Of a stretch of DNA of 64,000 nt, positions 1 to 64,000 are shown in pieces. Positions within the stretch are counted from its first letter, which is position 1. Every line of letters starts with the position of its first letter. The notes below the pieces were generated by a model. That model made no database searches. It saw only the letters and a program-made list of their open reading frames with translations, and had not been told where the DNA came from. The DNA is taken from contig DYGI01000001.1 of NCBI GenBank assembly GCA_020724805.1, positions 175,157-239,156 on the forward strand, given 5' to 3'. The position numbers and the translations under genes are program-made. This stretch comes from Candidatus Microgenomatus sp. (lineage in GTDB: Bacteria; Patescibacteriota; Minisyncoccia; UBA6257; GWB1-50-10).

Positions 1-449
1 AGGCCATTGATCACGAAGTGGAAGGCACCCACGTGGAATTGGGGAGAAAACTTCTGAAAAAATACGGCGTGGACGAACGGGTCATTCGAGGCATGGAAGC
101 CCACCACGAGGAATACCCGTATGCAAGTCCCGAGGCATATATCATTGCGGCGGCTGACGCGATTTCGGCGGCGCGTCCCGGAGCGCGGCGCGACACACTC
201 GAGAAATACGTGAAGCGTTTGGAGACCATCGAGAAAGTGGTGAAGGAATTTGAGGGAGTGAACCAGGCGTATGCGGTTGCCGCGGGACGCGAAGTGCGCG
301 TTTTCGTGGTGCCGGAGAAAATAGACGATTTCGGCGCACTCGAACTCGCGAAAAAAATCGCGGGAAAGATACAGTCGGACGTGGATTACCCCGGTGAGAT
401 AAAAGTGACAGTCATCCGTGAGGTACGGGCAGTGGAATACGCCAGATAG
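1..449 (+). CDS. rny: ribonuclease Y, C-terminal part (5' end cut by window edge)
   Basis: In-frame from nt 3. Translation AIDHEVEGTHVELG...EAHHEEYPYASPEAYIIAAADAISAARPGARRDTLEKYVKRLE...IKVTVIREVRAVEYAR matches the conserved C-terminus (HD-domain end) of RNase Y nearly residue for residue. Confidence 0.85.
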   Translation, partial: AIDHEVEGTHVELGRKLLKKYGVDERVIRGMEAHHEEYPYASPEAYIIAAADAISAARPGARRDTLEKYVKRLETIEKVVKEFEGVNQAYAVAAGREVRVFVVPEKIDDFGALELAKKIAGKIQSDVDYPGEIKVTVIREVRAVEYAR

Positions 450-526
450 CTAGCATTGACGCGGGAAATTGTGGTATACTGGCGGCGGAAATCAAAGGTC
501 GGACCAGATTTTAAAAACAGCAACCT

Positions 527-802
527 ATGAAAAAAGATGGATTGGTTGAGGCAGTAATGAGCGCCTCTGGGATCGAAACGAAGAAGCAGGCGCAGATGGC
601 AGTCGAGGCGGTCTTTGACGCAATCGTGAAGACCTTGGGTCGCGGTGAAGAAGTCGCCGTGAGCGGCTTTGGAACGTTCCGCGTGGTGAAGCGCGCAGCG
701 CGCATGGGGGTGAACCCCAAGACCGGCGAGAAGATCCAGATCAAGGCATCCACGAAACCAAAGTTCCGCGCAGGGAAGCTCCTCAAGGAAGCGGTTCTCT
801 AG
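527..802 (+). CDS. hup: HU family DNA-binding protein
   Basis: 91 aa. GFGTFRVVKRAARMGVNPKTGEKIQI is the DNA-binding arm typical of the HU/IHF family. RBS-like aggtc upstream. Confidence 0.85.
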   Translation: MKKDGLVEAVMSASGIETKKQAQMAVEAVFDAIVKTLGRGEEVAVSGFGTFRVVKRAARMGVNPKTGEKIQIKASTKPKFRAGKLLKEAVL

Positions 803-805
803 ATT

Positions 806-866
806 CTCCTCAGTGAGGCCTCACCGAGGAGCCAAAACAAAAAACCCCTTTCGGGGTTTTTTGTTA
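806..866 (+). terminator. hup terminator: 13-bp-arm palindrome followed by a stem-loop with T-tract
   Basis: ctcctcagtgagg/cctcaccgaggag inverted repeat, then aaaacccc-tttc-ggggtttt followed by ttgtt. Confidence 0.6.
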
Positions 867-1733
867 TTTCAATATCTTTTTCACCTCCACACTCATCTCG
901 ATGAAGGAGAGATAAGCGGCTTTCACTTTTTCAAGTGAGTTGCGTACTTCGTCGCGGATGGTGGGAACGACGACTGCTTCAGTGCTCGTAGCGACCGGTT
1001 CTGTGCTGGTTGCCGTCAACTCCGGCGATCCCCCTTCTTCCGCGATTTCGACGGGAGGAGCGAGGCGGGAGAGAAGAAGACGGTGTGCGCGTTCATACGC
1101 CTCTTTCGCGTCGCCGAGGGAAATCCGCGCGTTTTTAAGATGAGTTGAGAGCGTTTCGGTACCTCGTATCTTGGCGCGTTCCAATTTTGCGACGTCGCTT
1201 GCGATCTTCGTAAGGCGGGAATCAGCCACTTTAAGTGCGCGCGCCTGCCCGGCGACGAGAAGAAATTCTTCCGCCTCGTTCACGATCGGCGCCAACGACA
1301 CCTCCCGCCATTCCTTGAAGGATGCGGCGAGGTTTTTTACACCTTGAAGGTCGAGCGGGGTTGTGGTGGTAGTGAGTGCTCCAAACACCTCTTTGTAATG
1401 GTTTTCCGCCGCGGCAATTCCATCCTCTACTCGGGTTCGCCATGCGGCGAGTACTTCTTTCTCAATGCCTTCAAGTTCGGTGGAGAGGAGTTTCACTTTC
1501 AGCGTTTTTGCCTCTTCCGCGGAAAACTCAAGCACCTTTTTGAACGCTTGGATGCGGAGCACCAGGTCGTCTGCAAGGTTCTCGTCTTTCGCGGACACTA
1601 GATCGTCCAATTTCGTTTTCACCTCTTCGAATGCTTTTTGGACTGCGGGCGCCTGTGCAGAAGCTGTTGGTGTTGCCATCACTACCAGCGTGGAAGCGAG
1701 AAACATCGCGATGAGAAAAGAAAGGTATCTCAT
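864..1733 (-). CDS. secreted coiled-coil protein, hypothetical (last gene of the ECF sigma operon)
   Basis: ORF 864..1757. Start trimmed to M9 (MRYLSFLIAMFLASTLVVMATPTASAQA, signal-peptide-like). Rest is Lys/Glu/Ala-rich predicted coiled coil. Lies 4 nt downstream of the anti-sigma-like gene. Confidence 0.5.
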   Translation of the reverse strand: MRYLSFLIAMFLASTLVVMATPTASAQAPAVQKAFEEVKTKLDDLVSAKDENLADDLVLRIQAFKKVLEFSAEEAKTLKVKLLSTELEGIEKEVLAAWRTRVEDGIAAAENHYKEVFGALTTTTTPLDLQGVKNLAASFKEWREVSLAPIVNEAEEFLLVAGQARALKVADSRLTKIASDVAKLERAKIRGTETLSTHLKNARISLGDAKEAYERAHRLLLSRLAPPVEIAEEGGSPELTATSTEPVATSTEAVVVPTIRDEVRNSLEKVKAAYLSFIEMSVEVKKILK

Positions 1734-1737
1734 AGGT

Positions 1738-2193
1738 CTATTCAAGCACTTTATCAAGGAGCACGTCTATGTCGCTCGAGGAGCTTGCAGCTTCGAGTGA
1801 AGAGAATTCCGAGGAGAGCACGGAAGAATTCAAATGGGCTCCCTCAGTTTCGGTGATTTCGGCAATGGCGGACTCAAGCGTCCGTTCAGTCGAGGCTCGA
1901 TAGGTAAGTTCCTGAAGTTCAATATTGATAGGAAGTTCGGCGAGTTCTCCGGAGAGAAGTTCCTCGTTGAGCGAGGCGGAAAGGGTGGGTTTGGCGGGGA
2001 GCGAAAAGGTTGCCACGAAAAGGAACATAAGCGCGAATGTGAGCGCGCCCGCCCATTCAAGAGAGCGCCAGGGGCTTGCGGTGATGCGCGGTTCAAGCGC
2101 GGCAAGGAGACGCGTGCGACCGTGCGCCATAAGCGCAGGGTGCGGCCTTACGCGTTTCAAAGCTTTTAGTTGTGCGGCGATGTGATTCGTCAT
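1738..2193 (-). CDS. putative anti-sigma factor (single-TM membrane protein)
   Basis: 151 aa, one hydrophobic helix (ALTFALMFLFVATF). Start overlaps the sigma-factor stop (ATGA at 2190-2193), a typical sigma/anti-sigma coupling. No zinc-binding anti-sigma motif seen. Confidence 0.4.
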   Translation of the reverse strand: MTNHIAAQLKALKRVRPHPALMAHGRTRLLAALEPRITASPWRSLEWAGALTFALMFLFVATFSLPAKPTLSASLNEELLSGELAELPINIELQELTYRASTERTLESAIAEITETEGAHLNSSVLSSEFSSLEAASSSSDIDVLLDKVLE

Positions 2194-2744
2194 GTTCTTT
2201 CGCGAGGGTTCTTTTCGTGTAATTCTTTGAGCTTTTTCAGTGCGCGGTGCTGGATGACGCGAACCGCTCCTTCCGTTTTTCCCAGCGCTTCCGCGATCTC
2301 CTTGTTCGTCATGTCGTCCACGAATTTCATGAGGAGCACGTTTTGTTGGTCGTGCTCGAGATTGGTAAGCATGACCCGGACGTGATGAAGGTCAATTGCG
2401 GTATCCACCGCTTCTCCCATCCCATCAGGTTCCGAAAGCGCCTCTTCCGGGATAGCCTCGAGGGGTGCATGGGTCCTGGCGGTGCGGTAGTGGTCGATGA
2501 CCGCGTTTGTGGCGATGCGGTAGAGCCAGGACCCGAATGGGAACCCGCGTGATTCATAACGGTGGAGATTCTGCCACGCATTCATGAATATCTGGTGGGT
2601 CAGGTCCTCGGCATCCTCCTTCTGGCGCGTGCGGAGAAGCACGAACCGGTAGATGCGGGGCATATAGAGGTCATAGAGCGCCCCAAACGAGGCCGCGTCG
2701 CCGCCCTTTGCTTTCGAAATGAGCTCTTCTTCTCTTTCCCTCAT
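2190..2744 (-). CDS. RNA polymerase ECF-type sigma-70 factor
   Basis: 184 aa with sigma70 region 2 (YRFVLLRTRQKEDAEDLTHQIFMNAWQNLHRY) and region 4 HTH (MTNKEIAEALGKTEGAVRVIQHRALKKLKE). Confidence 0.85.
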   Translation of the reverse strand: MREREEELISKAKGGDAASFGALYDLYMPRIYRFVLLRTRQKEDAEDLTHQIFMNAWQNLHRYESRGFPFGSWLYRIATNAVIDHYRTARTHAPLEAIPEEALSEPDGMGEAVDTAIDLHHVRVMLTNLEHDQQNVLLMKFVDDMTNKEIAEALGKTEGAVRVIQHRALKKLKELHEKNPRERT

Positions 2745-2806
2745 ACGCTAGAACGATGGCGCAAAGCGCTTTGTTTCTCTATGAATGAACGATAGCTTCA
2801 TGGTGT

Positions 2807-2840
2807 TGTAACGTTACACGCTTCTCGTGAGCGTTACAAG
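2807..2840. promoter_or_regulatory. perfect 12-bp palindrome TGTAACGTTACA plus direct CGTTACA repeat in the ECF sigma operon promoter region
   Basis: tgtaacgttaca at 2807-2818 and a second cgttaca about 22 nt away. Lies upstream of a 17-codon uORF (minus strand, about 2749-2801) that ends 4 nt before the sigma start. Confidence 0.3.
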
Positions 2841-2934
2841 CGGTTTCGGTAATAAATATAGCCCTTCGATGAACTCAGGGTACTTAGCCTGGCCCGCCAG
2901 TGTTTACACTGAGCAAGCGTAAGCGAGTCGAAGT

Positions 2935-3115
2935 GTGCGGGATGGGAGAGATCGGCTTCGCCTCTCGCTTCGCTCGGGCCCCTCGGTCATGAGTCCTCGG
3001 GGTCGAATGACTAGCCACCGCCTCGCCGTGCCTGCGGCACATGCTCCGGCGTTCGATTCTCCACGCGAGCCAAGCAGTTGGCTCGCTCATCCGCAATATA
3101 GAATGTACTTATTAG
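2935..3115 (-). repeat. tRNA-linked element, Gly copy (family member 1)
   Basis: About 180 nt immediately 3' of tRNA-Gly. Contains an inverted T-arm copy (plus-strand ctccggcgttcgattctcc) and a 22-nt hairpin gcgagccaagcagttggctcgc. Ends with a 15-nt direct copy (gtgcgggatgggaga, 2935-2949) of the tRNA 3' end (3115-3129). Homologous to the elements at 5776-5930 and 54222-54370. Confidence 0.6.
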
Positions 3116-3186
3116 TGCGGGATGGGAGAATCGAACTCCCGCTCTCAGTTTGGAAAACTGACGTTCTGCCACTAAACTAATCCCGC
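3116..3186 (-). tRNA. tRNA-Gly (anticodon TCC)
   Basis: Cloverleaf GCGGGAT-TA-GTTT-AGTGGCA-GAAC-G-TCAGT-TTTCCAA-ACTGA-GAGC-GGGAG-TTCGATT-CTCCC-ATCCCGC-A with a 4-nt variable loop. No encoded CCA. The loop could be mis-read as CCA (Trp), but the stem register gives TCC. Confidence 0.75.
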
Positions 3187-3262
3187 TTCTTCAGGGCTAG
3201 AATACACAATAAATCACGCGAGGTACAGGGTTCTAATTTGCCGAGGATGACGCCCGTAGGAT

Positions 3263-3886
3263 ATGATGGGCTCGATGAATTTTGCGAAGCTCAAAACACC
3301 AAAAATACTGATGCGTGCCGCACTCCTTCTTGTAGGGGTGGGGCTGCTCGCGTATTTGGTGGGTTCGAGTGTGGCGGCATCGCGCCTCCCCGAGGAATTT
3401 GTGCGCGCACGTCAAAATGCCGCACTTACAAGTCAGGACATCGTGGACCTCACCAAACTCACGAGCGAACGACTTGCCGAAGTGAATCTTTTGGAGTTGA
3501 AGGGCGACATCGTGCGGGCGCTTACGGTGGTTGCAGATGCGCGCACTTCAAACCAAGCCGCCTACAGTAAGGCGTTCGAGCTTACTCAGGATCTCCAAGA
3601 GCTTGCGAAGTCGCTCGGTGGAGTCCCTTCGATAGCCAAGCAGCGGGAGGGTTCCGAGGCAGTTGCCATTGAACTTTCGCTTGTGTCCGAGTTTATCATC
3701 TATACCCAGAAGGTGGATACATTTTTGGACGCACTTGAACGCGCCATTCGTTTCAATGTTGAATCGAATCGCGCTGCTGCGGCGGCCGCACTCGACGAGG
3801 TGAACGCGAAGGTGGTCTCTATCAACGCGCTGAATAATGCGTTTCGGAGAGCCATAGGAACCTTCGACGCTCCGGAAGGGGAATAG
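3263..3886 (+). CDS. hypothetical membrane-anchored protein
   Basis: 207 aa. N-terminal TM/signal segment (AALLLVGVGLLAYLVGSSVAA), rest Ala/Leu-rich helical. Start ambiguous (M at 3263, 3266, 3275 or 3311). Confidence 0.45.
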   Translation: MMGSMNFAKLKTPKILMRAALLLVGVGLLAYLVGSSVAASRLPEEFVRARQNAALTSQDIVDLTKLTSERLAEVNLLELKGDIVRALTVVADARTSNQAAYSKAFELTQDLQELAKSLGGVPSIAKQREGSEAVAIELSLVSEFIIYTQKVDTFLDALERAIRFNVESNRAAAAAALDEVNAKVVSINALNNAFRRAIGTFDAPEGE

Positions 3887-3968
3887 AAGGCGTTCCCGGC
3901 GATACGGCAAAAAAAGAGCCCGCGACCTACTTGGTCGGGGCTCACACGTCTTGTTGCGCGCACCTTTT

Positions 3969-4466
3969 TCACGGACGCCTCTTCCGGCCTTCCTTACATC
4001 CGGTGCACTTCGTGGCAACGGGAACCGCTTCGAGTCGCTCTTTGGGGATGAGCTCTCCGCACGATTCACACACGCCGTATGCTTTTTTCCCCATCCTTTG
4101 GAGTAGGACTCCTACCGTCACAGGTTGATGCTCCGCATGAAGCGATTCGACACACAGAATGGTCTTCCCAAGCAACTTCTCCGCATCGAGGAGGGAATTG
4201 CAAAAATTCGCTCCCTTGTCGGATATTATTCCAGCGACCTCCCTGTCCTGGGATTCTCCCCCTCCCTCCATATGGCTGGAGTATATATTCGATTCGAAGT
4301 GCTCGCGGAGCGACGCTCCGATCGGTTCGTAGGTATCCACGGTTTCCATTTTCCTTATATCCATGAGTTTGCGGAGTCCGTGGAGTGTGGAGAGACTGTG
4401 GAACATCGTGACGCCATTTCCGCCTGATGGGGGAATGCGTGTTGCAGCTAGAGCCGTTTTACCCAT
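3969..4466 (-). CDS. DksA/TraR-family C4 zinc-finger protein with N-terminal extension
   Basis: C-terminal CESCGELIPKERLEAVPVATKCTGC (C-x2-C-x17-C-x2-C). Strong SD aagggagg 6 nt before the ATG at 4466. An internal start at about 4364 is possible. Confidence 0.55.
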   Translation of the reverse strand: MGKTALAATRIPPSGGNGVTMFHSLSTLHGLRKLMDIRKMETVDTYEPIGASLREHFESNIYSSHMEGGGESQDREVAGIISDKGANFCNSLLDAEKLLGKTILCVESLHAEHQPVTVGVLLQRMGKKAYGVCESCGELIPKERLEAVPVATKCTGCKEGRKRRP

Positions 4467-4713
4467 GGTACCTCCCTTGATGCTTGTGATGGATAGAATC
4501 GTGAATTACTAGGCCAATGTGTAGGTGGCCTTCATTCGCGCCGCACGACTCCCTCCACCGCGTACTCTCGTACCGGTTGGTGCATAGGAATCTCCCTCCT
4601 TTCCAATGAGAATTTAGGAACCTCACTTACGATACTATGCAAGACAAATGTGTCAATTATGGTAGGCACATTCAGCCTGCTGGCTTCAGTACTTCCTTAC
4701 CTTCGTGCGTCAG

Positions 4714-4784
4714 TCGGGGCGCCGAGAGTCGAACTCGGTCTACCTGCTCCCAAAGCAGGCGTACTGCCGTCATACGCCGCCCCG
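4714..4784 (-). tRNA. tRNA-Pro (anticodon TGG)
   Basis: CGGGGCG acceptor, anticodon arm CCTGC-TTTGGGA-GCAGG, T-arm CCGAG-TTCGACT-CTCGG, discriminator A, no CCA. Position 8 is G (unusual). Confidence 0.7.
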
Positions 4785-4831
4785 TACCCGTTTACCTTAC
4801 GCACTTTTTCATTTACCATCAACCTGAATCG

Positions 4832-4903
4832 CCCCCCGTAGCACAATGGATAGTGCAGGGCTCTTCTAAGGCCTTGATGTGGGTTCGATTCCTACCGGGG
4901 GGA
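4832..4903 (+). tRNA. tRNA-Arg (anticodon TCT)
   Basis: CCCCCCG acceptor, D-arm GCAC-AATGGATA-GTGC, anticodon loop CTTCTAA, T-arm GTGGG-TTCGATT-CCTAC, CGGGGGG-A, no CCA. Confidence 0.8.
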
Positions 4904-4912
4904 CAAGCAAGG

Positions 4913-4934
4913 AAATATGCGAAAGGCATATTTT
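4913..4934 (+). terminator. rho-independent terminator after tRNA-Arg
   Basis: aaatatgc-gaaag-gcatattt plus T. Confidence 0.55.
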
Positions 4935-4957
4935 CGAGCGCGGGCGCCTGGCCGTAA

Positions 4958-4971
4958 GTACCGGGGACAAG
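4958..4971 (+). repeat. direct partial copy of the tRNA-Arg 3' end (mini version of the tRNA-linked duplication)
   Basis: gtaccggggacaag, versus tRNA 3' end ctaccggggggacaag about 65 nt upstream. Confidence 0.35.
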
Positions 4972-4987
4972 TAAGGGAATTAATCAC

Positions 4988-5725
4988 ATGTTTTTAACGA
5001 TTCTTGGCGCAAGCATAATCGGAAGTGTAGTTGCCCTTTCTGGAGGCGCGCTCCTGTTGTGGCGCGCGGAAAAAGCGCGGAAAATCTCGCTCGTCCTCGT
5101 GAGCTTCGCGGCGGGCGCACTTCTTGGCGCGGCGTTCTTCGACCTCCTTCCCGAGATGCACGAAGTGCTTCCCACGAGCGCGGTGTATGGAAGCGTGGTA
5201 GTCGGGATTCTCATTCTCCTTTTCTTCGAAAAATTTCTGAAGTGGTATCACTGTCACGACAAAACGGTGTGCGAGTATCACACATTCTCAAGCTCAATTC
5301 TTTTTGGCGATGCGGTCCACAATTTTCTTGACGGGGTCGCGATTGCCGCGAGCTTTTTTGTGAGTGTGCCGGTAGGAATTGCCACCACGGTCGCAGTGTT
5401 TTTCCATGAGGTACCTCAGGAAATAGGGGACTTCGGCGCACTTCTCCATGCGGGTTATTCGCGGGCGAAGGTGTGGTGGCTGAACGTCGCGACCTCACTG
5501 GCGACGCCAATCGGCGCCGTGCTCGCGTATTTTTTTCTCCCGTTCTTCCAAAATTTCCTCGGTTACTTCCTTGGAGTTGCGGCGGGAGCGTTCATTTACA
5601 TTGCGGTTTCCGACTTGATGCCCGAGATTCGGCATCACGCGGCGCCGAAGGAATTCCTCCATTTTTTCATGATCCTACTCGGCATCGTATCTATTATTCT
5701 TGTGGGACTGGTAGTGCCGGAGTAA
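4988..5725 (+). CDS. zupT: ZIP family divalent-metal (zinc) transporter
   Basis: 245 aa, multi-TM. HEVPQEIGDFGALL and HNFLDGVAIAASF signature motifs of ZIP/ZupT. Confidence 0.85.
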   Translation: MFLTILGASIIGSVVALSGGALLLWRAEKARKISLVLVSFAAGALLGAAFFDLLPEMHEVLPTSAVYGSVVVGILILLFFEKFLKWYHCHDKTVCEYHTFSSSILFGDAVHNFLDGVAIAASFFVSVPVGIATTVAVFFHEVPQEIGDFGALLHAGYSRAKVWWLNVATSLATPIGAVLAYFFLPFFQNFLGYFLGVAAGAFIYIAVSDLMPEIRHHAAPKEFLHFFMILLGIVSIILVGLVVPE

Positions 5726-5748
5726 AACCAGCAATTTGTATTTAGAAC

Positions 5749-5775
5749 AAAAAACCGCCATACGGCGGTTTTTTG
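5749..5775. terminator. bidirectional terminator (zupT / tRNA-Phe transcript)
   Basis: aaaaaccgcc-ata-cggcggtttttt, with an A-tract on one side and a T-tract on the other. Confidence 0.65.
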
Positions 5776-5930
5776 TCTTTGTGCCGCGGGAGGGAATCGC
5801 CTGCAAGTTCCTCTCTGCGGACTCGCAGGCCGCCCCTCGGTCGCATGCGCGACCTGCGGTCTTCGATTTCCGATCACGAGTCGCCCCGCGGCTCGCTTCC
5901 CGCGTGACTGCGTTCACTAGCGTTCTCTTG
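5776..5930 (-). repeat. tRNA-linked element, Phe copy (family member 2)
   Basis: 3' of tRNA-Phe. Ends with a 24-nt direct copy (tctttgtgccgcgggagggaatcg, 5776-5799, one indel) of the tRNA 3' region (5926-5948). Shares blocks with the Gly copy: gcccctcggtc(gc)atg, cctgcgg..ttcgatt(t/c)c. Confidence 0.5.
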
Positions 5931-6002
5931 TGCCGCGGGAGGGAATCGAACCCCCGACGCCAGCCTCTTCAGGGCTGCGCTCTACCACTGAGCTACCGCG
6001 GC
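5931..6002 (-). tRNA. tRNA-Phe (anticodon GAA)
   Basis: GCCGCGG-TA-GCTC-AGTGGTA-GAGC-G-CAGCC-CTGAAGA-GGCTG-GCGTC-GGGGG-TTCGATT-CCCTC-CCGCGGC-A; no CCA. Confidence 0.85.
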
Positions 6003-6120
6003 AAGTGATGAGCGAAATGTGCAAAATGAATATATCAAACTTTCCCCGCTTAATAAAGGAAGTTTGACACATCATTATTTTTATGTTTTACTCAACACGG
6101 CACATATCGGAGGAGACACT

Positions 6121-6498
6121 ATGGAAATCAATCATGGTCCAACCGTACTCGTGGTGGACGACGATGTCGCGTTTCAGGAAGTTCTCCAGTATTGGGGTTC
6201 GATGAGCGGCGTGAAAATAATTTCCGCGCTCACCACCGACGAAGGGCTCGAGAATTTCGAAGAATCGCGCCCGAATGTGATCGCAATGGATGGGCAAATT
6301 CCGGGGAGTGTGGATTCCTTGGAATTAGTGCGCATGATGCGGGCGAGAGGATTCGATGATCACATCATCGCAATCTCGAGCTACTCCGAAGTTCGGAAGA
6401 AGTTTATGGCCGGGGGAAGCAAGGAAGGATGCGACCTGGAGTGCGAGAAAGCAAACCTCACCTCCATGCTCGAGAATGTTCTCGACCTTCACCTTTGA
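6121..6498 (+). CDS. single-domain response regulator (CheY-like receiver only)
   Basis: 125 aa. TVLVVDDDVAFQEV...VIAMDGQIPG...IIAISSY matches the receiver-domain acidic pocket/phospho-Asp/T-loop layout. SD ggagga 6 nt upstream. Candidate TTGACA-17-TTTACT promoter at about 6064-6092. Confidence 0.65.
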   Translation: MEINHGPTVLVVDDDVAFQEVLQYWGSMSGVKIISALTTDEGLENFEESRPNVIAMDGQIPGSVDSLELVRMMRARGFDDHIIAISSYSEVRKKFMAGGSKEGCDLECEKANLTSMLENVLDLHL

Positions 6499-6509
6499 GG
6501 TAACCATAT

Positions 6510-6580
6510 TCCACGCGCATTTCGCGCGTGGAGCAGAAAACGCCTGGTAGGACGATTGCACCGGGCGTTATTTTTTTTCG
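6510..6580. terminator. convergent terminator region between receiver gene and DedA gene
   Basis: Perfect hairpin tccacgcgc-atttc-gcgcgtgga, then cgcctgg..ccgggcg followed by T8. Confidence 0.5.
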
Positions 6581-7227
6581 GCGTGGAAGTCCACTTCTCC
6601 CTCTTCGTCCAGTTGAATTTTGTTGCCGGCCTGGAACGATTTTTGGAGTATTTTCTTAAGGAAGTGCTCGCCCGCGAAAATCAGGATCATCGTAATGAGA
6701 ATGCCGATTTCTATCTGGCGAAACACTTTTTCGGTACGAAGGTAACTGAAGCCGGAGGCAAGGAAGTATGCTATGGCGGTTGCGGAGAAAAACCAGAGCA
6801 TCACACTTGTGAGTTGGGATTTCATGAATCGCCAAAACCCCACCTTCGACCAACTTACCGCGAGTACTGCAAATATGTTCGCGGCGACGAGGAATTTTGA
6901 GATAATCATCAATTTATTGATGTTCTCCTTCACGTAGTACATGTAGAACTGTGCTCGGCGGCTATGCTTCATTTTCATGTACCACCGCCATCCGAGGCGG
7001 GTGTTCCGCACTACGCGTCCGAGAAGGTAGAGGAGCGTATCACCTACGATGAGTGAAGTTACGGCCGGAATGATGAATCCACCCCACGTGAGACTGCCGC
7101 CGACGACAAGGAAGACGGCCACGAGCACGACCACTTCGCCCTGGAAAAGGATGGCGAGCGCGATGATCCAGTGGCTCCACTCGGGGTACTGGAGCACGAG
7201 TTCGCCTAAGTTATCGAGGATTCCCAT
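6568..7227 (-). CDS. DedA/TVP38 family membrane protein
   Basis: 219 aa, multi-TM. FQGEVVVLVAVFLVVGGSL...VGDTLLYLLGRVV resembles the DedA GE..G...GD..Y.LGR core. Confidence 0.5.
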   Translation of the reverse strand: MGILDNLGELVLQYPEWSHWIIALAILFQGEVVVLVAVFLVVGGSLTWGGFIIPAVTSLIVGDTLLYLLGRVVRNTRLGWRWYMKMKHSRRAQFYMYYVKENINKLMIISKFLVAANIFAVLAVSWSKVGFWRFMKSQLTSVMLWFFSATAIAYFLASGFSYLRTEKVFRQIEIGILITMILIFAGEHFLKKILQKSFQAGNKIQLDEEGEVDFHAEKK

Positions 7228-7275
7228 GAAATATTGCCCCCATCGGGGACCCGTACTATTATACGGGAGTCAGAT

Positions 7276-7350
7276 GGTGCCCGTAGTTCAATGGCAGAAC
7301 GCCTCTCTGTGGAGGAGGTCACGTGGGTTCGATTCCCATCGGGCACCCCA
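7276..7350 (+). tRNA. tRNA-His (anticodon GTG) with G-1 and encoded CCA
   Basis: G(-1)-GTGCCCG-TA-GTTC-AATGGCA-GAAC-G-CCTCT-CTGTGGA-GGAGG-TCAC-GTGGG-TTCGATT-CCCAT-CGGGCAC-C-CCA. Confidence 0.85.
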
Positions 7351-7429
7351 GTAACAAGTCGTCCTTTCGCTGTGTTATCCTTTATAGGTAAAGGGTCGAC
7401 ACACGAAAGTCGGAAACCGTATATCTACC

Positions 7430-8365
7430 ATGAAAAAGAACATTGCAGTAATTGTTATTTCGGCGGCGCTTGTGGTGCCCATGTTTGTGGGCGCACAAGA
7501 CGGCGCTACGAACGCGTCCGAAAGGGCGCGCGAAGAAGTGAAGGAATTGCAGGAAAGCTTAAAGAAAGAAGCGGAAAGGATTCGTGAGCAGGCGAAGCAA
7601 GAAACGGAACGTGTCCGTGGAGAGGTGCGCGCGCAGGCACAAAACATCTCGCCGCTCACTAAAGAGGCGGTAGAAGCGTTGAAAATGCGTAGAGAGGAAG
7701 CGCAGAAGCAGATGGAAGCGGCTCGCGAAGCGGCGAAGCAACAATTGGAAATGCGCCGTGAAGAGGCAAAGCAGCTTATGGAGACGAAGAGGGAAGAGCT
7801 GAAGCAGCGCCTGGAAATATTGAAGGATCAGAAAAAGGCGGAAATCGTAACACGTGTATACGACAAGGTGAGCGAATTGAATGCGCGCCTTACGAGCCAC
7901 TACCTTAAAGTGTTAGAGCAGATCGAAAAAGTGCTCGCGAATGTTAAAAGCCGCACCGACAAAGCGGAGACGGCGGGGCTTAACGTCGCAGCGGTACGTG
8001 CGGCAATCACGAGCGCGGAAGCAGCAATCGCCACGAGCCGTGCGGCGGTGCAGGTACAAGCGGGGAAGAGCTACTCAATAAACGTAGACACTTCCTCCGA
8101 GACAGTTGCGAGCTCCACGCTTCGTTCCAACGTTGCGGCGGCGCGTGACGCCCTGAGGAATGACCTGAACGCGGTGCGCAACACCGTGCGTGCGGCGCAT
8201 GAGGGGGTACGCGTGGCGGCGGTAACGCTCGCACAGATTCCCCGCGTGGACGACGTGGATAATGATGACGATGAGGACGACGACGAGAACGCCACATCCA
8301 CGGCAACTTCCACGCCTCCTACGACAACCTCGACTGCCACTTCAACGGCGACGAGCACGCCATAA
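7430..8365 (+). CDS. secreted coiled-coil protein with acidic and Thr/Ser-rich tail, hypothetical
   Basis: Signal peptide MKKNIAVIVISAALVVPMFVGAQ, long Glu/Lys/Arg/Ala-rich heptad region, DDVDNDDDEDDDE then TSTATSTPPTTTSTATSTATSTP. Confidence 0.5.
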   Translation: MKKNIAVIVISAALVVPMFVGAQDGATNASERAREEVKELQESLKKEAERIREQAKQETERVRGEVRAQAQNISPLTKEAVEALKMRREEAQKQMEAAREAAKQQLEMRREEAKQLMETKREELKQRLEILKDQKKAEIVTRVYDKVSELNARLTSHYLKVLEQIEKVLANVKSRTDKAETAGLNVAAVRAAITSAEAAIATSRAAVQVQAGKSYSINVDTSSETVASSTLRSNVAAARDALRNDLNAVRNTVRAAHEGVRVAAVTLAQIPRVDDVDNDDDEDDDENATSTATSTPPTTTSTATSTATSTP

Positions 8366-8393
8366 GGTCGTAATACGTTAAAGACCAAATCAT

Positions 8394-8636
8394 ATGGACG
8401 GACAAAATCCAGCAATGATGCCGGAGAAAAAAGGGAAGGGGTGGCTCGTGTGGGCAGTGATCATCGCGATCATCGTGCTCGCTGCCATCTTCATCTTTTG
8501 GGAAGGGCCGGTGGCGACACCGGAGATCGGCACCGAGGACACCACTTCGGCGATCGACGCGCAACTCGGGAGCATCGATCTCGGCAATCTTGAGGCCGAG
8601 CTTGGTGACATCGACGCGGACCTGAACCAGCTTTAG
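8394..8636 (+). CDS. small single-TM protein, hypothetical
   Basis: 80 aa. TM WLVWAVIIAIIVLAAIFIFW, acidic C-terminus. Confidence 0.4.
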   Translation: MDGQNPAMMPEKKGKGWLVWAVIIAIIVLAAIFIFWEGPVATPEIGTEDTTSAIDAQLGSIDLGNLEAELGDIDADLNQL

Positions 8637-8653
8637 TATTCGGCGCATTCAAG

Positions 8654-8680
8654 AAAACGCCCCTTGAGGGGCGTTTTCGT
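8654..8680 (+). terminator. rho-independent terminator
   Basis: aaaacgcccc-ttga-ggggcgtttt then cgttt. Confidence 0.6.
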
Positions 8681-8693
8681 TTATAATATTCGC

Positions 8694-9182
8694 ATGCTTA
8701 CGCTCGAAGAAATGCTCGTTCGTCTCGCGGTTGCGGTGGCGCTTGGTGCTATTGTCGGATTTGGTCGGGAAATGGCGGGAAAAGAAGCGGGGGTGAGGAC
8801 CGACATCATTGTGGCGGCGGGTGCGGCGCTTTTCACCGTCGCGGCACTTATGCTGCCTTATCTTATTGCGAGCTCTCCCGAGCATTTGAATGACATAATG
8901 GCACGAAACAGCGGGTTCCTTTCGCTTATCGGGAATGTGGTGGTCGGTATCGGTTTTCTCGGTGCCGGCATCATCGTAAAACAAGGGGTACACGTACGGA
9001 GCGTGACCACTGCGGCGACGGTGTGGTTTGTGGCGGCGCTTGGCGTGCTCTCTGGCCTTGGGCTTCTCCTTTTCGCCGGCATCGCGGGCGTAGCACTCAC
9101 TATTCTCCTCGCAATTTTAGGGAAGATAGATCTCAAGCGTGCGCTTGCGGAGGAAGGGCACGGCGCACATCGGGATTTGTAG
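8694..9182 (+). CDS. MgtC/SapB family membrane protein
   Basis: ORF 8664 trimmed to M11. MLTLEEMLVRLAVAVALGAIVGFGREMAGKEAGVRTDIIVAAGAALFTV matches the MgtC N-terminal signature. Confidence 0.65.
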   Translation: MLTLEEMLVRLAVAVALGAIVGFGREMAGKEAGVRTDIIVAAGAALFTVAALMLPYLIASSPEHLNDIMARNSGFLSLIGNVVVGIGFLGAGIIVKQGVHVRSVTTAATVWFVAALGVLSGLGLLLFAGIAGVALTILLAILGKIDLKRALAEEGHGAHRDL

Positions 9183-9186
9183 GAGC

Positions 9187-10482
9187 ATGAAATCTTTCTA
9201 CATGGATTACGCCGCGGCGACGCCGGTGGACCCTCGCGTATTTGGCGCGATGCGTCCGTATTTTGATATGAAGTTCGGGAACCCCGGCTCCCTCCATGCG
9301 CGCGGAGCGGAAGCTCTCGCCGCGCTTGATAGCGCGCGCGAAACGGTTGCGCACGCGATAGGGGAAGATTTTCGAAACGTGGTGTTCACTGCGTCCGCGA
9401 CGGAGGCGAATAATCTCGCGCTCCGTGGCGTGGTGCGCGGGTATAAAGACTTGGGTTCAGGGTCTAGGAAAAAAAATTCTCTAACCCCTAACCCCCACAC
9501 CCTAACTCCTCGGATCGTTGTTTCTGCGGTGGAGCATGATTCGGTACTTGAAACGGCGCGGGATATGGAACATGCGGGCGAGGCGGAAGTGGTAATAATT
9601 CCCGTCGATAAAAAAGGAGCGGTGGACCTCAAGAAGCTGGAAGCGGCGCTCGACGAAAGGACCGCGCTTGTGTCGGTGATGTACGTCAATAATGAACTTG
9701 GCACGGTGCAGCCGATAGCTGAGATTGCGGAAATCGTCCGCCGTCACAAGTCGCCAGTGAATGGTTATCCGTTATTTCACACCGATGCAGCGCAGGCGTT
9801 TCTATACTACCCATGCAATCTCAAAGAACTTGGAGTGGATCTGATGACGCTCTCCTCGCAAAAAATATATGGACCGAAAGGCGCAGGCGCGCTGATATTA
9901 GGGAATAGGGTTCAGGGTCTAGGGTCTAGAAAAGAGAGTTCCCTAATCCCGAGTCACTATGCTCTAGCCCCCATCCTTACGGGGGGCGGTCAGGAATTCA
10001 ATCTCCGTGCCGGTACGGAAAATGTGCCGGCGATAGTGGGGCTTGGTATTGCCGCGGGGCTCGCCGAAAAGGAGCGCTCAAAAAACTTTACCAGAACCGA
10101 AAAGGTTCGTGATGTTTTTGTGAGCGAGTTGAAACGCATGATTCCCGGCGCGGAAGAAAATGCACGAGGGGACGCGCCGCACATCGCAAATATCGCGTTC
10201 CCGGAAGGTATATCGGCGGAGGACCTCCTCGTGCTTTTCGACCGTGCGGACATCGCAGCGAGTCCTGGTGCGGCGTGCAGCGCGCGAGCGCTCACCCTCT
10301 CTCACGTGCTCCGCGCCATAGGAATTTCGGACGAGCGCATCACGCGGAGCATTCGCTTCAGTTTCGGCCGCGGTATCACCGAGAAAGACGCACGCGACGC
10401 GGCACGCGTAATCGGGAAAATCGTAACGTCGTTACCCGTTGCGAGCGGCGTTACCTTTTCAAGGAAAAATCGTAATATATAG
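9187..10482 (+). CDS. cysteine desulfurase (class V aminotransferase, IscS/NifS-like) carrying two in-frame repeat insertions
   Basis: ORF 9139 trimmed to M17 (SD aggag). MDYAAATPVDPRV, FTASATEANNLAL, LSSQKIYGPKGAGAL, GGGQEFNLRAGTENV, SPGAACSA align to IscS. Two segments (9451-9507, 9898-9972) are absent from canonical IscS. Confidence 0.8.
   Translation: MKSFYMDYAAATPVDPRVFGAMRPYFDMKFGNPGSLHARGAEALAALDSARETVAHAIGEDFRNVVFTASATEANNLALRGVVRGYKDLGSGSRKKNSLTPNPHTLTPRIVVSAVEHDSVLETARDMEHAGEAEVVIIPVDKKGAVDLKKLEAALDERTALVSVMYVNNELGTVQPIAEIAEIVRRHKSPVNGYPLFHTDAAQAFLYYPCNLKELGVDLMTLSSQKIYGPKGAGALILGNRVQGLGSRKESSLIPSHYALAPILTGGGQEFNLRAGTENVPAIVGLGIAAGLAEKERSKNFTRTEKVRDVFVSELKRMIPGAEENARGDAPHIANIAFPEGISAEDLLVLFDRADIAASPGAACSARALTLSHVLRAIGISDERITRSIRFSFGRGITEKDARDAARVIGKIVTSLPVASGVTFSRKNRNI
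9451..9507. repeat. palindromic TAGGG/CCCTAA-family repeat inserted in frame in the cysteine desulfurase (19 codons)
   Basis: ttgggttcagggtctagg-aaaaaaaattct-ctaacccctaacccccacaccctaact: left arm GGGTCTAGG, right arm CCTAACCC(n). Encodes LGSGSRKKNSLTPNPHTLT between the conserved GYK and RIVVSAVEH. Confidence 0.6.
9898..9972. repeat. second in-frame palindromic TAGGG-family repeat in the cysteine desulfurase (25 codons)
   Basis: ttagggaatagggttcagggtctagggtctag-aaaagagag-ttccctaatcccgagtcactatgctctagccccc. Shares gggttcagggtctagg with the first copy. Confidence 0.6.
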
Positions 10483-10512
10483 TAAAGTCGAAAAGGTGAG
10501 TATATTTATTTT

Positions 10513-11283
10513 ATGGACGAAAAAGTGAGAAGTTATCTCGGAGGTGCGGCGGTGATCGGTATTCTTGCGGTGTCGTATGCGGCGGTAGTGGGTGTGCGAA
10601 CGTATTCGCAGTCCATTGAACCGTCCTCTTTCCGGAGTTTTTCCGTGACGGCGGACGCGAAAGTGGTGGCGGTGCCCGATGTGGCGGCGTTCACGGCGAG
10701 CGTTATCACGGAGGGAGGTCTCGATCTCGGAGCGCTCCAGGAAGCGAATATCGAGAAAACGAACGCGGTCATTGCATACGTGAAAGATGAAGGAGTAGAC
10801 GAGAAGGATGTGAAGACGGAAGGGTACTCGGTGGAGCCGCGGTATCAGTATTACGGTTGCGAAACGGGCACATGTCCGCCCCCGCGTATTGTGGGATATA
10901 CGGTACGCCAGACCGTGTCCGTGAAGGTGCGTGATTTTGCGAAAGCGGGCGAGATATTGGGCGGCGTGGTGACGAAGGGAGCGAACTCGGTGTCGTCACT
11001 CTCGTTCACTATTGATGACCCTACCGAAGTGCAGGCCGAAGCGCGCGCCGAGGCGATTGAAAAGGCAAAAGCGAAAGCGAGAGTAATTGCGGACGAAGCA
11101 GGCTTCAACGTGGGCCGACTCCTCTCCATTGACGAGGGAGGATACGTGCCCCCGATGCCTTACTACTATCGCGAGGCATATGGTATGGGAGGCGCAGGTG
11201 ACGCGGCGAAAGTTGCCGCATCCATTGAACCGGGGTCGCAGGATGTTACCGTGACAGTGACACTTCGGTATGAAATTCGGTAA
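10513..11283 (+). CDS. SIMPL/DUF541-like periplasmic protein (26-kDa periplasmic immunogenic protein family), putative
   Basis: 256 aa, N-terminal TM/signal, beta-rich with Ala/Lys-rich helix (EARAEAIEKAKAKARVIADEAG), typical SIMPL-domain layout. Confidence 0.45.
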   Translation: MDEKVRSYLGGAAVIGILAVSYAAVVGVRTYSQSIEPSSFRSFSVTADAKVVAVPDVAAFTASVITEGGLDLGALQEANIEKTNAVIAYVKDEGVDEKDVKTEGYSVEPRYQYYGCETGTCPPPRIVGYTVRQTVSVKVRDFAKAGEILGGVVTKGANSVSSLSFTIDDPTEVQAEARAEAIEKAKAKARVIADEAGFNVGRLLSIDEGGYVPPMPYYYREAYGMGGAGDAAKVAASIEPGSQDVTVTVTLRYEIR

Positions 11284-12493
11284 AAGAGAGGTTCTTACAC
11301 TCATCGTAATTGCGGGAATAACGGGAGGCGCGATTGGAGGCGCGATGGCGCCTTCCTTCGTGTCCGCCAGTTTCCTGGACGATATAAAAACATTTTTCGG
11401 CATCCCGACGCCGGTACCCGAGGAGCCGAGTCCCGCGCCAAGTCCCACCGTACCTCTCTACAAGCCGGTCATCGATTATGAAGAAGCAGTGGTGAGCGCG
11501 GTAGAAACCGCAACGCCCTCAGTGGTGTCCATTGTTATCTCCAAAGATGTGCCGGTTATCGAACGATGCCCCTACGATCCCTTTGGCGATCTCCCTCCCG
11601 AGTTCCGCGATTTCTTCGGAGGAGGATTCGAAGGATTTTACGCGCCATGCGAGCGCGGTACCGAACGCCGTGAAGTAGGCGGCGGCTCCGGTTTCATCGT
11701 GTCTTCGGACGGGCTTGTGGTGACGAATAAACATGTGGTGGCTGACACATCCGCGGACTACACCGTATTTACGAGTGACGGAAAGAAATACGACGCGGAG
11801 GTGATAGCGCGCGATCCGTTGCAGGACCTCGCGGTTCTTAGAATCCCCGGGGCCGGATTTACGTCGGCGAAGCTCGGCAATTCCGACTCGTTGAAACTCG
11901 GTCAGACCGCGATTGCGATAGGGAATTCGCTCGGCGAGTTTAAAAACACGGTCTCGGTGGGCGTTATTTCCGGCCTTGCGCGGAACATCACCGCGTCTGG
12001 CGAAGGATTCGGCACCGAACTTATTCAGGGCGTCATCCAAACCGATGCGGCCATCAACCCAGGGAATTCCGGCGGCCCCCTTCTGAATCTCAAAGGGGAG
12101 GTGATAGGTATCAATGTGGCAACCGCCTCGGGCGCCGAGAATATCGGATTTGCCATTCCCGTAAACCGCGCGAAGCGCGCGATAGAGTCCGTGAAACGGA
12201 CCGGCACCATCGAGTCACCGTACCTTGGCATACGCTATGTGATGACCGAAGAAGGAGCGCGGGTGGGGGGCACGAAAGAAGGTCCCGGGGTTATCCCGAA
12301 TTCTCCGGCGGCTGCGGCTGGTATCCGCGCGGATGACCTTATAGAGAAAATGAATGGCGAGCAGTTGAACGAAGAAAACCCGCTCGGTGCGGTCATCCAG
12401 AAATATGGCGTAGGGGATACGGTGACGCTTACGGTGAAGCGGGGAGAGGAAACGCTCGCGATTCCCGTAACGCTCGGGAAGCGTCCCGAGTGA
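11270..12493 (+). CDS. HtrA/DegP-family serine protease with C-terminal PDZ domain
   Basis: GSGFIVSSDGLVVTNKHVV (His box), DLAVL (Asp), GNSGGPLLNLKGEVIGINVA (Ser box), then PDZ-like GIRADDLIEKMNGEQL. Confidence 0.85.
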   Translation: MKFGKREVLTLIVIAGITGGAIGGAMAPSFVSASFLDDIKTFFGIPTPVPEEPSPAPSPTVPLYKPVIDYEEAVVSAVETATPSVVSIVISKDVPVIERCPYDPFGDLPPEFRDFFGGGFEGFYAPCERGTERREVGGGSGFIVSSDGLVVTNKHVVADTSADYTVFTSDGKKYDAEVIARDPLQDLAVLRIPGAGFTSAKLGNSDSLKLGQTAIAIGNSLGEFKNTVSVGVISGLARNITASGEGFGTELIQGVIQTDAAINPGNSGGPLLNLKGEVIGINVATASGAENIGFAIPVNRAKRAIESVKRTGTIESPYLGIRYVMTEEGARVGGTKEGPGVIPNSPAAAAGIRADDLIEKMNGEQLNEENPLGAVIQKYGVGDTVTLTVKRGEETLAIPVTLGKRPE

Positions 12494-12593
12494 GCATTAG
12501 TCCCGTTAGAAGTCGCGCTCGTCCGCGATTGTACTCAATCGGGACGAGTCCCTCGCGGGACCGCTGACGCGGCTACTTCTAACGGGATTAGCA
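12494..12593. repeat. 100-bp compound palindrome directly after the htrA stop
   Basis: Outer arms gcattagtcccgttagaagtcgcg / cgcggctacttctaacgggattagc. Inner hairpins ctcgtcc..ggacgag and gtccc-tcgc-gggac. Confidence 0.5.
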
Positions 12594-12635
12594 CTCGAGG
12601 TATGGTATTGCTAATTCATCGATTTTCGCTATCAT
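12588..12635 (+). promoter_or_regulatory. CIRCE-like inverted repeat overlapping a sigma70-like promoter upstream of clpB
   Basis: TTAGCACTC-gaggtatgg-TATTGCTAA (9/9 and 7/9 versus CIRCE TTAGCACTC-N9-GAGTGCTAA). TTGCTA-16nt-TATCAT promoter overlapping the right half. Confidence 0.4.
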
Positions 12636-12642
12636 AGAAGGG

Positions 12643-12696
12643 CATAGGGGATAGGGTCTAGAAATTTTCCTAACCCCTAAACCCTAAACCCTAATT
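12643..12696. repeat. TAGGG-family repeat with telomere-like (CCCTAAA)n arm in the clpB 5' UTR
   Basis: gcataggggatagggtctag-aaattttc-ctaacccctaaaccctaaaccctaa, ending 4 nt before the clpB ATG. Confidence 0.6.
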
Positions 12697-12699
12697 CTC

Positions 12700-15345
12700 A
12701 TGCCAAACTTTCATCGTTTCACCCTAAAAGCACAGGAAGCGTTGCAGGCGGCACAGGAACTTGTGGCGCGGTTGAATCATGGAGAGCTGAAAGGGCTTCA
12801 CCTTCTTGCTGCGCTTCTTGAGGATGAGTCGACGCTCGTGCGTCCGCTTCTCACACGCGGCCAAGTGGATCTCGCGTCGCTTGAAACGGAACTCGACACA
12901 AAACTTGCCGCACTCCCGAAGATAGTTTCGGCACATGGTGCGGTGGGCCAACTTTATCTTTCAACCGAGCTTATGCGGGTGCTTGACCGCGCGGCGGAAG
13001 CGGCGCGGCGGCAGAAAGACGATTTTATTTCGTGCGAGCACCTCGTACTCGCACTCCTCGAAGTTCCGGGGCCCGCGTCGGAACTTTTGACACGAATGGG
13101 AGCTCGCCGCGACACGCTTTTTCGCACGCTCGCGGAGCTTCGGGGCTCCGTACGGGTTACCGACGAAACGCCGGAGACAAAATTCCAGGTGCTCGACAAA
13201 TATGCGGTGAACCTTACCGATAAAGCGAAAGAAGGAAAGCTGGACCCGGTTATCGGACGCGAGAATGAGCTTGAACGGGTGATGCAAATTCTCTCGCGCC
13301 GCACGAAGAACAACCCCATCCTTATCGGTGAACCAGGCGTGGGGAAAACCGCCATCGTGGAAGGATTGGCGCAGATGATCGTGGGCGGGAACGTTCCCGA
13401 ATCCCTGAAGGAAAAAGAGATCGTGATGCTCGACATCGGCTCGCTCATCGCCGGCACAAAATTCCGAGGAGAATTCGAGGATAGACTGAAGGCATTTTTG
13501 AAGGAGCTCCAAAATGCTCAAGGGCGCATCATCCTTTTCATCGACGAGATCCACATGATCGTAGGCGCCGGTGCCGCGGAAGGCGCGGTGGACGCCGCGA
13601 ACCTTTTGAAACCCGCGCTCGCGCGTGGCGAGCTTCACGCGATAGGCGCGACGACGTTCAAGGAATATCAGAAGCACATCGAAAAAGACCCCGCGCTCGA
13701 ACGCAGATTCCAGCCGGTCACGGTGGAGGAACCGACCCTCGAGGATTCCATTTCCATACTTCGGGGACTCAAGGAAAAATACGAAACGCATCACGGCCTT
13801 CGTATCACGGACGATTCGCTTGTGGCGGCAGTGGAACTTTCGGCGCGTTATATCACGGACCGATTTCTTCCCGACAAAGCGGTAGACCTTATCGATGAGG
13901 CGGCAGCGGCGCGGCGATTGGAATCCGACAGCGTACCTTCGGAACTTTCCAAAGTTCGCAAAGAACTTACGCGCCTCGAGATCGAGCGCGCGGCGCTCGA
14001 GAAGGAAGGGACGAAAGGTCCGCGCATAAAGGCGTTGCAAAAGGAAATTGCGAAACTCAAAGAACGCCACGAAGGACTCGCGGCGGAATGGCACACCGAG
14101 AAGTTGGTGTTTGAAAATCTTCACACGTCACGGAAGAAAATCGAGGATTTGAAACGGACGGCCGAAAAAGCGGAACGCGAGGGAGATTTGGAGAAGGTAG
14201 CTCAAGTTCTCTACGGCGAATTGCCGGAGGCGGAAAAGCAATACCACACGTTCGAGCGACGGTATGCGGGCGCGTCGAAAAAGCCCGCGAAGGGAAGCAA
14301 AGTGCCGCATTTCATACGGGAAACGGTGGAGAAAGAAGATATCGCCGCAGTGGTAGCGCGGTGGACCGGTATCCCGACCGCGAAGATGTTGGAGTCCGAA
14401 CTCGAAAAACTTTCTCGCATCGAAGACGTGCTCGAGAAGCGTGTGGTGGGACAGCGTGAAGCGGTCTCGGCCGTGGCGCGTGCGCTCCGCCGCTCAAGGG
14501 CGGGACTTGCGGACGAGGATAGGCCCGCGGGCTCATTCATGTTCCTGGGGCCCACCGGGGTGGGAAAAACGGAGCTTGCGCGCACTCTTGCGGAGTTCAT
14601 GTTCAACGATGAAAAGGCGCTTATCCGCATCGATATGTCGGAATATATGGAGCGACATGCGGTCGCGCGCCTCATTGGGAGCCCTCCGGGATATGTGGGG
14701 CACGAAGAGGGGGGACAATTGACCGAGCTGGTACGTCACCGGCCCTACTCGCTCATCCTTTTCGATGAGATAGAAAAGGCGCACCCCGAGGTCTTCAACA
14801 TTCTTCTCCAGATGTTGGACCACGGGCGTTTGACCGACGGCAAGGGGAAGCACGTGAATTTCAAGAACGCCATCATCATTCTCACTTCGAACGTCGGGAG
14901 TGAGTATTTCCGCGAGATGTCCGGGGTTGGTTTTGCGGCGGCGAACGAGGAAGAGTTCCTTCTTAAAGAAGAGCAATTTCGTGATAAGGTATGGGAGGCC
15001 CTCAAAGACACTTTCAAACCGGAATTTCTGAACCGTTTGGACGAGGTGGTTATATTCAACGCGCTTTCGCCGAAAGAAGTGGCGCGCATCGTAGATATCC
15101 AGCTCGCGCGTCTTGGGGTTCGGCTTGCGAAAAAAGGCATCACGCTTGCGGTGCGCCCGGAGGTACGCGAATATCTTGTGGCGCACGGATTCGACCCTGA
15201 TTATGGCGCGCGTCCGGTGAAGCGCCTCATCGAAAAAACCATCGTGGATGCGCTCGCGGACCGGATGGTAAAAGGCAATGTACCCCATGGAAAGAAAATT
15301 ACCGTTTCGCTTACCAAGTCAGACCGCGTGGCGGTCATCGGCTAG
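12700..15345 (+). CDS. clpB: ATP-dependent chaperone ClpB
   Basis: 881 aa. Clp-N repeats, two AAA+ modules (GEPGVGKTAIVEGLA; GPTGVGKTELARTLA), long middle coiled-coil, sensor-2 GARPVKRLIEK. Confidence 0.95.
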   Translation: MPNFHRFTLKAQEALQAAQELVARLNHGELKGLHLLAALLEDESTLVRPLLTRGQVDLASLETELDTKLAALPKIVSAHGAVGQLYLSTELMRVLDRAAEAARRQKDDFISCEHLVLALLEVPGPASELLTRMGARRDTLFRTLAELRGSVRVTDETPETKFQVLDKYAVNLTDKAKEGKLDPVIGRENELERVMQILSRRTKNNPILIGEPGVGKTAIVEGLAQMIVGGNVPESLKEKEIVMLDIGSLIAGTKFRGEFEDRLKAFLKELQNAQGRIILFIDEIHMIVGAGAAEGAVDAANLLKPALARGELHAIGATTFKEYQKHIEKDPALERRFQPVTVEEPTLEDSISILRGLKEKYETHHGLRITDDSLVAAVELSARYITDRFLPDKAVDLIDEAAAARRLESDSVPSELSKVRKELTRLEIERAALEKEGTKGPRIKALQKEIAKLKERHEGLAAEWHTEKLVFENLHTSRKKIEDLKRTAEKAEREGDLEKVAQVLYGELPEAEKQYHTFERRYAGASKKPAKGSKVPHFIRETVEKEDIAAVVARWTGIPTAKMLESELEKLSRIEDVLEKRVVGQREAVSAVARALRRSRAGLADEDRPAGSFMFLGPTGVGKTELARTLAEFMFNDEKALIRIDMSEYMERHAVARLIGSPPGYVGHEEGGQLTELVRHRPYSLILFDEIEKAHPEVFNILLQMLDHGRLTDGKGKHVNFKNAIIILTSNVGSEYFREMSGVGFAAANEEEFLLKEEQFRDKVWEALKDTFKPEFLNRLDEVVIFNALSPKEVARIVDIQLARLGVRLAKKGITLAVRPEVREYLVAHGFDPDYGARPVKRLIEKTIVDALADRMVKGNVPHGKKITVSLTKSDRVAVIG

Positions 15346-16018
15346 CGCGCTCGCCCTCGCGCTCATTTCGCTTTGGCTTGCGGCCGGGGAATTCGGGGTC
15401 GGCTCATTTGTCCTTTTCGCGCTTGCGCTCGGCGCATTGACGCTCCAATTTTCAGAATGGCGTCGCGTGCGATTCTCGTGGTATGCGCTTACGCTGGTGA
15501 GCGGTATATTGTTTTCTCGCGCGACCCCGATGCTTATGGCGCCGTGGTTCGAGGCGGCGCTTGTGGGCGCGCTTAGCGCACTTCTTTTTCTTTCCGCCGC
15601 GGCGCTTCGTGATCCGCACCGTATCATTCCCCGCGTGCTTACCGTGACGCTCACGCTCCTCGCCGCGTTCCTCTTTTTCCGCGATTCATCGTGGCTCACA
15701 TTCGCGGTGTTTATATTGGTTACGGCACTCACCGCACGCGATGAGGCGCGCTCATGGGGCGCGCTTCGGGTGGGGGAAGGGAAGCTCATGGGCGCCGCGG
15801 TGGCGCTTGTGGGCGCCGAACTCGCCGCGTTCATCGGTTTACTCCCCCTAGGGTCCGCGCGTGCAGCGGCGCTCGCCGCATTCGTGCTTCTTTTGGTCCG
15901 CGAGGGGCTTTCCGAAGCCCTCCAAGGCGGACTCCGCCCGGTGGTCCTGTTCCGCGGTCTCGCCGTGTTTTTTACGTGCGCGGTGCTTCTCTTTGCATCA
16001 GTACATTGGGGAGTCTAG
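15287..16018 (+). CDS. hypothetical polytopic membrane protein
   Basis: ORF 15278..16018 (246 aa), Ala/Leu-rich with at least 6 hydrophobic helices. Overlaps the clpB 3' end by about 60 nt in another frame, so the start is uncertain. Confidence 0.35.
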   Translation: MERKLPFRLPSQTAWRSSASALALALISLWLAAGEFGVGSFVLFALALGALTLQFSEWRRVRFSWYALTLVSGILFSRATPMLMAPWFEAALVGALSALLFLSAAALRDPHRIIPRVLTVTLTLLAAFLFFRDSSWLTFAVFILVTALTARDEARSWGALRVGEGKLMGAAVALVGAELAAFIGLLPLGSARAAALAAFVLLLVREGLSEALQGGLRPVVLFRGLAVFFTCAVLLFASVHWGV

Positions 16019-16040
16019 GGACTAGGGGATAGGGTATAGT
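16015..16040. repeat. TAGGG-rich inverted repeat, left flank of the four-helix-bundle gene
   Basis: tctagggactaggggatagggtatag. Partner at 16396-16428 in inverse orientation. Confidence 0.5.
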
Positions 16041-16046
16041 GAAAGA

Positions 16047-16406
16047 GTGAAAAGCCACCGGGAGTTGGAAGTTTGGAAAAGAAGCATGGAACTCGTAAAG
16101 AAAGTCTACGAGCTTACCAGTAAATTTCCCCCATCAGAGACGTGCGGAATCATAAGTCAAATCCGCCGTGCCTCCGTTTCTATTCCTTCGAATATCGCAG
16201 AAGGATATCAGCGTGGCTCTCGAAAGGAATATTTGAATTTCATAAGAATCTCTTTTGGATCTGGTGCAGAGCTCGAAACACAGCTTGAGTTGGCAAAAGA
16301 GCTTTCGTTAGCGCCCTCGAAGGATTTTGAGGTCCCAGAGCAACTTCTCAATGAGGCTATGCGGATGCTGAATGGACTTATCCACAGCCTCGCTTCTAGG
16401 CCCTAG
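16047..16406 (+). CDS. four-helix-bundle protein (23S rRNA intervening-sequence protein family)
   Basis: 119 aa, GTG start. ELEVWKRSMELVKKVYELTSKFPPSETCGIISQIRRASVSIPSNIAEGYQRGSRKEYLNFIRISFGSGAELETQLELAK matches the conserved core of this family. Confidence 0.8.
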   Translation: MKSHRELEVWKRSMELVKKVYELTSKFPPSETCGIISQIRRASVSIPSNIAEGYQRGSRKEYLNFIRISFGSGAELETQLELAKELSLAPSKDFEVPEQLLNEAMRMLNGLIHSLASRP

Positions 16407-16428
16407 CCCCTATACCCCAGTCCCTATC
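16396..16428. repeat. TAGGG-rich inverted repeat, right flank of the four-helix-bundle gene
   Basis: ctaggccctagcccctataccccagtccctatc. Reverse complement gatagggactggggtataggggctagggcctag mirrors the left flank modules. Confidence 0.5.
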
Positions 16429-16652
16429 TTCTTCCGTAACTACGAGGGGGATTTCTTCGTTTTATCTGATGAGCGCGGAAAAACTTGAGTTTTTCGGCGT
16501 TTCCTAGTACCTTAGTCAGTAGACAGTGTCCGTAGCTTTCAGTGTGAGGCTGAAAGATATGGGACCGGGAGAAAGTGCCGCAGAACGCACGAAATGAACG
16601 TTCCGCGGTGTCGCCTTATCGTAAGGCGGGCTTTCTTTCGTGGTTCCATCAC

Positions 16653-16687
16653 CCTCGCACCGAAATGCGAGGTTTTCTGTTTTTTCC
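16653..16687 (+). terminator. rho-independent terminator/attenuator within the long leader upstream of the giant surface-protein gene
   Basis: cctcgca-ccgaaa-tgcgagg then ttttctgttttttcc. Confidence 0.55.
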
Positions 16688-16874
16688 AATCAATATCGTC
16701 CTTTTCCCGTCCTCCGTGCCTCCGATCCTCACTAGGTTGGTACACGTCGAAACAGGGTGGGGGAAGCATCCAGAAACTCGTAAAGGTCGAAACATACGAA
16801 AATATGTTTGGTCGATTATCCTTCGACAGACTCAGGATAACCCTGAGTGAAATCGAAGGGTTACAACTACAGAA

Positions 16875-19800
16875 ATGAACAAATCATTCAAGAAAGTTGC
16901 GTCCATAGGGCTCTCGCTTTCAACAGCGGTGTACCTCTTTGGAGCCGCGGCGATTCCTGCAGGGGCACAAACCACTGCGGATCTCCAGGCCCAAATTGCG
17001 GCCCTTTTGGCGCAGATCAATGCATTGCAATCCCAACTCGCGGCGCAGTCTGGCGGTGGTGCCGTTGCGTCTTCGTACAGTTTTACCCGCAACCTCACGG
17101 TGGGTTCGACTGGCGCTGACGTGCGTGCCCTCCAACAGTGGCTGAACGCGAATGGGTATCAAGTTTCCGCGAGCGGCGCCGGTAGCCCCGGCAACGAGAC
17201 GCAGTACTTCGGTCCCGCGACTCGCACAGCCCTCGCAAAGTATCAGGCAGCGGTGGGAATTTCCCCTGCGGCAGGGTACTTCGGTCCTATCACTCGCGCA
17301 CGCGTAAGCGCCGCGGGCGGTACGACCACCCCAGGCACGGGGCCGGTGGTTATCCCTTCATCGGGTCTCCAGGTGAGCCTCGCGTCTGACAGTCCTTCCG
17401 CGGCCGTGGCGCCTCTCGGTGCCGCCGGCGTGGTGTTTGCGAAGTTCAATGTGGCCGGCAGCGGTACGTTGGACGGCATCACCTTCAAGCGGATGGGCGT
17501 TGGTGGCACCGGCGACTTCGCCGCAAGCGGTATTTACCTCTACGAGGGAAACACTCGCTTGACGACGGGCCGGAGCATCAACTCCACGAGCCACGAGGTC
17601 TCGTTCCTTAACCTCGGTCTTTCGATCTCTGGCGTGCGGACCCTCTCGCTTGTCGCGGACATTTCGTCCTCCGGCCAAGCGGGGAACCGCAACCACTTCG
17701 AGTTGGTCTCCGCGTCCGGTACGCCGACCCCTTCGGGGACGGTGATCGGCCGTGATATCACTCTCGCGGGCCAGTCTGTCGGAAGCGTCACCGCGACGAG
17801 CGGTGCGGCACCTTCCAACCCCAAAGTGGGTCAGGTTGGCGCCAAAGTCGCCGAGTTCATGCTTCAAGCAGGCTCGACGGAAGACATTGAGATCCGCCGT
17901 ATTGCACTCACGGAAGGCGGCTCCATCGCGAACTCGTACCTCACGAACTTCCAGTTGAAGTACGCGGGGAACGTAATCGCGACGGCCTCCGGTGTGGGCG
18001 CGAAGGATCTTGTGTCGTTCGAAATGGCGACCCCGTTCCTCTTGGAAAAGGGTCAACAGCGCACGTTCGAGGTGTACGCTGACATCGGTGGTGGCGCACG
18101 TTCGGCAGACACGATCGTGTTCTACTTCGACAGCAAGGCGGACATCTACGCGATCGGTAAGACCTACGGATACCCCGTGGATCCGACGATCACCGCGCTT
18201 GACGCTACTTCGGACGGTGACACGCTGACCCTCTCGGGCGGCGACATCACCATCACCTTCAACGGTCCTATTGCGGGCGACGTAGCGCTCCGCGGTCAGG
18301 ATGTGACGGTGTATGACTTCACGATTGCGTCCCTCAATAACATTGAGATCCGCAACCTTCGTTTCCACGCTACCACGACTGGTATGACGGCGAACGAAGG
18401 CTTCACGGATTTCAAGGTATGGGATGCGACGGCGAACAGTGTTGTCACGAGCGCGACCGACGTTACGACCTCGACGGATGTGACCTTCACGGATGTGTTG
18501 AACATCAGCGCGGGTCAGTCGAAGAGGTTTAAGGTGACGGTGGACATCGACTCGGACAACGACGACACGACGGACACGCTCCTTGTGTCGCTCCTTGCGT
18601 TCCAAGCGAACGACATTCGGAACTTGGACAACAACACGTACGTGGCAACCTCGGTTATCGTGCCGAACAGCACGGTTTCGGGGAACACGATGACGGTGAA
18701 GGCGCCGGCGTTGGACATCCAACTCTCGGCAACGCCGTCCTCGCAGACGTATGTGAAGGGTACGCAGAACGTGGACTTGGTCGGGTTGAGCTTCCGGGCA
18801 GTATCTTCAAATGTCCGCTTGAGCTCGGTCCGCATCACAGCAACCGCGTCCTCGGGCACCCTGACCTCGGGCGAAGTCACCAGCCTCGGCCTCTACGACG
18901 GCGCGAGCTTGGCGGGGAACTCCACCGTAGAATCGCTCGACACGTCGAACTTGAACGCGACGTTCGACAACATCAACGTGGTTATCCCGATGGGTACGAC
19001 GAAAGTGTTCACCGTTCGCGGTAACATCTCGTCCGACACCACGGTGGGTGACACGTTCTACTTCTACCTCGCGACTGCGACAGCGAACGATGTGACTGCC
19101 TACGACTCCGAAGGGAACGCGGTAAACCTCCAAGGGACCGCGGCGAACTCCGGTGGTACGGTCATCGCATCGGTGGCGAACGTGGGTGACGTGACGGTGG
19201 CGAAAGCCGCCGACGACTCCGACTCCGAAGCCGGCATCATAGTGGCGGGTCGTGAGCAGACGCTCGCGAAGTTCCGCTTCACGGCGGCGAACGAGGCGGT
19301 GACAGTGAACAAGCTCCAGCTCCTTGTGGTGCCGACGAGCTCCGCAACGGCCACTTCCTCGGCTTCGGCTGATGAGGTACCGGTGGTGAAGCTTTACGAT
19401 GGTTCCAACCAGATCGGTAACACGTCCGGGTACACGGTCCAGGCATCGGGTGACAACTCCGGTGTCGTCGTGATCGAGAACCTCGGATGGGGTATCGGTA
19501 AGGATGCTTCGAAGACCCTCACGGTAAAGGGAGTGTTGAACTCCACTTCCGGTGGGGCGGACTCTGGCGCTTCGGTGTACGTAAGCGTGATGAGCTCCGG
19601 CTTTGAGGCACAGGGCGCGACAGCGAAGGACACCACGATCACGGCTGCGACGGCAAACCAGAAGGTGGTCTACAAGACGAAGCCCACCATCTCGGTTGCG
19701 GCAGGCGACACTACGCTTACGACCGGCCTCCGCAAGGTGATGAAATTCACCGTGGCGGCGGACTCGGCTGAGCAGGTGGCGTGGAAGAAGATGCAACTTG

Positions 19801-20303
19801 CGGTTTCGATGACTGGCGCGACCATGACCGCGGCCTCCGCGGCTCCTGGCACGACCGGCACCATCCAGATTAAAGAGGTTGGTGCGTCTTCGAACCTCAA
19901 CGTGGCAACCGGGTACAGCGGCTCGACCGCGACTGCTTCGACTACCGACGCAATCGTGGGCGGCAGCACTGGATACGTGACCTTTATCCTCAATGCTGAG
20001 GAGGTCATTCCGGCGGGCGGCAGCAAATCGTACGAGGTTTATCTCACGTTTGCGAACCTCACCTCCGGTTCCGGCAACTCTTCCGCGGTGGTGAACCTCC
20101 ACCGTCAGGAATCGACGGTGGTAGCCGCAACGACGTACGCGAATGCTGAAAACAGCGACGCGAACGGCGTTGAGAACGGTTCACCTTCGTTCATCTGGTC
20201 CGACTACTCGACTGTGGGGCACAGCGAGGCGACGTCGGCCGACTGGGCGAACGGCGTCTTTGTGAAGGAACTTCCGTCTACGTCCTTCACGCTCTCGAAC
20301 TAG
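16875..20303 (+). CDS. giant secreted/cell-surface protein with N-terminal peptidoglycan-binding domain and long Thr/Ser/Gly/Val-rich beta-repeat region
   Basis: 1142 aa. Signal peptide then coiled coil. STGADVRALQQWLNANGY...FGPATRTALAKYQAAVGI matches PG_binding_1. Remainder low-complexity beta-rich, adhesin/S-layer-like. Confidence 0.7.
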   Translation: MNKSFKKVASIGLSLSTAVYLFGAAAIPAGAQTTADLQAQIAALLAQINALQSQLAAQSGGGAVASSYSFTRNLTVGSTGADVRALQQWLNANGYQVSASGAGSPGNETQYFGPATRTALAKYQAAVGISPAAGYFGPITRARVSAAGGTTTPGTGPVVIPSSGLQVSLASDSPSAAVAPLGAAGVVFAKFNVAGSGTLDGITFKRMGVGGTGDFAASGIYLYEGNTRLTTGRSINSTSHEVSFLNLGLSISGVRTLSLVADISSSGQAGNRNHFELVSASGTPTPSGTVIGRDITLAGQSVGSVTATSGAAPSNPKVGQVGAKVAEFMLQAGSTEDIEIRRIALTEGGSIANSYLTNFQLKYAGNVIATASGVGAKDLVSFEMATPFLLEKGQQRTFEVYADIGGGARSADTIVFYFDSKADIYAIGKTYGYPVDPTITALDATSDGDTLTLSGGDITITFNGPIAGDVALRGQDVTVYDFTIASLNNIEIRNLRFHATTTGMTANEGFTDFKVWDATANSVVTSATDVTTSTDVTFTDVLNISAGQSKRFKVTVDIDSDNDDTTDTLLVSLLAFQANDIRNLDNNTYVATSVIVPNSTVSGNTMTVKAPALDIQLSATPSSQTYVKGTQNVDLVGLSFRAVSSNVRLSSVRITATASSGTLTSGEVTSLGLYDGASLAGNSTVESLDTSNLNATFDNINVVIPMGTTKVFTVRGNISSDTTVGDTFYFYLATATANDVTAYDSEGNAVNLQGTAANSGGTVIASVANVGDVTVAKAADDSDSEAGIIVAGREQTLAKFRFTAANEAVTVNKLQLLVVPTSSATATSSASADEVPVVKLYDGSNQIGNTSGYTVQASGDNSGVVVIENLGWGIGKDASKTLTVKGVLNSTSGGADSGASVYVSVMSSGFEAQGATAKDTTITAATANQKVVYKTKPTISVAAGDTTLTTGLRKVMKFTVAADSAEQVAWKKMQLAVSMTGATMTAASAAPGTTGTIQIKEVGASSNLNVATGYSGSTATASTTDAIVGGSTGYVTFILNAEEVIPAGGSKSYEVYLTFANLTSGSGNSSAVVNLHRQESTVVAATTYANAENSDANGVENGSPSFIWSDYSTVGHSEATSADWANGVFVKELPSTSFTLSN

Positions 20304-20330
20304 TACCGAAAGGTATTCGTTTGGAAAGCC

Positions 20331-20357
20331 AAAAAGGGCCCTCACGGGCCCTTTTTG
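20331..20357 (+). terminator. rho-independent terminator after the surface-protein gene
   Basis: aaaaagggccc-tcac-gggccctttttg. Confidence 0.65.
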
Positions 20358-20376
20358 TTTCTGCTAGAATGGGCGT

Positions 20377-22656
20377 GTGCTGAAAGTCGCAAAATGGTGT
20401 CTTTTTCTTACCGCGCTCACCCCTCTCATCATTACGAACGAGGTTTATTTTCCCTTTGTGTTGGGAAAGATGGTGTGGTATCGGTCGCTTACCGAGCTTG
20501 CGCTCGCGCTTCTCTTCGGGTGGCTTGCGTGGGCAATCATCACGAAACATGAAGTTGCAACGCCGCTCCTCCCTGGTTTCACGCGGGTTAAAGATTTTCT
20601 TAAGAGCCCCACTACCGTGGCGACGCTCGTTTTTTTTGTTTCTTTGGCATTAAGCGTCATTTTTGCGGTGAACGGATACCGCGCATTTTGGGGAGACATC
20701 GAACGCGCCGAGGGATTTTTCGGCATGCTCCACTATCTTGGGTTTGCGGTCGCGGCACTTCTCCTTTTTGAGCGGAAGGATTGGACAACTTATTTCAAGT
20801 TCTCAGTGGGGGTAGGATTTGTCCTCGCGTTCTACGCGTTTCTCCAATGGGCAGGCGTGGAATCGTTCCCGTTCGCACGCCCCTCCCAGCCACGTGCAGA
20901 TTCATTCATAGGGAATGCCGCATTCCTTGCGACTCACATGTTCTTTTTCGCGCTTTTCGCCTGGTTTCTTACGAAGGAGCCGTCCAAATGGTGGCGCATC
21001 GCGGCATTTCTCGCGATTCCGGTCAGCATACTTATAATGTTTTTCACTGGTACCCGCGGTGCGATACTCGGTGTCGGCGCGGCCATCGTTGCGTTCCTCG
21101 TCGGCGTGCTCATTCGGAGCGAGCGATGGCGAGGAATTTCGCTCCGCATGGGCGCTTCCGTTTTGCTCGCGGTGATCGCGGTTGGCACGGTTGGTTTTTG
21201 GGTAACGCGTGACGCGGCTTTATGGCAGAAAGTTCCCGGGTTGGACCGGCTCGCGCGTACCGCAACACTCGATAAAGCCGACGCATCCACGCAGGTGCGG
21301 CTTATCACTTGGCGCGTTTCCTGGGAAGCATTCAAAGAAAAACCCGTGTTCGGGTGGGGTCCCGAGAACTACCTTGTGGCATATGAAAAGCATTACGACC
21401 CCGACTACGCCATTTATGGAGAAACGTGGCTTGACCGTGCGCACAACAAATTTTTTGACCTTCTTGTAATGCAAGGAATTGTGGGTGTGCTCACGTACAT
21501 TGCTCTTATAATTACGCTCCTCGCCACCGCATTTCGCCGCACAAAACATCTTTTCGTGCCGCTCTTTGTGTTTGTGGTCGGCTATAGCGTTCAAAACTTG
21601 GTGCTTTTCGACCAAATCGTCTCGTACGCGACATTTTTCGCGCTTCTCGCGTTTGTCATTCACGAATCGACGCCGCTTGTGGGCGAAGCGGTTGTACCCG
21701 TTTCTCCAAGAGCGCGATTGGGTATTGCAAGCGGAGGAGTGGTGCTCGTCGTATTGATGGGAATATCGCTCTATGCATGGAATGCGATGCCGTATGCGCA
21801 GGCAAAAGCGCTTTTGGAATCCCCGAAACTCGGTGATATTCAAAAAGTGATTGGACGCGTGAAAGATGGTTTTTACCCCTACAACTTCGCGCAGTATACC
21901 CTGCGGGGGCAGGCTATCGACACGGTGTACCTCGACCAGTTCTTTTACCACGAGCCCTATCGCACGAAGGAGAGTTTCAAGCCGCTTGGCGAACTCCTTC
22001 TTGAAGGAATGGATGAGATCATCCGGCGCGAACCATACGATGTGCGCATTATGCTCCGCTATGTGGAAATGCTCGATGCACTTTCGCGCGAGGACGAATC
22101 GCTCTACCCGAAGATGGAAAGCGTGCTCCGTGTGGCGCGGGAAATCGCGCCTCACCGACAAGAAGTGCTCTATCACCTTGCCGCAAACCTTGCGAAGCAG
22201 GGGAAGGTCGAAGAAGGGCTCGCGGTGGCTCGCGAGGCGGTCGCGCTTTCTCCCGAGGTTCCCCGCGCTCATTTCTATCTTTCGCTCATTCTTGCGGCTG
22301 CCGGAGAAGACGAAGAAGGCAAGCAAGAGATCCTTCGTGCGGAAGAACTTAGCCCCGACTTCTCCGGATTCTTGAGCCATGACCACAATACATTCATGAT
22401 GCTCTACCAAAGCTGGGGAATGCGCGACAAAGTGGCCGCGCTTGCGCTCCGGAGCGCTCAAGGGCCTGTGCGGTTTTCGTTCAATACTGAGTATTACTAT
22501 TTCGGGCTCGGTTTTTTCGCGGAACAAAGAGATGCCGAGAGTTTCATCGCGATTGCCGATTATCTTAAAGAAATTGATAAAGGGAATGCGGAAAGCTTGG
22601 ATATACTTATTGATCTTGCGCGTAATGGTAATTGGAACATTATCGAAACATTATGA
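20377..22656 (+). CDS. O-antigen ligase-like (Wzy_C) polytopic membrane protein fused to C-terminal TPR repeats
   Basis: 759 aa, GTG start. About 11 TM helices with MFFTGTRGAILGVGAAIV (Wzy_C-like); C-terminal about 250 aa helical TPR-like. Confidence 0.65.
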   Translation: MLKVAKWCLFLTALTPLIITNEVYFPFVLGKMVWYRSLTELALALLFGWLAWAIITKHEVATPLLPGFTRVKDFLKSPTTVATLVFFVSLALSVIFAVNGYRAFWGDIERAEGFFGMLHYLGFAVAALLLFERKDWTTYFKFSVGVGFVLAFYAFLQWAGVESFPFARPSQPRADSFIGNAAFLATHMFFFALFAWFLTKEPSKWWRIAAFLAIPVSILIMFFTGTRGAILGVGAAIVAFLVGVLIRSERWRGISLRMGASVLLAVIAVGTVGFWVTRDAALWQKVPGLDRLARTATLDKADASTQVRLITWRVSWEAFKEKPVFGWGPENYLVAYEKHYDPDYAIYGETWLDRAHNKFFDLLVMQGIVGVLTYIALIITLLATAFRRTKHLFVPLFVFVVGYSVQNLVLFDQIVSYATFFALLAFVIHESTPLVGEAVVPVSPRARLGIASGGVVLVVLMGISLYAWNAMPYAQAKALLESPKLGDIQKVIGRVKDGFYPYNFAQYTLRGQAIDTVYLDQFFYHEPYRTKESFKPLGELLLEGMDEIIRREPYDVRIMLRYVEMLDALSREDESLYPKMESVLRVAREIAPHRQEVLYHLAANLAKQGKVEEGLAVAREAVALSPEVPRAHFYLSLILAAAGEDEEGKQEILRAEELSPDFSGFLSHDHNTFMMLYQSWGMRDKVAALALRSAQGPVRFSFNTEYYYFGLGFFAEQRDAESFIAIADYLKEIDKGNAESLDILIDLARNGNWNIIETL

Positions 22657-24590
22657 GCGGACCGGAAGCTTTTCCATTTAAAATAGCGCGAGGGTTTCTC
22701 TACCTTTCGGCGCTTTATGTGGCGATTGTGACGCCTTCCACTCTTTTCCCCTTCATTGTGGGAAAGTACGCATGGTTTCGCGGTACGGTGGATTTGGCGC
22801 TTATCGCGTTCGCGCTCGGTCTCCTCTTTTACGATGCGAAAGGAGAATGGGGGATGCGGCTCAAAGAAGTTTTTCGCAAGCCGCTTGTTGTTGCGGTTGG
22901 AATATTTACACTCGCATTCCTTCTCGCGGGATTTTTCGGTGTAGACCCTGCGATGTCTTTCTGGTCCAACTTCGAAAGGGGAGAAGGAGGTATTCAACTG
23001 CTCCACCTTTTCGTGTTTTCCATGCTCCTCGTCGCTCTTTTTCGTGACGAGAAAGAATGGCGTCGTTTTTTTGTATGGGCGCTCACCGGCGGAGCGCTTT
23101 CCATTCTTTATGGATTTTTTGCCGCATGGGACGTGCCCGGGTTCATAGGTGCGCGATTCGCCGAGTCGGGGTTTCGTTTTCAGGCATCCATCGGTAACCC
23201 CGCGTATGTGGCGGCGATGGCGATATTTTTGGCGTTCTACGTGGGGTATCTCCTTTGGTCCCGGTATCGCACGCGGCTTTTTGTTTCTGTAGGGGCATGG
23301 GCATTATGGGGTCTCCTTGTGTTCTTCGGGGCGGCCTTTATACTCGCCGCGACCCGCGGGGCGTTCCTTGGATTTCTCGCGGGACTACTCGTGGGGACGG
23401 GGTATTTCGTGTTTATGCACCGCGCATGGCGGAGATGGTTTGTGGCGGGAGCGATAGCCCTTGTCCTTACGGTCGGGACAATGGTGTTCTTCAAAGATTC
23501 GCAGTTCGTGAAGTCGATTCCGGGGTCGCGTATTTTCGACATATCGCTCACTGCGGAAACTTTCCAGCACCGGGCGATTATGTGGGGCATGGCGCTCGAA
23601 GGGTGGAAAGAGCGCCCGCTTCTTGGGTGGGGACCGGAAAATTACATTCAAGTATTTGATAGGAAACTGGATCCCGCATATTTCAAGCCGGCCGAAGGAT
23701 TCGGTGCATGGTTCGACAGGGCGCACAGTATTTATTTCGACTATCTTGCGGAGACGGGAGCCCTCGGCTTTCTCGGGTTTGTAGGCATATTTGCGGTGCT
23801 CGGAGTGCACCTGTTTCGCCGAGAAGAAAAGATGGAGGAATCCATGCTTCCGCGTGCGCTTATAATTGGCGCAATCGTGGCGTATCTCGTGCAAGGCATC
23901 GCACTTTTTGACGTACTTCCCATTTACTACAATCTTTTTGTGGTGCTTGCGTTCAGCGCGTTTTATTTTTCATCTCCAACCCTGAAACCTCACGCTTCCG
24001 TTTCTCTATCGTTTCTACGCACCTTTTTTGGCGTCATTCTTATATTATTGTCCGCGGCATCGCTCATTTTTGGCGTATATGCGCCAGTATCACGAGCGCG
24101 CGCCTATATTGGTGCGCTTCAGACTATGTCTTCCGTGAACAGTATTGAGGGTTTCAAGGCTCACTTTAACCCTGCAATTAAGCATTGGTCTCCGGTGGGA
24201 GGAGAAGAGGTGGTTAAATTTCTCGGAAACGATATTTTAAATATCATCGCGGGAGGGAATCAGGACGAGCAAGGGGCGCGGGCGCTCGTTACTTATATTG
24301 AACCCTATATTTTCAAGGACAATGTGCGCCATCTTATCCTTGGAGGAAACCTCTATAAGGTGCTTTGGGAAAAGTATGGGAAGAGGGAAGATGATTATCG
24401 GCGCGCCGAAGGGTACTACGCGGCGGCGTTTCGCATTGGCCCCGGACTTCCGCCGGTGCTTTATTCCTTGCTCGATCTCGCGCTGAAAGGCGGTGAAGCG
24501 GAAAAGGCGCAAGCAGTGGGGGCAGAAATTCTCCGTTTGTGGCCTGATGCGGCGGACGTTGTGACCGCGCTCCAGTCTACCTCCGAGTGA
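22653..24590 (+). CDS. O-antigen ligase-like membrane protein with C-terminal TPR repeats (paralog of the preceding gene)
   Basis: Start set at ATGA overlap with the upstream stop. Same architecture (GAAFILAATRGAFLGFLAGLLV; WGPENYIQVFDRK compared with WGPENYLVAYEKH in the paralog). Confidence 0.65.
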   Translation: MSGPEAFPFKIARGFLYLSALYVAIVTPSTLFPFIVGKYAWFRGTVDLALIAFALGLLFYDAKGEWGMRLKEVFRKPLVVAVGIFTLAFLLAGFFGVDPAMSFWSNFERGEGGIQLLHLFVFSMLLVALFRDEKEWRRFFVWALTGGALSILYGFFAAWDVPGFIGARFAESGFRFQASIGNPAYVAAMAIFLAFYVGYLLWSRYRTRLFVSVGAWALWGLLVFFGAAFILAATRGAFLGFLAGLLVGTGYFVFMHRAWRRWFVAGAIALVLTVGTMVFFKDSQFVKSIPGSRIFDISLTAETFQHRAIMWGMALEGWKERPLLGWGPENYIQVFDRKLDPAYFKPAEGFGAWFDRAHSIYFDYLAETGALGFLGFVGIFAVLGVHLFRREEKMEESMLPRALIIGAIVAYLVQGIALFDVLPIYYNLFVVLAFSAFYFSSPTLKPHASVSLSFLRTFFGVILILLSAASLIFGVYAPVSRARAYIGALQTMSSVNSIEGFKAHFNPAIKHWSPVGGEEVVKFLGNDILNIIAGGNQDEQGARALVTYIEPYIFKDNVRHLILGGNLYKVLWEKYGKREDDYRRAEGYYAAAFRIGPGLPPVLYSLLDLALKGGEAEKAQAVGAEILRLWPDAADVVTALQSTSE

Positions 24591-25344
24591 GCTGTGAGAG
24601 GGAAAGAATGGTGCGGTATGCGGTCATCCCAACACTTCCCGATATTGCTAACCTAAAAAGAGCGCGTGTTCGCGGCGGTGCAAATCTTTTGAGCTCGTAA
24701 CGATCATCGCCCTGACTCACACGCCCCGGTCTCATGGTGAAGCAGGCCCCAATACCCACACTTTTTGCTGTCCGTACCGCGTCGGCGCTGTATTCACCGA
24801 ATGGCCATGCAAGGTATCGGGGGGTGGTGGCGGTTTCTTTTTTTATAATTTCCAATGATCTTTTGAGATCGTCCTCGCTCTCTTTCGGCATGCTCGCGGA
24901 GTGATTAATATGACGGTGACCGTGCGATTCAATAGCGACGAGCGGTTCCATAGCCTTGATCTCTTCCCACGTCAGGAACTCCTCGGAGTATCCATGTTCC
25001 ACTATCTCTCGGAACGCCGCGCGATACCCTCCAGTGAAAGGTTTTCTCGGTTGCGTGAGGTGGCGGTTAACGAAACTCGTTGGCGCGAAAATAGTTGCCG
25101 GCACTCCGAGCTTTTTGAGAATTGGGTATGCGTAGAGAAAATTATCTGCCCAGCCGTCGTCGAAGGTGATCGCAAACCCATCCTTTTCCAGCCTTAACTC
25201 GCCCTTCGCAAAAGCCACCACCTTTTCCAGGGTGAGGGGGATAAATTTTTCTTTCAGTTTTTTTATCTGCCACTCGAACGTGTCGGGGTCCGTGTGGTGG
25301 CCGGGATGCACGCGGTGATAAGCGAGAACCAGTACTTTACTCAT
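24577..25344 (-). CDS. polysaccharide deacetylase (NodB-homology, CE4)
   Basis: 255 aa. AITFDDGWADN, HGHRH, LAWPFGEY motifs. Confidence 0.8.
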   Translation of the reverse strand: MSKVLVLAYHRVHPGHHTDPDTFEWQIKKLKEKFIPLTLEKVVAFAKGELRLEKDGFAITFDDGWADNFLYAYPILKKLGVPATIFAPTSFVNRHLTQPRKPFTGGYRAAFREIVEHGYSEEFLTWEEIKAMEPLVAIESHGHRHINHSASMPKESEDDLKRSLEIIKKETATTPRYLAWPFGEYSADAVRTAKSVGIGACFTMRPGRVSQGDDRYELKRFAPPRTRALFRLAISGSVGMTAYRTILSLSQLTRR

Positions 25345-26492
25345 GATTTTTTAGCCAGGATGGCATCGTATATTCTCTCGAGTTTTGTTATATAGGTATC
25401 GATCGTAAATTCATCATTTACCATCTTTTTTCCTCTTGCCGACATCTGTTCTCGAGATTTAGGGTTCCGGATCATGTCCTCAATACCCTGTTGTAGGCCC
25501 CGAACGGAGCAGGGAACAACTGCCGCGGCTCGAGAAAAGACGTCTCGACTCGATAACGTATCGGTAATGATGGTAGGGACTCCAAGATACATAGCTTCGA
25601 GCGTCACCAAGGAAAATGATTCCATCCGCGAGCTTACTACAAAGAGATCCATGAGCGATATCCAGACCGGAACGTCTTTTTGATGGCCCGCAAACATCAC
25701 TTTATTTGATATTTCTAATCGCCGTGCCCGCTCTTTCAGCTCGGTAGTTTTGGGCCCGTCGCCAATGAGCATCAGGAAGGAATTGGGTGTCTTTTCCAAT
25801 ATCCGCTTAAATGATTCCAAGAGCAAATCGTATCCTTTTTCCCACGACATTCTCCCCACCGACCCGAGAACGAAGGCGCGGGGAGGCACGGAGAGGCGGC
25901 GGCGGTATTCCTCCTTGTCGAACTCTTTCGGTAACAGGAGACGCTGGGGATCAACCGCATTATGGAGAACGAACAATTTTTTTCCAGTCGATTCGGCCAC
26001 GCGCTTCAAATGCTCCGCTTTTTCTTCAATGGTCGCTATGAAGGCACCGACGAGCCACCGGTTAATGAAAAATCTCACGATCTTTCTCGAAAGCGGTTCC
26101 GGCATATCCGGGTTATGAACGTGCGATATCACCGGAATGCCGAGTCCGAACACCCCCATGCTTCCGTAAAAATCGCTTGCGAGTTGATGGGTGTGCACGA
26201 TGTCGGGTTCACACTCTTTTATGAGGCGTCTTACCGCAGAGATGTTCCCGAAAACATTTTTTATATTTCCGAGTCCCAAACGGTAGTATTCGATGCCCCC
26301 ATCTTCCAGCTCCTGTCCCATGGTGCCGTTCCCCATAAGTGAGCACACCATAGGACGGTACCGCTCGCTTTTTGCAAGGGTTTTGGCGGTATCCACTACC
26401 ATCCGTTCCACGCCTCCGGGGTCGAGAGTCGCGGTTATGATAAGAACGTTTCGTTTCATATCCTCGTGTTTAATGTGTATAGTGTAATCCAA
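25341..26492 (-). CDS. glycosyltransferase family 4 (GT-B fold)
   Basis: 383 aa. C-terminal ...FVVSSRMESFSLVTLEAMYLGVPTIITD E-x7-E-like donor-binding region. Confidence 0.75.
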   Translation of the reverse strand: MDYTIHIKHEDMKRNVLIITATLDPGGVERMVVDTAKTLAKSERYRPMVCSLMGNGTMGQELEDGGIEYYRLGLGNIKNVFGNISAVRRLIKECEPDIVHTHQLASDFYGSMGVFGLGIPVISHVHNPDMPEPLSRKIVRFFINRWLVGAFIATIEEKAEHLKRVAESTGKKLFVLHNAVDPQRLLLPKEFDKEEYRRRLSVPPRAFVLGSVGRMSWEKGYDLLLESFKRILEKTPNSFLMLIGDGPKTTELKERARRLEISNKVMFAGHQKDVPVWISLMDLFVVSSRMESFSLVTLEAMYLGVPTIITDTLSSRDVFSRAAAVVPCSVRGLQQGIEDMIRNPKSREQMSARGKKMVNDEFTIDTYITKLERIYDAILAKKS

Positions 26493-27706
26493 TGGAAAGT
26501 AATACCAAAAGGTACCGTATGGCCTTTTTGACCGGCCAGCCCATCGTCGATCAAGCTCCGCTATTTAGAAAACTTGCCGAGCATCCTCGCGTGGATCTGA
26601 CCGTCTATTTTTGTTGGGATACCGGCGCGGGTGAAGTGTCGTTCGATAAGCAGTTTGGCGTGGCGATCCGATGGGGCACCCCGCTCCTTGGGGGATACCT
26701 ACACAAGTTTTTGAGGAATTTTTCCCTCAAACCTTCCGATTCTTTTTGGGGGCAGGTAAATTTTGGCATCATCGTTGAGCTTTTCAGGAACCGCTACGAC
26801 GCCATCGTCATTCACGGATGGAACTCGTTCACTTATTGGTTGGTGTTTCTCGTCGCCCCCGTGTTGGGAGTTGATATTTTTCTCCGAGGCGAGAACCCAT
26901 TCAATCAAGAGATTCTGAAGTCTTCATGGAACTTAAGGATCAAGAGAGTCGTATTGGGGTGGTTATTCCGACGGGTAAGTGCCTTCCTTTACCTCGGAGA
27001 AGAGAACAAGAAGTTCTATGAATATTATGGAGTCCCAGCGGAAAAGTTGTTCTTTACTCCCTACGCGGTCGAGAATGATCGGTTTTTTGAACAGGCGCAG
27101 CTGCTACGAAGCGATAGGGAAAAATTGAAGAAAGAAATGGGTTTGTCGCCGGAAAGCGTGACCATCCTTTTTATGGGGAAACTCATAGACAAAAAAAGGC
27201 CTTTTGACGCAGTGAAAGCGTTGGAAATTCTCGCCAGTTCCTTTCCAAACCTACGCCTTTTAATGGTAGGTGACGGCTCACTCCGGCCGGCGCTTGCACA
27301 ATACATCACCGAGAAGAATTTGCGACAAATCGAACTTGTTGGATTTAAAAATCAGACTGAAATTCCCAGGTATTATGCGGTCGCTGACATTTTCGTGTTG
27401 CCATCCGGACCCGGAGAAACGTGGGGGCTTGTAGTGAATGAGGCAATGAATTTCGGCCTTCCGATTGTGATCTCGGACATTGTGGGGTGTGGTCCGGATT
27501 TAGTCCGTGACGGAAAAAATGGTTATCGGTACCCAATCGGGAACATAGAGGCGCTTGCTAAATCTTTAGAGAAACTTATTGAGAGTAAGGAAAGGCGTGA
27601 AGCGTTTGGGATAGAGTCACTAGAAAAAGTACAAGAGTATTCTTATAAAAAAGACATTGAAGGAATTCTGGAAGCGCTAGATTTTAGTTATGACGGAAAG
27701 AGGTAA
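26492..27706 (+). CDS. glycosyltransferase family 4
   Basis: 404 aa. VLPSGPGETWGLVVNEAMNFGLPIVISDIVGCGPDLVRDGKNGYRY. Confidence 0.8.
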   Translation: MESNTKRYRMAFLTGQPIVDQAPLFRKLAEHPRVDLTVYFCWDTGAGEVSFDKQFGVAIRWGTPLLGGYLHKFLRNFSLKPSDSFWGQVNFGIIVELFRNRYDAIVIHGWNSFTYWLVFLVAPVLGVDIFLRGENPFNQEILKSSWNLRIKRVVLGWLFRRVSAFLYLGEENKKFYEYYGVPAEKLFFTPYAVENDRFFEQAQLLRSDREKLKKEMGLSPESVTILFMGKLIDKKRPFDAVKALEILASSFPNLRLLMVGDGSLRPALAQYITEKNLRQIELVGFKNQTEIPRYYAVADIFVLPSGPGETWGLVVNEAMNFGLPIVISDIVGCGPDLVRDGKNGYRYPIGNIEALAKSLEKLIESKERREAFGIESLEKVQEYSYKKDIEGILEALDFSYDGKR

Positions 27707-28775
27707 TCTAAAAATTTTTCTTGTCGGTGACGTGCCACGACATGATGTAACACACGCCCAAAAAAGAGCGTTTGAAAGACTTGGATGTGAGGTCATCATC
27801 ATGGATCCCTCACAATATTATTTTATTAAATTATGGAACAGAGTTTTGAACCGATTTCTTGCCACGCTCGTCCGCTTTAAGAAGGAGTTAGGGATAAGGA
27901 TTTACTTCGGAGTTAAGAAACTGAACGAGGAAATCATAAAGGTTGCACAGGAAACCAAACCGCATTTTATTCTCATCCATAAACCAGTGCTGATTGAGCC
28001 TGGAACTGTAGAGAATCTTAAAAAGCTTGGCACAAAGGTTTTTACGTATTTTGCCGATGATATTCAGAATCCCTTAAGTGTGTCGCGGCGCCTTTATAAA
28101 GCGTTACCTCTATACGATGCCCACTTTACGAATAAGTCACACCAAATCGAGGATTTAAAGAAAATGGGAGGGAGAAAGGTGTTTTTTGTGTCGGCATCTC
28201 CCGACCTCGATTTTTACTATCCTGAGAAAATTTCCGAAGAAGAAAAAAAGAAATTGGGAGCCGACCTAGTCTTCATAGGGAATTGTTATGAAAAGTATAG
28301 AGCGGAGTTTTTAGAAAGGGTTTGTCGGTACGGATATAACATAAAAATATATGGTAGTTTATGGGATCGGCTCTCTAGCTGTAGATGTTTAAGGAAAAGT
28401 GGTAGCCTAATGTTGAGACCCGCGGAGGGGGACGATTATAGGCGGGTTATGAATTCCAGCAAAATAGCAATTGCACTTTTAAGTAAAATGAACAGAGACC
28501 AGCATACTCGTAGAACCTTCGAAATTCCTGCATGTGGTACTTTTATGCTTCACGAGAGGACACCAGAAGCAGTCAGTTTTTTTAAAGAAGGCGAGGAGGC
28601 AGAGTTTTTCAGTTCTTTCGATGAGTTGATAAAAAAAATTGACTACTATCTTAAACACGAGAAAGAACGAGGCAAAATAGCTGTTGCTGGCCTGAAGAAA
28701 GCGAGATCATATAAGTATTCATACCTCGCCAATGCCCAGAAGATGTTAAACGTCTACAAAACGTTAACGAAATAA
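27690..28775 (+). CDS. CgeB-like glycosyltransferase-family protein, putative
   Basis: 361 aa. Resembles the DUF3880 + Glyco_trans_1_2 (CgeB) architecture (LVFIGNCYEKYRAEFLERV...NSSKIAIALLSK...FEIPACGTFMLHE). Confidence 0.4.
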   Translation: MTERGNLKIFLVGDVPRHDVTHAQKRAFERLGCEVIIMDPSQYYFIKLWNRVLNRFLATLVRFKKELGIRIYFGVKKLNEEIIKVAQETKPHFILIHKPVLIEPGTVENLKKLGTKVFTYFADDIQNPLSVSRRLYKALPLYDAHFTNKSHQIEDLKKMGGRKVFFVSASPDLDFYYPEKISEEEKKKLGADLVFIGNCYEKYRAEFLERVCRYGYNIKIYGSLWDRLSSCRCLRKSGSLMLRPAEGDDYRRVMNSSKIAIALLSKMNRDQHTRRTFEIPACGTFMLHERTPEAVSFFKEGEEAEFFSSFDELIKKIDYYLKHEKERGKIAVAGLKKARSYKYSYLANAQKMLNVYKTLTK

Positions 28776-28778
28776 ATC

Positions 28779-29537
28779 ATGGAAAAGCAAAAAAGCGGCT
28801 ACAGAAATTTTCTTTTTTCCCGATACGTGTCTTCGGTAGTGAGGCCAGTTTTTGGCGAAACCTCGCTTAAAGAGATAGAACGGCAATTTCCAGTTTGGGA
28901 AGAATATTTTGGTCGTTTTTTTCCAGAAAATTCGGGAGTTGCGATTCTCGATCTTGCATGCGGCTACGGCTCCTTCATATTCTGGCTTCAGCGGAAGGGT
29001 TATCAAAACACCGAGGGTGTGGATATTAGTGATGAACAGGTGAATTATGCGAGAAAATTAGGAATTAAAGGGGTAACAAAAGGGGATGCAAGATTTTTTC
29101 TTGGCGATAAACACGAGAGATACGACATAATAGTTGCTCGAGATTTTATGGAACATCTCAATAAAGAAGAGGTGATAAGGGTGAGTTCCTATATCTTGAG
29201 TGCCTTAAAACCAGGAGGAATATTTCTCATGCAGGTTCCGAATGCAGAAAATTTAATGGGAGCGCGCTATCGTTATGGAGATTTTACCCATGAGGTAGGG
29301 TTCACTTCTCGATCAGCTCGTCAAGTACTCCTCGCTTCGGGTTTCAAATATGTGAGTGCATATCCGCAAAGACCCGTTATACGCGGCATAAAGTCCTTTG
29401 TAAGATATTTACTTTGGAGGGTAGTGGAGTTGATGTTGCACTTCTATCTTATAATCGAAAGCGGATCATCCGATGCTTTTTTTACACAAGATATTATTGT
29501 CAAGGCAGACAAGAGCGAACGGAAAAGCGAAGAGTAA
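28779..29537 (+). CDS. class I SAM-dependent methyltransferase
   Basis: 252 aa. Motif I ILDLACGYGSF, motif post-I DIIVARDFMEHL. Confidence 0.7.
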   Translation: MEKQKSGYRNFLFSRYVSSVVRPVFGETSLKEIERQFPVWEEYFGRFFPENSGVAILDLACGYGSFIFWLQRKGYQNTEGVDISDEQVNYARKLGIKGVTKGDARFFLGDKHERYDIIVARDFMEHLNKEEVIRVSSYILSALKPGGIFLMQVPNAENLMGARYRYGDFTHEVGFTSRSARQVLLASGFKYVSAYPQRPVIRGIKSFVRYLLWRVVELMLHFYLIIESGSSDAFFTQDIIVKADKSERKSEE

Positions 29538-29539
29538 AA

Positions 29540-30445
29540 ATGAAAAAAAAATTTATCGTAACAGGTGGGGCTGGATTTATAGGCTCCCATTTAGTAGATG
29601 CTATCATTGCGCGCGGTGACGAAGTGATTGTCATCGACAACCTTGCTACGGGGAAACGCGAGAACGTAAACCCAAATGCAAAATTTGTTCGAGTAGATAT
29701 TCGCAATTTTGAAGAAATCTTACCGCATTTTCATGGCGTAGATTTTGTGTTTCATGTTGCGGCGCTTGCGCGCGTTCAACCCTCTATAGAGGAGCCAAAA
29801 ACATTTCACGACGTTAACATTACTGGGACCCTTAATGTTCTTCTTGCTGCGAAAGAAGCTGGGGTGAAGAGGGTGATATATTCAGCTTCGTCGTCGGCGT
29901 ATGGAGATCAAAAAACCATGCCGCTCCGCGAAGATATGCCCGCAAATCCTTTGAGTCCCTACGGACTTCAAAAATATGTTGGGGAAATGTATTGCCGATT
30001 GTTTTCTAGAATATATGGCTTGCAAACTGTGAATCTGCGATATTTTAACGTTTACGGAGAACGTCAGCCGCTCGAGGGGGCATACTGTCTCGTGATGGGG
30101 ATTTTTATAAGACAGCGGCTTGCGGGCAAGCCGATGACTATTGTTGGCAATGGAGAGCAGAGACGCGATTATACCAATGTTGCGGACGTAGTAAGCGCCA
30201 ACCTGTTGGCTGTCGAGAGTAAAAACGTTGGTAATGGTGAGGTGATTAATATCGGGCGAGGTAGAAACTACACTGTTAATGAAGTGGCCGCAATGATTGG
30301 GGGGCCGACTACTAAACTTCCGCCACGTATAGAACCAATAGAGACTTTAGCAGACAACTCACTTGCGCGAAAACTTCTTAGGTGGGAGCCCCACATCAAC
30401 TTACCAGAGTGGATGGTGTCATACAAAAAAATAGTAGGACTGTAA
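29540..30445 (+). CDS. NAD-dependent epimerase/dehydratase (extended SDR; UDP-sugar epimerase or decarboxylase-like)
   Basis: ORF 29414 trimmed to MKKKFIVTGGAGFIGSHL (Rossmann GxxGxxG). YSASSSAYG, catalytic YGLQKYVGE (YxxxK). Confidence 0.85.
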   Translation: MKKKFIVTGGAGFIGSHLVDAIIARGDEVIVIDNLATGKRENVNPNAKFVRVDIRNFEEILPHFHGVDFVFHVAALARVQPSIEEPKTFHDVNITGTLNVLLAAKEAGVKRVIYSASSSAYGDQKTMPLREDMPANPLSPYGLQKYVGEMYCRLFSRIYGLQTVNLRYFNVYGERQPLEGAYCLVMGIFIRQRLAGKPMTIVGNGEQRRDYTNVADVVSANLLAVESKNVGNGEVINIGRGRNYTVNEVAAMIGGPTTKLPPRIEPIETLADNSLARKLLRWEPHINLPEWMVSYKKIVGL

Positions 30446-30455
30446 CACTCCCACG

Positions 30456-31133
30456 GTGAATATAGAAAAATTCCGAAACAAGCAAGGGAAAATTTGGCTT
30501 AACGTTGCCTCCTCGGTTTATGCTTTGGCTGAGTTTGTTAATTTAGACAACAGCGTATTTCTTCAATTTTCAGACATACTTTATATACTGCGCCCCCTCA
30601 TCCCTGGAAAGTATCATGAATGGATTACAAAGTATAAAAATTTAAAAAAGAGCAAGCTTTTTTTAATACACGACTGCCGAAAACCACTTCCTTTCCCAAA
30701 CTCTTCCGTGGACCATGTATTGTGTTCGGATTTCCTCGAGCACGTCTTTCCAAAGGAGGCGGAAGAAATTGTCGGTGATTTTCACCGGGTATTAAAGGAT
30801 GGCGGTACATTGCACATCGTGGTGCCAAACCTCACGTGGATGGTTGAAGAATATCTAGAAAAGAAAAAGAGCAAGACGTCGAACGCCGCCGATTGGTTTA
30901 TCGCAGAAACCATATTAAGTCGAAAAACTCGAGGTTCCTTAAAATATAGAATTCTCGAATTTTTTGGCGCCTTCGGGTTGCAGCATTACTGGATGTACGA
31001 CGACGATTCCATGAAGATGTTGCTTGATAAATTTGGATTCAAAATAGTGGAGGAAAAAAATTTTCCAAGCAAAAACTATCGTGCTGGTATAGATTACAAA
31101 AGCAAGGCCGTCGAAGTCTTTGCTCAAAAGTAA
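30456..31133 (+). CDS. class I SAM-dependent methyltransferase (type 11-like)
   Basis: 225 aa. VDHVLCSDFLEHV...VLKDGGTLHIVVPN. Confidence 0.65.
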   Translation: MNIEKFRNKQGKIWLNVASSVYALAEFVNLDNSVFLQFSDILYILRPLIPGKYHEWITKYKNLKKSKLFLIHDCRKPLPFPNSSVDHVLCSDFLEHVFPKEAEEIVGDFHRVLKDGGTLHIVVPNLTWMVEEYLEKKKSKTSNAADWFIAETILSRKTRGSLKYRILEFFGAFGLQHYWMYDDDSMKMLLDKFGFKIVEEKNFPSKNYRAGIDYKSKAVEVFAQK

Positions 31134-32276
31134 TCACCGGATCATTTTGAGGTATTTATTGGCCGCTGCTTCCACCGAGAAGAATTTTGCACGCTTGCAC
31201 AGCTCTTCGTGATTTCTTGGGCTGCTCATAGCTTCTTTAATAGCTTCTGCCAAGGCGTTTATGTTTTTGACTGGCACGAGTCTCCCAAATCTCCCGTTAT
31301 CCAGTGCTTCCGCGGGTCCCGTAGGGCAATTAGTTGCGACGACCGGCGTACCGCACGCCATGGCCTCTACTAGTACATTGCCCAACCCCTCGTATATAGC
31401 GGGATGCACAAATACTTTTGAGCGCGCCATGTAAGCGTATGGATTATCGACAAATCCAGGCATCGAAACATATTTCTCGACACCGAGATTTCCGGTCATT
31501 TCCTCAAGTTTTTCTCTTTCTTCTCCTTCGCCTAAAATGATGAGCCGGAGATTTTTTTCTCTTCTCAATATCGAGAATGCCTCTATAAGATTTGCGAATC
31601 CTTTTGATTCCGATAGGGAGCCCACACCAATTACCACGCCCTCGGATGATTCACTAAAAAACGGGTGCGAAACATCTTCACGACATTTTTCGTACACTTT
31701 TTCGTCGATGATTGGGTTGTAAACAACTTGCACGCGTTCCTGCGGTATTTTGGCGCATTTTGACAAGTCGTCCGCTATTCCCTTTGATGCTGCAGTAATG
31801 AAGTTTGCGCGCGGGTACAAGAGTCGTATCAATAAATGCATAACTCGCTTTCTTATCAATCCCCGTATGGAGAGCGAGATGAAGTTTTGTTCGCTTATTA
31901 TCAATTTCGTCTTTATTCCCGAAATAGCTCTTGCGACGATGGCGATTAAGTTACATTTGTTCATCGCAGAAATAATCACGTCGGGGCTTTCCCTACGTAG
32001 ATAAAGAGAGAATGGAAGGAGGCTTTGGGGCACACGGAACCTTTTTACTAATGGATTGAAACTAACGACCTCTATTTTCTGAGGAACCTGTTTCAAATAA
32101 GGGCCTTCTTTAACGATGAGAAAAAAACTCACTTGGTGCCCCTTACTATGGAGACTCATTGCTAAGTGAAGCATTGCTTTTTCCGCACCACCACCCCCCA
32201 ACGAAGTAAGGAAAATAACAATTCGTTTTTGTGTTGTAGACGCCATAAATTTTGAGGTTAGTTGACTATATTGCAA
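31134..32276 (-). CDS. glycosyltransferase family 4
   Basis: 380 aa. SESKGFANLIEAF...VHPAIYEGLGNVLVEAMACGTPVVAT. Confidence 0.8.
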   Translation of the reverse strand: MQYSQLTSKFMASTTQKRIVIFLTSLGGGGAEKAMLHLAMSLHSKGHQVSFFLIVKEGPYLKQVPQKIEVVSFNPLVKRFRVPQSLLPFSLYLRRESPDVIISAMNKCNLIAIVARAISGIKTKLIISEQNFISLSIRGLIRKRVMHLLIRLLYPRANFITAASKGIADDLSKCAKIPQERVQVVYNPIIDEKVYEKCREDVSHPFFSESSEGVVIGVGSLSESKGFANLIEAFSILRREKNLRLIILGEGEEREKLEEMTGNLGVEKYVSMPGFVDNPYAYMARSKVFVHPAIYEGLGNVLVEAMACGTPVVATNCPTGPAEALDNGRFGRLVPVKNINALAEAIKEAMSSPRNHEELCKRAKFFSVEAAANKYLKMIR

Positions 32277-32342
32277 ATCTAATTTATTTTACATAAAGCA
32301 CAAGAATAAACCAACAGCCAATAACTTTGGAGGGCGAGTCTC

Positions 32343-33848
32343 ATGCAAGAACGAATTTGTCTCGTGATCCCGCCTTCCACATTTCTTCTGGATGAGCGGG
32401 TGTTTATGACCTTGGGTATTTTGAAGGTTGCTGCAGTGCTCGAAAAGACATGGAAGGTGGATGTGTTGGACCTCTCGGGTATTGAAAACTACGAAGAGGC
32501 GATGGCCGACTACCTTGCGCGGTTTGATACGACTGTATTCGGCTTTACTGCAACAACCCCACAAATGCCCGCAGTCAGTCGCCTTTCCCGCGTTATGAGG
32601 AGTCTTCGTCCTAGCTCAAAGCTAATTCTCGGCGGACCCCATGGAACGTTGGTAAACGCGGCGCACCGAAGAGAGAAGAAAGATGGCATTCGGGGGAGAG
32701 CAACAACAGCATTCGAAGGGCTTCTTGAGCTTTTCGATGTGGTGGTTGCAGGAGATGGAGAATATGCGGTTTTCGAAGCTCTCAAGTCCACTGCGCCGCG
32801 CCTCGTTGATGCTGATGATCCAGCATCAAGCTTGTTCCTGACGGACACAGCTTTGGACGAAACGCCTTGGCCAGCTCGCCATCTCGTGGATGTGGGAAGT
32901 TATCATTACTCTATTGAAGGGGAACGCGCATTGAGTCTTATCGCTCAACTTGGATGCCCCTTTAACTGTGGTTTTTGCGGAGGAAGAAACTCACCTTTTC
33001 TTCGAAGAATCCGTACGAGGACCACTGAGAACATCGTCGCAGAAGTCGAATACCTCTACAAGCAATATGGGGTAAAAGGCTTCATGTTTTATGACGATGA
33101 GTTGAACGTTTCCCGCTCCATGGTGGACACGATGAATCAACTCTCCAATCTCCAGAGTAAGTTGGGAGTCGAATTTCGCTTGCGTGGGTTCATTAAGTCA
33201 CAACTATTTACTGATGAACAAGCAAGCGCGATGTATCGTGCGGGGTTCCGGTGGATATTGGTAGGTTTTGAATCCGGTTCCCCGAGAATTTTGCGGAATA
33301 TCGACAAGCGAGCGACGCGCGAGGAGAACACGAGGTGCTTGGAGATCGCGAAGCGCCACGGTCTCAAGGTGAAAGCGCTTATGTCGATTGGACATCCTGG
33401 AGAATCGGAAGATACCATTCTCGACACGCGTAATTGGCTACTCGAGACGTCACCTGACGATTTCGATGTAACGATTATAACTGTCTATCCAGGAACTCCG
33501 TACTACGACAAAGCCGTTCTTCACCCGGATCGCCCTGATACGTGGGTCTACACATTCGAAGGAGATCACTTGTATAGCCGCGAGGTTGACTACCGGACAG
33601 TGGCTGAATACTACAAAGGAGATCCTGACGGAGGTTATCAGGCGTATGTTCACACCGACTTTCTTACCTCGGAACGTATCGTTGAGCTACGCGACTTCGT
33701 TGAGAGAGATGTTCGGAAAAAACTGAACATACCCTTCAATCCAAGTGCGGCGGCTCGACGGTACGAACATTCGATGGGTCAAGCAGGAACCATGCCATCG
33801 AATATTCTACGCTCGTCCGCTTTCAAGATTTCCAAGAGCCTGGTCTAA
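32343..33848 (+). CDS. B12-binding domain radical SAM protein
   Basis: 501 aa. N-terminal cobalamin-binding-like region, then LGCPFNCGFCGG (CxxxCxxC radical SAM cluster motif). Confidence 0.8.
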   Translation: MQERICLVIPPSTFLLDERVFMTLGILKVAAVLEKTWKVDVLDLSGIENYEEAMADYLARFDTTVFGFTATTPQMPAVSRLSRVMRSLRPSSKLILGGPHGTLVNAAHRREKKDGIRGRATTAFEGLLELFDVVVAGDGEYAVFEALKSTAPRLVDADDPASSLFLTDTALDETPWPARHLVDVGSYHYSIEGERALSLIAQLGCPFNCGFCGGRNSPFLRRIRTRTTENIVAEVEYLYKQYGVKGFMFYDDELNVSRSMVDTMNQLSNLQSKLGVEFRLRGFIKSQLFTDEQASAMYRAGFRWILVGFESGSPRILRNIDKRATREENTRCLEIAKRHGLKVKALMSIGHPGESEDTILDTRNWLLETSPDDFDVTIITVYPGTPYYDKAVLHPDRPDTWVYTFEGDHLYSREVDYRTVAEYYKGDPDGGYQAYVHTDFLTSERIVELRDFVERDVRKKLNIPFNPSAAARRYEHSMGQAGTMPSNILRSSAFKISKSLV

Positions 33849-33922
33849 GTACTGACCAGGCTCCTTTTTATGTTATTTGTGTAAAAAGTGCGTTTTTATT
33901 TCATGCGTGATACTTTAGAATT

Positions 33923-35125
33923 ATGAAAATTCTTCATATTGTTTCCACATATATCCCCGCCTATCGCCGTGGGGGACCCATTGCAAGCGTTCACAATATG
34001 AATAAGTGGCTCGCAAAGAAAGGCGTTGATGTTACGGTGTACACTACCGATATCGATATTCCAAAGGGGAGCGTAAGGCTTGGAGAAGAAGTGAATGTGG
34101 ACGGAGTGAAGGTATGGTACTTCCCGCTAACGTGGAAGACGTGGCAGTACGCGTACGGTATGCACCGCGCGCTTGCCGAAAGCGCAGGAAATTTTGACAT
34201 CATGCACATCACGTCCACCTTTCTCGCCGCTTCCACGCTTGGCGCGTATTATGCGAAGAAATTCAAGGTTCCATACCTCATTTCGCCGCGCGGCAATTTA
34301 ATGAAGGAACCCCTCTCAAAGGGCGTTCTCAAGCGCTTTAAAAAATCGCTTTATCTTCTTCTTGTAGAGAAAAGAAACCTTATGGGGGCAGCGGCTATAG
34401 ATTTCACTGTAGAAAGCGAGAAGCGGGAATATCTTGAACAAAAACTTCCCCCAGTGAGAACACTGGTTCTTCCGAACGGGCTCGAAGTGGAGCACGTAGG
34501 AAGGAGAAACGATAATCCACAAGAAATCAAAAAAGTTTTTTGCGAGCAATATGGTTTGCCGGAATCAGCACGCATCGTTTTGTTTCTCGGAAGGATAACG
34601 TGGATAAAAGGGTTCGATACGCTCATACCCGCATTTGCAAATATCGCACGCAAGGCACGCGACGCATTTCTAGTAATCGTGGGGCCAGATGAAGGAGGAT
34701 ATGAGAAAACGGTGAAAAAACTAGTGGCCGAGAATGCATTACACGAGAAGGCCATTTTCACGGGAATGCTTACTGGGAAACAAAAAGAGAACGCGCTTTA
34801 TGCGGCCGATGTTTTTGTGCTTCCTTCATACTCGGAGAGTTTTGGTATGTCCGCGATAGAGGCGATGTCTCTCGGAGTGCCCGTGGTGGTAACTACCCGT
34901 GTAGGCATTGCGCCGGATATCGGAAAAGTGGGGGCCGGGCTGGTAGTGGAAAAAGACGATCGGCAGCTAGCGGATGCAGTACTTTCGATCCTTGGAGATC
35001 CATCGCTCGCACAGCGTATGGGAACGAAGGGGAGTGAATTGGTTTCGCGAGAATTCGACGCTTCACGGTTAGCAGAAAAATGGATCGAAACCTATAATGA
35101 ACTCGCTTATCATGAACAACGGTAA
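33923..35125 (+). CDS. glycosyltransferase family 4
   Basis: 400 aa. FLGRITWIKGFDTLI...VLPSYSESFGMSAIEAMSLGVPVVVT. Confidence 0.8.
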   Translation: MKILHIVSTYIPAYRRGGPIASVHNMNKWLAKKGVDVTVYTTDIDIPKGSVRLGEEVNVDGVKVWYFPLTWKTWQYAYGMHRALAESAGNFDIMHITSTFLAASTLGAYYAKKFKVPYLISPRGNLMKEPLSKGVLKRFKKSLYLLLVEKRNLMGAAAIDFTVESEKREYLEQKLPPVRTLVLPNGLEVEHVGRRNDNPQEIKKVFCEQYGLPESARIVLFLGRITWIKGFDTLIPAFANIARKARDAFLVIVGPDEGGYEKTVKKLVAENALHEKAIFTGMLTGKQKENALYAADVFVLPSYSESFGMSAIEAMSLGVPVVVTTRVGIAPDIGKVGAGLVVEKDDRQLADAVLSILGDPSLAQRMGTKGSELVSREFDASRLAEKWIETYNELAYHEQR

Positions 35126-35918
35126 ATTGGACGTTATAATCCTTACGAGAAACGAGGAGAAAAATCTCCCGTACGCGCTTGAGAGCGTGAAGTCACTCAA
35201 AGTGAAGGTGTGGGTGGTGGACTCGGGTTCAACCGATGGAACGGAACGAATCGCCAAGGCGGCGGGCGCCGAGGTCGTCTCACACACCGAATATGTGAAC
35301 CAGGCACAGCAGTTCAATTGGGCGCTCGATAACCTCCCTTTGGAAGGGGAGTGGGTATTGCGATTAGATGCTGATGAATGGCTCACACCCGAACTCGCTG
35401 AGGAAATAAAGGACACAGTTGATAGCGACCCTCCGGTTAACGGTTATTACCTGCCAAGGCGCGTGTATTTCATGGGCCGATGGATGCGCCATGGCGGATA
35501 TTACCCCACGTGGATATTACGACTTTTCCGCCGCGGGAAGGCGCGCTCCGACAATAGACCTATGGATGAGCATATTGCGCTTTCAGAAGGAGTTGCCGAA
35601 CGGCTTACCTGTGACTTTGCGGACGAGAACCGGAAAGGACTTTCGGAGTGGGTGCGCAAACACAACGATTATGCTTCGCGCGAGGCCGTCGCCGTTCGGG
35701 AAGGGAATGACGGAGAGAGCGGGCAGAAGAAGACTATATACTACCGAACCCCGCCATTTTTGCGGGCACTCATCTACTTTTGTTATCGCTACTTTTTACG
35801 ACTCGGGTTTTTGGACGGAATTCCAGGATTAGCGTTCCACTTCCTTCAGGGTTTTTGGTACCGGTTCTTGATAGACGCAAAACTTTACGAGATGAAAAGA
35901 GAATCGCGCACCCATTAA
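35097..35918 (+). CDS. glycosyltransferase family 2
   Basis: 273 aa. LDVIILTRNEEKNLPYALESV...VVDSGSTDGT...LRLDADE. Confidence 0.7.
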   Translation: MNSLIMNNGKLDVIILTRNEEKNLPYALESVKSLKVKVWVVDSGSTDGTERIAKAAGAEVVSHTEYVNQAQQFNWALDNLPLEGEWVLRLDADEWLTPELAEEIKDTVDSDPPVNGYYLPRRVYFMGRWMRHGGYYPTWILRLFRRGKARSDNRPMDEHIALSEGVAERLTCDFADENRKGLSEWVRKHNDYASREAVAVREGNDGESGQKKTIYYRTPPFLRALIYFCYRYFLRLGFLDGIPGLAFHFLQGFWYRFLIDAKLYEMKRESRTH

Positions 35919-35924
35919 TTAATC

Positions 35925-36893
35925 ATGAACAACTCTGTCAGCGCCATTGTCACGGTTTATAACAAACAAAATACCATTGCCAAAACACTGGAGTCTTTAT
36001 TGTCCCAACCTTCGAAGTTTAAAGAAATAATTGTTGTGGACGATGGGGGTACTGATGGCTCCGCCGAAATCGTAAAGAAATTCGCGGAGAAGCATAAAAA
36101 TATAAGATATGCTTTTCAGAAAAATCAAGGCGTGGCTTTATCGTTGAATGCGGGGTTAAGAATGGTAAATACCGATCTTGTCGCGGTGCTTGATGGAGAC
36201 GTAGCGCTTCCTGAAAATTGGCTCCCGACATTAATGTCGTATTTTGGGAACAAAGAAATTGCGGCGGTTTCCGGTTTAACAAAAACAATGAACCCAAAAA
36301 ATCTTTGGGCCGCGTTGGCTGGTTATAACGTGGAATATAGGCAGTCAAAGATAGAAGGTGAATTTGTTGACCACCTGAGTACCACCAACGTTATCTACCG
36401 GAAAGCGGTTTTGGACAAGATCGGCTTGTTTGACCCGGAGTTCAGGTATGGCCAGGATAATGAAATTAGTTATAGGATCCTGGCGGCCGGCTATAAATTG
36501 GTTCTTTCAAAGAAGACTTTCTGCCTCCATTTTTGGCCAGAAAGCTTTATGGGTTTTATGAAGCAGCGAATGCATGGCGCACTGGGTAGGGTAATGCTGA
36601 TTAAAAAGCATCCAAAAAGATTGACGGGGGATAAGGTTTCCAGTTTGCGTTATTTCTTGGAATTGCCGCTTGGATCGGCTTTTCTTTTGTCCCTCATTGC
36701 GCCCTTATTCTATCCCGGCTTTTTGATTGTGGCGGGGTTCATTATGGTTCTGATCTACCTTTTCCAATTGAGCGAGATTCACTTTTTTATCAAAAACAAA
36801 AAAGCGCTCATCGGGTTTTTTATGCCCGTTTTTGTTGCCTTACGGACGGTAGCGTGGCTCGGCGGAATTATTAAATTTTACTTGAAAGGCTAG
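35925..36893 (+). CDS. glycosyltransferase family 2 with C-terminal TM helices
   Basis: 322 aa. VSAIVTVYNKQNTIAKTLESLLSQ...IIVVDDGGTDGS...AVLDGD. Confidence 0.8.
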   Translation: MNNSVSAIVTVYNKQNTIAKTLESLLSQPSKFKEIIVVDDGGTDGSAEIVKKFAEKHKNIRYAFQKNQGVALSLNAGLRMVNTDLVAVLDGDVALPENWLPTLMSYFGNKEIAAVSGLTKTMNPKNLWAALAGYNVEYRQSKIEGEFVDHLSTTNVIYRKAVLDKIGLFDPEFRYGQDNEISYRILAAGYKLVLSKKTFCLHFWPESFMGFMKQRMHGALGRVMLIKKHPKRLTGDKVSSLRYFLELPLGSAFLLSLIAPLFYPGFLIVAGFIMVLIYLFQLSEIHFFIKNKKALIGFFMPVFVALRTVAWLGGIIKFYLKG

Positions 36894-38527
36894 GAATTGA
36901 TTTCCCCTTCGAAATACTTTAAGAATTCTTTTTTAGCCCTGTCATACCTGTCACCCCATCCCTTTGCGCTCTGCAGTTTTTCTTCAAGGTCAAGCATGAT
37001 TTTTGTGGAGGTGATGACGGAATCGATCGAGTCGCCCGGTTCATTGTTAGCAATTTTACGCGCGATAGTTTTGTACATATCCTTGTAGCTTGTCGGCTTT
37101 AAAACGCTCGTTTTTCTTATGATCCGGTTGGCGTCTTCGGAGATGTAGCGGGTGGCATCCAAAATCCTTACAATCTTTCCCGTCACTTTCAGCTCAACAA
37201 CATCTTTGGGGCCAACGCGCGGACTGCCTTTTTCGCTAAAGGTTGAGGTTAACGTGGCGCCGTTCTCCAGTTCTATCCACGTGACAATGGTATTATCGCT
37301 TAAGAGTTTAAGGTCAAAATTCTTCGGTTTGCTGAAGTTATTGAGATACAAAAAGTGGTCGATCTGATGGCACGCATTCGCATAAAAGGTGCTACGGGAA
37401 ACTGGCCAGTTGTACCAGAAGAATTCCGGTTGTTTTAACTCATAAACAATGGAGTTGTAGAAAATTGGTTCGCCGTATCGTACCCCTAGATCTTTCAATG
37501 CCCATTTGTTAAAGGGGCCGTAACGTTTTTGAAAACCGATAAAGAGGCGAGGACCTGATTTTTTGAGTGCCGCTTCTAATTCATTTAGTTCCTCGTAATC
37601 ATTTACTACCGGCTTCTCCACCAAGGCGTACGCGCCTTGATTAAGGGCATGAATAGCGAGGAGCGCGTGGAAATGATTATAGGTTGCTATGAAGTAAGCA
37701 TCTGCTTTCTCATCTTTTCGCGGGATAGGATAAGAATCCCATTTTTGAATTCTTTGCTCCAAAAATATTTCCGTAGGGTCAATCTCATGGACCGTTTGTA
37801 TATCCACGAAGGGGCGCGTGTACGGAATTATGTTGATTTTGGCGTAATTGCCGTAGCCGAACAAAATCCCGGTTTTTTTGCCGCCCTCTGCTTTAGGAAG
37901 GGAGCCCTTTATCTCCGAGATAGGCTTGGAGTTTGTGGCATCAATTATCTCCGCCGTAGCCCAGTCAGTATTTTTGAGTTCTTTAGCTACACCATCCTCA
38001 ATTTTTTCTTCGGTCTCGGGGGAAATCGCCACGCCGGAATAAACACTCCAGGCGCGAAGTTCTTTCCACCAACCGTTCTCCGTCTTTTGGCCCGATAGCG
38101 GCACGTGTAGAATTTTGTCAGCACGGATCTGGGGTAGATCAGAGTGATCAACTTTAAAAATAAGTTTTTCGGGCAAGACGATTCTTTCTGCGAGTGCCGG
38201 GTGCCAAGGTGCCAAAAAGCCGACCAGATCTCCGACGGGAAAGCCGTTGTCTTCGGCAGTCTCAATAATCTCTCCAAAACCGCAAGAAATATACTTTTCG
38301 TTCCGATAATCCTCGCGGAGTCGTGACCAGGTCTTGTAGAACGTTCCTTCAAATCCCATTACGGGAAAGTAGTTCCAGAGCAAACGCAAACTTTTTGGCC
38401 GTATATGATATACGTTCTCCAGCTTTTCTAGATTCTTGAAACCTAAAACTTTTATCCGGTACTCCTTTCGGTTTTTGGGGTAATCCACAAAACCATCCCG
38501 CCACTTTTTATTGGTTAAAATTCTCAT
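36890..38527 (-). CDS. Gfo/Idh/MocA-family oxidoreductase with about 200-aa N-terminal extension of unknown function
   Basis: 545 aa. Central GILFGYGNYAKINIIPY...ADAYFIATYNHFHALLAIHALNQGAYALVEKP matches the NAD-binding Rossmann part of Gfo/Idh/MocA. Confidence 0.55.
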   Translation of the reverse strand: MRILTNKKWRDGFVDYPKNRKEYRIKVLGFKNLEKLENVYHIRPKSLRLLWNYFPVMGFEGTFYKTWSRLREDYRNEKYISCGFGEIIETAEDNGFPVGDLVGFLAPWHPALAERIVLPEKLIFKVDHSDLPQIRADKILHVPLSGQKTENGWWKELRAWSVYSGVAISPETEEKIEDGVAKELKNTDWATAEIIDATNSKPISEIKGSLPKAEGGKKTGILFGYGNYAKINIIPYTRPFVDIQTVHEIDPTEIFLEQRIQKWDSYPIPRKDEKADAYFIATYNHFHALLAIHALNQGAYALVEKPVVNDYEELNELEAALKKSGPRLFIGFQKRYGPFNKWALKDLGVRYGEPIFYNSIVYELKQPEFFWYNWPVSRSTFYANACHQIDHFLYLNNFSKPKNFDLKLLSDNTIVTWIELENGATLTSTFSEKGSPRVGPKDVVELKVTGKIVRILDATRYISEDANRIIRKTSVLKPTSYKDMYKTIARKIANNEPGDSIDSVITSTKIMLDLEEKLQSAKGWGDRYDRAKKEFLKYFEGEINS

Positions 38528-38596
38528 AAATTTCGTTTCAATATATCAAACTCGTCGCAATTTAGCAAAATCGAAGTGTTGATTATATCCCTTGGT

Positions 38597-40516
38597 CTAC
38601 GCGAACCATCGGTCGTACCACAAAGAAAGCGTGACAAGGTTCCAGAGACGGAATGCGGAAGAAGCGTCGCCTGCGTGGTGTGATTGTGCCATTGTTTCTA
38701 CGTAGCCATAGTCGAGCATTTTCTGGTTTCGAAGTTTTGATGAAAGGATTATCGAAAGAAGCGCTTTCGAGGTTTTTGTGCCTGGCGTGAACCAATGTGC
38801 CATTGGGGTCCAAAACCCCTGCTTTTTGCGCCAAATAATTTCGCTCGGGATAATTCCCTCAACAGCTTTTTTGAGAATGTATTTAGATTCACCCCCCCTG
38901 ATTTTAAGTGAAGTGGGGATATCGAATGCAAGCTCCACGAGGCGTGTATCCAAAAACGGTACGCGGCCTTCCACTGAATGCGCCATGGTCATGCGGTCGG
39001 CGCGGGCGAGAAGCAGTTCAGGAAGGCGATGTTTCAGTTCGGTGTAGGTGAGGCGCGCGAGGAATTCTTGGCGGGAAGGTGCTTTTTCCATTTCGCGATA
39101 CCACCCGTCGATCACTTCGTAGCTCGAACGGTTATTAAGAAGTTTGGCGAAGTCAGGCGTTATTAGTTTTTGTTTTTGGAAATCGCTCCAGGCGATTGCA
39201 AGTCCCCAGAACGGTTCTTGATGTTCCGCGAGCCGCCGGAGATACTCCCTTTGGAAATCGAAGCGGGGATGATGGAGTAGGACGCTCGCGGAAAATACTC
39301 CCTTACGTACCAGTGCAGGCAGCTTTTCGAGCCATCGCCACCACCGTTCGTAGAGCCGGACCGCCTGAACATACTGGCCATACCCAGTAAAGAGTTCGTC
39401 TGCACCTTCGCCTATCTGCACCACAATAACTCCATTCTCCCTCGCGAGCTTTGAGAGCCAGTAGAGCGGAATTGAGACGTGATCCCCGTTCGGATCGTCG
39501 AAGTGGTAAGCATGGTGAGGAAGGTATTCTTCCAGGTGCTTTTCGTCGATAAGAATTTCGTGCGTGCGCGCGCCGAGCCGTTTCGCCACTTCTCGGGAGT
39601 AACGGAACTCACTTAAATTTTGGAATCCTTTAGAAGCGACGGAGAACGTTTCCACGGGCCGCCCCAACACTTCGCTCATGATTGAAGCGTTCGTGGAAGA
39701 ATCAATCCCGCCCGAGAGAAAGCATCCGAAAGGGACGTCGGAAACCATCTGGCGGCGGATGGAGTCGCGGAGAAGCGAACGAACTTCGTCTATGTATTCA
39801 CCTTCTGTTTTGGGAGTTTGTCCTGAGTTTGTTGAAGGATTCCAATACTCGGTTTCATTGATAGTTCCTTCGGGAGAAACGATAAGCATATGTCCCGCAG
39901 TGAGCTTTTTAATGTCGCGAAAAAGAGTGTGCGGTGCCGGAGAAGCCGAGAAGGTGAGAAAATGCGATACTCCTTCTTCATTCAATTCACGTTTTATATC
40001 TGGGTGCGCGAGAATGGCTTTGATCTCGGAACCAAAATAAAGACTGCCGCCCTCCACGCAATAGTAGAACGGTTTGATGCCCATATGATCCCGTGCGGCA
40101 AGAAGTGTTTTTCTTTTTTCATCCCAAATAACGAATGCAAACATGCCGTTCAGGCGCTTCACGAATGCAGGGCCCCACGCGAGATAAGCATTCAATATCA
40201 CCTCTGTGTCGCCTTTCGAGCGGAAAGAGTAACCAAGAGTCTCGAGTTCTTTTTTTAACTCCTGAAAGTTATAGACCTCCCCGTTGTAGGTTATCCATGC
40301 ACGTTCCTTCGCATCGGTCATCGGCATGTGTCCGGCGGGTGAAAGGTCTATGATTTTCAACCGACGTGTACCGAGGCCCACCTTCCGGTCGGGCGAAAGA
40401 TATACTCCGGCGTCATCGGGGCCGCGGTGTACGAGTGTGTCACGCATGGCGATGAGTGTGCGCTCATCCACGCTTTTTGAATTTTTAAAGTGATATATCC
40501 CTGTAATGCCGCACAT
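38597..40516 (-). CDS. asnB: asparagine synthetase (glutamine-hydrolysing)
   Basis: 639 aa. N-terminal MCGITGIY nucleophile Cys2, GATase-II domain, PP-loop SGGIDSS in the synthetase domain. Confidence 0.9.
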   Translation of the reverse strand: MCGITGIYHFKNSKSVDERTLIAMRDTLVHRGPDDAGVYLSPDRKVGLGTRRLKIIDLSPAGHMPMTDAKERAWITYNGEVYNFQELKKELETLGYSFRSKGDTEVILNAYLAWGPAFVKRLNGMFAFVIWDEKRKTLLAARDHMGIKPFYYCVEGGSLYFGSEIKAILAHPDIKRELNEEGVSHFLTFSASPAPHTLFRDIKKLTAGHMLIVSPEGTINETEYWNPSTNSGQTPKTEGEYIDEVRSLLRDSIRRQMVSDVPFGCFLSGGIDSSTNASIMSEVLGRPVETFSVASKGFQNLSEFRYSREVAKRLGARTHEILIDEKHLEEYLPHHAYHFDDPNGDHVSIPLYWLSKLARENGVIVVQIGEGADELFTGYGQYVQAVRLYERWWRWLEKLPALVRKGVFSASVLLHHPRFDFQREYLRRLAEHQEPFWGLAIAWSDFQKQKLITPDFAKLLNNRSSYEVIDGWYREMEKAPSRQEFLARLTYTELKHRLPELLLARADRMTMAHSVEGRVPFLDTRLVELAFDIPTSLKIRGGESKYILKKAVEGIIPSEIIWRKKQGFWTPMAHWFTPGTKTSKALLSIILSSKLRNQKMLDYGYVETMAQSHHAGDASSAFRLWNLVTLSLWYDRWFA

Positions 40517-40519
40517 AAG

Positions 40520-41995
40520 TTATTCCACCGAAAGACCACGCCTTTTTATGACCGAAAGTAGCTCAGAAAGAAGCGCGTCACGGAGAAGATGAAGAGAGGC
40601 AAGGTAAACCGCAGCGCCTATCGCGATGGAGAAAACAACGTGAAGCCCCACAAGGTCGGATAGGAACACCGCTCCGGCCATTATGGCAGCGGAGGATACA
40701 ATGCGCGTAAGGTAAGGCAGTATCTTGAAGTCGAGGATGCGCCGCGAGCGCCACCACATGAAACCGTTATAGAGCGTTTGCGAGCTTATAGTGGCAACAG
40801 CAGCTCCCATAATGCCGAAGGGTGGGATGAGAATGAAATTCAATCCCACGTTCAGTACAGATACGCCGAATATAGCTGGCGCCAATTTCCCATGCTGGTC
40901 GTGTGCAAATATAAAATTTCCAAAGAATGCCCCAGGAAAGACCACGAGGACGGTAAGTATGAGAATTTGGAATATGAACGCCGAAGGGGCATAGTCAGCA
41001 CCGTAAAGAAAGGAAATAATGGGGGAGGCGAGAAGTACGCCGCCAACCGCGAGAGGAACCGCGATGAGAAAGACGATCCCGAGTGCGCGCTCCAGAAGGG
41101 CTCTCTCTTTGTCGCGGAGGCCTTGCCCGATGAAGCGAGCCAATGCGGGGAAAATGGCTCCTGAAACGATGCCCGAGATGGTGTAAAGCACCTGAACTAT
41201 CTTTTGTGCGGCCGAATAGAAGCCCACGTCGGAAGCGCTACGCCACCATCCGAGCATTACAAGGTCAACATTAAGCATAAATGCCCCTACGAGCGTGATG
41301 AGCGCCATAGGGATGGCGGCTTTTGCAATAGGACGTACCAGTTCATGTGCGAATGATCGAAGAATAGTCGAGAACTCTCGGCGCAGGATGAAGATCGAGA
41401 CAAATGCTCCTGCCGCTGCGCTCAACACATAGGAAGCGGTGAGCGCGCCCGCGGTAGCGGAATAGGCGAGCGCGGCAAATCCCGCCCCCGTGATGACCAC
41501 GTTGGTAGTGGTGGTGACCAACGCTTCGAGCTCCATTTTCTCTTTTGCGCGGAAAAACGCATTTCCGAATTCACGAAGGCCGTCGGCTATCGCAAGAATA
41601 GCTACAAAAGGAATGAGAGGAAGAGCCGCTTCTATCTTTGAGAAATGAGGGGCGACGAAAATGATTGCGAGCGCGGTAAGCGCGAGGAGCGCAAATTTCA
41701 TCCAAAATACAGTCGCAAAATATCGTCCGCTTTCTTCCGGTTTCTTAGCGACCTCACGTGTGAGAATGGATGTTACCCCGACATCAGCGAAGACAGTGAA
41801 AAACCCGGCAAGACCAAGCACATATGAAAATACTCCATACTCAGCCGCGCCAAGGATGCGCGCGGCGTAGATAATAATGATTGCCCGGATAAGGCGACTT
41901 CCTACCTGGCCGACGGAGAGCCACACTATATTTTTTACTACCGTCTGGCGCGTGCCCGCGTTCGTGAATAAAAGCTCTTTAAGTTTTTGCACCAT
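40520..41995 (-). CDS. oligosaccharide/polysaccharide flippase (MOP/Wzx family)
   Basis: 491 aa, about 12-14 TM helices, Wzx-like topology. Confidence 0.75.
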   Translation of the reverse strand: MVQKLKELLFTNAGTRQTVVKNIVWLSVGQVGSRLIRAIIIIYAARILGAAEYGVFSYVLGLAGFFTVFADVGVTSILTREVAKKPEESGRYFATVFWMKFALLALTALAIIFVAPHFSKIEAALPLIPFVAILAIADGLREFGNAFFRAKEKMELEALVTTTTNVVITGAGFAALAYSATAGALTASYVLSAAAGAFVSIFILRREFSTILRSFAHELVRPIAKAAIPMALITLVGAFMLNVDLVMLGWWRSASDVGFYSAAQKIVQVLYTISGIVSGAIFPALARFIGQGLRDKERALLERALGIVFLIAVPLAVGGVLLASPIISFLYGADYAPSAFIFQILILTVLVVFPGAFFGNFIFAHDQHGKLAPAIFGVSVLNVGLNFILIPPFGIMGAAVATISSQTLYNGFMWWRSRRILDFKILPYLTRIVSSAAIMAGAVFLSDLVGLHVVFSIAIGAAVYLASLHLLRDALLSELLSVIKRRGLSVE

Positions 41996-41998
41996 GCT

Positions 41999-43312
41999 CT
42001 ACGAGTGGTTAGTAAAAATATATTTCACAGTTTTCAGGATTATAAGGAGGTCGAGGAATACCGAGCGGTTCTTCACGTAGTAGAGGTCATATTTCAATTT
42101 CTCATACGCCTCATCCAAAGATTTGGAAGGGCGATAGTTGATCTGGGCCCAACCGGTAAGGCCCGGTTTCACCACGTGGCGCATGGCGTAGTGGGGAAAC
42201 TTCTCGTACTCACGCACAAGCCCCACATTCTCAGGGCGCGGACCGGTGAACGAAATATCGCCGCGGATGATGTTCCACAGTTGAGGAACCTCATCTAAAT
42301 GGGTTGCACGCAAAAAGCGGCCCACCGGAGTGATGCGCATGTCGTTCTCCTCGGTCCACAATGGTCCTCCCGCGCCATTCTTCATCGTGCGGAACTTGTT
42401 CAGAATGAACGGATGCCCCGCCTTTCCCGCGCGTTCCGCACGGTAGAGCGCGCCGCCGCGCGAGGTAAGCGCAACCGCAAGCGCGGTGAGGAGCGAGAGA
42501 GGAATGAGTATTACAAAGAGGGCGATGCCAAGCGCAACATCCAAAATCCTTTTTATGCGGTCGTAGAACGGGCGCCGCGGCGAAATGTTCTCAATAAACC
42601 ACTCCTCCGAAAGGTCTTCCAAGGGAACTTTTTCGAATACCGCTTCGTAGAATTCCGAAAGCGGAACGACGTTCACTTCGTAGGGGATGATGCGGTAAAG
42701 TTTGCGCGCGGTTTCTTCGTCCCGCGCGAGAGAAGGGTCAACCACCAAAAGTGCGAGCCCTTTGGTTTCCGCGAGTGTTTTGAGCGTATTCTCGCTTCCT
42801 GTGTCGAGCGTTTCGAAATGGTGTGCGATGCGATACCCGAGGTGAGGGGAACGTTTCACCTCTTCCGCAATTTCCGTGATGCGCGGCGAAGTCCCGACGA
42901 ATACTACCGGTACTGCGGACGCTCGGAACCGCGCGCGGAGCAGTGCGCGCCATCCGTAGGCGAGAAGCAGTATGAGACCAGCGAAGAGTGCAAGGTTCGT
43001 TTTCGGCGTAAGAAGAAAATAGTCGGGGAAAAGATAGAATGCGCCCATGGATACCACGCCCGCAATGACCACCGCGAGCGTGACAGCGCGAAAGAGCACG
43101 AGTGAGGTAAGGAACGTGCGGAGGTGGTAGAGATCGAGGAGGTAGAACGTGAGGAGAAATACGAGGAAAACGGGCAAGAACGGACCGCGGTGTGTGGCGT
43201 ACGAGGCGCCTAATTTGCCCGCCCCGTAACGGACAAGAAGCGCTCCCGCGAGCGCTCCATAGAGGATGAGAATATCCCCCACGAAAAGAAGTCCCTTCTT
43301 CCAGCCTGACAT
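41999..43312 (-). CDS. polyprenyl-phosphate sugar phosphotransferase (WbaP/CpsE-like priming sugar transferase)
   Basis: 437 aa. N-terminal TM helices; C-terminal 'bacterial sugar transferase' domain with KRILDVALGIALFVILIP...DEVPQLWNIIRGDISFTGPRP. Confidence 0.85.
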   Translation of the reverse strand: MSGWKKGLLFVGDILILYGALAGALLVRYGAGKLGASYATHRGPFLPVFLVFLLTFYLLDLYHLRTFLTSLVLFRAVTLAVVIAGVVSMGAFYLFPDYFLLTPKTNLALFAGLILLLAYGWRALLRARFRASAVPVVFVGTSPRITEIAEEVKRSPHLGYRIAHHFETLDTGSENTLKTLAETKGLALLVVDPSLARDEETARKLYRIIPYEVNVVPLSEFYEAVFEKVPLEDLSEEWFIENISPRRPFYDRIKRILDVALGIALFVILIPLSLLTALAVALTSRGGALYRAERAGKAGHPFILNKFRTMKNGAGGPLWTEENDMRITPVGRFLRATHLDEVPQLWNIIRGDISFTGPRPENVGLVREYEKFPHYAMRHVVKPGLTGWAQINYRPSKSLDEAYEKLKYDLYYVKNRSVFLDLLIILKTVKYIFTNHS

Positions 43313-43318
43313 TAATTA

Positions 43319-43352
43319 CTAGAGTATAGGGTTTGGTGATTAGGGTCTAGTG
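43319..43352. repeat. TAGGG-family repeat copy in the divergent promoter region between the sugar transferase and dsbA-like genes
   Basis: tagagtatagggtttggtgattagggtctagtg. Confidence 0.45.
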
Positions 43353-43375
43353 AAGAAAATGCAGGGGTTGACTTT

Positions 43376-44230
43376 GTGTCGGCAGAACCTACGATAGTCC
43401 ATATGGATAATCAAATCACGGCCGAAAGCGGAACAAAGAAGCGCGACGTATTGCTCCCCGCGAGCATCGTTATCGCGGGCGTGTTGGTCGCAGGGTCGGT
43501 AATTTGGGCGGTAGGGAAAAATGCGGAAGGACCTTCGCTCGGCGCAGGAATAAACGCACCTGCAGGTCCGGACGTTGCTTCGATGAGTGCGGTGAACGAG
43601 AGCGACCACGTCCGTGGAAGCCGCGATGCGAACGTAGTGATGGTGGAATATTCGGACTTCGAATGTCCTTTCTGTAAAAGGTTTCACGATACGATGAAAG
43701 GCGTGCTTACTTACTATGGTAATGACGTCGCGTGGGTCTATCGGCAGTACCCCATCGAAGGACTTCATACAAAGGCGGTACGGGAATCCGAAGCGTCTGA
43801 ATGCGTCGCCTCACTTGGAGGGAACGATGCATTTTGGAAGTTTGCGGACCGCATTTTTGAAGTGACGCCGTCGAACGACGGACTCGATCTTTCTCTTCTG
43901 CCGGATATCGCGGAGTACGCAGGAGTGGCGCGCAGTGCATTCACCACGTGCCTTGAAGGAGGTACGCACGCAGGGACGGTTGCGGCATCGGTTGCGGAAG
44001 TGGAGCGCTTGGGAATAAGCGGTACTCCCTATATCGTATTCATTTCGAAAAAATCAGTGGACGCCGAGAATTTCAAATTCCTTGCCGAATTGAATCAACA
44101 GTTCGCCCTGCAATACCCGGGACGCCCCGTGCCGTTCGTGGTGGACGAAGAAAGTGGTCGCGTAGGTATGAGCGGCGCTTTTCCCCGGGATCTTATCGGG
44201 CAGATCATCGATGCGTTGCTGAAAGAGTAA
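43376..44230 (+). CDS. DsbA-family thiol:disulfide oxidoreductase, membrane-anchored
   Basis: 284 aa, GTG start. N-terminal TM (LLPASIVIAGVLVAGSVIWAV); thioredoxin-fold active site FECPFCKRF (CxxC). Confidence 0.7.
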   Translation: MSAEPTIVHMDNQITAESGTKKRDVLLPASIVIAGVLVAGSVIWAVGKNAEGPSLGAGINAPAGPDVASMSAVNESDHVRGSRDANVVMVEYSDFECPFCKRFHDTMKGVLTYYGNDVAWVYRQYPIEGLHTKAVRESEASECVASLGGNDAFWKFADRIFEVTPSNDGLDLSLLPDIAEYAGVARSAFTTCLEGGTHAGTVAASVAEVERLGISGTPYIVFISKKSVDAENFKFLAELNQQFALQYPGRPVPFVVDEESGRVGMSGAFPRDLIGQIIDALLKE

Positions 44231-44234
44231 GCGC

Positions 44235-44399
44235 ATGAAAGATATATTGTGGGCATTTGTGGTGGGAGGCGGATGGATCGCGATATCCCCGTGGCTCCTG
44301 GGGTTTCCCTCGGAAAGTTTTGGCATGTGGAGCAACGTATTGGTGGGCGGGCTCATCGTTATTGGCGCGCTCTCTTTGATTGCCCGGAAGGAACCATAA
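44235..44399 (+). CDS. small 54-aa two-helix membrane protein (not in ORF track)
   Basis: ATG 5 nt after the dsbA-like stop. MKDILWAFVVGGGWIAISPWLLGFPSESFGMWSNVLVGGLIVIGALSLIARKEP. Confidence 0.4.
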   Translation: MKDILWAFVVGGGWIAISPWLLGFPSESFGMWSNVLVGGLIVIGALSLIARKEP

Positions 44400-44428
44400 A
44401 GGTCGGAAGCCGTTTGTTGCCAGTTTTT

Positions 44429-44551
44429 ATGTACACGTGTCCTGAGTGCGGCTATGCCTCCGAAGAGAATGGGAAGTGCCCCGCCTGCGATGTGACGATG
44501 GTGCGCAGCGACGAGGGTGAAGTGGAAGAAGAGGATAAGGAGGAGGACTAG
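44429..44551 (+). CDS. small zinc-ribbon protein (40 aa) with acidic tail
   Basis: MYTCPECGYASEENGKCPACDVTMVRSDEGEVEEEDKEED (CPxCG...CPAC). The track ORF 44249..44551 is likely an artefactual read-through fusion of this and the preceding small ORF. Confidence 0.4.
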   Translation: MYTCPECGYASEENGKCPACDVTMVRSDEGEVEEEDKEED

Positions 44552-44565
44552 CGAGAATTTTTCAT

Positions 44566-45495
44566 ATGTACGACCTCATCATCATTGGCGGCGGCCCCGC
44601 CGGTGTTGCTGGCGCGATTTACTCCGCCAGAAAAAAGCTAAAGACCATAATCATCGCGGAAACCTTCGGCGGTCAGTCGCTCGTTTCCGCGTCCGTGGAG
44701 AACTGGATAGGGACTACGAAGATTTCCGGGCTTGAACTCGCCGAGATGTTCAAGGCGCATCTCAGGGCGCAGGAAGAATTGGAAGTGAAGGAAGGCGAGA
44801 GAGCGGCTGCGATCGTCGAGAAAGGCGACGGTTTTCTTGTGACCACACAGAAAGGAAGCGAGTACGAGACGAAAACAGTGCTTATGGCGACCGGAAGTGT
44901 GCGGCGCAAACTTGGAGTGCCCGGCGAGCGAGAGCTTGAAGGAAGGGGCGTGGCATATTGTTCCATTTGCGACGCACCGCTTTTTGAAGGGAAAGAAGTG
45001 GTGGTGGTGGGTGGCGGGAACTCGGGTCTTGAAGCGGTGGAGGACCTTCTGCCGTATGCGCGGCACATCACACTTATCCATAGGGGAGATTCGCTAAAAG
45101 GTGACCCGCAGACTCAAGAGCGGGTGCTTGCGGACAAGGGAAAAGTGACGATGGTGTTGAACGCGGAAACGCTCGCGATCGAGGGCGACACGTGGGTGCG
45201 CGGTATCCGGTATCGCGAGAAGGAGTTCGGCGAAGAGCGGACACTTGCGGCGGAAGGGGTATTTGTGGAGATTGGGCTCGACCCCGCGAGCGCGCTCGTG
45301 AAAGAACTTGTGGAAACGAATGCGCAGGGAGAGATAGTGGTGGACCCACGAACGCAGGCAACTTCTCGGAAGGGGATGTGGGCTGCGGGCGACGTGACGG
45401 ATGGGAAATATCGTCAAAACAATATTTCCGCGGGCGATGCGATAAAAGCGGTGCTCCACATTTACGAAAGCTTGCGCGTATCGGGTGTGGTATAA
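44566..45495 (+). CDS. thioredoxin-disulfide reductase-family flavoprotein (TrxB-like)
   Basis: 309 aa. FAD site DLIIIGGGPAGVAGAIYSAR, redox CSIC (canonical CAxC position), NADPH site VVVVGGGNSGLE, C-terminal GMWAAGDV. Confidence 0.8.
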   Translation: MYDLIIIGGGPAGVAGAIYSARKKLKTIIIAETFGGQSLVSASVENWIGTTKISGLELAEMFKAHLRAQEELEVKEGERAAAIVEKGDGFLVTTQKGSEYETKTVLMATGSVRRKLGVPGERELEGRGVAYCSICDAPLFEGKEVVVVGGGNSGLEAVEDLLPYARHITLIHRGDSLKGDPQTQERVLADKGKVTMVLNAETLAIEGDTWVRGIRYREKEFGEERTLAAEGVFVEIGLDPASALVKELVETNAQGEIVVDPRTQATSRKGMWAAGDVTDGKYRQNNISAGDAIKAVLHIYESLRVSGVV

Positions 45496-45531
45496 TCTCA
45501 ACAACAAACGGTCGAAAAATAAACGCAATCC

Positions 45532-45927
45532 ATGAAAAACAATAAAGTTTTGATCTGGGTCGTAGTGGTACTCGCGGTCGCGCTCATCGGGGTCGTGGGA
45601 TGGCAGCTTTGGGGAAGTGGATCCCCGCTCTACGCGGTATATCTCACCACCGGCGATCTTTATTTCGGGAAGCTTGTGCGCGTTCCGTACTTTGGATTGG
45701 AGAACGTATATCTTCTCCAGGTGAACGCGGCGAACCAAGAAAATCCCGTGTCGGTGCAGAAATTCACGAACGTGTTTTGGGGACCCGAAGACTTCGTGAA
45801 GCTGAACCGGGACGAAGTGGTGTGGATGACGCGCGTGTCGGATGGGAGCCAACTTACACAGGTGATTCGCGCGAACCCCGACCTTATTCCGTCCGCGGCC
45901 GGAGGGTTTCCACAGGTGACGGAATAA
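45532..45927 (+). CDS. hypothetical N-terminally anchored protein
   Basis: 131 aa. TM VLIWVVVVLAVALIGVVGW. Confidence 0.4.
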   Translation: MKNNKVLIWVVVVLAVALIGVVGWQLWGSGSPLYAVYLTTGDLYFGKLVRVPYFGLENVYLLQVNAANQENPVSVQKFTNVFWGPEDFVKLNRDEVVWMTRVSDGSQLTQVIRANPDLIPSAAGGFPQVTE

Positions 45928-45961
45928 ACTCCAGCAAGGGAATAAAAGAATATCGCACGCC

Positions 45962-45984
45962 AAAGCCCTGAAAGGGGCTTTTGG
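45962..45984 (+). terminator. rho-independent terminator
   Basis: aaagccc-tgaaag-gggcttt then tgg. Confidence 0.5.
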
Positions 45985-46013
45985 TTTCCCTTTTGCTATC
46001 ATGAAAGAGCAAC

Positions 46014-46499
46014 ATGCGCGGAAATGTCCTTCGACCCTTCAATGAGCTCAGGGTCGCCCTGAGTAATTCGAACGGGCGGCGGCATGCGGGACAAGCGACT
46101 CTTTCGTTCATTCTCCTCGTATCCGGAGTTATCTTGGAGGTGGCGATTGCGGGGTCGTTCGTGGCGTACTTTTTCAGCGCGTCGGGGTATGGGGAACGCG
46201 TGTCCGCGCGTGCACTCGCCGCGGCCCGCGCGGGAGTCGAAGATGCGCAGATCCAGATCGCGCGGAACAAGGAATATGGAGGCGGAAACACGGTAAGCTA
46301 TTCGTTCTCGGTGGGCGATGACGTGGCCGAAGTGACCGTATCGCGCACCACCGATTCCGGTGCGAACACCTATGTGTACACGATCACCGCGGTGGGAACC
46401 GCGTTCACACGAGAACGGCGCCTGGTAGCGACCATGGCGGTGAACCGAACCACCGGGGTAGCGCGCCTCCAAGGACTCTCCGAGCAAAGCGTTGATTGA
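46014..46499 (+). CDS. putative pseudopilin/pilus-assembly-associated membrane protein (non-canonical)
   Basis: 161 aa. GQATLSFILLVSGVILEVAIAGSF resembles a degenerate prepilin-type N-terminus. Sits directly upstream of pilM/N. Confidence 0.3.
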   Translation: MRGNVLRPFNELRVALSNSNGRRHAGQATLSFILLVSGVILEVAIAGSFVAYFFSASGYGERVSARALAAARAGVEDAQIQIARNKEYGGGNTVSYSFSVGDDVAEVTVSRTTDSGANTYVYTITAVGTAFTRERRLVATMAVNRTTGVARLQGLSEQSVD

Positions 46500-48009
46500 G
46501 CCAGAATTAATGAACTCCATTTCTCCAAAATTTCGAAGGTTTCTTGAATGGCTTGCATCCACGCCGCGGGTGGGCGCGCTCCATCTTCAAGGAACCACCG
46601 TGTCCTATCTTCGGTTGGACGGCACCACCGAGGCATTTTCGGTGAAGATGGAACCGGGGTGCCTTGTAGGTGGCCACATTATGGACCGCGGGAAAGTGCT
46701 CGCGGCGTTCACGGAATTACGCGCGCAGCTCGATGGCGGGCAAGGGAAGAAAGGAGAGGGAAGGGTGGTGGTAGTGATGCCCTCCGAACCGGTATACACC
46801 CAGGGGGTGCGCATCCCGAACGTGGGCGAAGAGCGTCTCGAGGAATCGGCGTCGCTCAACCTCCAGATGGTGTCGCCGATGGGCCGCGACGCCGCGTACA
46901 TGAGCTACGAGCTTTTGGAGGGAGGAAGCGAGCACTATGAGCTCTTGGGCGCCTTTGTGGATCGGCGAGTAGTGGACGAATTACGCGCGGTACTCGAAGA
47001 AGCGGGATTCTCGCCTATCATTTTTGAATTTTCCAGTTTGGCGCTCGCGCGTCTCATGACGCGCGTGTTGGGACCGCGGGAATTCGCGTCGCTCGGATTT
47101 TACCTTTCCTCCGACGGACTGGAATTTTTCATTGTGAAAAAAGGAAAGCTTCACTTCAGCTATTTCCACTCATGGGCATCCATCCAAGGAGGAGCGCGAG
47201 AGATTTCGCGAGAGCTTTTTGACGAGGTAGTGACCCGGGAGGTTCAGAAGGTGGTTAATTTCTCGCTTGGAAAATTCAAGGAAAGACCACGGGAGGTGGT
47301 ACTGATGGCGCCGGGACTCGAAGAAGAAGTGAAGGGTCTTCTCACGGCCCGATTCGAGCTTGCCGTAACCCAACTCGAGGTGGGAGGAGGATTCACGCCC
47401 CCGTGGTATGTGGTGCTCGGGGCGGCGCTTCGCGCGAAATCGGACCTCGCGCGCGACGACGGATTGAACCTTGCGCCGCTTCCCTCGCGAGAACTTTTCT
47501 TTGAAGAGCAGGCGCTGGGTTTCGTGAAATTGTGGCGGAACATTGCGATAGGCGTGCTCGGGCTTTTCCTTTTGTTCTTCGCGGGGAGCGCGTACTTTCT
47601 CCATCGCACCGAGGCGAATGTGGGTACCCAACTTTCGGAATTCACCGCGCGTTTCAATGAAAGCGAGCTTACCAAGCTCACACGGCAGGCGGAGGAGTTC
47701 AATGCACTCGTACACTCGGCGACAGCGGTTGCCGAATCGCGGGCGCCCTGGCATCTCATGCTTCGCACCCTCGAGGAAGTTATGAAAGACCACGACGTGG
47801 TCCTCGATCGCATCGAAATAGGGGGTATTGGGAAGGGAGCCACGCTTGTGGCGCGCGCGCTTTCGAACGATAAACTACTTTCGTTCAAAAACACGCTTGC
47901 TGAGACCCCGGGCTTCACCGGCGTGAATCTTATTGTGGCTCAGATAGCCACCCTCGAAGACAACACGGTGGGGTTCACTGTGACGTTCACGCCCGTGTTT
48001 GAAAAGTAG
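46492..48009 (+). CDS. pilM: type IV pilus assembly protein PilM fused to a PilN-like C-terminal region
   Basis: 505 aa. N-terminal actin-like ATPase fold (LHLQGTTVSYLRLDG...VVVVMPSEPVYTQGVRIPNVGEERLEESASLNLQ), TM helix (IAIGVLGLFLLFFAGSAYFL), PilN-like tail. Confidence 0.55.
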   Translation: MIEPELMNSISPKFRRFLEWLASTPRVGALHLQGTTVSYLRLDGTTEAFSVKMEPGCLVGGHIMDRGKVLAAFTELRAQLDGGQGKKGEGRVVVVMPSEPVYTQGVRIPNVGEERLEESASLNLQMVSPMGRDAAYMSYELLEGGSEHYELLGAFVDRRVVDELRAVLEEAGFSPIIFEFSSLALARLMTRVLGPREFASLGFYLSSDGLEFFIVKKGKLHFSYFHSWASIQGGAREISRELFDEVVTREVQKVVNFSLGKFKERPREVVLMAPGLEEEVKGLLTARFELAVTQLEVGGGFTPPWYVVLGAALRAKSDLARDDGLNLAPLPSRELFFEEQALGFVKLWRNIAIGVLGLFLLFFAGSAYFLHRTEANVGTQLSEFTARFNESELTKLTRQAEEFNALVHSATAVAESRAPWHLMLRTLEEVMKDHDVVLDRIEIGGIGKGATLVARALSNDKLLSFKNTLAETPGFTGVNLIVAQIATLEDNTVGFTVTFTPVFEK

Positions 48010-48502
48010 AGAGAAATTTTTCTGCTGTTTCACGCACCGCCGTTTCGGCGGTTTTTGACATCGGGCGCAGCACAAACCTTCCCGCAGGAAGGCGAGATGC
48101 ATCTCCCTTCGCGCTCTTAGGTAGTGAAGGTCGCACGCCGACGCGAAGGCGCCAAAATTCCTTGGTGCCGAGCGCCTTGATGACCGATTCGACTCCGTGA
48201 TGACCTGCGGCGCCACGGCCGAACATGAGGCGATAAGAGCCGAGCGGAAGATCGGAATCGTCGTGAATGAGAAGGAGTGTGGACGGGGAAGTGCGGAGCG
48301 GGCGTGCCACTGCGGAGCCCGACTCATTCATAAATGCCGCGGGAGAAAAAAATTTCGCGCGCGGGAACATTTCGGCGCCACGCGCTTCAAGCGCCTGTGC
48401 CGCGATGCGTCCTGCGTTGTGGTAGGTGCGCGCGTATTGTACACCCGGATTTCCGAGCCCCACAATGAGCCGTATCGTCTCCGGCTTGAATTCGACTTTC
48501 AT
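47987..48502 (-). CDS. pth: peptidyl-tRNA hydrolase
   Basis: ORF 47987..48550 trimmed to MKVEF... LIVGLGNPGVQYARTYHNAGRIAA and GHHGVESV motifs. Start could be as far as 48550. Confidence 0.85.
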   Translation of the reverse strand: MKVEFKPETIRLIVGLGNPGVQYARTYHNAGRIAAQALEARGAEMFPRAKFFSPAAFMNESGSAVARPLRTSPSTLLLIHDDSDLPLGSYRLMFGRGAAGHHGVESVIKALGTKEFWRLRVGVRPSLPKSAKGDASRLPAGRFVLRPMSKTAETAVRETAEKFLSTFQTRA

Positions 48503-48653
48503 TATCGCTAGAATTATCGCATATTTTCGCATGAATCCCGTTAGAGACAACTAAGTGGTATGTTTATATCTCACCAAATTTACACCACTATGCTTAATAG
48601 AAAAGCCGTGCGGCTCAGCCACGGTCGCCTTGAGGCGACCTACCTCTAACGGG

Positions 48654-49193
48654 ATGAAAAAAGCCCTTTGGTCGCTTTTCGAGGTTCTTCAGACGGTGGC
48701 AATCGCGGTGGTCGCCGTTTTTGTGGTGCGCACATTTATTGCTCAGCCCTTTCTTGTGTCCGGCGCTTCGATGGAACCGACATTTTCGAACGGGGATTAT
48801 CTTCTCGTGGATGAGCTCACATTCCGCTTCCGGGAGCCGGCGCGCGGTGAGGTGGTGGTATTTCGTTATCCCGGCGACGACCGTTCTTTTTATATCAAGC
48901 GCATCATCGGTCTTCCGGGTGAGCGAGTGATGATTAGGAATGGAACCGTGTCGGTGACGAAAGACGATGCGGAAGTGGTGCTCCCCGAGCCCTATATTTC
49001 CCAAACCCTTACTTCGGGCGACATCGACGTGATGTTGGGAGCGCACGAATATTATGTGCTTGGCGACAACCGCGGATTCAGCTTCGATTCGCGAAGTTGG
49101 GGGCCGCTTGGAGACGACCATGTGGTAGGACTTGTACGCATGCGTCTCTGGCCGCTTTCATCCGCGCTCGCGTTTTCCGCGCCGACCTATTAA
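48654..49193 (+). CDS. lepB: signal peptidase I
   Basis: ORF 48555 trimmed to MKKALWS. SGASMEPTF (Ser box), KRIIGLPGERV (Lys box), GDNRGFSFDSRSWGP. Confidence 0.85.
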   Translation: MKKALWSLFEVLQTVAIAVVAVFVVRTFIAQPFLVSGASMEPTFSNGDYLLVDELTFRFREPARGEVVVFRYPGDDRSFYIKRIIGLPGERVMIRNGTVSVTKDDAEVVLPEPYISQTLTSGDIDVMLGAHEYYVLGDNRGFSFDSRSWGPLGDDHVVGLVRMRLWPLSSALAFSAPTY

Positions 49194-49198
49194 CGATC

Positions 49199-50512
49199 AT
49201 GCCAAGCACAAAAAAACCTTCAGAAAAAAAATCCACAAAGCGACCCGCAAGTGTTCCTGTGTTCCAGAGCGTGAAAGGAATGTCCGACGTTCTTCCGAAA
49301 GAAGAGGGATGGTGGAAAGCGTTCCACGAAGCGGGGATGCGCACCGCAGAACTTCACGACTTCCACCTCATTGAAACGCCCATCCTCGAGCCCGCGGACC
49401 TTTTTGAGAAAGGAGTAGGAGCGTCGACCGATATCGTGGAAAAGCAGATGTACACGTTCCGGACGAAAGGAGGGGACCGGGTAGCGCTTCGCCCCGAAGG
49501 AACGGCATCGGTGATGCGCGCATATCTCGAGCACCATCTCGGCTATTTCGCGTCGCCGCTTAAAGTGTTCTACGAAGGGCCGATGTTCCGCTATGAACGC
49601 CCTCAAGCAGGGCGCGAGCGCCAATTTCACCAATGGGGTTTTGAGGTCATTGGAGACGGAGACCCGGTATACGATGCGGAGGTTATCCTCGCCACTATGG
49701 CGCTTTTTAAGGAGCTGAAAAGTGGCCCATTAGTGGTGAAGATCAATTCCATCGGATGTAAAGTATGCCGCGCTTCATATCGGGAGAAGTTGAAGAACTA
49801 TTACCGCGCGCGAGAGAAAAAGTTGTGTAAAGATTGCACGCGCCGTTTGGAAAAAAATCCCTTCCGCCTCATGGATTGCGAGGAAGAAGACTGTAAAGCG
49901 CTCCGCGAAGAAGCGCCCATCATCCTGGATTATCTTTGCCAAAGCTGTAATACGCATTTCAAGTCGGTGTTGGAGCTTGTGGAAGAGAACGGCATTCCTT
50001 ATGAGCCGGATCCTTATTTGGTGCGGGGATTGGATTATTACAATCGTACCGTGTTCGAGGTGTGGAGCCCGAGTGCGGGGAGCGCGCTCGCGGGTGGAGG
50101 TCGCTACGATTATCTCGCGGAGATACTCATGGGACGGTTGGTGCCGGCGGTCGGCGCCGCAATAGGGATAGAGCGCGCAATCTCATTCTTAAAAGGTGCG
50201 ATGCCGACCCCGCCACGGAAAGAACCGGTGCGCGTCTTTTTTGCGGCGGTGGGAGACCAAGCGAAAAAGGCGAGCTTGAGACGAATGGAAGAATTGCGGA
50301 GAGCGGGCGTGCCGGTGGTGGAAGCGCTCGGGAAGCGTTCACTCAAAGGCCAGCTTAAAGTGGCTGATAGACTCAAAGTGCCTCTCGCACTCATCTTGGG
50401 GCAGAAAGAAGTATTCGAAGGTTCGGTGATCGTGCGCGATATGGTGACCGGCGCGCAAGAAACCGCGCTCCTCGACCGTTTTGTGGAGGTGGTCAAGAAA
50501 CGGTTGCGCTAA
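49199..50512 (+). CDS. hisS: histidine--tRNA ligase
   Basis: ORF 49097 trimmed to MPSTKK. GMSDVLPKE, RPEGTASVMRAY (motif 2 region), FEVWSPSAGSALAGGGRYDYL (motif 3), anticodon-binding C-terminus. Confidence 0.9.
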   Translation: MPSTKKPSEKKSTKRPASVPVFQSVKGMSDVLPKEEGWWKAFHEAGMRTAELHDFHLIETPILEPADLFEKGVGASTDIVEKQMYTFRTKGGDRVALRPEGTASVMRAYLEHHLGYFASPLKVFYEGPMFRYERPQAGRERQFHQWGFEVIGDGDPVYDAEVILATMALFKELKSGPLVVKINSIGCKVCRASYREKLKNYYRAREKKLCKDCTRRLEKNPFRLMDCEEEDCKALREEAPIILDYLCQSCNTHFKSVLELVEENGIPYEPDPYLVRGLDYYNRTVFEVWSPSAGSALAGGGRYDYLAEILMGRLVPAVGAAIGIERAISFLKGAMPTPPRKEPVRVFFAAVGDQAKKASLRRMEELRRAGVPVVEALGKRSLKGQLKVADRLKVPLALILGQKEVFEGSVIVRDMVTGAQETALLDRFVEVVKKRLR

Positions 50513-50517
50513 TATTG

Positions 50518-50538
50518 ACCCATTACCCATTACCCATT
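50518..50538. repeat. (CCCATTA)x3 tandem heptamer in the rpsU promoter region
   Basis: cccattacccattacccatta, preceded by TTGACC. Confidence 0.5.
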
Positions 50539-50554
50539 ACTCTTTACCATTGTT

Positions 50555-50782
50555 ATGGCAATCAAAGTAAGAAAACGCGAAGGAGAGAGCGTAAACACGC
50601 TCCTCTATCGGTTCAATAAACGGGTGCAGCAAAGCGGCCTTGTGCGCGAAGTGCGCAAGCGCCAATTTCGCAAGCGTGCAGAGAACCGGACCAAGCGCAA
50701 AAATTCAGCGCTCTATCGTCGCGATAAAGAAGTAACGCTCTCGCACGAGAGAAAGTTGGGACTTGCCAAGCGCGAACGATGA
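50555..50782 (+). CDS. rpsU: 30S ribosomal protein S21
   Basis: 75 aa. MAIKVRKREGESVNTLLYRFNKRVQQSGLVREVRKRQFRKR. Confidence 0.9.
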   Translation: MAIKVRKREGESVNTLLYRFNKRVQQSGLVREVRKRQFRKRAENRTKRKNSALYRRDKEVTLSHERKLGLAKRER

Positions 50783-51243
50783 CCCTCTTTGAACGGATAA
50801 CGGCGGACGCTGCAAGTGCGGTGAAAGGCGGCGATGAAGCGCGCCGGGACACGCTCCGTTTCCTTCTCTCCTCACTCCACAACCGCGCCATTGAAAAACG
50901 CGGGAAAGGGGATTCAGAAGCGCTTACCGATGAGGATGTAATGGGAGTGGTGGAACGGGAAGTGAAAAAGCGCAAGGAAGCAGCGGATCTTTTTGAAAAA
51001 GGGGGCCGCGCGGAAAGTGCGGCCAAAGAGCGCGCGGAGAGCGGAATACTCGAGGAATATCTCCCCGCGGCACTTCCCGAGTCGGAGATCGAACGGTTGG
51101 TAGATGAAGCTATCAAATCAACCGGAGCCTCGAGCGTGAAGGACATGGGCAAGGTAATGGGCGCAGTGATGAAAGCCGCGAAAGGCGCCCGGGTTGATGC
51201 TTCCGCGGTAGGCGCGAAAGCGAAGGAAAAATTAGGAGGATGA
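50779..51243 (+). CDS. GatB/YqeY domain protein
   Basis: 154 aa. ...LSSLHNRAIEKRG...EDVMGVVEREVKKRKEAADLFEKGGRAESAAKE...VKDMGKVMGAVMKAAKGARVD typical of YqeY. Confidence 0.75.
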   Translation: MTLFERITADAASAVKGGDEARRDTLRFLLSSLHNRAIEKRGKGDSEALTDEDVMGVVEREVKKRKEAADLFEKGGRAESAAKERAESGILEEYLPAALPESEIERLVDEAIKSTGASSVKDMGKVMGAVMKAAKGARVDASAVGAKAKEKLGG

Positions 51244-51743
51244 TAACGGTTGAGGCCTCGCGTGCTCGATTTCGCCCCGTCGCACGGCGCGTCCGACAGG
51301 CGGCAAGAAAAGCGCTCTCCCGGCTCACCAAACGCCCTGTTTATGTGGGTGTTTTTTTGGTCTCCGACAAGGAAATGAAAGCCATGAATCGCAGCACGCG
51401 TGGTAAGAACAAGTGTACGAACGTTCTTTCTTTCCCCGACGGCGGCGCCTTTGTGGATTCGCCGCGGAAGCTGGACAAGGTTATGCCGCATCCGGAGCTC
51501 CCCCGCGGCACCCGCGCGCTCGGCGAGATATTCCTCGCGCCCGATTTCATTGTGCGAAAAAAAGAGGATATCGAGTTTCTCCTCATTCACGGACTTTTGC
51601 ACCTTTTTGGATATACGCACGGGAAGGCGCGTGATAGGATAGAGATGGAAAGGAAAGAAGACGAACTGTATGGCGTATACGCTCACAGGATTGGACGTCG
51701 GTTCGAGCACGGTGCGCGCCGTGGTCGTCGAAAACACGCGTGA
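51240..51743 (+). CDS. ybeY: rRNA maturation RNase YbeY
   Basis: 167 aa. HGLLHLFGYTH (H-x3-H-x5-H zinc site). Confidence 0.8.
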   Translation: MITVEASRARFRPVARRVRQAARKALSRLTKRPVYVGVFLVSDKEMKAMNRSTRGKNKCTNVLSFPDGGAFVDSPRKLDKVMPHPELPRGTRALGEIFLAPDFIVRKKEDIEFLLIHGLLHLFGYTHGKARDRIEMERKEDELYGVYAHRIGRRFEHGARRGRRKHA

Positions 51744-52893
51744 CGGCACGTTTCTCGTGCGCCACGCGTTTACCCGCCCCATGGCGGGTTTCCGACGCGG
51801 GGTCATGGTGGATGTGGAAGATGCGACCCATGCGCTTCGTGAAGTGGCGCTTGAGTTGAAAAAAGTAGGGAGGCGCGCGATGACAAACGTTTTTGTGAAT
51901 GTGGCAAGCGAGCACGTGCGCGCGCGGCTCTCGCGCGGCATTGTGGCGGTAGCGCGTGCGGACCAAGAGATACAAGACGAAGACATCGAGCGGGTGATAG
52001 AAGCATCACGCGCATTGAAACTTCCTCCAAATGCCACCGTGCTCCATTCGATTGTGCGCGAATATTTTGTGGACGATGTCGGCGACATTGCGGACCCTCT
52101 CGGGATGAATGGAAGCCGACTCGAGGTGTCCACGCTTGTGGTGGAGGCGTTCGCTCCCCATGTGAATCTTCTTGTAAAGGGACTCGATCGAGTGGGGTTG
52201 AAGGTGGGAGGACTCATTTTCAACCCGCTTGCGGCCGCAAAAAGCGCGCTTTCGAAACGCCAGCGCGAGCTCGGGTGCATTCTCATTGATTTCGGTATGG
52301 GCACTACCTCGTTCGTGATGTACGACGAGGGAAAAGTGACCCACATGAAAAGCGTGCCGGTGGGAATGGGGCACGTGACGAACGATATTGCGGTAGGGTT
52401 GAGAACTTCCATCGATGTGGCGGAACGTTTGAAGCTCGAATTTGGCGCTGCCACGACGCGCGACGTGAATCGGCGTGAAACAATCCCGCTCCACGACTAC
52501 GACCCTTCGTCGGACCGCGAAGTGACGAAGCGTTTCCTTGCGGAGATCGTTGAAGTGCGTCTCGAGGAGATATTGGGACTCATAAAAGCCGAGATACGCG
52601 GCATGGAACGGAGTTTGGAATTTCCCGGCGGGGCGGTGCTCGTGGGCGGTGGCGCAAAACTCCCCGGTCTCCCCGCGCTTGTGCGTGCGGAACTCAAGAT
52701 GCCGGTGCAGATCGGCATTCCGTACCTCGATGATTTTGTGATAGAAAATTCCGCATACCGCGAGCTTCTCGAAGACCCTCGCGCGGCGACGGTAACCGGG
52801 CTGGTGTTGTGGGGAGGAAGCGAGAGGGAGAAGGAAATCGTTCCGGGAGGAGGGGCATGGTGGAGGAAGTTGATTGGATACCTCAAGCCGTAG
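51670..52893 (+). CDS. ftsA: cell division protein FtsA
   Basis: 407 aa actin-like ATPase. LTGLDVGSSTVRAVVVE, LIDFGMGTTSFVMYDEG, VLVGGGAKLPGL. Overlaps ybeY by 74 nt in a different frame. Confidence 0.85.
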   Translation: MAYTLTGLDVGSSTVRAVVVENTRDGTFLVRHAFTRPMAGFRRGVMVDVEDATHALREVALELKKVGRRAMTNVFVNVASEHVRARLSRGIVAVARADQEIQDEDIERVIEASRALKLPPNATVLHSIVREYFVDDVGDIADPLGMNGSRLEVSTLVVEAFAPHVNLLVKGLDRVGLKVGGLIFNPLAAAKSALSKRQRELGCILIDFGMGTTSFVMYDEGKVTHMKSVPVGMGHVTNDIAVGLRTSIDVAERLKLEFGAATTRDVNRRETIPLHDYDPSSDREVTKRFLAEIVEVRLEEILGLIKAEIRGMERSLEFPGGAVLVGGGAKLPGLPALVRAELKMPVQIGIPYLDDFVIENSAYRELLEDPRAATVTGLVLWGGSEREKEIVPGGGAWWRKLIGYLKP

Positions 52894-52915
52894 TACGCTT
52901 TTCATACGATTGCTT

Positions 52916-54172
52916 ATGGCAAAGAAACGACGCACAAAGAAGAAAGTTCCGCCGAAAAAGATGGCGGTACCCCGCGTGAAAAAAGGGAAGGGCACGTTCA
53001 CGCGCATTAAGGTGGTGGGCGTGGGCGGCGGAGGAGGGAATGCGGTGACCCGCATGATGGCGGAGAGCGACCGCATCCGCGGCGTGGAATTCATTGCGGT
53101 GAATACCGACGCGCAAGACCTCGACCACGCGAGCGCGCATCGGAAGATATATATCGGGCGCGCACTCACGCATGGGCTTGGCGCGGGAATGAATCCGGAA
53201 ATAGGAAAGCAGGCGGCCGAGGAAAACCGTTCGGAACTTGGCGAAGCGCTTGATGGTGCGGACGTTATTTTTCTCACCGCAGGGTTCGGGGGAGGCACCG
53301 GCACCGGCGCGCTTCCGGTGATTGCCGAAGTGGCGCGCGAGAAGGGAATTCTCACACTCGCGGTTGTCACACGTCCGTTCACTTTTGAAGGTGGCCAGCG
53401 GATGACCATTGCGAACGAAGGTCTCGCACGTTTGAAGGATAAGGTGGATGCGTTGGTCGTTATTCCGAACGACCGGATTTTCAATATCATCGATAAAGAC
53501 ACTTCGGTGACTCGCGCGTTCGGTCACATCGACGACGTGTTGAAAAGTGCGGTGAAAGCGATTGCGGACCTTGTGAATGTGCCCGGCATCATCAATATCG
53601 ATTTCGCCGACATTAAAACGACGATGAAGGATGCGGGAACGACTTTGATTGGCATTGGCGTGGCTTCCGGTCCCGAACGGGGAGCGAAAGCCATGGAATC
53701 CGCCATCAATTCGCCCCTCCTCGAAACCTCAATGGAAGGGGCGCGCGGGCTACTTTTCAGCATCTCGGGCGGGCGCGACCTCAAGATGGCCGAGGTGCAC
53801 GACATTGCAAAAGCGGTGGCAGGGAATTTGGACCCTGGGGCACGCGTTATTTTCGGCGCATATTACGATCGCGGACTCTCCGAGAAAAGCATCAAAGTGA
53901 CGGTGATTGCGACCGGTTTCTCTGGGAGCTGGTCCGGAGGAAGCCGCCTTCCTCTCCAACCGCTCTTCGTGAAGGATATGGCTTCTCCCCCTGCGAGAGC
54001 AAAAAAGGAAACGCCGGCGGACTCACCAGCAGGGATGCGCGCGTCCGTCGGACGGGGAGTGGTCAGGGAAACAGATGAGGAGGCGGAGCGGGAAGAGCCG
54101 GCGTCTCCCGCGCCATCGAAAGAAGATACGTGGGATATCCCCGCATTTCTACGGAAGAAAAAAAGGAGATGA
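52916..54172 (+). CDS. ftsZ: cell division protein FtsZ
   Basis: ORF 52874 (TTG) trimmed to the first ATG after the ftsA stop. IKVVGVGGGGGNAV, tubulin signature GGGTGTGALPVIAEVARE, basic C-terminal tail. Confidence 0.95.
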   Translation: MAKKRRTKKKVPPKKMAVPRVKKGKGTFTRIKVVGVGGGGGNAVTRMMAESDRIRGVEFIAVNTDAQDLDHASAHRKIYIGRALTHGLGAGMNPEIGKQAAEENRSELGEALDGADVIFLTAGFGGGTGTGALPVIAEVAREKGILTLAVVTRPFTFEGGQRMTIANEGLARLKDKVDALVVIPNDRIFNIIDKDTSVTRAFGHIDDVLKSAVKAIADLVNVPGIINIDFADIKTTMKDAGTTLIGIGVASGPERGAKAMESAINSPLLETSMEGARGLLFSISGGRDLKMAEVHDIAKAVAGNLDPGARVIFGAYYDRGLSEKSIKVTVIATGFSGSWSGGSRLPLQPLFVKDMASPPARAKKETPADSPAGMRASVGRGVVRETDEEAEREEPASPAPSKEDTWDIPAFLRKKKRR

Positions 54173-54173
54173 T

Positions 54174-54200
54174 AAAAACCGCCCCCAGGGCGGTTTTTGT
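54174..54200. terminator. bidirectional terminator after ftsZ
   Basis: aaaaaccgccc-cca-gggcggttttt, a perfect 11-bp stem. Confidence 0.7.
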
Positions 54201-54221
54201 GTTTGCACTGGATATTTCGAA

Positions 54222-54370
54222 GTGTGCCTCCTGAAGGGGATCTCCTTCGCCTCTCGGCGCGCCGGCGCGCACTCGGGCTAGGCACCGCCTCGCGTGCCGT
54301 TCTTCTGAACGGCACAGTCTCCGGCGTTCGATCCCTGCCGCGCATCGAGCAGTCGATGCGCTAGTTGGTG
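54222..54370 (-). repeat. tRNA-linked element, Lys copy (family member 3, best conserved)
   Basis: 3' of tRNA-Lys. Direct 12-nt copy gtgtgcctcctg (54222-54233) of the tRNA 3' end (54368-54379). Blocks shared with the Gly copy: cttcgcctctcg, caccgcctcgc(c)gtgcc, ctccggcgttcgat, hairpin gcgcatcgagcagtcgatgcgc. Inverted T-arm copy ttcgatccctgc. Confidence 0.6.
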
Positions 54371-54443
54371 TGCCTCCTGCAGGGATCGAACCTGCGACCG
54401 TCTCCTTAAAAGGGAGCTGCTCTACCAACTGAGCTAAGGAGGC
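54371..54443 (-). tRNA. tRNA-Lys (anticodon TTT)
   Basis: GCCTCCT-TA-GCTC-AGTTGGTA-GAGC-A-GCTCC-CTTTTAA-GGAGA-CGGTC-GCAGG-TTCGATC-CCTGC-AGGAGGC-A; no CCA. Confidence 0.85.
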
Positions 54444-54540
54444 AGTTGGTTTTTTCTATAGTACCTGCGGATTTCGGTTTTCGCAATCGTTGGCACGTGC
54501 CCCGCGAACTTATACGAGTGGAATAAATTTCTCTCCGAGT

Positions 54541-54568
54541 AGCGTGGTGTAATTAATTACACCACGCT
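54541..54568. promoter_or_regulatory. perfect 14-bp-arm palindrome in the divergent tRNA-Lys/tRNA-Asn promoter region
   Basis: agcgtggtgtaatt|aattacaccacgct. Confidence 0.4.
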
Positions 54569-54653
54569 GTCATATGCAGTGGGCACATGAGAGGAGAGTT
54601 GAAAATGAAGGAGCGGTATAGCACAATAGGAACGCACTTTTAACAGTGTGTAT

Positions 54654-54725
54654 TCCCCGGTAGCTCAATGGTAGAGCGCCTCGCTGTTAACGAGTGGGTT
54701 GTAGGTTCGAATCCTACCCGGGGAG
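54654..54725 (+). tRNA. tRNA-Asn (anticodon GTT)
   Basis: TCCCCGG-TA-GCTC-AATGGTA-GAGC-G-CCTCG-CTGTTAA-CGAGT-GGGTT-GTAGG-TTCGAAT-CCTAC-CCGGGGA-G; no CCA. Confidence 0.8.
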
Positions 54726-54742
54726 CAAGCGAGTGAAATGTA

Positions 54743-54765
54743 AAGCCGCCGTAAGGCGGTTTTAT
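54743..54765 (+). terminator. terminator after tRNA-Asn
   Basis: aagccgcc-gtaa-ggcggtttta. Confidence 0.55.
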
Positions 54766-54955
54766 ATTTCCGAGCGCAGCCCCCGGGCATCTGAGCGAAG
54801 CGAGGATACCAGGGGAGCACGGGCGCTTTTGTTATTGAAACGAGGCGAACCCGGGCAAGCGTAGCGCACCCAGCGGAGCAAAACAAAAATATCCTGCCTT
54901 GTGCGGCATCCCCATAGGTCGCCGTTTTTTCATACGAAGGGTATAAAATGAGAAC

Positions 54956-55996
54956 ATGAAAGATGATTTTTCGGTGGCGAGGGTGACCGCCGAGCATAAA
55001 GGCGCCTATCGCGTGAAGAACGAACGAGGCGATTTTTACGCCACGATTACGGGCGCATGGATGTTCCGCGCCTCTTCGCGGGAGGATTATCCCGCCCTGG
55101 GTGATTGGGTAGCAATCACCGAGCTTGGAAACGAACGCGCGGTTATTGAGAAAATCATTCCGAGAAAAACGATTATCAAGAGGAAACGCGCCCGCGCGGA
55201 CGAGGTGCAGGTCATCGCGGCGAACGTTGACGTGGCTTTCGTGGTGGAGTCGGTGGACCGGGACTATAACCTGAACCGGTTTGAACGGTATTTCGCCCTG
55301 GCGCGCGACGGGGGAATACAGCCCGCCATCGTGCTCAATAAAACCGACCTCATCTCATCGGAGGAACGGGACGAAAAGACGGCTGAGATAAAACATAGAT
55401 TTCCTGACGTTGACGTGATCCTGACCAGCACGGTGAATGACGAGGGACTTTCTGCACTCCGAAATTATATAGAGAAAGGGAAGACCTACTGCTTTTTGGG
55501 CTCGTCGGGTGTGGGGAAGTCCACGCTCATCAATAAACTGCTCGGGAAGGACACTATTAAGACGGAGCGTATCAGTACGGCGACGGGGAAAGGGAAACAC
55601 GTGACGACGGCGCGGCAGATGTACTTTTTGGAGAACGGCAGTTCGACTTCGCTCACCGCAGGCGGCATCGTGATAGACAACCCCGGGATGCGGGAAGTGG
55701 GGATGGCGGACACGGGAGAAGGCGTCGACGATTTCTTTGGCGAAATAACCGCGCTCGCCGCGCAATGTAAATATGTTGACTGCACGCATATGCGCGAGCC
55801 CGGGTGCGCGGTGCGCGCGGCGGTGCAATCCGGTGCGCTCGATGAGGCGCAATATTCCAACTATCTCAACCTGAAAAAAGAAGCCGCGTATTATGAGATG
55901 AACAAATCGGAGAAAAGAGAAAAGGACCGGCAGTTTGGGAAATTCATCAAGCGGGCGAAGGACGAGTTAAAAAGAATTGGGCGGGGAAATTTGTGA
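54956..55996 (+). CDS. rsgA: ribosome small-subunit-dependent GTPase A
   Basis: 346 aa. OB-fold N-terminus; circularly permuted GTPase (LNKTDL before FLGSSGVGKSTLINKL); C-terminal zinc-finger CKYVDCTHMREPGCAV. Confidence 0.85.
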   Translation: MKDDFSVARVTAEHKGAYRVKNERGDFYATITGAWMFRASSREDYPALGDWVAITELGNERAVIEKIIPRKTIIKRKRARADEVQVIAANVDVAFVVESVDRDYNLNRFERYFALARDGGIQPAIVLNKTDLISSEERDEKTAEIKHRFPDVDVILTSTVNDEGLSALRNYIEKGKTYCFLGSSGVGKSTLINKLLGKDTIKTERISTATGKGKHVTTARQMYFLENGSSTSLTAGGIVIDNPGMREVGMADTGEGVDDFFGEITALAAQCKYVDCTHMREPGCAVRAAVQSGALDEAQYSNYLNLKKEAAYYEMNKSEKREKDRQFGKFIKRAKDELKRIGRGNL

Positions 55997-56112
55997 TACG
56001 ATTTTTCATATGAATATAATCAAAATAAGTCTCATAGGATGAATAGGTCTAATACGTGGGAAACAAAAAACACCCCTCGATACACTTAGGGCGTTTTTTG
56101 TTTTAAGAATTG

Positions 56113-56370
56113 TTAGGACAGGTGGTTCGATACGAGCTTGGTCATCTCGAACATATTGACCGTCGCCTTGCCGCCGAACACTTCCTTCAACTTCGCGTCA
56201 GCGTTGATGTTCCGCTTGTTCGAAGGGTCCTGCAGGTTGTGCTTCTTGATGTACTCCCAGAGCTTCTTCACGACCTCGGAGCGGGGCATCGGACCCTCGC
56301 CGACCACTGCCGCGAGCGCTGCATCCACCTGCATCGGCTTCATGAACGCGGAATTCGCTTTTCCTGGCAT
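56113..56370 (-). CDS. SWIB/MDM2 domain protein
   Basis: ORF trimmed to MPGKANSAFMKPMQVDAALAAVVGEGPMPRSEVVKKLWEYIKKHNLQDPSNKRNINADAKLKEVFG, which covers the whole SWIB fold. Confidence 0.6.
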   Translation of the reverse strand: MPGKANSAFMKPMQVDAALAAVVGEGPMPRSEVVKKLWEYIKKHNLQDPSNKRNINADAKLKEVFGGKATVNMFEMTKLVSNHLS

Positions 56371-56449
56371 AGGATTATCTATAAATGTATGTTGGGTGAC
56401 CTTTATACAAGGGTAGCAAATAAGGGGGAAATAGCAAATGGCGGAGGTT

Positions 56450-57469
56450 TCATAGGTATTTCCCTGCAATGACTCGGAAAAGCTTTTCGGCGTAGATCTC
56501 GTTCAGCGGTGCCGACGGATGGTTGTCGAAGCGGTTGATGGTAAAGTGGCCATCCGGGAAGTTGGAAAGAATCTCCTCCTCGTAGTTGTGGGTCACAAAG
56601 CCAATATCTTTCGCCGCCGTCTCCGCCTGGCGAACCGCCGCAAGATATGTGGCAACCCGTTCGTCCGGGTTCGCATAGTCAACCGGCCGGTCGAAGTAGA
56701 CGCTGTGGTTCAAGACCGCGAATAGAGGAGGCGGCAACCGCCGTTCGTCAGAAATTTTCATGATGCCATTCAGGGAATCGAGGAACACGTGCCAGTCGGG
56801 CGAATCTTCAGTATAAGACTCCCTTATCAAACTTAACCACGACGGGGTGCGTCCCAACTTTTCCTCGACACTGAAGAAAGATTTTCGGAAAAGCCGGCCC
56901 CAGTAGTAAAGTTTTGCGTCGGTGGAGGCATTGAGAACAGACGACAATAGTTTAGTGTCGGTTGGCGGGAGACTTCCGTTTCGGTTGTTGCACTGTGTGT
57001 CGTTTGAGACATATCCGACGACGATGAGATCCGGTTCCACTGCGGAGATGTATTTGGTGAGCGTATCAAACTCGGCTTTCGTGCACGCACCTTCCCTGCC
57101 GAAGTTTACCACCTCAAATTTTTTACCCAACGCGGTTTCGTTCAGTTTGTGTTCCAAAATGTTCGTGAATCGCTCTTCAGGCGCGAGGCCTGTACCGAAA
57201 ACGAAAGAATCGCCGAGGACCATGATACGGTATGTGCCATCGGGTTTCGGGATCTCAAAATCACGGTCGCGGAACCCCAACTTATTGAGGATCACGGGAT
57301 GACCCCACGTATAGAACGTTTCGCCGATTCTGCCGTTCGGCAGGATGGTTTCCGCGTCGAGCGCCCTCATGCTCCAATCGGTTACGTAAAAGAGCGACAC
57401 GACGAGCGCGAGGCTGAGGGTGGTTTTGAGCGCAAGCACTTTGAATCGGTCACCTGCCATCATTTTCAT
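56450..57469 (-). CDS. SGNH/GDSL-family hydrolase, secreted
   Basis: 339 aa. N-terminal signal/TM; block I IMVLGDSFVFG (GDS(L)-like nucleophile Ser). Confidence 0.55.
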   Translation of the reverse strand: MKMMAGDRFKVLALKTTLSLALVVSLFYVTDWSMRALDAETILPNGRIGETFYTWGHPVILNKLGFRDRDFEIPKPDGTYRIMVLGDSFVFGTGLAPEERFTNILEHKLNETALGKKFEVVNFGREGACTKAEFDTLTKYISAVEPDLIVVGYVSNDTQCNNRNGSLPPTDTKLLSSVLNASTDAKLYYWGRLFRKSFFSVEEKLGRTPSWLSLIRESYTEDSPDWHVFLDSLNGIMKISDERRLPPPLFAVLNHSVYFDRPVDYANPDERVATYLAAVRQAETAAKDIGFVTHNYEEEILSNFPDGHFTINRFDNHPSAPLNEIYAEKLFRVIAGKYL

Positions 57470-57518
57470 ACTACATCAAGTCGCTTGCTGCGTGAGCGAC
57501 TTATTTTTTGATACCATT

Positions 57519-57986
57519 ATGATAATGACAAAAAAGTTATTGATAGCGGCAGGAGTCGTGATAGTGCTTGGGGTGGCGTACTGGCTTATCTCTCCACTCT
57601 TTATTGATGTTGAGGTGAGCGAATCATTAACAGACATTGAAGTGGATAACGCGGAAATGGCCCAAGCGCCTGAAATAGTAAGGCAAGGGACCTTCGTGTC
57701 GCTCGCAGGGCACTCCGCGGAGGGCACCGCGACCCTCGTGAAGGCGGGGGAGAAGTACTATGTGCGGTTCGAAGACGACTTTGAGATGACGAACGGTCCC
57801 GACCTCTTCGTCCACTTCGGGAAAAACGACGCCTATGCCATTGAGGCACGCCTTGGGGCCCTGAAGGGGAACATCGGGAGCCAGAATTACGAGGTTCCGG
57901 AGGGAATAGACCCTCTCCAATACGAGGATGTGTGGGTGTGGTGCCGGGCTTTTGCCGTGCCGTTCGGGAAAGCTACCCTCAAATAG
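57519..57986 (+). CDS. DM13 domain protein with N-terminal membrane anchor
   Basis: ORF 57420 trimmed to MIMTKKLL... GTFVSLAGHSAEGTATLVKAGEKYYVRFEDDFEMTNGPDLFVHFGKN matches the DM13 domain. Confidence 0.55.
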   Translation: MIMTKKLLIAAGVVIVLGVAYWLISPLFIDVEVSESLTDIEVDNAEMAQAPEIVRQGTFVSLAGHSAEGTATLVKAGEKYYVRFEDDFEMTNGPDLFVHFGKNDAYAIEARLGALKGNIGSQNYEVPEGIDPLQYEDVWVWCRAFAVPFGKATLK

Positions 57987-58155
57987 GTCTAATAGGCCCG
58001 ATAAGAAGAACAGGTCTGATGGGAAGTTGACCGTGGCGCTAAAACATCGCGGAATTTTTTGTTGTCCACTATTGACGGTGTATTGAGGGGAGGGATAGGG
58101 TATACCCACGCAACTTAAAATCACTCATATCAATCAGAAAGGTAGGTGAAAACCT

Positions 58156-60888
58156 ATGGAAGCAACGAGAGAGAGCACTCCCACAACGGCGAGTGCACAG
58201 AAACGCGGCAACGGGGTGCGCGGATTGAAATTTTCGCGCTACTTTACGAAGCCGAACATTCATCCGTTCGATCAAATCGAATGGGAGAAGCGCGACGCCG
58301 TCATCACGAACGAGAAGGGTGTGAAGGTGTTCGAGCAGAAGGACGTGGAGATACCCAAAAGCTGGTCCATGACCGCGACGAACGTGGTCGTGTCCAAATA
58401 TTTCCACGGTGCGCTTGGAACTCCTGCACGCGAAACGAGCGTGAAGCAGCTCGTCGAGCGCGTGGCGAAGACTTATCTCGCATGGGGGAAGCGTCGCAAC
58501 TACTTCGCAACCGACGAAGATGCCGAGATCTTTTACCAAGAGCTCGTGTATCTCCTGGTGAACCAATACATGGCATTCAACAGCCCTGTGTGGTTCAACG
58601 TCGGCGCGGAAGAGAGGCCGCAATGTTCCGCGTGCTTCATCAACTCCGTCCAAGATTCGATGGAATCCATTTTGGATCTCGCGAAGACGGAAGGCATGCT
58701 CTTCAAGTGGGGATCGGGAACCGGTTCGAATCTTTCCACGTTGCGTTCTTCAAAAGAACGTTTGTCGCGTGGTGGCGTTCCTTCGGGTCCGGTCTCTTTC
58801 ATGCGTGGATATGATGCGTTTGCGGGTGTCATCAAGTCGGGCGGCACGACACGTCGCGCGGCAAAAATGGTCATCTTGAACGCGGACCATCCCGACATCA
58901 TGGATTTCATTCGTTGCAAAGCGGATGAAGAGAAGAAGGCGTGGGTGCTGATCGACAATGGATACGATGGTGGATTCAACGTGCCGGGCGGCGCGTATGA
59001 CACCATCGCGTTCCAGAACGCGAACCACTCCGTCCGCGTGACCGATGAATTCATGAAGGCGGTCATCGAGGACAAGGAATGGATTACCCGCGCCGTGACG
59101 AGCGGCACCGAGGTGGAGAAGCTCCGGGCGCGCGACATGATGCGCCAGATCGCCGATGCGGCGTGGATATGCGGAGATCCCGGCATGCAGTACCACACGC
59201 TTATCAACGGTTGGCACACGTGTCCGAACACCGCGCCCATCAATGCCTCCAACCCCTGCAGTGAATATATGTTCTTGGACGATACCGCTTGCAATCTGGC
59301 GTCCTTGAATCTCATGATGTTCCGGCGGAAGAACGGGTCGTTCCACGTCGAGAAATTCCGGCGCGCGGTATGCATTACCATCACCGCGATGGAGATATCC
59401 GTGGACAATTCCAGCTATCCGACTCCTCGGATAACGGAGAATTCCCACGAGTATCGACCGCTTGGACTCGGCTACGCGAACCTCGGCGCGCTTTTGATGG
59501 CGCGGGGATATGCGTACGATTCGGACGAAGGGCGTGCGCTTGCGGCGGTGATTACTTCACTCATGACCGGCGAAGCGTATGCGCAGTCGGCGCGGATTGC
59601 GGAGGTGAAAGGCCCATTCAACGGCTTTACGCCAAACCGCGAACCGATGCTTGCGGTGCTTGCGAAGCACTGTGCACATGCCGAAGGCATCAACGCGACG
59701 CTCGTGCCCGCAGATCTTTGGGCCGCATCCGTGGAGTCGTGGAAGACCGCGATTGCGATCGGCGCCGAACACGGAATCCGAAACTCGCAGGCAACAGTTC
59801 TCGCACCCACCGGCACCATCGGTTTCATGATGGATTGCGATACGACCGGCGTGGAGCCCGACATTGCGCTTGTGAAGTACAAGAAGCTCGTGGGCGGCGG
59901 CTCGATGAAGTTGGTGAACCAGACGGTTCCGGAAGCGCTTGCGAAGCTCGGATATGACGAGGCGCAGGTGCAGGATATCATCGGGTACATCGATGAGCAC
60001 GACACCATCGAAGGGGCGCCACATCTGAAGCCGGAGCATCTCCCCGTGTTTGACTGCGCGTTCAAGCCCGAGAAAGGCGAACGCTCCATTCACTACATGG
60101 GACATGTCCGTATGATGGGTGCGGTGCAGCCGTTCTTGTCGGGCGCGATATCGAAGACCGTCAATATGCCGAATAACGCGACGGTGGAAGATATCGAGAA
60201 CGCATACCTCGAAGCGTGGAAGCTGGGGCTCAAAGCCATCGCAATCTATCGCGATGGTTGCAAAAAGACCCAACCGCTTTCCACGTCGCGTGATACGAGC
60301 GGCAAAGTCGTTCCGAAACCGGTGCGCCGCCATCTCCCGGATACGCGGGAATCGGTCACGCATAAGTTCTCTATTGTCGGTCACGAAGGATACGTTACGA
60401 TCGGCATGTTTGAGGACGGCTCTCCCGGTGAGATGTTCATCACGATGTCCAAGGAAGGTTCCACCATTTCGGGCCTTATGGACTCGTTCGCGACCCAGAC
60501 CTCCATTGCGTGGCAGTATGGCGTTCCACTCGATGTGATGGTGAGGAAGTTCAGCCACGCTCGGTACGAACCTTCGGGATTCACTACCAATCCGGAGATT
60601 CAGATCGCCAAATCGATTACCGATTATATTTTCCGCTGGCTCGGGAAATATTTCGGTGTTGAGGAGGAGACCATGCGTGAACAGCCGACTCTCGCGAACG
60701 GAGCGCCTCCTGTGCCTCCTGTGCAGGAACAGGCGAAAAACGTCACTGAAGAACAGAAAGCGCATGAACATCGCGTTTTTGTTCAGCAAGCCGACGCGCC
60801 TCCGTGTTCCGAATGCGGCGCCATCATGGTGCGTGGCGGCAGTTGTTATAAGTGTTTGGAATGCGGTTCCACTTCCGGATGCTCTTAA
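58156..60888 (+). CDS. nrdJ: adenosylcobalamin-dependent ribonucleoside-diphosphate reductase (class II RNR)
   Basis: 910 aa. Active-site Cys motifs QCSACFINSV and SNPCSEY; C-terminal zinc ribbon CSECGAIMVRGGSCYKCLECGSTSGC. SD aggtagg upstream. Confidence 0.9.
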   Translation: MEATRESTPTTASAQKRGNGVRGLKFSRYFTKPNIHPFDQIEWEKRDAVITNEKGVKVFEQKDVEIPKSWSMTATNVVVSKYFHGALGTPARETSVKQLVERVAKTYLAWGKRRNYFATDEDAEIFYQELVYLLVNQYMAFNSPVWFNVGAEERPQCSACFINSVQDSMESILDLAKTEGMLFKWGSGTGSNLSTLRSSKERLSRGGVPSGPVSFMRGYDAFAGVIKSGGTTRRAAKMVILNADHPDIMDFIRCKADEEKKAWVLIDNGYDGGFNVPGGAYDTIAFQNANHSVRVTDEFMKAVIEDKEWITRAVTSGTEVEKLRARDMMRQIADAAWICGDPGMQYHTLINGWHTCPNTAPINASNPCSEYMFLDDTACNLASLNLMMFRRKNGSFHVEKFRRAVCITITAMEISVDNSSYPTPRITENSHEYRPLGLGYANLGALLMARGYAYDSDEGRALAAVITSLMTGEAYAQSARIAEVKGPFNGFTPNREPMLAVLAKHCAHAEGINATLVPADLWAASVESWKTAIAIGAEHGIRNSQATVLAPTGTIGFMMDCDTTGVEPDIALVKYKKLVGGGSMKLVNQTVPEALAKLGYDEAQVQDIIGYIDEHDTIEGAPHLKPEHLPVFDCAFKPEKGERSIHYMGHVRMMGAVQPFLSGAISKTVNMPNNATVEDIENAYLEAWKLGLKAIAIYRDGCKKTQPLSTSRDTSGKVVPKPVRRHLPDTRESVTHKFSIVGHEGYVTIGMFEDGSPGEMFITMSKEGSTISGLMDSFATQTSIAWQYGVPLDVMVRKFSHARYEPSGFTTNPEIQIAKSITDYIFRWLGKYFGVEEETMREQPTLANGAPPVPPVQEQAKNVTEEQKAHEHRVFVQQADAPPCSECGAIMVRGGSCYKCLECGSTSGCS

Positions 60889-60919
60889 CGGCCACCTTCC
60901 TGATTCATTTCATCCCCCC

Positions 60920-60952
60920 GAGGGGCGACATCCGTCGCCCCTCTCTTTTTTC
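60920..60952 (+). terminator. rho-independent terminator after nrdJ
   Basis: gaggggcgac-atcc-gtcgcccctc then tcttttttct. Confidence 0.75.
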
Positions 60953-60960
60953 TAAAAAAG

Positions 60961-60969
60961 TGATATAAT
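60961..60969 (+). promoter_or_regulatory. extended -10 promoter element (TGnTATAAT) for the efflux operon
   Basis: tgatataat, 9 nt upstream of the small-ORF ATG at 60979. Confidence 0.45.
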
Positions 60970-60978
60970 GCCCGTAAT

Positions 60979-61062
60979 ATGTTCGCCCATCTCGAGTTTT
61001 GGGTGTTCGTTATCGCGGGACTGCTCCTCGCATACCTTGGCTATACCGCGTTTGTGAGCTGA
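60979..61062 (+). CDS. 27-aa hydrophobic peptide, (near-)leaderless, candidate
   Basis: MFAHLEFWVFVIAGLLLAYLGYTAFVS. Stop lies 5 nt before the MFP start. Too short for the ORF track. Confidence 0.25.
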   Translation: MFAHLEFWVFVIAGLLLAYLGYTAFVS

Positions 61063-61067
61063 AACCT

Positions 61068-62666
61068 ATGCAGCACCCAGTGCCGACCCATCATCCGCAT
61101 CCCAAACGACGGCGTAAGTGGCTGTGGGTGGTTGGTGTTCTCGCGATAGGTGCGGGCGTGCTCGCCGCATACGCGTTTGGAGGAAATGAGCCGCGACCCG
61201 AGGAGGTTGAAGTGACGCGCGGCACCGTGGTGGAAACCGTGTCGGTTACCGGGCGAGTAAAGCCGGCATCGAGCGTAGACCTTGCATTCGAGCGGAGCGG
61301 AAAAATAGCGCGAGTACTTGCGAAAGTGGGGGATCGTGTAGAAGCGCGTGTCGCGCTCGTCGAACTTTCGGCCGACGATCTTCGCGCGGAAGTTCGGGAA
61401 GCCGAAGCGCAGGTTGCGACTGAAACCGCAAATCTGGAAGCGCTGACGCGCGGAACCCGTCCGGAAGAAATTACGGTGAAAAATGCGGAAGTTGCGAAAG
61501 TGGAACAGGATCTCGCAAACTATTACACCGCCGCGCTTGTGATTGTGGAAGATGCCTACGCGAAGGCGGACGACGCGGTGAGGGTGAAGACCGATGCGTT
61601 ATTTTCGAATGACGATACTTCCACACTCTCACTGACCTTCAGCGTGTCCGATTCTCAAGCGCAAGGCGATGTGGTGGACCTGCGGCGCCGTGCGGGAACG
61701 ACTCTCGGTACGTGGAATGCGGAATTGCGAAACGTGCGTGCATCCACCACGCCCTCCTCCGTTTCCGCGCTTCTTATTTCGTCGGCCACTCATCTTGCGT
61801 TGGTGCGCGACTACCTTGCCCGTGCGGTGGACGCGGTGAATTTTTCGGTGGGACTCACGCAAGCTACTGCGGATGCATATCGGGGAGATATCACCACGGG
61901 ACGTACCAATGTGGCGGCGGCGACCACCGCCGTATCTGGCGCATCACAAAACCTCGCTGCGCAGGCGCTTACCGTGGCACGGGTACGTTCAGAGCTTGCA
62001 CTTCTTACCGCCGGCGCTACTGCTGAAGCGATTTCGGCGCAGCGCGCAAAACTTCTCCAAGCTGAAGCGCGGCGGGACGTGGCGCAGGCCGCGCTCGCAA
62101 AAACCGTTATTACCGCGCCGTTCGCGGGACTCGTAACTAAGCAGGATGCGGAGGTGGGGGAGATTGTGGCGGCGAATACGCCGCTCGTGTCGCTCATTGC
62201 CGAGCGCTCACTCGAGATAGAGGCATTCATCCCGGAAGTGGACGTGGGAAAAGTGTCGGTCGGCAATACGGCGGCCGTTACTTTTGACGCATACGGAGCG
62301 GCGCGCGTGTTTAGTGTGCGGGTCGGGCAAATAGAGCCGGCCGAGACCGTAGTGGAAGGAGTAGCTACCTATCGCACGGTGTTCCATTTTGCGGATAGCG
62401 ATCGAGAGGCATATGAGCTCATAAAATCCGGCATGACCGCGGATCTTGAAATAGAGACCGCACGACGCGAGAACGTACTTATGGTCCCGTTCCGCGCGCT
62501 TCGCGAACGGAACGGCGGAGGGTGGTTTGCATATTTTGTCGGTCGCGAAGGGGCCCTCACCGAGCGCGGCGTGTTGATAGGACTTCGCGGCACCGATGGA
62601 ACCGTCGAAGTGAGGGAAGGGCTTTCGGAGGGAGATACGATCGTGGCGGCCCCACCTCGCGAATAA
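61068..62666 (+). CDS. efflux transporter periplasmic adaptor (HlyD/membrane-fusion-protein family, MacA-like)
   Basis: ORF 60999 trimmed to MQHPVP. N-terminal TM; biotinyl/lipoyl-like beta-hairpins (GTVVETVSVTGRVKP...VDLAFERSGKIARVLAKVGDRV) flanking a long coiled coil. Confidence 0.75.
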   Translation: MQHPVPTHHPHPKRRRKWLWVVGVLAIGAGVLAAYAFGGNEPRPEEVEVTRGTVVETVSVTGRVKPASSVDLAFERSGKIARVLAKVGDRVEARVALVELSADDLRAEVREAEAQVATETANLEALTRGTRPEEITVKNAEVAKVEQDLANYYTAALVIVEDAYAKADDAVRVKTDALFSNDDTSTLSLTFSVSDSQAQGDVVDLRRRAGTTLGTWNAELRNVRASTTPSSVSALLISSATHLALVRDYLARAVDAVNFSVGLTQATADAYRGDITTGRTNVAAATTAVSGASQNLAAQALTVARVRSELALLTAGATAEAISAQRAKLLQAEARRDVAQAALAKTVITAPFAGLVTKQDAEVGEIVAANTPLVSLIAERSLEIEAFIPEVDVGKVSVGNTAAVTFDAYGAARVFSVRVGQIEPAETVVEGVATYRTVFHFADSDREAYELIKSGMTADLEIETARRENVLMVPFRALRERNGGGWFAYFVGREGALTERGVLIGLRGTDGTVEVREGLSEGDTIVAAPPRE

Positions 62667-62670
62667 TCCC

Positions 62671-63387
62671 ATGGTGCTCATCGAAGCCCGCGACCTCGAA
62701 AAAACCTATTGGGACGACGGCGTGGTGACCCCGGCACTCCGGGGAGTTTCATTCGATATCAAGAAAGGAGAATTCGTAGCGATCATGGGTCCGTCGGGGT
62801 CGGGCAAGTCCACACTTCTCCATTTGCTTGGATTTCTCGACCGACCGACCAGCGGCTTGTACCGCTTTGACGGCCGCGCGATAGACGAACATTCGGACCA
62901 TGATCTCGCGGAAGTGCGAAATAGGAAAATGGGATTCGTGTTTCAAACGTTCAATCTTCTTCCACGCGCGACCACGTTGGAAAATGTAAAACTTCCACTT
63001 CTTTACTCGGGCATTCCGGAGAAAAAGTGGAATCATATGGCGGAGGAGGCCATCGAAGCGGTGGGGCTTACCCATCGCCTTCACCACGAGTCCTCACAGC
63101 TTTCGGGAGGGGAACGCCAACGGGTGGCGATTGCGCGCGCGTTGGTATTGACCCCGGAGATCATCTTTGCGGATGAACCGACCGGCAATCTTGATTCGAA
63201 ATCGGGTCAGGCGGTAATGAGTATTTTGGAAAAATTGAACCGTACTCGCGGTCACACCATCGTGCTTATCACGCACGAAACCTATACGGCCGAACAGGCG
63301 GAACGCATTCTTCACCTTATGGATGGGGAACTGGTGAAGGACGAAAAGGTCAAAGCGCGGCGCACGAGCGATCACTTTATAAAGTGA
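62671..63387 (+). CDS. ABC transporter ATP-binding protein (MacB/LolD family)
   Basis: 238 aa. Walker [10 protein letters not shown], signature [15 protein letters not shown], Walker [14 protein letters not shown]-loop LITHE. Confidence 0.9.
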
Positions 63388-63410
63388 TCATTGATTATTA
63401 ATTATTGACT

Positions 63411-64000
63411 ATGGTATTTCGACGCGCCCTTGGCACCTCGTGGAAAGGTTTGAACACCCACCGAACCCGGTCGGCTTTGACCATACTCGGCATTGTGATA
63501 GGGGTGACCGCCATCATCCTCATCGTGTCCTTGGGCGAGGGCGCACAGGCGCTTATCTTGGGCGAGGTGCAGTCGATTGGGGCGAAGACCATCGCGGTCG
63601 TGCCGGGGCGCGAACCGAAAGGGCCTTCGGATTTTTTAAGCACCTTCACCGACTCTCTGAAGCAGAAAGACATTGATGCGCTCTCGCGCACCACGAACGC
63701 GCCGCATATTTCGAGGATCATGCCGATCGTTTTCGGAAGTCAGAGCGCATCGTATGGCGGAGAGACCTATCGCCCTACCATCTACGGCGCAACGCCGCTC
63801 TTTGCGGACATCTACAATATTGCGCCTGTGGAGGGGCGCATCTTCAATGATGATGAGGTGAGGGGGTATGCGGACGTAGTAATCATCGGAAATAAAGTGG
63901 CGGAGGAACTCTTTGGGAACGAAGAGGCGCTCGGGAAAAGGATACGGATAAAGGAGAAAAGCTTCCGCGTTATCGGCGTGTTGGGCGCCGCCGGCCAATC
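63411..64000 (+). CDS. ABC transporter permease, MacB/FtsX-like (N-terminal part; runs off window)
   Basis: MVFRRALGTSWKGLNTHRTRSALTILGIVIGVTAIILIVSLGEGAQ... is the MacB N-terminal TM1 plus periplasmic-domain start. No stop before nt 64000. Confidence 0.8.
   Translation, partial: MVFRRALGTSWKGLNTHRTRSALTILGIVIGVTAIILIVSLGEGAQALILGEVQSIGAKTIAVVPGREPKGPSDFLSTFTDSLKQKDIDALSRTTNAPHISRIMPIVFGSQSASYGGETYRPTIYGATPLFADIYNIAPVEGRIFNDDEVRGYADVVIIGNKVAEELFGNEEALGKRIRIKEKSFRVIGVLGAAGQ

Follow-up and report, generated by a model that had tools for sequence, protein, structure and literature searches.

Gene and arms at the clpB locus

Downstream of clpB in the 64-kb window (the whole stretch of DNA analysed here), a gene for a 119-aa protein is bracketed by two inverted arrays of tandem heptamers. 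The following features were delimited at this locus:

15278-16018, plus strand: upstream host gene for a conserved, lineage-specific protein of 246 aa, syntenic in relatives
16016-16434, plus strand: whole cassette (left arm, ORF, right arm and TTCTTC tail), delimited by empty-site comparison
16016-16039, no strand assigned: left (5′) arm, 3.4 tandem heptamers (TAGGGAC TAGGGGA TAGGGTA TAG), lag-7 identity 0.76
16047-16406, plus strand: PF05635/TIGR02436 four-helix-bundle gene (IVP, "S23p" or Avd-like), GTG start, 119 aa
16378-16393, plus strand: 3′-terminal ORF segment TTATCCACAGCCTCGC, which persists as a scar in gene-less relatives
16396-16428, no strand assigned: right (3′) arm, 4.7 tandem heptamers (CTAGGCC CTAGCCC CTATACC CCAGTCC CTATC)
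16442-16468, plus strand: terminator-like host hairpin directly 3′ of the cassette, its motif also present in relative L122

The ORF at 16047-16406 had been described from its letters as a four-helix-bundle gene of the type found in rRNA intervening sequences (IVSs), and profile searches confirmed this assignment. PF05635 (23S_rRNA_IVP) matched it with an E value of 5e-37 and 126.7 bits (cutoff 33.8) over profile positions 1-106 of 106, TIGR02436 matched the product with 121.1 bits (cutoff 24), and PDB entry 2GSC (XCC0516) was homologous to residues 2-116 of the 119-aa product (E 1.4e-23). We take 2GSC/XCC0516, a solved PF05635 member, to be a pentamer of four-helix bundles. Homologues of 119-120 aa spanned residues 1-119 of the product; the public gene call for this ORF starts at ATG 16086 and gives 106 aa. 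At 50% identity the family falls into about 21,000 clusters. This four-helix bundle is the sole ORF of the cassette, and it matched PF05635 only and no Y1 (HUH) transposase. The genes in the 10 kb to each side of the cassette include no transposase, integrase or reverse transcriptase, PADLOC returned no defence-system match for the locus, and rRNA was absent from the whole 64-kb window. At the gathering threshold, Rfam detected nothing but tRNAs, and 15900-16900 had no match even at E≤1.

The inverted TAGGG-rich flanks noticed in the preliminary description are both present; aligned with each other they show 83% complementarity over 24 nt, and a second register shifted by 7 nt shows 76%. The bracket score of the ORF was 14, compared with 7.3 in shuffled sequences (z 6.2). 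Upon RNA folding of 16005-16440, the arms formed the stem and the ORF lay in the loop in both the MFE and the centroid structures (z -2.1). Such heptamer hairpins have bulged stems and therefore escape an ungapped hairpin scan of the window. Measured against empty orthologous sites, the cassette is about 416-419 bp long (16016/16019-16434), close to the roughly 410 bp first estimated for a cassette-like unit. Its limits are the stop of the 246-aa host ORF on the left and the host motif CGTAAC on the right, and its GC content is 47.6% versus 56-60% in the flanks. Both arms overlap a reading-frame end: the 246-aa ORF (15278-16018) stops at the first TAG of the left arm, and the stop codon of the cassette ORF (16404-16406) falls within the right arm.

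The gene had also been placed alone between clpB and a giant surface-protein gene, which held only in part. The 246-aa ORF separates clpB from the cassette, and a 470-nt conserved non-coding stretch lies between the cassette and the 1142-aa PG_binding_1 gene. No plus-strand promoter-like site was found at the cassette locus. The hairpin at 16442-16468 is likely the end of a clpB-orf246 transcript that carries the cassette.

Orthologous sites and gene-less hairpins

The preliminary description had looked to synteny for a gene not uniformly present at this locus, and this is what the relatives have: at the orthologous site seven lack the gene and one, L134, has gene and repeats. The L134 cassette is intact and has the same 3′ end, and comparison of the two ORFs gave a dN of 0.26, a dS of about 2.2 and a dN/dS of about 0.12. 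The segment at 16378-16393 is identical in L134 and missing from the empty sites L120 and L121, which read stop-aat-CGTAAC. In three gene-less relatives a 25-nt scar is left; its match to 16378-16393 is 15/16 in L089 and 12/12 in L086, and TTATCCACA was found in L085. A 15/16 match was reached by none of 2000 shuffles. The L087 site consists of the left arm, the start codon and the right arm with no gene, and unrelated hairpins occupy the orthologous site in L122 and L085. Compared with L120 and L121, no duplication surrounds the whole unit, and the right arm alone is flanked by a TTCT repeat. Thus, these data demonstrated that the cassette at the clpB-orf246 site is ancient in the clade, has been preserved by purifying selection in two lineages and elsewhere has degenerated or disappeared. 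Recent insertion at this site was rejected in view of the intact orthologous L134 cassette; because the copy is old and vertically inherited, no recent movement is visible at this locus.

The window contains four TAGGG/CCCTA clusters against 0.06 expected, and besides the cassette it holds three complete hairpins and one half copy:

9451-9509, no strand assigned: gene-less TAGGG/CCCTA hairpin, in frame in a cysteine desulfurase gene, 17 extra residues
9898-9972, no strand assigned: second gene-less hairpin in the same cysteine desulfurase gene, in frame, 14 extra residues
12643-12694, no strand assigned: hairpin without a gene, its end 5 nt upstream of the clpB start codon (-24.9 kcal/mol, z -3.2)
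43325-43355, no strand assigned: solitary left-arm-like half element tagggtctagtgaag

Alignment with NFS1/IscS structures placed gaps of 17 and 14 residues exactly at the two cysteine desulfurase hairpins, and relatives differ in content at both sites. In the hairpin at 9451-9509, the would-be host-frame TAG reads CAG. L086 and L087 have htrA-clpB spacers of 59-61 nt that lack the hairpin at 12643-12694, which looks like the cassette minus its ORF. These results showed that the genome has further, gene-less copies of the TAGGG-type unit at scattered places, some of them in frame inside a gene. Short in-frame insertions in CPR proteins can derive from repeats, which calls for caution in annotation.

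Inverted arrays around PF05635 genes

The bracket was then scored at 80 loci, namely the relatives closest to the query (45-57% identity) from many phyla and mostly from MAGs, with ORF boundaries set by rule. With the control threshold at a bracket score of 13, inverted arrays flanked 61 of the 80 IVP genes and 4 of 224 neighbouring genes (Mann-Whitney p 5e-31). The best repeat period was 7 in 42 of the 80 loci and 8 in about 20, and was equal in both arms, whereas the periods of controls were spread. The repeat unit itself varies from locus to locus, and two paralogues separated by 1.2 kb on a single contig also have different units. Sharing of arm 6-mers followed protein identity, being 0.36 at identities of at least 70% and 0.013 at 40-50%. 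These data demonstrated that the gene is inherited together with its arms and that the bracket is a signature of the PF05635 family, not a local oddity. The bracket is therefore the family norm rather than special to the clpB locus, and the present copy is old and vertical, not a recent insertion. Gene-less hairpins were also seen at 22 of the 80 other loci and in 30 metagenome matches. The family had been introduced as classically encoded in 23S rRNA IVSs; this stands as the history of its discovery and fails as a rule, since none of the 40 related loci checked lies in rRNA.

The arms also meet host reading frames. The 5′ arm blocks all three frames in 39 of 69 loci versus 10.1 expected, with TAG accounting for 168 of the 245 stops in 5′ arms, and the stop of the upstream ORF falls within the 5′ arm at 40 of 64 loci and no more than 15 nt from it in 10 more. 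Neighbours are co-directional at 64 of the 80 loci, and the median spacing is 44 and 39 nt. A C-poor recognition motif that contains TAG could also produce the excess of stops in the 5′ arms as a side effect. G exceeds C in the 5′ arm at 63 of 67 loci; a polarity in which the G-rich arm upstream of the gene is tied to gene orientation was considered and dropped because a G-first hairpin is identical on both strands. Maintenance of the stem at the RNA level was examined through arm mismatches. G-U pairs were not above A-C pairs (70 vs 83), so there is no sign that selection on the sense RNA keeps the stem.

A full-text search of open-access papers and preprints found no link between PF05635 genes and flanking heptamer arrays. 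Such repeat arrays have already been described in the searchable papers; there they have never been linked to the PF05635 family. The gene-in-hairpin design around most relatives suggests a widespread, largely undescribed cassette resembling a selfish element.

Interpretation and known systems

In rRNA, the IVS ORF sits at the tips of helices 25 and 45. As in the 23S rRNA IVSs of Leptospira and Coxiella burnetii (helix 45), the present cassette has a PF05635 "S23p" ORF in the loop of a terminal-inverted-repeat stem, apparently no promoter of its own and a sporadic distribution (PMC4990558, PMC11270868). The Coxiella IVS carries tandem heptamers 5′ of the S23p ORF, their copy number differs among strains, and RNase III excises the IVS (PMC4990558); ORF-bearing insertions have also been reported in the 16S and 23S rRNA of CPR bacteria (PMC11270868). 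Unlike these IVSs, the present cassette occupies the 3′ end of a protein-coding operon and not rRNA helix 25 or 45, and its arms bear stops in all frames and terminate a host ORF. RNase III excision has been demonstrated for the rRNA cases only, and cleavage of the cassette is an analogy with them.

Other repeat systems share parts of this design. REPIN-RAYT systems (REPtrons) combine a single-copy Y1 (HUH) transposase gene with palindromic repeats of about 25 nt. Like them, the cassette has a gene flanked by inverted repeats that are also dispersed without the gene, and repeat and gene form matched families; unlike them, its protein is a four-helix bundle, its arms are tandem 7-8-mers and some copies lie in frame within genes. 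Rickettsia palindromic elements (RPE) and MITEs are short palindromes with no encoded transposase. The hairpins at 9451-9509 and 9898-9972 resemble RPE in being in-frame palindromes at fold-tolerated positions and absent from homologues, but they consist of 7-mer arrays and have a gene-bearing "parent" form, which sets them apart from RPE and MITEs. Eukaryotic foldback (FB) transposons have long inverted arms of short tandem sub-repeats and a sometimes coding loop, and most copies are non-coding; their likeness to the cassette is an analogy of form only, in another domain of life and with unrelated sequence. Tandem 7-8-mers like the cassette arms, often in convergent inverted pairs, occur at tight gene junctions and inside genes in Xanthomonas, Nostoc and Geobacter. 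Xanthomonas GGGAATC and Nostoc GGGGAYT/STRR arrays were reported as G-quadruplex repeats (PMC4692102), and those of Geobacter metallireducens as "global regulator binding sites" (PMC2700814); unlike the present reading, neither report ties the arrays to PF05635 genes.

We consider it probable, with reasonable rather than high confidence, that the 3′ end of the clpB operon harbours an old IVS-like foldback cassette, passed on vertically and lost repeatedly, which has given rise to MITE-like derivatives; we infer the transcription, RNA processing and mobility of the cassette. The core of this model is a PF05635 gene of about 120 aa in the loop of a hairpin whose arms are inverted arrays of the stop-containing heptamer TAGGGNN. 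The cassette would have no promoter of its own and be transcribed by read-through, by analogy with the rRNA IVSs. Its arms may halt ribosomes in any frame and from either side, so that the host ORF would end in the arm, and the cassette ORF would be translated by re-initiation a few bases past the host stop, again by analogy. In the transcript the arms are predicted to pair over at least 24 bp, and RNase III could cleave the resulting stem as in rRNA IVSs. The gene-less hairpins would be MITE-like internal-deletion derivatives of the cassette. Spread and persistence may depend on a putative foldback mechanism at the DNA level, with the pentameric protein possibly binding the repeat arrays. Against mobility, no transposase, integrase or reverse transcriptase lies within 10 kb and no whole-unit target-site duplication was seen, which leaves no candidate enzyme for it.

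It is unlikely, in our judgement, that the ORF is instead an ordinary host gene that was never mobile, with a regulatory stem whose repeats control its mRNA through stability, RNase III processing or occlusion of the ribosome-binding site. Its ancestral position at the locus, the strong purifying selection on the ORF and the absence of a transposase and of a visible target-site duplication would fit such a gene, as would arms that vary in sequence across the family, unlike transposase-bound ends. This explanation does not account for the gene-less hairpins of the TAGGG-type unit dispersed in the genome, two of them within coding sequence, nor for the repeated loss of the gene at the orthologous site and the GC content of the cassette below that of its flanks. 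Moreover, the arms lack the wobble bias expected from RNA-level selection, and gene-plus-stem units also occur inside rRNA genes (PMC4990558, PMC11270868). A second explanation has the hairpins come first, as slippage products or protein-binding arrays at gene junctions, with the PF05635 ORF as a separate mobile passenger homing into their loops. Gene-less hairpins are indeed far commoner than gene-bearing ones, with 186 arrays in Xanthomonas (PMC4692102), IS elements lie between paired arrays in Geobacter (PMC2700814 supplement), and L122 and L085 carry unrelated hairpins at the orthologous site. A passenger should not co-diverge with its arms as the protein does, nor should two paralogues on one contig have different units. 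The gene-less hairpin of L087 further retains the inner left boundary of the cassette and the start codon, indicating internal deletion of a gene-bearing copy, and we regard the passenger explanation as improbable.

The remaining two candidates were rejected. The protein shares a homologous four-helix-bundle fold with Avd of diversity-generating retroelements (DGRs), and the family background is pentameric and nucleic-acid-binding; weak matches to bAvd (26.6 bits), DivGenRetAVD (24.9 bits) and PHROG 3206 ("Avd protein of DGR") might mark it as a remnant or orphan Avd subunit. Both scores are below the Avd thresholds (PF22296, 26.6 vs cutoff 40 bits; NF033474, 24.9 vs cutoff 80 bits), no reverse transcriptase was seen in the 10 kb to the left or right of the cassette, and 8000-24000 contains no direct repeats of at least 40 nt that could form a template/variable (TR/VR) pair, leaving a DGR component very improbable. 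Chance complementarity of G-rich and C-rich stretches might be suspected from arms that are short and just 83% complementary across 24 nt. It is hardly credible given the z of 6.2 versus shuffles, scores this high in only 4 of 224 control genes, and the same architecture in 61 of 80 relatives and in the orthologue L134.

Beyond the foldback cassette favoured for this locus, a broader proposal is possible, though on balance doubtful: PF05635 genes may be the hallmark of a bacterial foldback class, very large and so far overlooked, whose autonomous form is an ORF in stop-containing 7-8-mer arrays, and whose pentamer acts on its own arrays as a mobility or maintenance factor. This proposal would make ORF-less rRNA IVSs, cyanobacterial STRRs, Xanthomonas GGGAATC "G4" pairs, Geobacter "regulator sites" and the in-frame hairpins of CPR genes into non-autonomous derivatives or special cases of the class. 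To our knowledge, the function of the rRNA-IVS ORF has had no answer since 1993. The bracket at 61 of 80 loci, the co-divergence of gene and array and the termination of host genes within arrays point to a candidate substrate for the PF05635 protein, namely its own repeat array. This offers one possible explanation for repeat classes read separately as G-quadruplexes, regulator sites and STRRs. The substrate question is approachable in cultivable hosts, such as Xanthomonas (XCC0516), Flavobacterium, Nostoc and Geobacter; in Xanthomonas, an array of four GGGAATC units overlaps the start of XCC0516 (PMC4692102 supplement).

A PF05635 gene enclosed by inverted heptamer arrays

The product of the free-standing gene was assigned by profile search to PF05635 (23S_rRNA_IVP; E 5e-37) and to TIGR02436 "four helix bundle protein", and it matches XCC0516 (PDB 2GSC; E 1.4e-23), a solved pentameric four-helix bundle. 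The rRNA-IVS-type identity that had been proposed from sequence alone was thus confirmed, and the locus adds a new member to a protein family already known. Public gene calls start at ATG 16086 and give 106 aa; the GTG start was preferred because alignments with homologues of 119-120 aa begin at residue 1.

Features at the cassette and on either side of it
15278-16018, conserved 246-aa ORF between clpB and the cassette
16016-16039, left arm, TAGGGAC TAGGGGA TAGGGTA TAG
16047-16406, plus strand, PF05635 ORF, GTG start, 119 aa
16396-16428, right arm, CTAGGCC CTAGCCC CTATACC CCAGTCC CTATC
16442-16468, terminator-like hairpin directly after the cassette
16653-16672, intrinsic terminator within the non-coding stretch 16484-16690

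The arms are 83% complementary over 24 nt, and a second register, offset by one heptamer, is 76% complementary. An RNA fold of 16005-16440 pairs them into the closing stem (z -2.1). GC content is 47.6% in the cassette versus 56-60% in both flanks. Both flanking inverted repeats of the preliminary description are therefore present; its observation of a gene bracketed by such repeats was confirmed and its reading supported. The gene had also been placed alone between clpB and the surface-protein gene; it does lie between them, but the conserved 246-aa ORF intervenes after clpB and terminates at the left arm's first TAG. As listed, this ORF overlaps the clpB 3′ end by 68 nt (15278-15345), and because its public call of 243 aa still overlaps by 59 nt, the true start may be further downstream. 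No plus-strand promoter-like site was found for the cassette, and the genes in the 10 kb to its left and right include no transposase, integrase or reverse transcriptase. Comparison with empty sites in relatives showed no target-site duplication around the whole cassette, only a TTCT repeat on both sides of the right arm.

The bracket across the PF05635 family

An inverted-repeat bracket is a signature of the PF05635 family. Eighty loci, the closest relatives of the window gene (45-57% identity), were taken from species-representative genomes and span many CPR lineages, Bacteroidota, Acidobacteriota, Proteobacteria, Planctomycetota, Chlorobiota and others. To score the bracket, the 120 nt preceding the start were aligned locally with the reverse complement of the sequence surrounding the stop. 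Scores of at least 13 were obtained for 61 of the 80 genes versus 4 of 224 neighbouring genes in the same loci (Mann-Whitney p 5e-31); the window cassette scores 14. The best repeat period was 7 at 42 loci and 8 at about 20 and was identical on both sides of a gene, a preference that control segments did not show. The unit itself varies by locus (TAGGGNN, TTAGCTN, GTGAGTA, GGTGAAA, GTCACGC and others), and even a pair of paralogues on a single contig, separated by 1.2 kb, have different units. The more alike two proteins are, the more arm 6-mers their loci share: the value is 0.013 at 40-50% identity and rises steadily to 0.36 at ≥70%, indicating that gene and arms act as a single heritable unit. 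Of 40 loci checked, none was located in an rRNA gene. The family comprises 21,129 clusters at 50% identity (E≤1e-3); copies on viral contigs are rare (11 loci) and mostly bracketed too. One remote family member (37% identity; L118:893-1213, on the minus strand of that locus) lies between direct, not inverted, repeats (cttttaactttataacttcgcYATG), an arrangement unlike the rest of the family.

The cassettes are packed tightly in operons: both neighbours are co-directional at 64 of the 80 loci, and the median gaps, 44 nt upstream and 39 nt downstream, have space for scarcely more than the arms. The 5′ arm is C-poor (G>C at 63 of 67 loci), with identical polarity when read from either strand, and is rich in stop triplets (168 TAG, 39 TAA and 38 TGA). 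It closes all three frames at 39 of 69 loci, versus 10.1 expected from composition-preserving shuffles. The upstream co-directional ORF terminates within the arm at 40 of 64 loci and no more than 15 nt from it at 10 more, a pattern that the window follows, with its 246-aa ORF stopping in the left arm. Three copies of a stop-containing 7- or 8-nt unit necessarily block all three frames, which would account for periods that are not divisible by three. Arm mismatches showed no excess of G-U-compatible over A-C-type pairs (70 versus 83), which makes the arms look like an inverted repeat at the DNA level and not like a stem maintained by selection on the sense RNA.

The orthologous site in relatives and gene-less hairpins

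Seven relatives were found via the neighbouring 246-aa protein (45-64% identity in alignment); one relative found in this way is annotated as Candidatus Jorgensenbacteria. All seven keep the gene order MgtC, cysteine desulfurase, SIMPL, HtrA, ClpB, a 240-aa ORF and the PG_binding giant, and the PF05635 gene is absent from the orthologous site in every one.

State of the orthologous site in relatives' contigs
L120, L121: empty, stop-aat-CGTAAC
L089, L086, L085: scar of about 25 nt, TTATCCACAGCC(C)CGC…TTCTT
L087: homologous left arm with start codon, loop of about 100 nt, right arm
L122: a different G/C hairpin

The scar corresponds to the 16 coding nucleotides of the window ORF that immediately precede the right arm, followed by the post-arm tail; its match to the ORF end (15/16) was reached by 0 of 2000 shuffles. 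The L087 loop did not align to the window ORF. L134, an eighth contig, has an intact cassette at the orthologous place, with a protein 66% identical, at least 10 heptamers in the left arm and the 3′ end GGACTTATCCACAGCCTC shared with the window ORF. Beyond this cassette, too, the host sequences are the same, and the orthologous giant gene comes next. Arm length is unequal between the two intact copies. The presence/absence comparison that the preliminary description had called for thus found the gene not to be uniform, seven relatives being without it and L134 having gene and arms. The intact orthologue, together with the site states, indicated that the cassette is old in the clade, vertically inherited and several times lost. 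Between the window and L134 copies, dN is 0.26 and dS about 2.2; where the cassette has been retained, it is under purifying selection. Within the conserved ORF 3′ end, TTATCCACA (16378-16386) matches the consensus DnaA box; it is kept in the scars of L085, L086 and L089.

The window also holds three complete TAGGG-type hairpins and one half copy, all without a gene (TAGGG/CCCTA clusters: 4 observed versus 0.06 expected).

Gene-less elements
9451-9509, hairpin, in frame within the cysteine desulfurase gene
9898-9972, hairpin, in frame within the cysteine desulfurase gene
12643-12694, hairpin, htrA-clpB spacer
43325-43355, half copy of a TAGGG-type element

The inner boundaries of the hairpins (…GGGTCTAG-AAA…TTCT-CTAACCCC…) look like the cassette minus its ORF. 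Both cysteine desulfurase hairpins coincide exactly with gaps of 17 and 14 residues in alignments to solved NFS1/IscS structures, and in both, CAG replaces TAG in the unit where TAG would meet the host frame. The two loops seem to be favoured sites at which repeats insert or expand. TAGGG-type heptamers occur at both same loops in L087 (1629-1700 and 2061-2130), and in-frame tandem 9-mers (GGACCAATG-like) at the second loop in L086 (4694-4760), whose cysteine desulfurase has a separate 30-residue insertion besides. The htrA-clpB spacer also contains a long palindrome unrelated to the TAGGG hairpins (12497-12591; ttagtcccgttagaagtcgcg … cgcggctacttctaacgggattag), which together with the hairpin there stretches the spacer to 207 nt, versus 59-61 nt in L086 and L087. 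Further arrays or hairpins of a locus's own unit were present within 3 kb at 22 of the 80 other loci, and a metagenome scan with one TAGGG-hairpin pattern gave 30 hits, nearly all true heptamer hairpins, on contigs of 33-69% GC.

Relation to known systems and possible mode of working

These data established that the cassette is an IVS-type gene-in-hairpin unit outside rRNA, typical of its family, with gene-less derivatives in the same genome and varying presence among relatives. Closest in kind are the ORF-bearing 23S rRNA IVSs, which have the same protein and architecture; unlike them, the window cassette is not in rRNA. REPIN-RAYT systems and foldback or MITE-like elements resemble it in possible mode of working, but the cassette protein is not a Y1 transposase or any other known transposase. 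A DGR component was rejected, as Avd-model scores were below threshold, no reverse transcriptase was present in the 10 kb to either side, and 8000-24000 contained no direct repeat of at least 40 nt that could form a TR/VR pair.

Dispersed inverted hepta-/octamer arrays have been interpreted as G-quadruplex repeats in Xanthomonas and Nostoc (PMC4692102) and as "global regulator binding sites" in Geobacter metallireducens (PMC2700814). PF05635 is unmentioned in both papers; Xanthomonas array #15 (GGGAATC x4) overlaps the start of XCC0516, the solved PF05635 protein (PMC4692102 supplement). In G. metallireducens, IS110 or IS481 transposase genes lie between or beside many paired octamer arrays (class 1; PMC2700814 supplement, Table S4), suggesting that the hairpins are insertion targets for other mobile elements. 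The figure legend of a large CRISPR-association screen names "23S rRNA IVP" among domains linked to CRISPR arrays (PMC10910872), which could be a repeat-finder side effect of the tandem-repeat arms. A link of PF05635 genes to flanking arrays was not found in open-access full texts and may have been described earlier elsewhere; the family-wide foldback bracket, the stop-array property and the gene-less derivatives go beyond the descriptions found.

Transcripts from clpB-orf246 would read through the cassette and end at the 16442 terminator. The arms would act as stop arrays that block every frame from both directions, and the ORF would then be translated by re-initiation. The Coxiella IVS, in which tandem heptamers likewise lie 5′ of the S23p ORF (PMC4990558), suggests by analogy that the stem of at least 24 bp may be an RNase III substrate. 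Gene-less hairpins would arise by internal deletion, and we hypothesize that the arrays flanking its own gene are the binding target of the pentameric protein.

Between the cassette and the giant gene, the non-coding stretch 16484-16690 is 72-88% identical to relatives (82-88% in L086 and L089); the flanking proteins are only 50-60% identical. Its alignment contains a hairpin (GCTTTCAGTGTGAGGCTGAAAG) with compensatory changes and a long stem around a variable insert, and the stretch, with no match in Rfam, may be a small RNA or a leader. Ahead of the 1142-aa PG_binding_1 gene, a motif about 75 nt long (16730-16800; CGTGCCTCCGATCCTCACTAGGTTGGTCACACGTCGAAACAGGGTGGGGGAAGC) hardly changes across all six relatives; it likewise has no Rfam match, and varies too little to show covariation. 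A palindromic insertion of about 45 nt (tccttcgacagactcaggataaccctgagtgaaatcgaagggtta; ~16840-16885) lies immediately 5′ of the giant gene's ATG, in the window genome only among the six aligned.

Follow-up and report, generated by a model that had tools for sequence, protein, structure and literature searches.

We describe an element immediately downstream of a tRNA-Lys gene that belongs to an apparently undescribed, Patescibacteria-wide family of elements, about 150–200 nt long, in tRNA 3′ trailers. Its members share a conserved single-stranded fold on the tRNA strand, with two arms matched to the adjacent tRNA. We have found no described counterpart of a conserved RNA fold whose arms are rewritten for each tRNA. 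The element is real, widespread and structurally well supported; any function that it has is putative. Patescibacteria are a huge and poorly understood branch of the bacteria, with tiny cells, minimal genomes and single-copy tRNA genes.

The tRNA-Lys copy and other copies in the window

The window, i.e. the whole 64-kb stretch of DNA that was analysed (64,000 nucleotides), comes from a genome of the Patescibacteria (also called CPR) and hosts seven true tRNAs (ARAGORN, Rfam), and its ORFs resemble housekeeping genes, judging by N-terminal sequences inspected by eye. As originally predicted, a tRNA-Lys(UUU) gene lies on the minus strand at 54370–54443, and the ftsZ terminator at 54174–54198. 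The tRNA is an intact host gene (ARAGORN; 69.5 bits with the Rfam tRNA model) whose 3′ part is the source of the element's copy. FtsZ is encoded at 52874–54172 and is 79–84% identical to Candidatus Brennerbacteria proteins. The terminator is an 11-bp perfect inverted repeat, also called on the sense strand, and it is bidirectional, serving ftsZ and, by inference, a transcript of tRNA-Lys plus element. The element fills the interval between the two (54199–54369), with a GC content of 0.69 compared with 0.53 for the window.

The repeats that first drew attention to this locus hold up. A 12-nt antisense copy of the tRNA-Lys 3′ end, GTGTGCCTCCTG, is found at 54222–54233 and again at 54368–54379, and if one mismatch is allowed the repeat is 17 nt long (54222–54238 and 54368–54384). 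A copy of the T-arm in sense orientation, GTTCGATCCCTGC at 54326–54338, forms a 13-nt perfect inverted repeat with the real T-arm at 54379–54391, and the perfect 22-nt hairpin gcgcatcga-gcag-tcgatgcgc occupies 54340–54361. By our own estimate, 350 nt would contain an exact direct repeat of 12 nt by chance fewer than 0.01 times, and the same holds for an inverted repeat of 13 nt; the sequence features at this locus are real and far above chance.

Read on the minus strand, the element begins after a short, terminator-free spacer (54362–54369; sequence and a terminator scan of spacers). The perfect hairpin, which we call P5, has a 9-bp stem and a CUGC loop on the sense strand, and by folding and family comparison it is the family's conserved 5′ hairpin. 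It is followed by the antisense arm (54326–54338; X′b plus AUCGAAC), a perfect complement of the tRNA-Lys T-loop and the 3′ strand of the T-stem, which provides the 5′ strand of a closing helix, P0. Two arms of a three-way junction come next, both delimited by the covariance model (CM) alignment and covariation: P4 (54287–54325), in which the invariant CGCCGGAG and GCGAGGCG surround a variable hairpin at 54294–54315, and P1-P2-P3 (54243–54286), with a GGU junction. The distal direct copy of the tRNA 3′ part (GAUCCCCUUCAGGAGGCACAC, 54222–54242), placed by the sequence repeat and family-wide repeat boundaries, retains the acceptor 3′ strand and ACAC exactly, with a decayed T-stem part. A distal tail (54199–54221; GTGTTTGCACTG...TTCGAA on the plus strand) recurs in the Gly copy at 2900–2934 and was seen in no other genome.

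This layout corrects some details of the original prediction. The backbone of about 135 nt that was placed before the T-arm copy is in fact the full 134-nt interval between the two 12-mers; in the plus-strand reading the T-arm copy begins 93 nt past the first of them. The hairpin likened to an anticodon arm is GTGCCGTT-CTTCTG-AACGGCAC (54294–54315), with a stem of 8–9 bp and a loop of 4–6 nt, the quoted 7-nt loop having counted one A twice. It is the variable-sequence arm of P4, and no 7-nt loop is conserved in the family.

The Lys copy was rightly seen as one of several repeated elements linked to tRNA genes, with further copies at tRNA-Gly and tRNA-Phe. The Gly copy (2935–3086, minus strand; CM 44.7 bits, E=1e-10) lies downstream of tRNA-Gly(UCC) at 3115–3186 and has a long P3 insertion. 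The divergent Phe copy (5781–5900, minus strand), downstream of tRNA-Phe at 5930–6002, is recognized by its direct repeat and a borderline CM score (15.1 bits, E=0.04). Exact copies of the tRNA 3′ end measure 12 nt at Lys, 15 nt at Gly and 20–22 nt at Phe. Remnants truncated at the 5′ end follow tRNA-Arg (…GCGGGCG…TACCGGGGACAAG, 4959–4971) and tRNA-Asn (GAGCGAAGCGAGG-ATACCAGGGGAGCAC, 54806–54820), bringing the tRNA genes of the window that carry the element or its remnants to five of seven. The description of the Lys copy as the best preserved is true of the conserved core, for which it has the highest CM score of the three (78.1 bits, E = 3e-20), and fails for the arms: the T-stem part of the distal copy has decayed (CCCCTT vs CCCTGC) and the antisense-acceptor arm is absent.

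Fold, strand and spread of the family

The original prediction was local in scale, and the family extends far beyond the window. An exact-motif scan (GCCTCGC-N(8-38)-CTCCGGCGTTCGAT, one genome per species) gave more than 119 loci. About 100 of the matches listed are from Patescibacteria of many lineages, among them Paceibacteria, Kaiser-, Taylor-, Uhr-, Woese-, Kerfeld-, Magasanik-, Yanofsky-, Portnoy- and Jorgensenbacteria, as well as bins labelled Saccharibacteria. A further 20 or so of the listed matches, in high-GC genomes from outside the CPR, score 25 bits or less with the CM and match by chance. The CM recovers 130 copies at 25–123 bits, nearly all from Patescibacteria, and most CPR copies score 45–123 bits. 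The core sequence is strongly conserved across deep lineages of this branch.

Rfam 15 holds no family that matches in a gathering scan of the whole window, and E-value scans with the Lys copy or with either of the two best members of the family returned only noise, well below the gathering thresholds. No published description of the element was found in the literature searched; the TIGR-Tas paper is a conceptual parallel only. The motif had no match in 2.9 million viral contigs, leaving carriage by phages unsupported.

On the tRNA strand the order from 5′ to 3′ is tRNA, spacer (the model starts a median of 55 nt past the tRNA end), P5, 1–2 nt, antisense arm, P4, GU, P1-P2-P3 and distal tRNA copy. 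P5 is a perfect-stem hairpin in 117 of 129 copies, with a modal stem of 9 bp and a loop that is most often CUGC, the commonest, or CUUC. The antisense arm first complements positions 61–65, in the 3′ strand of the T-stem, and then, with AAUCGAA, the T-loop. Together P4 and P1-P2-P3 make up a conserved three-way junction of about 90 nt that is rich in tandem G·A pairs. P4 consists of an invariant CGCC/GGCG, tandem G·A, GCG/CGC, a two-nucleotide bulge and a 7–9 bp helix of variable sequence. The P1-P2-P3 arm is built from GCCC/GGGC, GCC/GGC, a bulged A and a 10-bp helix, in which two tandem G·A pairs or Watson-Crick pairs are found, and is closed by a GACG or GGAA loop. Finally, (C)GAUU and the T-stem 3′ strand of the distal copy pair back onto the antisense arm as helix P0, beyond which the acceptor 3′ strand, the discriminator and C(CA) are single-stranded.

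This structure is strongly supported by covariation. Double (compensatory) changes occur in 39 of 40 pairs of the 130-copy alignment, where 86.1% of cells are paired as opposed to at most 43% with slid partners; this alignment was fitted to the model and is biased toward the structure. The seed, 31 ungapped sequences that were not fitted, shows double changes in 26 of the 40 pairs, with 84.9% of cells paired and at most 44% with slid partners. A kissing interaction between the P5 and P4 loops has no such covariation (7 of 76 observed, 10.4 expected).

The original prediction read the element on the plus strand. When the two variable arms of 80 copies were folded on both strands, each arm was more stable on the tRNA-sense strand, which is the minus strand of the window, in 74 of the 80 (Wilcoxon p ~1e-12). 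In the paired columns of the 130-copy alignment, G·A/A·G outnumber C·U/U·C by 418 to 50, and G·U outnumber A·C by 118 to 57. CGAG/CGAG units, which are found in many helices, form tandem G·A on the tRNA strand and poor C·U/U·C mismatches on the other; Watson-Crick pairs stand in for them in AT-rich members. The asymmetry in energy and these counts of G·A and G·U lead us to reject the plus strand as the functional one. Folded alone, the Lys element has z-scores of -4.19 (minus strand) and -2.83 (plus strand).

tRNA-matched arms and candidate explanations

A co-oriented tRNA lies within 150 nt upstream of 96 of the 130 copies and within 400 nt upstream of 108, the additional ones being tandem copies. 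Several apparent orphans really follow tRNAs that ARAGORN missed, and splicing the 34 copies without an adjacent tRNA in silico uncovered no hidden interrupted or split tRNA. The tRNAs concerned represent 29 isoacceptors and 18 amino acids. A simple count showed no enrichment of a purine-rich GNGAA motif in the spacer.

Among 53 cleanly anchored copies the distal direct copy starts at tRNA position 56 in 22, at position 57 in 14 and further 5′ just once (position 55), and in 32 it ends 1–3 nt past N73, the discriminator. These boundaries show that what has been copied is the last 18–20 nt of the tRNA. In the genome of the window the copy reproduces the …A-CAC encoded in the DNA and carries no added CCA. 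At G·U positions, e.g. in L031, L044, L068 and L121 (locus labels of our collection), the antisense arm reads as the reverse complement of the T-stem 3′ strand. An origin as a mini-tRNA derived from a tRNA gene by deletion was rejected on this ground, as it would call for a copy of the 5′ strand. The arm fits the real tRNA better than the distal copy in 26 copies and worse in 4, a difference that stems in part from a subfamily with an extra mini-hairpin in P0. The same kind of insertion into P0 accounts for an apparent old tRNA end in L097 and L006, which is not the relic of an earlier target. With an additional antisense-acceptor arm a complete acceptor-like stem would be closed. Since just 20% or so of the copies have this arm well preserved, a mini-tRNA closed by such a stem is rejected as the general form.

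We infer that the element RNA is made by read-through from the tRNA promoter. The Lys copy has no terminator between tRNA and element, and the bidirectional ftsZ terminator follows the element; in the family, a terminator-like hairpin separates the two in 20 of 96 copies and is absent from the other 80% or so. P5 and P4 were rejected as intrinsic terminators themselves, since neither is followed by a T run; the terminator scan made two calls only, one on the plus strand that overlaps part of P4, the other being the terminator of tRNA-Asn.

In such a transcript the tRNA-matched arms would permit either of two folds that exclude each other. Fold A would have the arms paired with each other as P0, giving a mimic of the T-stem and acceptor tail, capped by the conserved domain, and the tRNA would be free for processing. 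In fold B the antisense arm would take the T-loop and T-stem strand of the real tRNA (12–13 bp), and the 5′ acceptor strand of the tRNA would pair with the distal copy. That the real T-arm and its inverted copy could form a long duplex had been proposed from the start, and fold B is indeed the predicted minimum-free-energy structure of the Lys read-through transcript (-115.2 kcal/mol, z = -5.95). It is likewise predicted for 77 of 91 read-through transcripts of the family, 57 of them with pairing between the acceptor strand and the distal copy; these energy models ignore tRNA tertiary structure and co-transcriptional folding, and the figures describe a capacity for fold B, not its occupancy.

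The distribution of copies illustrates that the element is gained and lost. At five orthologous loci (L001, L124, L125, L126 and L127; FtsZ 76–83% identical) tRNA-Lys directly follows the ftsZ terminator and the CM finds nothing, which makes the Lys copy a lineage-specific gain; the closest relative (L003/L004) has a truncated remnant only. Tandem arrays with identical units occur at L094, L079, L069 and L100. Such arrays, and losses too, would result if the two copies of the tRNA end crossed over unequally. CACCA, which is the tRNA 3′ end in the genome concerned, stands on either side of one orphan copy, L014. Near-identical cores are found behind different types of tRNA (Arg in L031 and Pro in L093; Arg in L071 and Ser; Pro in L032 and Gly). 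In these pairs only the three-way-junction core is common, while P5, the arms and the flanks differ, and the shared blocks end at AAUCGAA and GAU, which derive from the T-loop. Two metagenome scans with patterns specific to the window found no filled and empty alleles of the same species.

We tentatively favour a non-autonomous, intron-like selfish element that resides at T-loop and 3′-end sequences of tRNAs, in their trailers, although we would rate this explanation a little short of probable. Such an element would be harmless, as the tRNA gene keeps, or receives, an intact 3′ end. Where the two copies of the tRNA 3′ end recombine, it would be duplicated or lost; occasional moves between tRNA types would be followed by decay, and its arms may be fitted to a new tRNA by template switching or gene conversion at microhomologies in the T-loop and 3′ end. 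This explanation is favoured by the five orthologous loci that lack the element, the tandem arrays, the CACCA flanks of L014, the Arg and Asn remnants, the near-identical cores behind different tRNAs and the lack of a linked protein family. Also counted in its favour are the size and covarying fold of the family, the strand asymmetry, the co-oriented tRNAs, the repeat boundaries, the antisense arm's complementarity to the 3′ strand and the prediction of fold B. Several observations argue the other way. One is the terminator-like hairpin that separates tRNA and element in a fifth of the copies. Furthermore, we know of no mechanism that rewrites both arms to fit a new tRNA, and clustering the ORFs of 100 loci revealed no recurrent family of transposases, integrases or reverse transcriptases near the element. 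(The largest ORF 'family' at these loci probably consists of spurious ORFs read across the element.) Median identity is 0.57 within a genome and 0.62 between genomes; copies of one genome are no more alike, and the most similar pairs from different genomes share an isoacceptor. This looks like long vertical inheritance under structural constraint, as would be seen for a host function, and not like recent bursts. In addition, where only the core is shared, gene conversion explains the sharing as well as movement does.

Could the element instead serve its host? It may be a beneficial cis module, a guide or chaperone carried in the trailer, whose antisense arm acts on the nascent T-loop and T-stem while the core recruits a protein; we consider this possible, yet rather unlikely. 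The timing of 3′ or 5′ processing, guiding a modification of the T-loop and holding a spare 3′ end are possible roles. The logic resembles that of the archaeal pre-tRNA-Trp intron, which guides methylation of its own tRNA, or that of plant tRNA–snoRNA dicistrons. Consistent with such a role, the antisense arm fits the real tRNA despite distal decay, copies within a genome differ by compensatory changes and are not recent duplicates, the most similar copies from different genomes sit behind the same isoacceptor, and the core is conserved across deep lineages with tandem G·A motifs, which are typical protein-binding sites. A host module is harder to reconcile with its dispensability, five close relatives having tRNA-Lys without it, and with the decay at three tRNAs of the window (the Arg and Asn remnants and the divergent Phe copy). 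Tandem arrays and orphan copies would be odd for a regulatory module, and neither box C/D or H/ACA motifs, looked for by eye, nor an Rfam match were found.

A bolder proposal concerns the core. The three-way junction would act as the heart, catalytic or protein-loading, of a tRNA-templated system that can be programmed: the antisense arm would open the T-arm of whichever tRNA or tRNA gene is chosen, and the tRNA 3′ end would be exchanged, repaired or copied. The system would spread by writing target-derived arms at each move. We regard this as doubtful. If it were true, the family would be an RNA-guided, self-retargeting mobile element or a tRNA-repair device specific to Patescibacteria.

The fold might also act at the level of DNA, with the tRNA-sense strand folding as single-stranded DNA and providing a substrate for a host recombinase or HUH nuclease next to the T-loop GTTC|GA. 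Integron attC sites and the attP hairpin of the CTX phage fold in this manner, and the strand asymmetry (G·A, G·T) would stabilize single-stranded DNA too. The breakpoints lie exactly past GTTC in the T-loop, and helix P0 mimics the target duplex. Tandem arrays without an enzyme of their own resemble those mobile elements that exploit host Xer recombinases. We nevertheless find this improbable. The orientation is fixed to tRNA transcription, the element precedes the terminator, and RNA is the more usual setting for a junction of several helices whose junction nucleotides are invariant and whose loops are of GNRA type. Nor would arms fitted to 29 different tRNAs result from conservative site-specific recombination.

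An origin as integrase scars, attL or attR remnants of islands or prophages that target T-loops, is more improbable still, even though the direct repeat runs from T-loop to tRNA 3′ end and a large serine recombinase gene is found in relatives beside the neighbouring tRNA-Asn. A fold of about 115 nt is conserved between the repeats, across lineages and tRNA types, and the covariation in 39 of its 40 pairs largely refutes this origin. An inverted, tRNA-matched arm is also unexpected at an att site, no integrase gene is associated, and the viral contigs contain no match to the motif. A degenerate tRNA pseudogene or chance repeats would account for the T-loop and acceptor sequences, but this is refuted, and its probability close to nil, as ARAGORN and the Rfam tRNA model both fail to match, the arm reverse-complements the 3′ strand and does not copy the 5′ half, and the family-wide core is unrelated to tRNA.

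The family may be a novel type of mobile element that copies its target, or an additional level at which tRNAs are matured or controlled in Patescibacteria. It predicts processing sites, alternative folds and partner proteins that can be tested. The CM could be used to annotate hundreds of loci, and the repeated copies could complicate the annotation of tRNA flanks and the assembly of metagenomes.

Comparison with known systems

A direct repeat from the T-loop to the 3′ end of a tRNA is the classic signature of integrases that target the T-loop. The element has an att-type repeat of just this extent. As in att duplications the copy begins inside the T-loop and the gene stays intact, tandem arrays are possible, and loss can occur by recombination between the repeats. 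In contrast to att sites, the repeats of the element enclose only about 130–180 nt, which hold a covarying, RNA-like fold and an inverted tRNA-matched arm; there is neither integrase nor cargo, and one core is combined with 29 different tRNA 3′ ends. An att-site remnant was rejected because no recombinase family recurs at the 100 loci and the intervening DNA is a conserved, covarying fold. A bridge RNA (seekRNA) of the IS110/IS1111 type was rejected as well; no recombinase gene turned up beside the element, which has about 150–200 nt and no ORF. Nor is it a MITE, for the inverted arms are target-derived and different at each site, the repeats range from 12 to more than 20 nt and median identity within a genome, at 0.57, does not exceed that between genomes.

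Like the tRNA mimics (the tRNA-like domain of tmRNA, the bacterial Y RNA YrlA, mascRNA of MALAT1 and viral tRNA-like structures), the element has a T-stem-like helix and an acceptor 3′ strand with discriminator and (C)CA. The likeness extends to a full acceptor-like stem in about 20% of copies, and a 5′ hairpin takes the place of the D and anticodon arms. Unlike these mimics it copies the neighbouring tRNA exactly, carries a three-way junction of about 90 nt where the T-loop would be, and has many copies per genome, each fitted to its own tRNA, with no match in Rfam. It is not itself a tRNA or tRNA pseudogene, as neither ARAGORN nor an E-value scan of 54100–54900 with Rfam found a tRNA on it.

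Group I introns in the anticodon loops of bacterial tRNAs are also structured, tRNA-associated inserts with a guide segment that pairs across the site. In the element the guide-like pairing covers tRNA positions 54–65, and as with these introns there is gain, decay and loss among relatives. The element differs in that it follows an intact tRNA 3′ end, is too small for a group I fold and does not require splicing. Group I, group II and archaeal-type tRNA introns were all rejected: the upstream tRNAs are intact and no intron model matched.

The primer-binding sites of retroviruses and LTR retrotransposons are complementary to the 3′-terminal 18–20 nt or so of a tRNA, into the T-loop, and the element offers a similar complement. 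Primer-binding sites get rewritten from whichever tRNA primes synthesis, and this is one conceivable route to target-matched arms. The complement in the element differs from theirs in being split by P5 and, in the genome of the window, in copying the genomic CAC and not the post-transcriptional CCA. With no LTR and no reverse transcriptase gene seen, and with the acceptor part kept in only about 20% of copies, a retroelement primer-binding site was rejected.

Guide RNAs can be joined to their tRNA targets, as are the box C/D guide in the archaeal pre-tRNA-Trp intron and the dicistronic tRNA–snoRNA genes of plants (cited in PMC12045711, refs 66-67). The element resembles them as a structured small RNA in a tRNA transcript, with a 12-nt antisense segment that adjoins tandem G·A. 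It departs from them in that its complementarity spans the whole T-loop and T-stem strand and is accompanied by a sense copy of the tRNA end. Inspection of the alignment by eye revealed no box C/D consensus (RUGAUGA/CUGA) and no H/ACA motifs. In the comparison with box C/D RNAs and TIGR arrays, tandem G·A pairs are present, and no neighbouring protein family recurs at the 100 loci. Box C/D and TIGR arrays excepted, the element lacks a defining feature of every system compared here, and we therefore treat it as a new kind of element.

The core and the limits of the copied unit

Copies of the element that sit behind different tRNAs can share one part only. In three such pairs (L071, 2767-2873 and 3569-3674; L032, 2964-3076 and 3848-3960; and L031 compared with L093, the L-numbers denoting loci from other genomes or contigs) near-identity is confined to the three-way-junction core, while the P5 hairpin, the arms and the flanks are unlike. 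The identity stops at AAUCGAA and GAU, both derived from the T-loop. Gene conversion may swap the core between copies, or else the core is mobile by itself.

The Gly and Lys copies of the window share an extra motif, distal to the copied tRNA end, that reads GTGTTTRCACTG … TCGAAGT on the plus strand (2900-2934 and 54199-54223, respectively). The Phe copy lacks this motif, and none was seen in copies from other genomes. As it is common to the Gly and Lys copies only, the unit copied within this genome may reach beyond the boundary of the tRNA-end repeat.

Spacers between the tRNA and the element

On the tRNA-proximal side, the spacer of some genomes (L024, L042, L019, L096, L114 and others) is itself a palindromic hairpin, often terminator-like, whose stem runs on into the pairing between the acceptor 3′ strand of the tRNA and the antisense-acceptor arm, the additional arm complementary to that strand. 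The stem and this pairing are continuous, therefore the inverted duplication can take in the tRNA's own trailer. A purine-rich motif (such as GCGAAGCGAACGAAGUGA) is also often seen in the spacer, e.g. in L025, L040, L088, L093, L123 and others; a simple motif count found no general enrichment of it.

Variant and orphan copies

One subfamily is marked by an additional small hairpin (e.g. AAGCGUACCCGCAGU) within P0, the helix formed by the antisense arm and the distal copy of the T-stem 3′ strand. The hairpin is flanked by GAU on one side and by the T-stem 3′ strand on the other, and the members are L097 4710-4825, L006 7361-7475, L019 2415-2529 and L081 7769-7883.

An orphan copy (L014, 4990-5180) has no tRNA before it. 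Its spacer, P5 and arms are those of the copy behind tRNA-Glu in the same MAG (L007, 1147-1450). It has CACCA on either side, and in the tRNA-linked copy an insertion breaks the distal arm.

Remnants and the tRNA-Lys to tRNA-Asn interval

Two further tRNAs of the window, tRNA-Arg and tRNA-Asn, are each followed, in 4905-4971 and 54727-54820 of the plus strand, by a terminator-like hairpin and then a 5′-truncated remnant of the element (sequences …CGAGCGCGGGCG… and GAGCGAAGCGAGG). Each remnant terminates with a degenerate copy of the 3′ end of its own tRNA, TACCGGGGACAAG (4959-4971) for tRNA-Arg and ATACCAGGGGAGCAC (54806-54820) for tRNA-Asn.

Several metagenome contigs from relatives (L002, L003, L125 and L126) stop at most about 100 nt past ftsZ, inside or beside tRNA-Lys or a remnant of the element, as would be expected if assembly had broken at repeats.

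In the relatives L124 (7351-10667) and L001 (11279-14196), a DUF4015 gene and a Trp-repressor-like gene separate tRNA-Lys from tRNA-Asn, and a large serine recombinase gene adjoins tRNA-Asn. In the window, by contrast, just 210 nt separate these tRNAs (54370-54726 compared). This difference looks like an island that was gained or lost at tRNA-Asn.
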